A DNA stretch of 34,629 bases from Catajapyx aquilonaris. Taxonomy: Eukaryota. This document shows positions 1 to 34,629 of the stretch, in pieces. The stretch spans positions 1 through 34,629 of the forward strand of contig KZ539064.1 of the NCBI GenBank assembly GCA_000934665.2, in the 5' to 3' direction. The translations under genes and the position numbers were made by a program. Under the pieces are notes generated by a model. That model ran no database searches, was not told the DNA's origin, and saw only the letters and a list, made by a program, of their open reading frames with translations. Position 1 is the first letter of the stretch; every line of letters starts with the position of its first letter.

Positions 1-1691
1 GCCATAACCTGGCAACAACTGGGCGCCATCTATCAACAAAACAGTCCGCTCTCTTAGCGCCTCTCGCCTGACGCGTCTGAGCGCACCCGTTCCTTGTTTA
101 TGAACCCCCTCTAGATGGCGTTTCCGGACACGGGTTCCTATGTCAAAAATGTTTGTCTTGGTCCCCTCTATTATCCCTGAAAGTCTTTGCAGAGTTACAA
201 TAGACACCCTGTATATTACCCGGCCTGTTGTGGATCACGCAATATTTTAGGTTGTCGTCTGCTGCCGACAATATTATGCTACTACTGTATAGCTTATCGA
301 TGTAATGGTGTATTTTGATGTACCGTGTCAGTCGCTGAAGGTGACTGAAGGACTCATGTAGTATATGGTTTCCCGGCCCGGTGATATTATCTTCCATGTT
401 TTAGATCACTGAGGCTTCCATTAGGCAGATGTGAACGGCCGATTCTCATTATGGTATATAATGACTAAAAGTAAACACGCCAGACAAGCTGCAGCTTTGT
501 GCCGTCAAACATACTGTATACTTAGTTATAGATAACCATGCTGAGGAATTATTTCAACGGGAATACCGACAGTATACAATTCGTGTATCTTTCTTTGACA
601 CGTCTGAATTGAATGATTGCATCACATAGAGAGACAACTGTGCATTGCACGGGTGGTGCTGTCTATATTACATCCCGTATGATCCAGTATGTATATAGTA
701 AAGCTGATGCTGCATATACGGACCATAGGCTTCTTTCATGATGGCTGGTTGCAGTTAAATCCTTAATGGTCTTTCCTCGTTCTCTCCTTCCTTCCTCCCC
801 AACCGAGTATGTACAAGCATAATATAATTATGTGGTGTCACCCAAAAGGATGGTGCTCTTGACATGTCACAATATAAAATGTTCCCCCTCCGATTGGCGA
901 CACTATATATGCGTTGGTCGGAAGGTTCGTCCATTCATCCAGCATGGTGTCCATGATGTCCAGATGGACTTAACATGTTCCTCGTCGACATCAGACGAAG
1001 GGAAGTACGATGAAGAGGATAATACACGTGATTTGCCAATCTTCGACGTGCTGATTACAGGTTTTCATTCCCAGTGTCTGATGGTCTCCTCGTGGTGTTG
1101 GTGACGAGACTGTCAGCACATGAGAAGGGGGGAAACATATCACCGGCCCGCGATTTGGTGAATCAACAGAACCATGCATTATTATTGTGGGGCTTTAAAT
1201 TGTCGTTGCTGTAGACAGTTGGGTGTTTCTTTTCGGCCATGACTTGGAGGGAATGTTGCAGCAACACTTTCAAGGAGATAGATAGGGGTCTCCTATCGTC
1301 CATTAACTTGTATCTACGTGTATATATGGGATTATTCCTCCTTGACTCTATAAAGTCGACGGATGTATAGTTTGAAGTATATAATAGGTCCTGGAGTGTA
1401 TGCGTAGGAGGCGTCTGGGCCCTCTTATTGAAAAGGCTTCATCAGGAGGTCAACATTATTGATGCAACGAATAGAACTCTGGCGAGCATAGCAGTATTTA
1501 AGAATCAGTCAGTTAATGCATTACATAACAAGCAAGTAATGCTGAGGCACTATTCTGTGTCCAGCACATGACAATGACAAAAATCATGTGTCGTGGATAA
1601 CACTCAATAATTAAAAAATAATGTTGCAATACTTTGGATTATACATTCCGGACAAGGTCTGATGCCTTTTGCGTTTAGACACCTCTCTAAT

Positions 1692-1703
1692 ATAATAATA
1701 ATG

Positions 1704-1777
<74 letters not shown>
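1692..1777. repeat. (ATA)n microsatellite
   Basis: Near-perfect ATA run; explains the poly-Ile ORF 1662..2042. Confidence 0.97.
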
Positions 1778-3272
1778 TCATTTTCATTCATTTATAACAT
1801 CACGGCATAATCCCAGAAATCTGCGTGGGTCGACGCTTATCAATAACGTATACGTTTGCGAAATAATCAGGTCGGGTACCTGTTTCATGCCAAGCCATAT
1901 CACTGTGCCACAATGTTGCAATAACTGTATGCATTTAATTATTATGCAAATGTGTCCATCCAACTTCTCAGTTGCCGTTATTGGCCATGTAAAAAACCGA
2001 CAGGTACGACGAGGATATTTTTATGCGACGTCCGACGTGTGAATATTTGTGAAAGAGCTACTGGGTGAATGTCACAGGTAAACCTGAAGGGTGATGAGTG
2101 GCCACAGGTTTGGATTAACCCGACTGCACTTGGCGACGACACTGGTGAAGAGGCGTCTGTTAATGTCAGGCCCACTTGCAGATGCCATGCAATCATTTTG
2201 CATGCTACGACGGGCATGAAAATACCCTGCAGCATGAGAAAAATGACCAGTGTCTTATTGTCCATGCATGTTACACCTACAGATGTTCAGGCAAAAATAT
2301 GTGGTCACTGTCAGTCGAAGGAAAAGTCTCAGTCATCTGGCTCAGTTTGGCCTCCTAAGACGAGTGGGAGAAATTATATAACCAGAGTCTTGTTGGAAGC
2401 ATTGTTGACAACAACACATAATGAACTGTCCTGCACAATGGTACATGTCATGGTAAGTATTCACACAGAAAAGTAAGTTGCACGAAAGTTTTATAAACTG
2501 TGCACATTTAGGCGCAAAACAAGTGTAATGATATGTGAATGATATGATATTCACGAGTTCCATTCTCTGGCACACACGACACTCCTGACCACTTATGGGT
2601 CACAAAAATTTCACTTGCAGATTAATGACTGCATGATTTTATTTCAACCATGAATGTTTGAAACTAAAGTGACACAGATTTATCTGTCATCTGGTGTTTT
2701 CACATGGGCAGCATGCATTTGCACTTTTAAGAATGGCCCACGGGTTCAGAGTGTAGCAAAGCAGTAATGACGATGGTGCAAAACGTAAATATTTCAGTCA
2801 TTTGTTTATTGAGATTCCAATGTTTGATGCAAGATTAATTTGACCTCCCAATGATAAAGCGGCTCATGTCGGGTCCACGATGATTCCCCATTTGATATTA
2901 GGAATCGTCTACCATTGTCATTAAAGGGTTTTTAAATGGTAGGCGTCATGACTTTAATTACAATAATTTGAAACAATCAAAAAATTGCAAGTGGGCAACT
3001 TTCACACTCCAATTTTTGCATGCCAACTAGGAATCACAACCACTAAAAATACTTGTGGGTCATGACAAAACAGACCCTATAATATTATTACGCCCCACAT
3101 TAATTGGACATTCAGTTATTTCAACAGCACAGAGTGGACACAACATAAAATGACATCCCTTTGCATTCTTCCTGGGTATGTAATGGTGGGTACAGCAGAG
3201 AAAGAAAATCTGTTAAAATGTATTCCCTGCCATCAGTTTTAATATTACAAGAGAGTTTTCAAGTGTCGATTA

Positions 3273-3875
3273 TTATATGGATAAATCAATACTTCCACAA
3301 TCTTGCGGTCCATGCTTTTGGCTCAAGTGCTTCCAGAAGTTCTTGTAGTCAGCATAGACCTTCATGCAAACATGGCAAGTGAAGATCTTCTTCCCCTTCT
3401 CCCGAGTATGGGTCTGCTTGTGCTTTGTCAACAATTCGTTCTCTCCAAATGTCTTGGGACACAAGTCACACTGAAAAATTCGACCTTTATTGTGGATGAC
3501 ACTTTTGTGACTCTGTAATCCAACAAGCGACGCAAATGTCCTTCCACACATGTCGCATGCGTAGGGATGCTCTCCAGTGTGGACCCGCTCATGCTCCACT
3601 AAAGTGCTGGGATCACGGAACTCCATGGGGCAAGTGGAGCATTTGTGCGGCTTCCCCACAGTGTTGTCCACTACATGGACGACATCACGGTCTTGCTCCA
3701 AGCAAGTGGCACTGCCACTCTCCTGCTGGGCGTGATTCCCAATGTGGTTTCCAGTGTGAATAGTTTCGTGCTGCTCCAATCCTTCGGTTGAAGATGATGT
3801 CTCTCTGCGGTAATGATCAGCACTGATGCTCAGTATTTTCTTGCTTCCCACTGGAACTTCCTTTTCCTCAGAAGC
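3273..3875 (-). CDS. Terminal exon with four tandem C2H2 zinc fingers
   Basis: Open frame ASEEKEVPVGSKK...DLSI*, with canonical CxxC-x12-HxxxH spacing and a TGEHPY linker. Confidence 0.92.
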   Translation of the reverse strand, partial: ASEEKEVPVGSKKILSISADHYRRETSSSTEGLEQHETIHTGNHIGNHAQQESGSATCLEQDRDVVHVVDNTVGKPHKCSTCPMEFRDPSTLVEHERVHTGEHPYACDMCGRTFASLVGLQSHKSVIHNKGRIFQCDLCPKTFGENELLTKHKQTHTREKGKKIFTCHVCMKVYADYKNFWKHLSQKHGPQDCGSIDLSI

Positions 3876-5297
3876 CTGAAAAATGTTAAACCAGATGACG
3901 GTAGTTACAGTTACCCATCTGCATCAATCTCATAATCCGGCAACCAACATTCTATGAACATTTCTATAAACCAGTCATAATAATAACAAGAATAATTGTT
4001 CTCAGCCACTTATTATGCCCTCCCACAAAAACATGCAGGGATTTTGCTTAAATTTGCAGGGAGAAGTGTTTGCAATAACACGTCACCCTCACTGTCGTGT
4101 TTGCCTACATTGTGCGATCTTAGTTTGGAAACATCTTGAGATGGTTTGATGAAGTTATCGTCTGTTCGAACACACCATTTCATGCTGGACAGGTTACATC
4201 GTTTTTGCACAGTGTTTATATGAATTTCTGTGTGTTTATATGTGTACATTGCCTGAGTGTTTACGTGTCTGTATGTATTCAAGTCATCCTTTTCATCATC
4301 ATCCTATCCGTTATAGCCTCTGCGTGGCCTGATCAGTCACCAGAGGATTCATTATACAGGTCGTACGAGATGGCCAGGTGGATTGTACCTGGTCATCGAT
4401 GGTTACCCCATCTTGATGGGAAAATGCTGCGAGTGTAATGAATGAATGAATGAAAAGTTATAGTCTTGGACCTTCACCTGAAAAGGTAGTTTTACAATTT
4501 GTGTCTTGCTACGGACTCTTGCTTCACCTGTCTTTGCGTCCTCTTCTGGTCTCCTCTCTCATCGGGAATGGTGCGTTTGGGGGCAGGCGCTGGGACTTGA
4601 CCCAAGTCGGAGCCACTGCCACACATCCCTTCCACTCTTGTTTCCATCGCAGCAGGCTGGGCCGCTCTTACACTTTGGACTCCCTGAAACAACACACTAA
4701 AGTTTGAAACACGCTGAGCAAACATTTCTGTGCATTCACATTCCCCTCATTTCATGGCATTGCAAACTATGCTGCTCAAGTTCAATGTGGTGCTGGGTAG
4801 GCTCACGTTGCAACTAATGAAGTTGTTTGCCGTACTGCACATTCACGAGATATCATTTAAGAGTCACTCATTACTAGGGGGTTATACTGGCCAGAGTGTG
4901 GCACACAGTGTATTGAAGGTCATTTCTCTCTCATTAAACGTATGTGTACCTCTGCATGTGCTCTGTCCTGTCCAGGTCCTTCGCCAAGGGGAATAAATTC
5001 CAATGAAGGTCCAGCATCTTCCGGCAGGTCACCATCACCATGAACCAGGCTGGAGTCATCCCCGACTTGTCTCTCCTCCTCCTCCTCCTCCTCTATCGTT
5101 ATGACCACCACTCCTTGTGCCGCATCCTTCTTTGGCTGAACCACAACCTTGTCCCTGGGCCCGTGTATGAACTGGTGGCACAGGAGCTGCAGCCTGGTTC
5201 TGAAGGTGGCGTCCAGGCAGTAGACGCACCTGAACTGCCCTTCTTCGGTGGCCATCATGCTGCTTTTTGGTCCTGGTTGGGGCTGGTGGAGGCTCAT
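3273..5297 (-). CDS. C2H2 zinc-finger transcription factor, tandem paralogue copy 1 (predicted exons 5297-4950, 4683-4528, 3875-3273; ~368 aa)
   Basis: N-terminal CVYC-x13-H-x3-H finger and acidic tract. Terminal exon after tttttcag acceptor has four C2H2 fingers (CSTC..HERVH with TGEHPY linker, CDMC..HKSVIH, CDLC..HKQTH, CHVC..HLSQKH). All junctions are GT-AG and phase 0. The donor at 4949 (GTACAC) is weak and skipping of the disrupted exon at ~4118-4478 is inferred. Confidence 0.72.
4317..4456 (+). mobile_element. Short retroposed fragment with (TGAA)n tail, inserted in an exon of copy 1
   Basis: GTTATAG direct repeat at 4310-4316 and 4457-4463 (candidate TSD); aatgaatgaatgaatgaaaa tail at the 3' end. 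Confidence 0.55.
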
Positions 5298-5392
5298 CCC
5301 CTCTGCAGGTCTCCACCTGTGCACATGCCCAAACAATGTAATTCAGATGAACAACCAGGAGCCAGGCAGCATTGTTGGCTTCAGTCACTCAC

Positions 5393-5590
5393 CCGACAAC
5401 GAGAAGACTCTTCTTCAGGAGGTCCGGAGGAGGAGGAGGAAGACGAAGAAGAAAAGATGGAACAAGGCGAGACAAGCTTGGAGGGAAGATCGTATCGATC
5501 AAGACCTACCCGGCAATCGTCTATCACCTCACTAACGATACCGATAGAGTGTGTCCATCGATATCTGGCGGGATTATTCGAACCGATTCG
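5393..5590 (-). promoter_or_regulatory. Non-coding first exon and promoter of copy 1, with DRE-like sites
   Basis: GTGAGT donor at 5392. TATCGATC (~5493) and CATCGATA (~5556) are 7/8 matches to the DRE TATCGATA. The segment ccatcgatatctgg...attattcgaac is homologous to 11427-11459 upstream of copy 2. Confidence 0.5.
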
Positions 5591-6663
5591 AACTTGTGGG
5601 CCCTTCATTATAATTATTATGTATGCATAGAGTGAGGAGTTATAGAAGAGGCTGAAGAGCAATAATTAGACGATGTAGGATTACCTTGAAGCAATTTCAA
5701 AATTATCTATGAACATGCAGAATATTAGGTGGCCCAACATGACAAAAGTGAGGTCGCGGTTTAGCCTCGCTCAATTTCCAATAAATACACTGCTGACGTG
5801 ACTTCAGGATATACGTTCATTCTTCGAAAGTGACACAGAAGATTCGTCAGGACCTCCTTGCTGCTGTCCTCGCCCCTTTCCTCTGACCGGATAATATGTT
5901 TTGCTTGCCCAAATCCTGTGCACAGCCACCAGAGTTGTCTCTCTTGGAGATGGACAAACAAACATTCTTATTGCATATTGTTATCATGCTTGCATTGTGT
6001 GTACAGCACTTGGTGGCTTGCATGTGTGAAACCAACCCCTATTCATTCACCCCTGGGGGCGTGGAGGGGGCAGGGATTCACACTAGCGAAAGTCTAACAA
6101 GTCGGAGCTGCAAGCAAATCAGACTGTCACTGTGAAAGCACGTGGGATATTACAGAGGCGTTGAACAGTTCTGCGACTGCTGCAAGGTCACACATTAATT
6201 TTGTTCTATGGGTGTGCAGGCAGAAAGAGTGATCACCAGTTGCAGGCACACAGCAGGGATGAATGCTAAAGCCACAAAAATTAACACAGATTGATTTCAT
6301 GGTAAGAATATTATATGGGGCATTCCAGTACCCTCAGGAAGCGTCCAAGTCTTTATCCATATAAAATCAACTGGCACAGAAATGGTGCAACAATAAGCAA
6401 CAATGGAGTAGTACTTCACAAGTTCGTCAACTCTCCGATGTGGTTAACAAATACATATCACTTGTCTTCTATCAGGTAAAGGCAAGGTGTGTGGTGGATC
6501 ACTGGGAAATTACAGGTGCAGAAATTTTGCGACTGAGACTTCGACCTTATCCTGAATTCGTTTGCCTGCATTCTTGATGTAATCTGTTGTCGTCAGAGCC
6601 TGCAAGCAACAATTATGAGCATGGCCGAAAGCATGTTATTATTTACTGAGAGATAATAATTAC

Positions 6664-6827
6664 CTTCTATTCCTATTTTATGCCATATTGTTCCTTTGGG
6701 TCAGAGTCCGATCTGCACCATACGCTTTGAAGAGCAGTCCACAAGCATTGCACATTACATTGCCATTGTTCATTCACCACATGGATGCGGTACTTGTTAT
6801 GCAGTTGGAGCAGCACAACGGTGGTGC
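6664..6827 (-). pseudogene. Degenerate GATA-type zinc-finger exon
   Basis: Translates APPLCCSNCITSTASMW*MNNGNVMCNACGLLFKAYGADRTLTQRNNMA*NRNR, matching the GATA pattern CxNCxTxxTxLWRR..G..CNACGLYYKLHGxxRPL...QTRNRK. Bounded by an aag acceptor (6828-6829) and GTAATT donor (6663). Stops at 6774-6776 and 6678-6680. Confidence 0.85.
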
Positions 6828-6997
6828 CTTATGCAATTTTAATATATTAAGTTCTTGAGTAAATGTGTCATAACACAAGTGTGAGTCATATCTCTGTCAA
6901 GCCAGCATCACTGCAGCTTGCCTGCTCGCAAGTATACTCGAGCACTACTCTGGATGTGCAGTCATCAGCAGTCCCAACCCTCACCCTGCCTACATGG

Positions 6998-7267
6998 TTA
7001 TATCATTAATGTGCTCTTTGTTCCGTCATTCCTCCTTCCAGCAGAGTCCTGATTTGGCGGATTCATCTGACTCTTGGAGAGGAGGTGGGGTCGGATGTAT
7101 CTGATCCAGTACCACACTGTGGTGGTGCTGAGACAGAATTTCCTGGCAGTTGCTTCCAGGTTGTGACGACACGAGGAATCTCCAAACTCGAATGCGTCCA
7201 GCACCTTCCTCTTCAGGTCCATCGACTGGGTGAGGGACCCAGAGGGTTCCGCTTCCATCTGGGCAGG
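6998..7267 (-). CDS. Brinker-type HTH exon 3 of copy 2 (terminal)
   Basis: SMDLKRKVLDAFEFGDSSCRHNLEATARKFCLSTTTVWYWI resembles the Brinker DBD pattern FKLQVLESY..D.DCKGNQRATARKYNI....IQKW. Confidence 0.85.
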   Translation of the reverse strand, partial: PAQMEAEPSGSLTQSMDLKRKVLDAFEFGDSSCRHNLEATARKFCLSTTTVWYWIRYIRPHLLSKSQMNPPNQDSAGRRNDGTKSTLMI

Positions 7268-10200
7268 CTGAACGGGAAGGGAAACAAAAGCAATTCAAAT
7301 ATTGTCCAAGTTTGGCATTTGCAAAAAGTAACACACAAACGTACTTCTACATTCCTGCATATAACCCATGTTAAAACTCAATTCTTCATAGTTGTTGCGG
7401 ATCGGTTTCATCTAATTGTTATCAGAGATATTTGCTGCCAATGTTCAGTCGAACAAGTGCTTCCTTTTATTGTCTGGAAATTCCCCTCCCCCCAAATCAC
7501 TCGCTTGGTCTACCTTTGTCTCATCGCTTATTCCCTCATCAGAGTCTCGCCTTGCTTGGTCCACCTTACTCTGCCGGGCTGAGGCCATTGTTTTCGGTTC
7601 CTTCTTATTCTTTGCACTGGTTGTCTTCAGGTCATCAGCAAGGATCGTGTCCTCACTTATTCCTCCCTGCCTCTGTTCCATCATCTTAGCCCGAGCAACC
7701 CGTTTTGATCTCCTTACTCGCACTGGAACCTATTCTTAGTAACGGGTTAGCCAATTTATATTTTTTTTTGTAAAACTGTACAAGCAGTATAAATACCAGC
7801 TACACATATAATTGTTATCATAATAATATTAGTTGCCAATTTTAGGTTGAATATGCACATCCCTTGTCAATCTGGGAATCTGCATTTTTTCAGCCACTTG
7901 TTCTTTTTTCATCATCACTTTGCTTAGGTTGGTACGTACCTGACTCTGGGTAGAATGGGCAAGGAGATGGGGTTGAAGACGCCTCACCCATCGCCGTACT
8001 GTTTCTTCTGGTAGGCCAAACTCCCTTGCAGTTTCAGCGAATGTGGAATCACCTGACTTGTAGGCATGCAGCACTTTTTTCTTGAAACCCAGTGAATAAA
8101 AAGGTGACGTGCGGATCTGCAGTTTGCTTGAGTTTGGCTGCACAAGAGATAAAAAAATATCATCTCATAACTATAGAGTCTGGATTTTTAGGCCTATTTA
8201 GTTCCTTACAACAGTATGTTGTAGGGATGGTTCCGTGAAGAGATCTATCCGCTTCATAAGGGCAGGATGTGGAAAATGTAGGTTTTATAGAGCCTCAAAT
8301 GGCCTATTTCGTGGTTTTTGGGAACTTGTGGCCTTTTGTGACTTGTCTATTTGGCCTCTTTTGGGATTGTTTTTGAACTTTTTGCAGTAATTTCGGGACA
8401 TTTTGGGCCTATTCCTTATTCAGAGGCATGTTTGGTTTTTTGAATAGTTTTTTTTTTTGTGCTCCTGAAAGGACCAAAATCGTTCAGAAGTAATATTACT
8501 AATCATGTTTCCGTGACAAATACCAAATTTTTTTTTTCTAAATTTACCTCTGATAGGAAAAATATTTGGCAACATATTGTGCAAGTCTGGTGCAAGTGGA
8601 AACTGCGGCTATAAGCTGTAGAGTCCAGCAGCGCAAGTGATACTTGCTTTCACTTTATTTTGTGATTTTCTGTCAGTATATTGTTTTATTCGATTTTTGC
8701 TCTGGTTTGCGACCTCATTTTATACTTTAAGCCTATAAAATTATAATGGATTTAAAAAAATTCTGTGACATTATCCTCCATATGCCCAGGAAAGTAAACT
8801 TTTTGTGCCCATTTGAGGGTTTTTCCATGCCTACTTCGGGGTTTTCTTTGTGTCTAAAAATCCGGACTCTACTCATATAACATAACTGTCAAGTCTTTCA
8901 AGGACTGAAGCATGCAGCCGATTTATAGTCATAGTGATCTCGAGTCCTCATCCTTTTTGTTTAATAATAATAATCTGATGAGGCTTAAATTACCTCTGTC
9001 CCATTGCTTGACGTCTGATCAGCTTCTTCCTTTGGTTGGCAGGCAAGGAGGTGAGGTCGCATGGTTTCCACCCAATACCTCAGAGCAAATCTGCTTATTC
9101 CAAACTTTCTTGCAGTCGCTTTTCCATTGTGACGACATTCTGAATTGTCAAACTCGTAGACATCGAGCACCTTTTCCTTGAAGGCCAGTGAGTGGATGTG
9201 TCTTTTGTGGGTTGTCCCATTTCCAGAGGTCAGCTGCAAAAGATATTTAACAGCAGAGGAAATCTGACAAACTCAGTTGTCAAGATAACGTCACTGCTCA
9301 AGGTAGGCCTGTAGCGTAGTCTCTCTCTTTTTTTTTACATACTTTCTTCCTGTTTATGGCGTAAAATGAAACCTACCATTGTTTTTGGTTCCTTCTTCTT
9401 TGCACTGGTCGTCTTGAGGTATTCAGCAAGGATCGTGCCTCCCCGACTCTGTTCCTTCATCTTAACCCGAGCTGCCAGTTTTGATTTCCTTACTCTTGTT
9501 GGCACCTCCAACTAAACATGCAGGAATTTTACTCAAGGGGAAATTGCAAATCTGTAATCACAATAAGTCACTCCTGCTGAAGTGTGTTCTTACATTTTGA
9601 AAACTGAGATTTGAAACATCTCGAGATGGTTTTGGTGTGCTGCAGTCATCTTCTTGGATGTTGGTCTGAAAAGGAATAGTTTTAGAATTTGTGTCTTGCT
9701 GCAAACTCTCCTTTCCACCTTTCTTTGCGTCCTCTTCTGGCCTGCTCCCTCGTCTGGAATGGTGCGTTTGGTTGCGGGTTTCACAACAGCTGAGATGTCA
9801 CTCCTGTCGTCCAAGTCGGAGTCACTGCCACAAGCCTCTTCCATTGCTGTTTCCATCGCAGCTGGCTGAGCAGCTCTTACGCTGTTGACTCCCTGCAATA
9901 TAATCCGAGAGTTCAAAATAAGTTCAGTGAACTGTTCAGTCCATTTGTATTGTCCTAATTTATTGACATTCAAAACTTTGCTGCTCAAGTTGTGTGTGCT
10001 CCTAGATAAGCTTTAGCTCACCTCGCAATAATTTTAAATGAGATTATTTACTGCATATACTGTACATTATAATTCATATTACAGTCGCTCATTACTAGGG
10101 ATTACATTTAAATAGACCATACTGGCATGGCCATGCAGTATATCGACGGATGGCCATTTTCATTTCTCTGTTATTAACTGATGACCCTTACGTCCACACG

Positions 10201-11183
10201 TGCCCTGTTCCTTCCAGGCCAGCCGTCAATGGAAATGAATTCGAATGAAGGTTCAGTGTCTCCTGGCAGGCCACCATCACCTCCAGAGTTCAAGCTGGAG
10301 CCTTCCTTCCTCTCAGGCGACTGCACTTCCTGAAACCAGGCAGCAACGGTTATGACATCTCTATGCAAAGAAGGGCATGGCCTAAACACTACAGGATAAT
10401 CACACGTGGCCTACATTCAGCTGATTTGCTTCAGCCAGTTGTGCAACAGCTAGAGCTCACTGGCATTATTTGTACCGCGATTCCTCCTCTTCTGAAAGCC
10501 TCAGTGACTATCCCGTGTTGCAAAATTACCCTTGTTATTGCAGGGCATGTAAGCAACTTCAGCCTCGTGCATCCAGCCTTAATCATTTTCGTTGTCACTC
10601 TAAATTCTTTTAATTTTAATTCTCTACAAAATGTTTCTGATAACCATGCAATAAAATTGTAAGCCAGTTTTTCAACACGACTTAACTTGTCTAACGCATA
10701 CACTTGAACTCAGATCGCAATTATTGTTATGTCTGTCATGTTGTTGATATTCCCATTCCGTTGATGATAACAGGTTCAAGGATGAAAGCCCGACCCTTTG
10801 GATATTGGACTTACAAAATTGGGCCACAACCCTCCACACATTACATGCAATCTTTGGACAGCTCTACAGAACCCTGTGGTCCCAAGGGATGTGGTCGGCC
10901 ATCAAGCAGGAAAATGCGATTGAACCTGGTCGTGTACCTGATCCCCTGAGTGTCTCTCTGTCTCTGCCTCCTCCGTTGTTACGACCACCCTTCCACCGGT
11001 CCATCCTTCCTCTTCCTCCTCCTGAGGCTCGACCTTCACAGTGTCTGAAGGGCCATGGATGAACTGGTGGGCCCTCAGCTGGATCCTGGTCCTGAAGGTG
11101 GCGTCCAGGCAGTACACGCACCTGAACTCCCCTTGTTCGGTGACCATGCGGCTTGGTCCATGCTGTGGCTGGTGGAGGCTCAT
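6998..11183 (-). CDS. C2H2 plus triple Brinker-DNA-binding-domain protein, tandem paralogue copy 2 (predicted exons 11183-10938, 10329-10192, 9892-9719, 9665-9594, 9511-9377, 9233-8994, 8137-7940, 7729-7514, 7267-6998; ~562 aa)
   Basis: All nine exons are multiples of 3, GT-AG flanked, stop-free and phase 0. Boundaries are mirrored in copies 1 and 3. N-terminus MSLHQPQ..FRCVYCLDATFRTR..HQFIHGP is shared with copy 1. The donor at 7513 is the least certain. Confidence 0.75.
7940..8137 (-). CDS. Brinker-type HTH exon 2 of copy 2
   Basis: YSLGFKKKVLHAYKSGDSTFAETAREFGLPEETVRRWV; cag acceptor and GTACGT donor. Confidence 0.85.
8174..8871. mobile_element. Non-autonomous TIR element in a copy 2 intron
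   Basis: Inverted ends tagagtctggatttttag (8174) and ctaaaaatccggactcta (8871). The equivalent intron in copy 3 is only ~135 bp. No clean TSD. Confidence 0.6.
8994..9233 (-). CDS. Brinker-type HTH exon 1 of copy 2
   Basis: HSLAFKEKVLDVYEFDNSECRHNGKATARKFGISRFALRYWV; cag acceptor and GTAATT donor. Confidence 0.88.
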
Positions 11184-12459
11184 CTTCTCTGCAGGAAGAC
11201 GAGGCCTGTGCACATCCACAACAATGTATTCAGATGCACATGAGAAGGCAGCGCAGTTGGTTCCCACACTCACCAGACAAGAAGAAGACTCTTCTCTTCA
11301 GGTCCAGTGGAGTAAGATGAGATAAGAGAAGGGGGGGAAAAAATAGATAAGATAAAGGAAAGTAAAGAGATGCAGACGTACCCAGAAATCGCCCAACATA
11401 TCCCTCCGAATTAAACAGATAGGGCATCCACCGATATCTAGGGAAATAATATTCGAACTGGTCAACTGGTTTAACAAGGAAGCTGCTCTTTGGAGGTTCA
11501 CAAACAGGCTATCAGCTTCCTCTGCCTTTCAGCTTAACCGCCAGTTATGCCACTTGATGGTAGCCAATCTCACTGCCGCCGTTTAAGGCCCCCACTTAAA
11601 TTATTATTAAAGAAAATGCTAATGACCAACCTTGGTAAAAAGGGTGCTGCTCATTGAACTTCTTCACAAGTTGTCCACAACACAAATGATGATGACAGTC
11701 AGTTTTACGACAAACCTAACCCTATTTCATTCATCACTAGGGTTCATACTTAAAATGCTCGTAGTGACATACGTATGTTCACAGGGTATATAGAGAGTTG
11801 GCAATTTTTGCGTCTCTGCCATGACCCTTCTTACCTCCCCTTCATTTGAACCCTTTTTCCCCTCCGGAGTAGTCATGCCAGGTCGGTGCCAGTTGGAAAA
11901 GACATGCAGCAGAGTCCACCCAATGCGCAAGGAGAAAATTCCACCACTCCTGCAAAATCTTACATTTATTTTGTTCCACACGTGTACAGAGAGAGGAGGG
12001 ATTCAATCAGCTGCAAGTACTCAGAAAAATCAAAAAACAGTTTGTTTGCATAGCAAGAATGACACTTACTGGACAAGTGAGCATTTCAGCACAGGTCAGA
12101 AAGCATCCAAGTCTTAACATCACATGATCTGTATGAAATACAAAGGCACGACAGTGGTACAACATTGAACGAGAAACTAACATTGGAATGAGCAATCAGA
12201 AGGGTTCGCACCTCGGTAATATGGTCGACATGCATTTGGTTTATATTTATTTATTCTGTAAAAGGGCTGCACAACTTTTGCTATTCGGGGAGATTGCACT
12301 TTGAGGTTATTACATCTGTGTGGTGCACAAGTGTTTTGTAGATGGGATACATTGTCACTCCATGTCCATAGAAATGACCCCAAGTATTGTATGGGAAGTC
12401 GCTCGAAGGAGATTATGCTCTTTGGGCAGAACCATTCATAATCAATCAATCAATATTAC

Positions 12460-15400
12460 CAGTGGTATTGGTTCCTTCTTCTTTGCACTAGATGTCTTGG
12501 TATCATGGGCAACAATTGCGTCCTCAAGGTCTCCCTGAATCTGTTCCTTCATCTTGATCCGAGCAACCTGTTTTGATTTCCTCACTCTTGCTGGCACCTC
12601 CACCTAAACATGAACGGATTTGGATGGAATAATATTGGGGTTTATTAAAATTCAAAAGGTATTGGTATGTTGAGGTGGGAAAATGCATATTTCCCAGCCA
12701 ATGCAAAGGTTGGGTTTCAGATGGGTCGCAGGGTAGGGAACAACGCATATGTGAATGCACGGAGGAACGGGTGGGGGTGGAGGTATGCATATGATTGGGG
12801 GATGGGCATCGTCACTGGCTACAAGTACGAAGCAATTAAAAATGTGGCGGGCACTGCAGCAGGCCGCAGGCCTAGAAAAAGCGAGCAAAGGCAGTGGATC
12901 TCTAAGCCTGCGCCATAGAAAAATGCGAGCGTTCTAGTAATGCATTTTAATCAGATAATGCCTAACAACCCTGTTGTGTGGAGCAGCGAATAAAAGTTTG
13001 TCCTGGAAGAACTAGTTGGTAAATTTTTATTCTCAAACCTCAGACTGACAAAGGAAGTTTGCGTCTTTGTGGCACTAGTCCTACGCAACCCGGAAAATGT
13101 TCATTACTGTGACAGAATTCCAAAGTTGCAGTTGCCCCATGTGGCGGGGCAAGTGCGTCACTGTGCAACACGTGCATATTTTAATTATTTTTAGCAGCAC
13201 CCACGTAGATGAATGTTGTACAATAGGTCATTTTGAAAGCCAATAAAAGGTAAGGTCCATTACTTTTGTGGTGGCATCCTGTTCTGTATTACAAGCATTA
13301 ATGATGAACAAGTTGCATTTAATTGTTATCAGAAACATTAGCTGCCAATGTTTGGTCAGATACGCACGTCCCTGGTTAATCTGGGAATGGGCATTTCCGA
13401 TGAGTCACTTGCTTACCCTTATTGTTTCATGACTTGTTCTCTCATCAGAGTCTTGCCTTAATTAGTACGTACCTGACTCTGGGCTGGTCGGACAAGGAGA
13501 CGGGGTCAGAGAGGCATCACCCAAGACCCCACTGTTGCTGTGCTCAATCCAAACTTCCTTGCAGTTCCAGGGATGCTGTGACGACATGTGGAATCACCAC
13601 ACTGGTAGGCCTCCAGCACTTTTTTCTTGAAATCCAGGGAGTAACGATATGACGTGCGGATTTTCAGTTCGCCTGAGTTTGGCTGCAGAAGAGGTGGAAA
13701 GCAAACATCTCGGTACATAACTGTACCTATCCAACATTGATCTCTTTCTTTCCGCAGCACTCAAGTATGAAGCAGATTTAGAAATTATTCTGAGTGACCT
13801 TGAGTGATGAGGCTTACCTTTGTCCCATTTTTTGACATCTTAAGAGCGTCTTCCTTTGGCTGGCAGTCATGGAGGTGAGGTCGCATGGTTTCCACCCAAC
13901 CCCTCAAAGAAGATCTGCTTACTCCAAACTTCTTTGCAGTTGCGGTTACATTGTGACGACATTTGGAGTGGTCAAACTCGAAGGCATCGAGCACCTTTTC
14001 CCTGAAGGCCAGAGAGTAGGGCAGAATGCAGCCGCTTGGCTTACTGGTTCTCGCTTCCCCAGAGGTTGGCTACAATAGATAGTTAGAAGCAGAGGAAATA
14101 TTACAACTTCAGTTGTCAGTTTGACGTCACTGCTCAAGGCATTGTTTCTTTGTTTTTACATGTCTTCCTGTTCATGACAGAAAATGAAACTTACCATTGG
14201 TTTTCGTCCCTTGTCCTTGGAACAGGATGGTTCGAGGTCTTCAGCAAGGATCGCGTCCTCACTGCCTCCCTGACGCTGTCCCTTCATCATAACCGGCGGA
14301 GCAACCAGTTCTGGCTTCCCTACTCTCGCTGGCTCCTCCACTAAACATGCAGGGATTTCACCCAAATTGGTAGGGACAAACGCAAGATTGGAATCACAAG
14401 GAGTCATGGAGTGTGCTCTTACATTTTGCAACCTTCCTTTTGAAACATCCCGAGATGGGTCTGAATGGTTGCCAGACCAGTTTCTCAATCCCTTCCCAAT
14501 AGAAAGGGGTGCCCGGTTGACAGCACCAGGCCACCAGTCACGCACTGCCTTCTTCACCTCATCGTCGCTTCGGAAATGCTGACCTGCCATGTCTGCTTTC
14601 AGGGCTCTGAATAAGTGATAGTCTGTGAGGGCTAGGTCGGGACTATAGGGTGGGTGAGGAAGAACTTCCCAGTCGTATCCATTCAGCAAAGCCATGGTGT
14701 CCCTCGATGTGTCCGGACGGGCGTTGTTGTGGAGAAGGATGACCCCAGCAGCGAGCAATCCTGGTCGTTTCCACCTGATGGCCTTCTGCAACTTCGCCAG
14801 GGTCACTGCATATCTCTCCGAATTGATAGTCGCGACAGGATTGCTCACTGCTGGGGTCATCCTTCTCCACGACAACGCCCGTTCGCACACATCGAGGGAC
14901 ACCATGGCTTTGCTGAATAGATACGACTGGGAAGGTCTTCCTCACCCACCCTGTAGTCCCGACCTAGCCCTCACAGACTATCACTTAATTCAGAGCCCTG
15001 AAAGCAGACATGGCAGGTCAGCATTTCCAAAGCGACGATGAGGTGAAGAAGGCTGCGTGACTGGTGCTGTCAACAGGGCACCCCTTTCTATTGGGAAGGG
15101 ATTGAGAAACTGGTCTGGCGATGGGATAAGTGCGTTCTTCGGGGTGGAAACTATGTAGAAAAGTACATGTCCATTGTCCTCATGTACCCTGTAAGTTTCG
15201 TCATTTGTGTTCACACAGAATAAACGTTACAGCCTTGGAGACCTTACTTTCTGATCACTCCTCGTATTAACATTCACTCATCATCACATTTTGAATGATA
15301 ATAATGACATGGACACACAGTATATCGAGTAGTGGCAATTTCTGTGTCTTTCTCATTAACTGCCCCTTACGTCCGAATGCGCTCTGTTCTCCTGTCCAAG

Positions 15401-15538
15401 CCAGTCTTCAATGAATTTGAATAAAGATTCTGCATCCCCTGGCAGGTCATCACCAACACCGCGGTTCAGGTTGGACTCTTCCTCCTCCTCCTTCTCTTGA
15501 TCCCCTCCTCCTTGACGTCTCTCCTCCACCTCCACCAT
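12460..15538 (-). pseudogene. Tandem paralogue copy 3, probable pseudogene (exons 15538-15371, partial ~14470-14423, 14340-14195, 14069-13818, 13682-13473, 12603-12460)
   Basis: Exons are homologous to copy 2, including two Brinker DBDs. It lacks the N-terminal finger. A mariner insertion with deletion removed the GVxSVRAAQPAAMET exon. The 146-nt linker exon is frameshifted. There is an in-frame TGA at 13506-13508. Confidence 0.78.
14471..15264. mobile_element. Rearranged mariner element: head-to-head inverted duplication of the 3' half of the transposase
   Basis: Transposase motifs TINSERY, KRPG, VILLHxNARP, LPHPPYSPDLA.TDYHLF. Arms 14471-14763 and 14836-15119 are reverse complements. The right end CCTTACTTTCTGATCACTCCTCG is followed by TA (15265-15266). 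The left end is missing. Confidence 0.92.
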
Positions 15539-15666
15539 GGTTACGTCGTCAGCCTCCTCCTCCTCTGGCAGCAAGAAGAATGAAGACTCCAAAACTAGGG
15601 AATAATGGAAAAAGATGAAGAGATGTCACAGTGTGTCGACCACGTGTCGACGGACGACGATGATCG

Positions 15667-15674
15667 TATCGATA
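15667..15674. promoter_or_regulatory. DRE (DREF-binding) core promoter motif upstream of copy 3
   Basis: Perfect TATCGATA ~130 bp upstream of the ATG at 15538, in the same gatcgtatcgat context as in the copy 1 promoter. Confidence 0.5.
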
Positions 15675-16509
15675 AACACTGACAATCATCGCCCATCTGT
15701 ATCGGTCTTTAGCCCCGCCCCCACCCCACCCCTTCCCGCGCTGTTGTCAGATGGCTCCAGGCGGTGTGGCCGTGACCGGGCACAGACACAGTGACTATTG
15801 TCTGACCAGAAGCTATAGAGAGTTGGTGGGTTTTTCCCATCAAGACAAAATCCCCCACGCCACCCCACCCCCTCGAAAATGCCCAACAATATATTAATCC
15901 GCAAAAGGGTTCGGAGAGATCAGTTTAAAAGGAGACGTTGCCAGACGTTGCCATAATGGGGAACTAGCCTTGGTCTGGGATTTGGGATATTTGTTCATAA
16001 CTAGCTAGCCCATGCCTGTAAACATACATTCCATCACTCTGTTGCATCAAAATGACATTACTGGATAAATTACGACACATTTAAAAGTGCCTTCAAAATT
16101 GGCGGGAAAAACGGGGCAGCCGGGTGGTGCCAATCGAAAGGGTACACTGAAATGCCTGGTTGACTGCGAGATATGAGGAATTTGACTTTGAATTAACCGC
16201 GGACACGACGGAAAGCATTCGCAAGGCGGCTGTAGGCCATCGAGGTGGAGAAGGGGGGGCCTTCATGTGCCGAATTCGGGTGACAGATAATTCCGACCTG
16301 GTGGCATCACTGCCATGTACAAAGCGGCTTGAGCGACCTGGAATAAATACGCGCCCCGGCCGCTATCTTGCTCACGGAATGGGACGGTTGCTAACAACAG
16401 CGAAGCATTTTACGACAATGACGGGGCGCGTTCTATAACATCATTTTTGCGTTCATTTCACTTCGCGTGACGTCAACATTTTCTAGGGAAACAGTGACGT
16501 CAGTCTCAG

Positions 16510-17498
16510 GAGATCAACCGTTACAAATAACTAGATTGGTCTGTTCAATAAGAACTGGGTCCCCATACATATATTACAATGGTTACAAAATACAATGGAC
16601 TAATGACAGTTGTTCATTATGTAACTACAATGAAGAATTCAACCTGCATCATCTTCTATACACATGTCCTTTCTTTATAGCACAACGAAGTATACTAGAG
16701 GATATGCCACGTTTCCCCCCGAATAAAACACATCAGATAACAAATAACTTGCACTCATCAAGCCTATATACATTGGAAACTATTTTTAGCACAGTAATCC
16801 GTAAACTGAGGTTTTGTGATATTACGCTTTAAAGGGACTCTCCACTCAAAATACAAGTTGGGTTCTAAAAATCGGGCAAAACAATACGATTCCAACGACA
16901 CCAATAATTATTTTTTCCGATGAACGATGACCCCAGGGGAACCGGATCATTATGCGCATTTTGGCGATACGGTTGCAACCGTATGCTACTGTACACGACA
17001 CCCTCGCCGCCTGGCGGCAGAAATGGGAAATAGGGGCGATTCTGGCTCTGCCCGCGGCAGTTGCTTGTTGAGAATCGCATCTGGTTCCGCCCGGTTCCAC
17101 TCTGGTGGCGTCGCCACCTGCGCCAAGCCCTTTGAGCGCGGTTTTCGAACGACACACTTCCAGCCTTCGCCCTGGCCGTACCGTTCGTCTCTCAGAAAAA
17201 CTGCTTATACCCTCGGAATCAAGATTTTTTGCCCGATTTTTAGAACCCAACTTGTATTTTGAGTGGAGTGTCCCTTTAAGCTCTCTTTCTTCTCTCTCCC
17301 CCCCCCCCTTTTCCTATTGTTTAGTATATGCGATTTTTTTTGTTTAATGAACACCCCATACTACTACAGGGAGTACAATATTATGTACCATATGCAAGTG
17401 TAATGTATTTAATGTAAACATTGCGGGGACTCCCCCCTTATGTAAAGGCGGAAGCCTACCAGGGGAAAAGAAATAAACTAAACTAAACTAAACTAAAC
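16510..17498 (+). mobile_element. 5'-truncated non-LTR retrotransposon (LINE): ORF2 C-terminus, 3' UTR and (TAAAC)5 tail
   Basis: SIRTG...CSLCNYNEEFNLHHLLYTCP is the CCHC motif typical of LINE ORF2 ends. Stop at 16830-16832, AATAAA at 17472, tail at 17474-17498. The 5' boundary is approximate. Confidence 0.8.
16833..17275. mobile_element. MITE with TTAA target duplication (Kolobok/T2-like), nested in the LINE
   Basis: ~49-bp TIR agggactctccactcaaaatacaagttgggttctaaaaatcgggcaaaa. TTAA at 16829-16832 and 17276-17279. AGG...CCT termini. Confidence 0.9.
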
Positions 17499-20208
17499 AT
17501 GATGAGCTAACATCTGGTACGGGATCTGGAGGGTGGCCGGTGTCTGGAGGGATTGGTGCGAGCTCGTCCATATCAGCTTGTTCATTTCCTCCAGCTGAGG
17601 CCCGGCATCTGATATGGTCTGCATGACGGCGCCTACTGACCCCGTCTACATCAACTCGATAGGATAACTCCCCAGTCCTCTCCCGCACACTCCCTGCTGT
17701 CCATCCTTTTTCCATTGGGTTCTTGACCCAGACGTCGTCTCCTATCCCAAACTCTCTGCTCTTGGTGATGGCCCGATCGTGTTGGTTCTTATTGTACCAC
17801 GCCGTGGCAACCATGGTGCGGATTGGGTTTGGCCGCATACGGTCAAGGGCAGTGAGTAATCTCCTCCCAATCAGTAGCTCCGATGGCGGTCGCCCGGTAG
17901 CCTTTGATGGTGTATTGCGGTGCATGAGGAGGAAGCGACAAAGCTGCTGGTGCCACTTGCCAGGACTGATGCCTGCGGCATCCATGTGCATTTTTAGGGT
18001 TTGTACAAAGCGTTCAGCGAGTCCGTTCGTTTTGGGATGGTAAGGGGACCCGTGTATCAGTTGCACATTGTTTCTAGCACAGAATCGTTGGCAGGTTTCA
18101 CTGGTAAATTGGGTGCCGTTATCACATACCAGCTGCAGGGGAACCCCGTGTTGACTGAATACCTCTCTAAGTTGTTCTATGGTGTTCTCTGCTGTAATAC
18201 TATGCATGCGTTTCACCTCAGCCCACTTGGAATACGCATCCACGATCGCCAACCAGTGTGCTCCTTGATAAGGTCCGGCAAAGTCCATGTGTACGCGTTC
18301 CCACGGTCCGTCAGGTGTAGTCCATGGATACAGGGGAAGTTCCGGAGCAGATGGCCTGGAGGCTTGGCAAGACTCGCAGCGGCGTACGTGGTCTTCTATG
18401 TGTTGGTCCACGTTCGGCCACCAGACTGTTTGTCGCGCTATGGCTTTCATGGCCTCCATGCCCGGGTGCCCTCGATGAAGATGCTCGAGTACCTCGGATT
18501 GCAGGGGACTCGGGATGACCATGCGATTGCCCCAGAGAAGAACGTCAGCTTCGTAGGAAAGTTCTTGACGTCTCGTCGCGTAAGCTCTGTATTCTGCTGG
18601 TATGTCGGTGGGCCATTTGGACTCGATCCAACGACGTACCTGTTGGATGTGGGCATTCCTGCGCGATAAGGTAACGAGACGCTTTTCCGACAGGTAGGGA
18701 TCTCCGGCCATCCTCCCTGCGATACGACGCATGTTGACCACGGGAACAAGGTCTTCGGATGTTACGGGTAGACGTGACAGTGCGTCGGCTATGGCATTTT
18801 CTACCCCCGGCCTGTATTTGATGTCGAAGCTGTATTCCTTGAGCAACCATTCCCAACGCACGAGCCTATCATTTGCGATCTTGTTCAGGTCGGATGTCGC
18901 TCCATTGAAGATGCGCTCTAGTGGCTTGTGGTCGGTGATCAGGGTGAAGCGGCGTCCGTAAAGATACTGCCGAAATTTGCGGACTCCGTAGATGACAGCT
19001 AGAGCTTCTCTGTCTATAGGAGCATAGCGAAGTTCCGAGGTGGAGAGTTTCTTGGACCCATAGGCGATGGGACGACGAGTTCCGTCTGACTGATCCTGCA
19101 TGAGGACTGCGCCGAGACCCGTGGCTGAGGCGTCAGTTTCGAGAAACAAAGGCATGGACTCATCATACATGGAGAGAACGGCTGCGTTAGCTATGAGTTC
19201 CTTGACGGCATGAAATTGGCGTGCCTCTACCTCACTCCATCTCCACTTCTGACTGCGTCCAGCCAGAAGATGTAGCTGATCACATATCCCGTGTAAACCC
19301 GGCAGAAACTGGTCGTGAAATCCGACCGAGCCCAAGAACGACCTAAGTTCCTCCTGATTCTGTGGCTCAGGAAGATTAAGTATGGCGTCCACTTTCTGGG
19401 TCGATGGCTCGATACCAGTGGCTGAGATAGTTCGGTCCAGAAACTCCACCGATGACTGGAGAAACCTACACTTATCGCGGCTGACTTTAATCCCCGCATC
19501 GGCCAGTCTTTGGAGTACTGTGCGCAAGTTGACGAGATGCTCTTCGAGAGTTCTGCCCGACACTATTATGTCGTCTTGATAAACTGCTGTCATGGAGATC
19601 CCTCTCAGCAGCTCAGACGAGTACCTTTGGAATTCAGCGGCCGCTGTCTCCAACCCGAAAGTCATTCTCGTGTAGCGGTAGAAACCTTCTGGAGTGGTTA
19701 TGGTAAGGTAGTTGCGAGATTCCTCATCGACTGGTAAGGTAAGATAGGCGTCCTTGACATCGATGACCGAGAAAGCCTTACCGCCCGCCATGGGTGCAGT
19801 GATGTCCTCGAAGCGAGGTATCGCGTGTTGGTCGAGGACCATGGCCGGATTGATGGTCTTACTGAAATCTCCGCAAATGCGTATGGATCCGTTCTTTTTT
19901 CGGACGATGACAATAGGCGTGGCCCAGTCAATGCGGGTGTGGCGAGGATCAACCTGTTCAAGGACTCCCTCGTTGACCAGCCGCCGTAATTCCTCCTTAA
20001 GGGGTGACCGCAACGGGAAGGACACACGTCGATGCTCTAGCTTGCGCGGCATGGCATCCGGGCGGAGCTTGATACGGACGGTGCGGTCATTGATGATCCC
20101 AATGCTGTTTTGAAAGAGGACGTCGAAGTCGTCTAGGAGCGTTCTCACCTCGTTCGTCTTGATCCGGAGTGACCCTCTTGATGCGAACTCCTGAGGGCAT
20201 GGGCACAT
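17488..20208 (-). CDS. pol: Pol: reverse transcriptase, RNase H, integrase
   Basis: RT motifs WATPIVIV.KKNG.IRICGDF, MTFGL, YQDD. RNase H motifs ETDAS..GLGAVL, REALA, TDHKPL. Integrase H-H-CESC, HMDFAGP, DNGTQF, NGLAER. The stop codon is supplied by the LINE tail. Confidence 0.96.
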   Translation of the reverse strand: MCPCPQEFASRGSLRIKTNEVRTLLDDFDVLFQNSIGIINDRTVRIKLRPDAMPRKLEHRRVSFPLRSPLKEELRRLVNEGVLEQVDPRHTRIDWATPIVIVRKKNGSIRICGDFSKTINPAMVLDQHAIPRFEDITAPMAGGKAFSVIDVKDAYLTLPVDEESRNYLTITTPEGFYRYTRMTFGLETAAAEFQRYSSELLRGISMTAVYQDDIIVSGRTLEEHLVNLRTVLQRLADAGIKVSRDKCRFLQSSVEFLDRTISATGIEPSTQKVDAILNLPEPQNQEELRSFLGSVGFHDQFLPGLHGICDQLHLLAGRSQKWRWSEVEARQFHAVKELIANAAVLSMYDESMPLFLETDASATGLGAVLMQDQSDGTRRPIAYGSKKLSTSELRYAPIDREALAVIYGVRKFRQYLYGRRFTLITDHKPLERIFNGATSDLNKIANDRLVRWEWLLKEYSFDIKYRPGVENAIADALSRLPVTSEDLVPVVNMRRIAGRMAGDPYLSEKRLVTLSRRNAHIQQVRRWIESKWPTDIPAEYRAYATRRQELSYEADVLLWGNRMVIPSPLQSEVLEHLHRGHPGMEAMKAIARQTVWWPNVDQHIEDHVRRCESCQASRPSAPELPLYPWTTPDGPWERVHMDFAGPYQGAHWLAIVDAYSKWAEVKRMHSITAENTIEQLREVFSQHGVPLQLVCDNGTQFTSETCQRFCARNNVQLIHGSPYHPKTNGLAERFVQTLKMHMDAAGISPGKWHQQLCRFLLMHRNTPSKATGRPPSELLIGRRLLTALDRMRPNPIRTMVATAWYNKNQHDRAITKSREFGIGDDVWVKNPMEKGWTAGSVRERTGELSYRVDVDGVSRRRHADHIRCRASAGGNEQADMDELAPIPPDTGHPPDPVPDVSSSCLV

Positions 20209-21490
20209 CGAATGCTTTCATCCACTGCAGACTGAAAGCGTCGTCATCGTCTACCACCGTGATGGGAAGGCATTTTTTACGACCATTCCATTCGACATCG
20301 GCGTCAAACTGCTCGACGGTGTTCAGAGGCCGGTGCCCATAGCCGGTGAGAGTGGCCACAGGAGTGAGAGGAGGTTCACCCAAATAGCGCCACTTCTGAG
20401 TACTGATGACCGTATGCGAAGCAGCCGTGTCCCATTCCATCTTGCAGACACGCCCGTTGATGGTGCACTTGGTCATGGCTCGCCCAGCGCCTACCTTCGT
20501 GACAGTGTGAACTCTGGTTCGACCAGTACCGACCTTCTTGACCGGGTGGAATACTTCAGGCTCGCTGTCTGATGACTCAGCGGTGTCATTGTCATTCACT
20601 TTCTTGACCTGTTTTCTGGTGGATGTTCTTGCAGGGGATGCCGGGTTTTTTGACTTGGTGGAGAGACATACGGAGGCGTAGTGCCCTGTTTTTCCGCATT
20701 TGTGACAAACGGCGTTGGAAGCAGGACACTCCCTGCGACGGTGATTTGCTTCACCACACCAGATGCAATTTTTGTTATCATCTAAACTTCTGACCTTGTC
20801 CCTTTGACGGAGTTTGATCTTGGACACAGTGGCTGGAGCCTCAGTCGACATCTCCCTCTGGTCAAGCTCCATCTGCAACGCCAGGTCCGCCAGAGTGGTG
20901 AAGTCTCGCTGCTTACTCTCACCCGTGTCCGTGCGTTTGCAGGAGGATGGCCAGCGCTGACGAGCTTCAAGAGCGAATTTGCCGAACTTGACCCCCGACC
21001 AGAAGCGCTCGCGTAGTACCAGGGACATGTCCTCCTGTGTGTAGAAAGGACATTGGCAGACGAGTTGGCGAAGGCGGTCAATGTAGGTGGCGATGGTCTC
21101 GTTCGGGCGGCGATCCGCCCTCCAGAACTCGTCCCAGGCCCCGAATGGAGTTTGAGCTGGTCTAAACGCTTCCCGGCACGTTTTGATGAGCTGCTCATAC
21201 TGCACTTGACGTAAAGGAGTGGGGTTGAGTCTTCTCTGTAGCACAGCAGTGTTTTCTCCTCCCACATACGCGATGATGAGCGCGCGACGTGCGTTGGCAG
21301 AGTCCTCGTCTTCACCATCGAGTCCTAACACTTCGAACCGAGCTAGGAGAACTGTCTCATAATTTTCCCAGGGTGTCTTGGGATCATAAGCGTATATTGT
21401 GAAACGCTCCTTGCCCCGCTGCACTTGTGCGGCCCGTGCGGCCCGTGCTGCAACCGCAGCTACAGCATCGGCCTCTTCCTGATTGTTCAT
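20087..21490 (-). CDS. gag: Gag plus aspartic protease
   Basis: Twin knuckles CIWCGEANHRRREC and CHKCGKTGHYASVC; protease active site MEWDTAASHTVI. Confidence 0.93.
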   Translation of the reverse strand: MNNQEEADAVAAVAARAARAAQVQRGKERFTIYAYDPKTPWENYETVLLARFEVLGLDGEDEDSANARRALIIAYVGGENTAVLQRRLNPTPLRQVQYEQLIKTCREAFRPAQTPFGAWDEFWRADRRPNETIATYIDRLRQLVCQCPFYTQEDMSLVLRERFWSGVKFGKFALEARQRWPSSCKRTDTGESKQRDFTTLADLALQMELDQREMSTEAPATVSKIKLRQRDKVRSLDDNKNCIWCGEANHRRRECPASNAVCHKCGKTGHYASVCLSTKSKNPASPARTSTRKQVKKVNDNDTAESSDSEPEVFHPVKKVGTGRTRVHTVTKVGAGRAMTKCTINGRVCKMEWDTAASHTVISTQKWRYLGEPPLTPVATLTGYGHRPLNTVEQFDADVEWNGRKKCLPITVVDDDDAFSLQWMKAFDVPMPSGVRIKRVTPDQDERGENAPRRLRRPLSKQHWDHQ

Positions 21491-21628
21491 CTCACTGTCG
21501 TCAGGTGGTGATTCGCAGTCCAGAAGAGAGTGAGAGTGTCATCTAGCGGGCACTATCAGAACTGCTGAAGCCCACAATGGTCGCTGCGAGTACTAGGCCT
21601 AGCGCGTGTCGAATGCTGGGCCCCGCTC

Positions 21629-23149
21629 CACGGAGTAGTAAGATGGAGGGGAAACCTGCCTCATCAGCCGCCTCCGTGGCCGCCTGGCATTTTTTGTGTC
21701 CGGGGCTTAGCAGTTCGCCGGAAGGCCGCCAGTTGTCGCGACGGTCGCTATTGCTCTAGGGTCTGGGAATTTGCGCGTGATTTGAATGGCGAAGCACTGA
21801 CTGAACCGCTGATTTTGGTGATTTAACGGAAATGGCTCGTCCTGAGTTGGACACTTTCGATGTGGATGACAACAGTAGTTATGCGAGCATATTGCCCTGC
21901 CGGTCAAGTAGTGGTGACATTACGCACGGAGCATTACACTACTTGTCAAAACTTAAGCACCACTCCCAAGGAGTGGGTTTTAAATTTCTCAAGTTTAAAC
22001 TTACAGTGCAAATTGAAAGTGTGCGGTACCGTTGAAAGCGTCGTGAATAACTCTACAAAGCAAAAAAGGAACGGTCACCCTAGGTTCAACAGAGGCGCAG
22101 ATATTGCCTATTTTGTTTAAAAAACATTCTCGAACACCTACATTTTCAACTATGAATATTAATAAATAAAGGTAATCATCACGAATTGATGCTTTATAAT
22201 TTTTATTTATGGAAAGAAGCAAACGCCGAACACAAAAAAAATTGCCACAAAAATTTTAAAAACTCATCACGCGAACTGTAATTGTTCAAAATTTTCGGCA
22301 CCGTGCATATATGAAGAAATGCCGAAAATTAAAAAATTACAGTTCGAGTGATGACTTTCTAAAATTATTGTGGCAATTTTTTGTGTTCGGCGTTTGCTTC
22401 TTGCCATTAAAAAAATTATAAAGCACCATTTCGTGACGATTACCTTTATTTATTAATATTCATAGTTGAAAATGTAGGTGTTCGAGAATGTTTTTTTAAT
22501 TTATAATTTTTAATTTTAAGTTTTTAAAATTTTTGAGACAATTTTTTTGTGTTCGGCGTTTGCTTCTTGCCATAAATAAAAATTATAAAGCATCAATTCG
22601 TGACGATTACCTTTATTTATTAATATTCATAGTTGAAATTGTAGGTGTTCGAGAATGTTTTTTAAACAAAATAGGCAATATCTGCGCCTCTGTTGAACCT
22701 AGGGTGACCGTTCCTTTTTTGCTTTGTAGAGTTATTCCCGACGCTTTCAACGGTACCGCACACTTTCAATTTTCACTGTAAGTTTAAACTTGAGAAATTT
22801 AAAACCCACTCCTTGGGAGTGGTGCTTAAGTTTTGACAAGTAGTGTAATGCTCCGTGCGTAATGTCACCACTACTTGACCGGCAGGGCAATATGCTCGCA
22901 TAACTACTGTTGTCATCCACATCGAAAGTGTCCAACTCAGGACGAGCCATTTCCGTTAAATCACCAAAATCAGCGGTTCAGTCAGTGCTTCGCCATTCAA
23001 ATCACGCGCAAATTCCCAGACCCTAGAGCAATAGCGACCGTCGCGACAACTGGCGGCCTTCCGGCGAACTGCTAAGCCCCGGACACAAAAAATGCCAGGA
23101 AGCTGGCGTTCGGCTTACGGAGCTTTCCCCTCCATCTTACTACTCCGTG
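21629..23149. mobile_element. Foldback-type non-autonomous DNA transposon with 7-bp TSD (P/Galileo-like signature)
   Basis: Perfect 26-bp terminal IR CACGGAGTAGTAAGATGGAGGGGAAA (21629-21654 and 23124-23149). TSD CCCGCTC at 21622-21628 and 23150-23156. Internal arms ~21683-22262 and ~22520-23099 are near-identical inverted copies. Confidence 0.9.
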
Positions 23150-23195
23150 CCCGCTCCCTACTTGTCTTGTGCCTTGATCCTTGACCGAGATCTCG

Positions 23196-23207
23196 TCCTC
23201 GTCGCCA
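23196..23207 (-). promoter_or_regulatory. Primer-binding site complementary to the tRNA-Ser(GCU) 3' end
   Basis: Minus strand reads TGGCGACGAGGA, 3 nt downstream of the LTR terminal CA. Confidence 0.85.
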
Positions 23208-23210
23208 GTA

Positions 23211-23837
23211 TGTCGTATATGTGATCCGGGGTGGTCACAGATCCGGGCAGGAACGTATAGGGGGAGAGAGCAAGCAAATCAACGTCTGTACACATCGCTG
23301 GCTTTCACAAGACTGCCTTTTATTTCCTACTCCCGCCAGGAGGCAGGAGTGTACGGGTCAGTACACAGGGGAGAGCAGGGTTAGAAATAATAATATGGGG
23401 TAGTGCTTTCACCCCCAACTGGGGGTATGTCACACGTTCCTTTATTTTTCTAATTATTTTTTTTACAGTAGCTGGTGCAGGGACAAGGTAAGGATAGGAA
23501 GGGGGGACACTGGTGCATGTGCAATCTCTCATGTTGGGGGTCGTGTGCAGTCCCCCAGGGGGGTCCGTTCGCCATAGATGACCCCCCTAGATGCGGGTCA
23601 GAAACCCCCTACTGACCCGCATCTCCTCCAGGACAGGGAAAGGAGGGAAGCGGCTGTGGCCTATATTACGGTACGATCCCGGAAATTATTCCTGGAGCGA
23701 CCTTGGGAAACCACAGAAAACCAAGGTCAGGATCGCCGGCCTCCGGGATTCGAACCCAGGACCTCCCGATTAGCAGTCGGACACCATATCCACTACACCA
23801 CCACTACTGCTTCGGTAGCAGGGTTAGAAATATGACA
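23211..23837 (-). repeat. 5' LTR (~184 bp after removing the SINE and one TSD copy)
   Basis: TG...CA ends with imperfect inverted termini TGTCGTATAT and AAATATGACA. Adjacent to the PBS. Contains AATAAA on the minus strand (~23319-23324). Confidence 0.8.
23390..23816 (-). mobile_element. tRNA-derived SINE inserted in the LTR
   Basis: 16-bp TSD AGCAGGGTTAGAAATA (23374-23389 and 23817-23832). A box TGGTGTAGTGG and B box GGTTCGAATCC on the minus strand. Short (ATT)n tail. Internal hairpin at ~23589-23624. Confidence 0.9.
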
Positions 23838-24372
23838 GTATGGTTCACATCGGGTGCCGATGCGTTCTAGGTAGCCTTCGGAGGGTCCGAAGACACGAAT
23901 TGCTGCATTGTTGCAGCTTATCTATTGTTGATGAGCGATACTTGTCAGTGCTGTTGGTCTCGAGGGTTGGAATGTGGGCCGCTCGAGGTCCGTGCACGAC
24001 CGTATAGCCAGCGCGATTGGCGCTGCCCGTTTTATTGTTGGGGGATGATTGTCAATTTTCATCCTGATTGTTGCCAGAAAAATCCCTTGTGGGTATACCT
24101 ACGTGTATGTAGAAGGTGGTGCTTACTCTTGAGCTTGGGCTACCGCAAGGTTGGTATAGGAGAGGTGTCAATGGGCTGTACGCCGGCCGGTTTTGGACTC
24201 TTCGAAGTGCCACCCATGAGGCCTGGAGGACAGAACTTACCCCCGAAAGGGCCCAAAAAAAGCTCCGGCTTGTACCATCAACTTATATCCCCTTCCACTA
24301 TATGGACCACTCGATTTTATTCAAACAAACGGCAACTTTGCTCATACTGTACTTGGGATTCTATTGGCTATT

Positions 24373-26621
24373 CTATTGGCTTGAAACAATCGTTCTGGCT
24401 ATTTTCCGTGCGGCGCCGTTGACCAGGATCCTGACCAATGAGAAGCGCATCAGGAACAGCTGGACGGACTTGAGGACGAGGAGCATCGTCTTGCTCCAGA
24501 AGCTGACTCGTTTCTCGACGTGTGAAGGAGGGTCCCTGTCGAGTATTAGCCAGATGGTGTACAGAAGGCCTGTGTCTGCTGGAATCAGGTAGGCAGCTAA
24601 CGGTGCTGCGATGATGCCCAGGGCCTTGTAGTGCATCCTCAGAACGTACTCGTCCTCCTTCGACATCTCTCTCAACGACGGCATGATGAACGTAGCGGAA
24701 TAGTGTCGCAAGTGCTCTCTGAACTGAAAGTATCTCGTAAGGCGGATGTTTGTCCACCACTTTTGGAATCGTGTTTCATTTTCGTCTCTCATATACCTCG
24801 TCCAGTCCTTTGGAGCAAGGGTTGAACCTGTCCTGGACACCCAGGTAGTAGGACAGGACCCTCCAGGTGTGGAGGAAGTCTTCCAGGTCTTCCCTGGAAG
24901 CTCCGTGGATGCCCATCTTCTCCGGATGCAACATGATGCCAATCAGAAGGGTCGTAACCGCGGACATGGCGTCGAACTGGCTCATGAACATCTGGTCTGG
25001 CGGGGAAGAGAATTCCGGGACACCCGGTACTCTTCGGGTGTCTTCCCTGATGGCCTCCCACAGGACACACTCCCCGTACACTCCAGGCTCGGACGATACC
25101 TGACAAATAAAATGAGAGGTGAAAGTTGCTGGAATGTTGCACAGCAGGATGGGTACCGGTAATAATAGTTACATCCCGCACAGTTTTTTAATAATGGGAA
25201 AATTTGTTCACATGTGTATGTATATGTCCCACCTACCTAAGGGGCCGTTTTCTCGAACAGTGGTTCAAATGTAAACCCGGTTTAAACCCTTGACAACAGC
25301 CTAACAACAATCAAATCAGGGATTAAACTGGCTTTGAACCCGGTTTACATTTGAACCACTGTTCGAGAAAACGGCCCTAAATCACTTTCAGGCTACTGAG
25401 AGCCCTGAAACTTGGCGCTGATGGCTTGTGCCGCTGACTCTGGGATCATTCTGAAAGCCGCACTTTTTCCAGTCTAAATAGTCTACCCAACGTTAATGAT
25501 TTCTTTACGTAACGTAGTCAGAGTGGTTATATATTTACGTTCGTTCAAATTTCATGGAGTTTAGCACAGAGTAGCACATTTTTTTGAAAGCCTTATATCA
25601 GGAGTATGAAAATCGATGTTTGCATCACTGTTTGCTCAAATGGCAGCATGGCCGCCATTTTGAATTTCAAAAAGGCCGCCATAAAATGTGACGTTTTGGA
25701 TATCTGGACTTGTAATTGACATGGAAAGGCCATTTCAAAGGTTGTTTCTATAATTAAGTACCCTACGAATGCACTGGTGGCATTATTGAACCTGTGATCT
25801 TGATATACACTATACAGGGTGTACAGCCCGGGGTCCCCCCTTCTTCTCGTGCGGAGTTGGGTCGTCTCTGGCTTCGTCTCGGGGGAGTTCACAAATTATG
25901 TACTGTACCATCTTGGAAACTTTGCACTGCACATTGCACATCCCCTCCTGTCATCCTGCAATGAATGGGCACCAAAATAATACGTGGGGGGGNNNNNNNN
26001 NNGGGGGGGGGGGGTGTCGGTCGCAGGTTACTTGACTATCATCGAGAGCTCTTGGCCTCTAGCTATCATTGGCCCAGCATTTAGGGACTGCCTGCTGGGG
26101 AAACAAGTTGGACACCGACCCTGCACCTTGAATTCTTGTATTAGCTTTCTTTTAATTGTCTGATGTACTGTACAGGTTACCTTGGGTAGTCCAGCCCACG
26201 TCTTCTCCGGATCCTTGTTGGCAATCCGACCGACCCTTGCGTGCATCTTTTGAACGGTGACCATGCTCTTGTAGGCCTCGTCCTCCGGGTCCCAGAGGTC
26301 ACCTTTGAACCACGGTGCGATGTACCTGTAAGTGTCCAGGATGCGTTGGTAGCACCTGGACACGCTCTCGAACTTTCTCGTCACGTAGAGTGTTTTAATG
26401 ACTGGCTTGATGCTAAAGGAAATTGATGACCCCAGGAAAAAGGCGAGCGACATCTGGGCGAAATACTTCCAGTAGAGGGCCTGTCCCCTCCTGAACCTGT
26501 CCTTGTCCACCCAGGAAGGAGGAGGGTCGTCCATCGAAGGGGCGTCCAGGGCAGGGGTGGTCATGGCCTCCGTCCAGTGGTGGACCAGGCTCTCAGGCAC
26601 CTCCTCTTGACGATCCTTCAT
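24373..26621 (-). CDS. MpaB/rubber-oxygenase (Lcp)-like catalytic domain protein, DUF2236 family (exons 26621-26181, 25099-24797, 24723-24373; 364 aa)
   Basis: Motifs PSWVDKDRFRRGQ, R..DT, SMVTVQKMH, MSQFD, EDLEDFLHTWRVLSYYLGVQDRFNPC, and a hydrophobic C-terminus. GT-AG phase-0 introns of 1081 and 73 bp give an uninterrupted frame. An acceptor 6 nt upstream of the ATG implies a further 5' exon. Confidence 0.85.
25241..25377. mobile_element. PIF/Harbinger (Tourist-like) MITE in an intron
   Basis: ~36-bp perfect TIR gggccgttttctcgaacagtggttcaaatgtaaacc, flanked by TAA on both sides. Confidence 0.88.
25993..26002. other. Assembly gap (10 N) within a poly-G run
   Basis: N characters flanked by G homopolymer. 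Confidence 0.99.
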
Positions 26622-29354
26622 CTTCAACTGACATCACCACTCGGTATAACGATCTAAAAAGACTGCCTCGCCTTTTTACTGAAAATATTATAGGTAACTT
26701 ATACTGACGTTTTTGACGGCTTTCTGTCAAGTACGCGTATTTTTTAAAAAAAGAGAAGCGGTTACCCTTAAGGGTAATTGGATTACATCGGCTTGCATGC
26801 AGCATGTTTGAAAGTGACTAATAGGGACAACTGTGCTTGGTGAGTTGGCTCACCAAGGTCACCCAGTGACCACGTTGAATCGGGAAAGACGCACAATTTT
26901 GGTACATTTCGCCTATTGTAGACAAACTGTCATTAGAATAATAAATTACTATCGGATTTTTAAATCCTGGCCCCTGCATGTGTTCGACTCTAAATAACTC
27001 CCAGGCATTTAAAAAAAAAACCTTATACATCGTCAGAGAGCGTGTTTAAATATACGTAACAGAAATTATTACACGATGAAGATAGGTAAACAACGGGAAT
27101 ATTATGCGAGTTCATTGTGCCGCAATAATTTTTTATCGTAAGAAGAACACGGACATGTGTCATTTTTTGAGTAGATGCCGACGTCACGCCGCAAATTGAA
27201 TTTTTTTAAATCCCACTTCTCGGAGGCCAAAACATTCCCCCTGTGAACCCCGGCGGATAGTGCAAATCTTTCTCTATCTAATTGAAACTTAAATTAGAAA
27301 TCCCCATTTGTGTAATCATTTAGGTTAATAATTGCACACCTCTGTTATCGCGGCCGTTTCTCATCAGAATTACTTGGCGAATGTATCAGAAATGTGCGTG
27401 ATAAAAATTAAACCGTGCTCTTATTACAATAAAAATGTTGAAAGTATTGCTTTAGTAAGTTTAACAGACAAGTATACCCAGCAGGTTGTATACATCTGGT
27501 CGGATCTTGCATTTCCCATCCTGAACAATGCATCAGAGCCATATACTTGTGTAATTAGACTGCGTACCGGTACAATTTCAAAGGAACTAATGTCACCATA
27601 TTTGCAACCTGCATGCCATTGTTAATCTGCTCATCGGCATTCCTCCTGTTCTTCCGGTAACTTGATTTTGTCTGTCGCTTTTTTTAAATCCATTCTTGCC
27701 AGTGCAGCTCTTTTCTCGAAGGCGAGCTCCGCCGATAGAGATTTCTTATTTTCTCTGTCCCTAATTCCTGATGTCCCGACAGAGATAGTTGATGGGCCAT
27801 CAGCTGCAACCTGGCCCTGAAACGCACAAACCCAAGTTGGCACCAAGCTGGGTTGTCGTGTCAACGATAAATAAATAAATAGTAATAAGCCTTGTTCCCC
27901 GAAACGGTTTCCGCGGGTTGCCGTTGACAACGGCTTTGTTTGTTTATCCTGCTGGATTGTTGACTCCTGTTCTACAACCATCAGAGCCAGCCAGTCTCCA
28001 GGAGAAGGTGGTCAGGCGAGGACGTGTTCTGATGGTTCGTCGTCTGTCCGCTCCTCCTGATGGACGGAGGACTGGCCAGTTCAGTGTCCATCAGGTTTGA
28101 TGGGGCAGCCTATATGATAGGGACGTGACCTCTTGGCTGCCCCAAGGTGTATTAATCTATGCGGTAATTATTCCAGATAACAACAATGATTCGAATCGGT
28201 GGGTGAGGTGATGGTTGCCATGGTCGCCGACTGTTGATTATTATAGAACTATAATACACTCCTCTGCAATGTGCAAGGCGAAGAAGGCCTTGATTAATAT
28301 TCTTAATGTGTCCTCGATCATAATAATTAGGTTTCATCTGCTGATGGCATGTAGGATGAGTGGTCTGAAGGCGGATCCCCCACGTATATAATGGCCAGAG
28401 CATATAATAATAATAATTAATTTGTCATAATTATAATGCTACATAATGCCCGAATATATATGGCGCTTAATGATCACGGAAAGCGTCTTCCAGCCTGACC
28501 TTGCAAGTTTGGAGGTCATTGTACAGTATAGTACAAAGAGGCTGTATACATTATTTACACATAATTATATTCTGGTTATTGCATAGAGTGTTATGTATTG
28601 TGTCAAGTTCATGTCGGAATGTCCTGTTCGTTCTTATAATGGCCGTGTCATTGTGTCTCTTCACGGAGACATTCTTTTGCTGGTATTTCTGGTAATGTAA
28701 GTCGCACCTGACGTATTAGCATTGTCGTGGCAACAAGTTCGGAACATTGTTTTGTTGACTCGAAGTAAATGATGCCATAAAAAAAACTCCAACTTATTGA
28801 ACCCGAACACAACGTGACAATGGGTCCGTGCAGCTCGGAGTCCGAATCAATTATTGTGACCATTATCCTCTGCAGTAAACTGCTCTTCATCGCAGTCATC
28901 AGTGTCAACCTTTAGGATCACTTTCAGGTCATACAGTAGCCTGCTATATACTTGCGGAGTATTATCGTGTCATACGACCAGCATCAGGTCATCTGGAATA
29001 TTGGGATTATTGTCTACTGCTGTACCATGCTGTACAGTACATGTGTTGTGGCTTGTCAGTTATTCAGGATGGACTATAATTATATAATGATGATTCTTCC
29101 TGTCTTATATATATCCGGGTGAAAGTTGTTTGTATAGGACTCTGTCTGTCGTTGTCACATCGGAGGACATGCATCATGGTCAAGCACGTCCCTCGTCCTT
29201 ATATACCAAAACTTTGCTTCTGCCGGAAGGAGAATCCATTTGTGGGATTATCTGATGCGTCATATTTTCTGGATTCATGCCCAGAATGTGCTTCCTCTCT
29301 TTCATTCAAACATTGCAGCTAATACACATATTAGACATGGTATACGCGTACATA

Positions 29355-29785
29355 CAGGGTGTACCTGAACTCAGTGCCCCGACGTATATGACTGCCTTCC
29401 TAGCCACCAGAGGATCGATTTAAGTATAGGAATCATTATGTCTGGGCAGCCTCATTACTGAGATACACTCTTTAGCGATTTTTGCCTAATCGCTCCTTCT
29501 GACTTTTAAATAGAATTTTCTGGTGTAACTAGCCAAAGAGGCCTTACCACCTGTGGGCAACAAACCAACAAAGTCCGGCCCCCAGACCTTCCAGAGCCTT
29601 CTGACTGGGGGAGGGTTCGATGGGTGGCCTAACCGACAGGATAATTATTTTGTACTATACATGTTTGCGGCCAATTATCTCCGTAATGCGGCGGCCAAAC
29701 ATAATGATTCCTATACTTAAATCGATCCTCTGGTGGCTAGGAAGGCAGTCATATACGTCGGGGCACTGAGTTCAGATACACCCTG
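29355..29785. mobile_element. Tc1/mariner-type MITE
   Basis: TA TSD. CAGGGTGT...ACACCCTG termini. ~87-bp near-perfect inverted repeats, extending imperfectly to ~110 bp. Confidence 0.92.
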
Positions 29786-30657
29786 TATACTTATAATATT
29801 ATGGTGCTGTGTTTGTCCAATTTCAATCATTGAGAACATGGTGTGGTGCATCTCGGTTGCATTTTGTAATTATTTATTGTTTATATTGTCATAATATGGT
29901 CGGATGATGTCCATTTCTGTAGTGTGAAACAACTTCAGTGAACTAATATCTTATTGCGGCATCATGTCGCCATAATAATAATATATTTTTTTTGTTGCTA
30001 ATGAATGATCAAATAATGTGCATTTCTTTTTGAAGCCTTTTCGCACGACCTCGGCCAGCATCTCATTCTGCGACTGTTTTCATCACAGAAGAGCAGTACA
30101 TAGGCTGATCTACGATAATGCAGGTGGAGAAAATGTTTGCGACAAAAATAAGGAATCAGGTCGAAGGTCGCCCTCCCGAAGCCCTGCTTGAGATCCAGAC
30201 AAACCGAAACCCCACTCTTCCAGCTGCTGGGTGGTTCCTGATGTATAGACGTGATGGGCAATGGACAGTTATTCAGTAATCATGATTATGATTGTACTGT
30301 GTGCGTGTAACTGATGGGAATGCATGATCCATTCCATTGTATGGTGTGACTATATAGCATTTAGCTAGTATTAAGTTATAGGGGCCGGGACAATCAGTAC
30401 AACAATCAGCACTGAAGGAACGTGTAGTAAGTTATAATTCGTGAAAGTGCTGGGTCACAAAGCTCGGAGGAGTCGAGTCTATTACCGTTATGACCACCAC
30501 CCTCTCTACAATATAACTGATGTTCTTCAATGTCCGGATCACTGTCAGGTCATATATTATACTGGCGGCTACTGTCGATGTCGTGTCGTTAAGACAGCCG
30601 TGAATTTTGCCTTATTGTCTACTGCATGGGCCTTCCTCAGTTCAAGATGATGGAGTG

Positions 30658-30659
<2 letters not shown>

Positions 30660-30744
<85 letters not shown>
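30660..30744. repeat. (TAA)n microsatellite
   Basis: Perfect run of about 28 units. Confidence 0.97.
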
Positions 30745-31379
30745 TTAATCTGTGATGATTCAAGAGAGTGGGTTGCCAAATGACATTATTCGAGCATTGT
30801 ACTTGTGCTGCTGTGGTATTAGTATTGTTGTGAGATCCGAGTGAGTACGGAATAACACTGCTGGGAAGTGAGAGGATCTTTAGTAAGGTTCCAGGCTTTG
30901 GACATACTCATTATGGACTGATGTTGCTCTGGTTGCCTGTGATCCGAATATAGTTCATGAGTTATTGGCCTCGTCCGTCGTCGTCGTCGCCCCCCTTCAG
31001 ATTGATTTATTCCGACATTCGTCGTCGTCTGTCTTATTTCTGTTCCCACCTGACTGATCGGCACCATCAGCCTCTCTGTATAACATGCATGAAAAATGTA
31101 TTGCGTCAGTCAGCGACAAAATAACGTCGTCATGCTGCGCCTATATACGAGCATGTCAGTAGGTATTAAGGGAGATCTAAGGGCACCTGCCAGTCGTTTG
31201 GTACTCGACATTATTTTCTCGTCTGCCAAAAACGAAAAAGGACATGGCACCACTCTTTCGTGGAGTTTTTTCATGGCCAACCGTGCAAGGCATACTGTGT
31301 ATGTACACATCGGTGTAGATAAACTTGTTGGGAAACCGTGTTGAATTTCCTGCGTGATGAAAATGTTGTCATGTCGCTT

Positions 31380-31380
<1 letters not shown>

Positions 31381-31458
<78 letters not shown>
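31381..31458. repeat. (TAT)n microsatellite
   Basis: Perfect run of about 26 units. Confidence 0.97.
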
Positions 31459-31459
<1 letters not shown>

Positions 31460-31714
31460 GTGCCGCATAGGCAGAGTGTGCTGAGTCACAGCAGGCCCGT
31501 TGTCCCATATATCAATCATATTATTTTAGGCTGGGTCATTGTACCACCGAGGACGCAACAACAGCAATGCTGCAACAAACTCCTGTCGACATCATTCTCT
31601 CTATTATATACGTCTTCTGCTCTTCAATAAGCAACATATAAGAGGGAACAACATCCAACACACACTTCGTGGCTCGTCGTCATTCTTACTCATAATTGGA
31701 GATTATTGGTGCTC

Positions 31715-31759
<45 letters not shown>
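31715..31759. repeat. (ATG)n microsatellite
   Basis: Perfect run of about 15 units. Confidence 0.97.
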
Positions 31760-31760
<1 letters not shown>

Positions 31761-32339
31761 GTACTGTTGTAGTAATATCTGTATATGTAAAAAGAGTAGT
31801 CTTCTTCCCCGTTACTTTTCCTTGGGCCACAGTGGCGTCGCTCGTCGCTTCAATAATGACTGGTATGAATGATGAGGGAATATATAGTATATACCCGTCT
31901 CTCTGTGGTGATGAACACACTGGACTTGTCGCTGGTCCATCTCCCACGGTCCTTCAAGCACTGAGGTGATGCTGTGCGTGTTCCAGACTGAGGCGATGCT
32001 GATGATGCAGTGCACATCAGCAATCCGAAGTCGAGTATGTGGCCCTTTATATATAGATCCGCGTCGTTGGCCTTCCTCAGCAGGCGACCACTGTGCACAT
32101 GAAAATAACAGAACAACTTTTTGAAGTATATATATCCTGTTGATGTCATGTGAATGCACTGAGCCATTGCTCGCATGATATGTATGCGACATAATCAAAT
32201 TCCTGCAGCCTGTGACCCGTGACTCGTCCTACTTAGGGGTGTAAAAAGTGTAAAGGCAATTATTATGTGCAACAAATGCGTGCATGCCAGACATTCCTGC
32301 TGATGCAATGTATACTGCATAATTTATGAAAATATAATT

Positions 32340-32615
32340 ACATTGAGGGTCATTTTGGATAGAGGCCATGTTCATCATTTGAGACCTTCTACTACATAGT
32401 AAAATATGAATTTGGGAATGCGCAGTGCTGCAGGTTGTTACTGGATCTGTCTATACTTATCTGTTATTGATTACCACTGTTTTGAGAATATTAATTGAAG
32501 GTCATTTTATGTAGAGATCATAATTATGTTCGTCATTCGTGACCTTCTACATATGGTAGGTGGATTAGGGAATTTTTTTAACGCTGCAGGTTATTGCTGA
32601 GCTATCTATTTATAC
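32340..32615. repeat. Diverged ~150-bp tandem duplication
   Basis: attga.ggtcatttt..tagag....atgttc.tcatt..gaccttcta...gggaat...gctgcaggtt.tt.ctg..ct.tctat occurs at ~32342 and again at ~32494. Confidence 0.7.
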
Positions 32616-33429
32616 ACATTTAATTATGTTTGCACAGTTTTATTAGTCACGTTTTCCATCAGTCTGTTCTATTAAGATTTATGTGAAGGTATTTTTAATG
32701 GCATTCAAAATTTAATCACATGAATCGCAGGTAAACCATAATTAAAATACCACCTGGGGTCACAAAAGACCCCATGATGCTATAGTTACGTCGCTCAGAG
32801 CCTCAGATCCATGATATACTAGCCTACGTCAGTGTTAATCTGGAATCAATCTTTCCTTCTGAAAAGCCAGCCTGCATGTATGGTTAAACCGGTCATACAA
32901 GTTCCACATGATTGTGTTCAAAAAAATCTTCGATAAAGAGATCTCTATCTCTATAAATAAGGAAGTTTGTCAGTTTGTCAGTTTGGATGTTTGTCCCTTA
33001 TATAAATCCGGGGGAAGGCCCATACACCGCCTTAAATTAGCATATCGGGAGTTACATTTTTCAAGGAATTTAATGCCGCATGTTTCAGCTTCCGAAAATG
33101 AACCTAACACCCATAACACGCACATTCCCAATTAACCAATTATCAATTACCTGTTTAACAATATTCATAGATTTCCATGGTAATGCCCTCATTACGTTCG
33201 TAGTCGTGTAACATTGTTCTTGATCCGAAAGTTTATGTTATAGAGATCATAGTTTCAGGCTGGTACGGTCCATCACTCTGTTTGTGATTAAATTTTCTAA
33301 AGCACAGCAGAGTGTCATAATTATTTTTCATTAACATAGTGTTAGTGGCAAAATATGAGCGAAAATAGTTATTAAACAATGCAGCATCAACTCCGGGATA
33401 AATGATGTATTATGTTTCGCATTATAAAC

Positions 33430-33690
33430 GAAGCAAGGTAGCAATTTGCAATCATCCTCTGTCTGTCCGTCTGTGGACAGGTATCAGTGCCTCAACCGCA
33501 AAAATAGCGACAAACAGTTTTTAGATTCGGATAAAAAGCGTGGCCTAAATAGACGGTGTCATGGTCACCTTCCGGTTTTCCGGGTTTTACTCCATCCGTA
33601 CAAACTTGGCACGACACGCATGTATGATGGTGTATGATGGGCACAACAAAATACTAGAATTTGGTCAAAATCGGAGGAGGTCGTGGCAAA
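33430..33690 (+). mobile_element. Possible DINE-1/Helentron-associated-like non-autonomous repeat fragment
   Basis: A gtctgtccgtctgt tract followed by aaacttggcac and tttggtcaaaatcgg motifs typical of such elements. Termini not resolved. Confidence 0.35.
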
Positions 33691-34629
33691 GGCAGGGTGG
33701 CCCGGTTCAGGTAATCATCAGTTGCTCTACAAAATGTGTTAGTTCGAGACATAACATGAAAATTGTAAATTGAGATTTTCCTCTGATTTTTATACGGTTG
33801 ATGTCAATGCATTTGCCAGCACCTGTTGCAACCTGCGCAGGCCTAATGATAACAATGGTTAAATGTCATTTGGATCTTAAATCATAATTATAATATATCA
33901 GGTTTGTGCTGTTATCATTGACTCATGTTAAATTAGAGGTACCCTACCGGTATTAAAATTAAAATGAGGGGTATTAAAGTAAGTTCCTTCTTTCCCTTAT
34001 ACAAGTACACGCATGAAAAAAAGTTATACAAGAGTGGTCTGACTACCCATAGCCAATGTCATCTGGCGCCAAACCAATATTAATAGTTGCCCTGGGATAT
34101 TTCGACGTAACTGAATCCACTTTGTAAACTACTTTCGTCTGATTCAGTGATTACGAGATATTTTAGCGAAAGAACCCCGTCGGACGTCCTTATTGCACAT
34201 TGCGGACGTCATATCGACAGAGTGGTGGATTTATAGACTATAATATAGTGACTATAAAAGTGACTATAAAAGTTCACAGAAGACCACTCGTGCGTAATAA
34301 TTATTTGCTCTCGGTTGTGGAGGTAATGAATGTACTAGCATTCATGTAGGATTTAATTATTTTATTATTGTTTCCAACGAAGAATTTATTCCTCTTCATT
34401 TTATAGCTTATGTTCATTGTTGTGTTAGTGAAGTATATAGCAGCATATTTCGCGATAGTTTTTCTTCGACTTTTGGGCGTTGTGTGCCATTTTCGAAATT
34501 TAATATTCCACCCCTATATATACATCAGTGACAAGTGTCACCTTTACGGTGAAATACTATAGTGTGTGTCCCCACCGGGGCCCACTACACCACGAAAAGA
34601 AAAAGGGGTACGTGTCTGGACGGACTTTT

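Follow-up and report, generated by a model that had tools for sequence, protein, structure and literature searches.

Tandem gene copies in Catajapyx aquilonaris share an orphan trunk and include one confirmed swap of DNA-binding domain

A 34,629-nt stretch of contig KZ539064.1 from Catajapyx aquilonaris (GCA_000934665.2; hereafter the window) holds three tandem gene copies, all on the minus strand; they go back to a lineage-specific tandem duplication, and one swap of DNA-binding domain among them is confirmed. Every coding piece named in an initial annotation of this DNA lies on the minus strand where that annotation had put it. A nucleotide self-comparison (blastn) recovered collinear duplications at 68-80% identity, far above chance, every modelled exon is of phase 0-0, and an Rfam scan of the whole window returned no match.

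The copies have their front parts in common to different degrees. Only copies 1 and 2 have the MSLHQPQ...CVYC finger exon (5297-4950 and 11183-10938; tblastn E 6e-28, 60% identity), and the GVxSVRAAQPAAMET exon is found in the same pair (4683-4528 and 9892-9719; tblastn E 3e-14). The GDLP..FI..RAH motif is present in all three (E 1e-4 for copy 2 against copy 3, E 4.5e-6 for copy 1 against copy 2); all of this bears out the initial annotation. A PSRDVS piece can likewise be located in each copy (9665-9594, about 4147-4109 and 14458-14423), with protein matches that are weak when taken alone (E about 0.1), but in copy 1 it is a dead piece of the last intron, skipped by a transcript contig. The promoter said to be shared by all three copies shrinks to a similarity between copies 1 and 2 in the upstream region and 5'UTR (5158-5440 against 11050-11320, 76.6% by blastn, 75% in a global alignment), none of which appears in copy 3 in the self-comparison.

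The contigs that bear on splicing come from a public run (X1), its kind unrecorded, which contains 0.22 of the words; they were mapped to the window, and only stretches of the region that they cover count as evidence. I take the run to be RNA-derived because its joints are intron-less and strand-consistent. The region has four canonical joints, all on the minus strand and at predicted boundaries. Copy 1 (5297-3273, minus strand, 368 aa) is an expressed gene whose exon chain is seen in these contigs:

5298..5440, minus strand: 5'UTR with a short 5'UTR intron, resembling 11184-11320 of copy 2; splice sites read by eye, predicted
4950..5297, minus strand: coding exon 1, 116 aa, with ATG at 5297, donor GT at 4949-4948 and a contig joint from 4950 to 4683
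4528..4683, minus strand: trunk exon GVQSVRAAQPAAMET..., 52 aa, phase 0-0, both junctions within one X1 contig
4013..4480, minus strand: stretch of the last intron in which the PSRDVS exon (about 4147-4109, tblastn) and the start of a linker exon survive as dead remnants
3273..3875, minus strand: terminal exon, 200 aa and stop, with C2H2 fingers; a contig uses the acceptor at 3875

Exon 1 encodes an atypical C-x2-C-x13-H-x3-H finger, a hydrophobic and acidic stretch and the GDLP..FI..RAH motif. One 433-nt X1 contig runs from 5177-4950 into 4683-4528 and then from 3875 onward, with GT..AG at both joints, and these joints match exactly the splice sites predicted from the sequence. The trunk is thus spliced to the C2H2 terminal exon, as had been proposed. 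The contig passes over the intron stretch (4528 to 3875) in which the PSRDVS remnant reads PSQDVS. The terminal exon scores 61.6 bits on Pfam zf-C2H2 (cut-off 25.2), and the four fingers claimed for it can be counted by eye. The VVVITIEEEEEEE stretch of copy 1 fits a SUMO-interaction motif pattern, a reading that was dropped, the strict pattern being absent from copy 2.

An exhaustive phmmer search of 1.84 billion protein representatives found no relative of the trunk, which makes the term lineage-specific, already used in the initial annotation, a reasonable one. A word search of longer proteins with the trunk exons gave 115 candidates, none of them significant. The two trunk exons of copy 1 match no Pfam family at E<=0.1, and for the finger exon of copy 2 Pfam gives no more than a weak zf-C2H2_4 match (E 0.088). 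Pfam finds neither KRAB nor ZAD at the N-terminus, nor BTB in the trunk, and the copy 1 and copy 2 models contain no CtBP (PMDLSLG), Groucho (FKPY) or eh1 motif. A fold model of the trunk, built on an alignment of two sequences, reached a pLDDT of 50.2, too low for its beta-beta-alpha pattern at the finger to be trusted. In the ESM Atlas the clusters nearest to the trunk are small C2H2 proteins, with recognition below the usual level, a lead only.

Copy 2 (11183-6998, minus strand) is a candidate working gene of nine predicted exons that would encode the trunk, two basic linkers and three Brinker-type helix-turn-helix (HTH) domains:

10938..11183, minus strand: exon 1, finger exon, 82 aa, junction predicted
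10192..10329, minus strand: exon 2, 46 aa, GGLPGD..FEFI..NRAR, predicted splice sites, phase 0-0
9719..9892, minus strand: exon 3, 58 aa, GVNSVRAAQPAAMET..., predicted
9594..9665, minus strand: exon 4, PSRDVS exon, 24 aa, predicted
9377..9511, minus strand: exon 5, basic linker (RVRKSK ... KKKEPK), 45 aa, predicted
8994..9233, minus strand: Brinker-type HTH exon 1, 80 aa, Pfam BrkDBD 32.8 bits, PDB 2GLO E 2.1e-5
7940..8137, minus strand: Brinker-type HTH exon 2, 66 aa, HTH_28 33.5 bits, BrkDBD 16.8 bits, homologous to the other HTH exons
7445..7729, minus strand: second linker exon, ending at TGA 7447-7445 or spliced from an in-phase GT donor at 7564 or 7513
6998..7267, minus strand: Brinker-type HTH exon 3, 89 aa and stop codon (7000-6998), covered by X1 contigs

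All nine modelled exons are open, of phase 0-0 and flanked by AG and GT, and the predicted protein would have 495 aa with two Brinker domains, or 545 or 562 aa with three. The linker of exon 5 has paralogues at 7729-7586, 12603-12469 and 14341-14195, and the copy 3 paralogue of the second linker is a terminal exon in an X1 contig. Because the trunk bins of copy 2 have little or no contig cover and no canonical joint, the gene could be silent or differently spliced.

Downstream of copy 2 lies the GATA finger that had been described as a remnant belonging to it:

6681..6896, minus strand: GATA-finger pseudo-exon interrupted in frame by TGA (6776-6774); a spliced intron of 64 nt (6663-6600) comes next

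The finger is recognisable (Pfam GATA 33.4 bits against a cut-off of 26.8, with the in-frame TGA read as X), but it sits 3' of the stop codon of copy 2 and is tied to that gene by none of the joints in the X1 contigs. No GATA finger with a complete C-x2-C-x17-C-x2-C pattern and an open frame was found in connection with the gene. A contig joint from 6664 to 6599 with GT..AG ends attests a spliced transcript over the pseudo-exon; the finger itself is dead.

Copy 3 (15625-12442, minus strand) has neither the finger exon nor the GVxSV exon:

15371..15625, minus strand: first recognisable piece, an acidic stretch and DDLPGD..FKFI..NRAH
14470..15223: a pair of oppositely oriented fragments of mariner-type transposases, open reading frames with weak DDE_3/Transposase_1 matches, boundaries by eye
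14195..14458, minus strand: truncated PSRDVS piece and linker exon, the linker with a 1-nt deletion right after its acceptor
13818..14069, minus strand: Brinker-type HTH exon A, BrkDBD 23.8 bits, 61-69% identical to copy 2 HTH exon 1
13473..13682, minus strand: Brinker-type HTH exon B, with a premature TGA at 13508-13506 and a donor used in a contig
11984..12603, minus strand: terminal linker exon and 3'UTR; spanned from 11984 to 12601 by contig record 5, which connects to 13471+ through a GT..AG joint

No finger exon lies upstream of its first piece within the window, and the mariner fragments occupy the place of the GVxSV exon and of the first half of the PSRDVS exon. The fragments, the frameshift, the premature TGA and a divergence from copy 2 at the pace of introns identify copy 3 as a pseudogene whose 3' end is still transcribed. 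The two Brinker HTHs attributed to it are both homologous to the other HTH exons, but the second holds the premature stop. One decaying copy agrees with the turnover that had been supposed for this family.

Selection was estimated from comparisons of 36-80 codons each, which makes every dN/dS value noisy. Between copies 1 and 2 the ratio points to constraint in the finger exon (0.36) and the GVxSV exon (0.46); in the GDLP segment it is 1.5. HTH exon 3 of copy 2 compared with exon 1 and with exon A of copy 3 (BrkA) gives 0.36-0.39 at a dS of about 1.3, and the linker exons compared with one another give 0.32-0.46. Copy 2 against copy 3 stands at 0.84 (HTH exon 1 with A) and 0.91 (HTH exon 2 with B); these HTH exons are 77-80% identical and the adjacent introns 79-81%. 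The last two ratios could also reflect weak constraint on copy 2 itself.

By sequence, the HTH exons are true Brinker-family domains that form a long-branch group of their own, apart from hexapod Brinker. The five are mutually homologous (tblastn E 6e-9 to 7e-30), which upholds the three Brinker-type HTHs first noted in copy 2. On BrkDBD (PF09607, cut-off 23.4 bits) they score 32.8, 23.8, 17.9, 16.8 and 14.4, so two of five pass. The solved Brinker DNA-binding domain (DBD), PDB 2GLO, matches HTH exon 1 of copy 2 over residues 11-57 (phmmer E 2.1e-5), and an AlphaFold model of this HTH exon (pLDDT 72.4, four helices) has 2GLO as its top-ranked Foldseek hit (probability 1.00, E 0.037, 37% identity). 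HTH exon 1 alone, searched against longer proteins, gave 27 candidates and none significant; a profile of all five exons was needed. That profile gave 105 matches at E<=10 among 6477 candidates, 103 of which list PF09607, and it matches named hexapod brinker proteins at 45-50% identity with E down to 1e-22, the best value. A tree built from 68 rows and 58 columns separates the five window exons, which have long branches, from all other rows (UFboot 91, a split present in 86% of bootstrap trees). They did not group with hexapod DBD1, DBD2 or DBD3 in this tree, where long-branch attraction is possible. It seems that the window's array either multiplied on its own or underwent great divergence.

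The statement that Brinker has a single DBD is true of Drosophila but not of other insects, whose annotated brinker proteins have two or three. Pfam counts three BrkDBDs in a mayfly protein and two each in planthopper, ant and sawfly proteins, and among the 105 profile matches six proteins have three DBDs, 91 have two, seven have one and one has none. Multiple Brinker domains are therefore not new with this locus. The available text of a preprint calls the triple-DBD form of brinker ancestral, treats the Brinker-domain family as a hexapod innovation and reports that basal insects also lack the CtBP and Groucho motifs (10.1101/2025.02.07.637038), which makes their absence here weak evidence against brinker orthology.

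The locus is probably best explained as a small tandem cluster that arose when a segment with a lineage-specific, intron-rich gene was duplicated; that gene would encode a nuclear DNA-binding protein. In its ancestral form it would have comprised an N-terminal trunk (the atypical C2H2-like finger, the hydrophobic-acidic stretch, GDLP..FI..RAH and the GVxSVRAAQPAAMET exon), basic linkers and Brinker-type HTH exons, a plan that copy 2 would retain. Copy 1 would have lost the Brinker part, its trunk passing to the four-finger C2H2 terminal exon while remnants of the PSRDVS and linker exons stayed in the last intron; with the same front part, it would read DNA through another domain class. Uniform exon phase may have made the swap possible. 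Copy 3 is a 5'-truncated, transposon-broken sister with a stop codon. Copies 1 and 2 may act as sequence-specific transcription factors with a trunk cofactor in common and different binding sites; their DNA binding, nuclear localisation and trunk effector role, like the effector or dimerising role suggested for the N-terminal finger, are putative.

That only copy 1 works, with the Brinker-type arrays of copies 2 and 3 as decaying leftovers and the modules a by-product of duplication and then deletion or fusion, appears unlikely. It would account for the ratios of 0.84-0.91 between copies 2 and 3, with exons conserved no better than introns, for a second linker in copy 2 that lacks the donor used by the first and runs into a stop, for the dead GATA exon downstream, and for the fact that none of the four canonical joints in X1 contigs falls inside the copy 2 coding chain (11183-6998). 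Yet copy 2 is intact over 495-562 codons, with no stop or frameshift and with AG and GT at nine of nine exons, whereas copy 3 has taken several lesions over an equal divergence; dN/dS is 0.32-0.46 among the older HTH and linker duplicates; and X1 contigs cover HTH exon 3 of copy 2, with one base difference, so possibly from a close paralogue. A still less probable reading makes the whole a single complex locus comparable to lola or mod(mdg4), the trunk exons reaching Brinker, GATA and C2H2 cassettes by alternative splicing or read-through. Co-oriented units of phase 0-0 throughout mean that any exon may follow any other in frame, linker exons are terminal in copy 3 and predicted to be internal in copy 2, and a spliced transcript extends past the copy 2 stop over the GATA pseudo-exon. 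Against such a locus, copy 1 and copy 2 both start from an ATG exon of their own, with similar 5'UTRs, and none of the four canonical joints in the X1 contigs links one copy to another. Joints that run between copies (7268>13545, 7269>13919/13925, 9193>13549, 9842>13549, 13643>8997 and ones with inserted letters) were rejected as splicing because their ends are non-canonical and their sides short; such joints are expected where contigs of further paralogues are mapped in pieces, and I take them to be of that origin. Three pieces with a common depth of 7.11 would agree with a paralogous transcript in which three HTH exons follow one another, evidence too indirect to be counted.

It is similarly improbable that the source of the HTH exons, as remains or by domestication, is a pogo/Passer-type transposase, a family whose N-terminus matches Pfam BrkDBD as well, and that they are no kin of Brinker factors. 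The locus is transposon-rich, for one HTH exon generic transposase-type HTH models outscore BrkDBD, and Passer transposases and POGK are described with BrkDBD as well as HTH_Tnp_Tc5 by the available text of PMC7386202. However, none of 30 open reading frames scanned contains HTH_Tnp_Tc5 or DDE_1, the 105 best matches are brinker-type proteins, none of which lists a transposase catalytic domain, and the exons belong to a spliced, phase-matched gene structure. Beyond segmental duplication, it is possible, if doubtful, that the window represents a previously unseen Brinker-family branch in which the DBD multiplied independently of insect brinker and phase-0 modularity let duplicates wire one orphan effector trunk to Brinker HTH, C2H2 and formerly GATA in turn. 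The interchangeable C-termini of the initial annotation come down to one swap, of the Brinker part for a C2H2 exon; the uniform phase is what exon shuffling requires.

Among Drosophila BTB factors, BTB is combined with C2H2 fingers (lola, ttk) or with Pipsqueak-type HTH repeats (psq, bab, ribbon). As in the window, one N-terminal module has paralogues with either C2H2 fingers or tandem transposase-related HTH repeats, but the trunk here is not BTB, the HTHs are Brinker-type and not Psq-type, and the swap lies between immediate tandem duplicates. KRAB-ZNF and ZAD-ZNF clusters are also tandem, fast-evolving paralogues with a common N-terminal part and variable DNA-binding ends. The window differs in having no KRAB or ZAD, two copies with the finger trunk, and a change of domain class and not of finger number; with just two candidate working genes, the locus does not reach the scale of such clusters that had been suggested. 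Hexapod brinker (brk) resembles the window in DNA-binding fold, in sequence signature and, in non-dipteran insects, in having several DBDs per protein. However, the window has one DBD per phase-0 exon while brk is mostly intron-less according to the available preprint text (10.1101/2025.02.07.637038), brk has no counterpart of the finger trunk and basic linker exons, the window models lack the CtBP and Groucho motifs, and the window HTH exons, two of five reaching the Pfam cut-off, are not interleaved with DBD1, 2 or 3.

Among the papers retrieved on BrkDBD and brinker, none reports a Brinker-domain gene that has this trunk or whose sister copy ends in C2H2 fingers. The available texts do report an effector domain joined to a BrkDBD-type HTH in POGK (PMC7386202), 42 BrkDBD-annotated genes in Takifugu flavidus (PMC4263296) and a BrkDBD-annotated gene in Hydractinia (PMC9926710). 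The non-insect expansions resemble the window as lineage-specific multi-copy genes with Pfam BrkDBD, a likeness by description only, since those texts give no domain architecture. As an example of domain change in a regulator the locus is tidy, not unprecedented. It catches what may be a transcription factor changing its DNA-reading part, with wreckage of the old Brinker-type exons in the copy 1 intron and the old plan in the sister copy. Such before-and-after pairs are rare and could serve for testing how a DBD swap rewires targets while the cofactor-binding part stays constant. The locus also adds an intron-rich, multi-domain and highly diverged branch to the Brinker-domain family.

All the coding pieces named in the initial annotation are present in a six-frame listing and in the sequence, and on the minus strand only. 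They belong to three co-oriented copies that share, wholly or in part, an N-terminal trunk (a finger exon, MSLHQPQ..CVYC; a GDLP..FI..RAH motif; and a GVxSV exon, GVxSVRAAQPAAMET), downstream of which lie, depending on the copy, PSRDVS, basic linker and Brinker-type HTH exons or a C2H2 exon. By tblastn of each exon, the finger exon (E 6e-28) and the GVxSV exon (E 3e-14) occur just twice each in the window, and there are three matches to the GDLP..RAH piece, four to the linker exon and five to the HTH exon (E 6e-9 to 7e-30), a recurrence that far exceeds chance. Nucleotide self-comparison identifies collinear similarity between copies 1 and 2 (4456-5039 vs 9644-10281, 68% identity; 5158-5440 vs 11050-11320, 77%) and between copies 2 and 3 (7405-9629, in three pieces, vs 13312-14458, 69-74%; 10101-10312 vs 15283-15487, 70%), and a unit of ~140 nt repeated four times (7585-7731, 9374-9529, 12457-12621 and 14194-14332). 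Promoter sequence was also thought to be shared by all three; copies 1 and 2 do have a similar 5'UTR and upstream region, but copy 3 shares none of it.

The exon models use AG/GT sites chosen so that the frames stay open. The modelled exons all have lengths divisible by three and start in phase 0 throughout, and the introns in the window are short, with GT..AG ends. Such introns, together with TGEHPY-type finger linkers, mariner fragments and the Ty3/Gypsy-like retrotransposon described below, suggest that the window comes from an animal genome.

Modelled exons of copies 1 and 2 and the start of copy 3
5297-4950, 4683-4528, 3875-3273, minus strand: copy 1 exons; product 368 aa
11183-10938, 10329-10192, 9892-9719, 9665-9594, minus strand: copy 2 exons 1-4, predicted
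9511-9377, 9233-8994, 8137-7940, minus strand: copy 2 exons 5-7, predicted
7729-(variable end), 7267-6998, minus strand: copy 2 exons 8-9, predicted
15625-15371, minus strand: copy 3 start, which begins only inside the acidic/GDLP part

The predicted product of copy 2, its length taken from exon sizes, is 495, 545 or 562 aa. Reading the eighth exon to the TGA at 7447-7445 gives 495 aa and two HTH domains; splicing to 7267-6998 from an in-phase GT donor, at 7564 or at 7513, gives 545 or 562 aa and three.

The joints between exons come from contigs of the public sequencing run X1, whose kind is not on record and which contains 0.22 of the sampled words. Over 2500-16500 these contigs carry four joints with CT..AC on the plus strand (GT..AG on the minus strand), and every one of these canonical joints matches a sequence-predicted border exactly. 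The run is, I infer, RNA-derived. Two of the joints, 4950 to 4683 and 4528 to 3875, lie in one 433-nt contig and connect the copy 1 trunk exons in frame to the C2H2 exon, confirming the splicing on which the initial annotation had staked its key test; this contig skips the PSQDVS remnant at ~4147-4109. Another, 13473 to 12603, in a 778-nt contig extending to 11984, leads from the second HTH exon of copy 3 to a linker exon, which there acts as the terminal exon. The fourth, 6664 to 6599, marks a short intron after the GATA pseudo-exon.

Among the X1 contigs over 2500-16500, no canonical joint is reported inside the copy 2 coding exon chain. The third HTH exon of copy 2 is covered with one base difference, at 7094, and this cover may therefore stem from a close paralogue. 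It is unlikely that copy 1 is the sole working copy. Some X1 contigs join one copy to another with non-canonical ends, and 93 of the 127 contigs placed are just 90-99% alike, which together suggest additional paralogues in the organism; a lola-like complex locus, spliced across copies, is an improbable account. The highest contig depth of the 2500-16500 region is at 15576-16500 (45-68, rising to 318 at 15989), where base differences are numerous; a repeated, expressed element probably lies here, immediately upstream of the truncated copy 3.

Copy 3 has neither a finger exon nor a GVxSV exon in the window by tblastn. Two mariner-type fragments, head to head at ~15223-14470, invade its PSRDVS exon, its linker exon has a 1-nt deletion immediately after the acceptor, and its second HTH exon contains a TGA at 13508-13506. 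(Within this stretch, 14156-15223, the frame of one mariner fragment continues into the PSRDVS remnant, producing a misleading 261-aa open frame.) Exon identity between copies 2 and 3 (77-80%) is not above that of adjacent introns (79-81%). Because of this and the lesions, copy 3 is a pseudogene. Nei-Gojobori dN/dS, calculated on single exons of 36-80 codons and hence rough, is 0.84 and 0.91 for the HTH exons of copy 2 vs copy 3. Between copies 1 and 2 it is 0.36 for the finger exon, 0.46 for the GVxSV exon and 1.5 for the GDLP segment; the linker exons give 0.32-0.46 and the old HTH duplicates (dS about 1.3) 0.36-0.39. Constraint has acted on the gene family as such.

Pfam assigns the C2H2 exon to zf-C2H2 (61.6 bits), and its finger linkers are of the TGEHPY type. 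BrkDBD is matched above its cut-off of 23.4 bits by 9233-8994 (32.8 bits) and 14069-13818 (23.8 bits); the remaining three HTH exons score 14-18 bits, below it, and one of them fits HTH_28 better (33.5 bits). Aligned, the five HTH exons have 38-64% identity to the first, whose match to the Brinker DBD of Drosophila (2GLO) has E 2.1e-5 and takes in the ATARK..W signature; the fold model of this exon (pLDDT 72.4) has four helices, with 2GLO as the top Foldseek match (probability 1.00, E 0.037). A GATA remnant had also been attributed to copy 2. The finger is recognisable (33.4 bits, cut-off 26.8, with an in-frame TGA read as X), but it is a dead exon beyond the copy 2 stop codon. The region (6316-6896, minus strand) is transcribed despite the TGA, with a 64-nt intron (6663-6600) spliced in an X1 contig, and may represent the copy 2 3'UTR or a separate dead gene. 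Neither a word search of longer proteins nor an exhaustive protein search identified relatives of the trunk, and no known corepressor motif was found in the gene models.

The premise that Brinker has a single DBD is true for Drosophila only. By Pfam, three BrkDBDs occur in a mayfly protein and two in each of three others, from a planthopper ('transcriptional repressor brinker'), an ant and a sawfly. A profile of the five HTH exons matched 105 proteins at E<=10 among 6477 candidates (best 1e-22), of which, by the same profile, 6 have three DBDs, 91 two, 7 one and 1 none; the named matches that were inspected are all hexapod, and many are brinker or Brinker DNA-binding domain-containing proteins. 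A 2025 preprint (10.1101/2025.02.07.637038) describes brk as mostly intron-less and hexapod-specific, with up to three DBDs in basal insects and a triple-DBD form that seems ancestral. Other papers report BrkDBD in Passer-type pogo transposases and POGK (PMC7386202) and in multiple copies in a pufferfish (PMC4263296). I give an origin of the HTH exons from a transposase little chance: none of the 105 profile matches lists a transposase catalytic domain. Nor is zf-C2H2 or GATA listed for any of them. A search of the Brinker-domain literature turned up neither this trunk nor a Brinker/C2H2 sister pair.

A tree was built from the five window exons and 63 DBDs, the latter drawn from 32 of the 104 domain-bearing proteins (all 6 triples, every fifth double, all 7 singles), giving 68 rows and 58 columns. 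One branch (UFboot 91; 86% of bootstrap trees) has the window exons together on one side, on very long tips and unmixed with hexapod DBD1, 2 or 3. Copy 2 HTH exon 1 pairs with copy 3 exon A, and exon 2 with exon B, joined by exon 3. Since the tree sets these exons apart from hexapod DBDs, the HTH array seems to have multiplied on its own, a grouping that long-branch attraction could mimic.

The ancestral gene would most likely have combined the trunk with linker and Brinker-type HTH exons, each domain on a phase-0 exon of its own, before being duplicated in tandem. Copy 2 would retain this plan. Copy 1 would have lost its Brinker part, the PSRDVS exon being split by an insertion and the start of a linker exon decaying (both pieces are still recognisable in its last intron), and its trunk is now spliced to the four-finger C2H2 exon; donor and acceptor share phase 0, which keeps the fusion in frame. 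Copy 3 would have lost its 5' end, with decay ongoing. I infer that copies 1 and 2 would encode nuclear, sequence-specific DNA-binding proteins with a common trunk role and different target sites, and that an array of two or three Brinker-type HTHs with basic linkers between them might read a composite site. What was first noticed here is largely real. As an interpretation, a lineage-specific, modular family that is turning over, with one domain swap shown, is right in kind, but its scale and novelty were overstated: arrays of several Brinker domains are already known, the GATA finger is dead, and of the three copies one is a pseudogene.

Elsewhere in the window, which contains 10 N, long, perfect or near-perfect trinucleotide microsatellites lie at 1688-1777 ((TAA)30), 30659-30744 ((ATA)29), 31381-31458 ((TAT)26) and 31715-31760 ((ATG)15). 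Open frames at 24373-26633 (minus strand), one with an MPAB_Lcp_cat match (mpaB/rubber-oxygenase-like) of 22.4 bits, under the cut-off of 23, probably belong to a host gene. A Ty3/Gypsy-like LTR retrotransposon at 17488-21538 (minus strand) has long open frames for gag-protease (483 aa) and RT-RNaseH-integrase (909 aa), with Pfam matches to RVT_1, RT_RNaseH, Integrase_H2C2 and rve, and looks young or intact. Beside it, an inverted repeat of ~635 nt (21629-22264 vs 23149-22519, 96% identical) surrounds an AT-rich stretch with a 167-nt tandem duplication (22356-22663), and is possibly a further mobile element.
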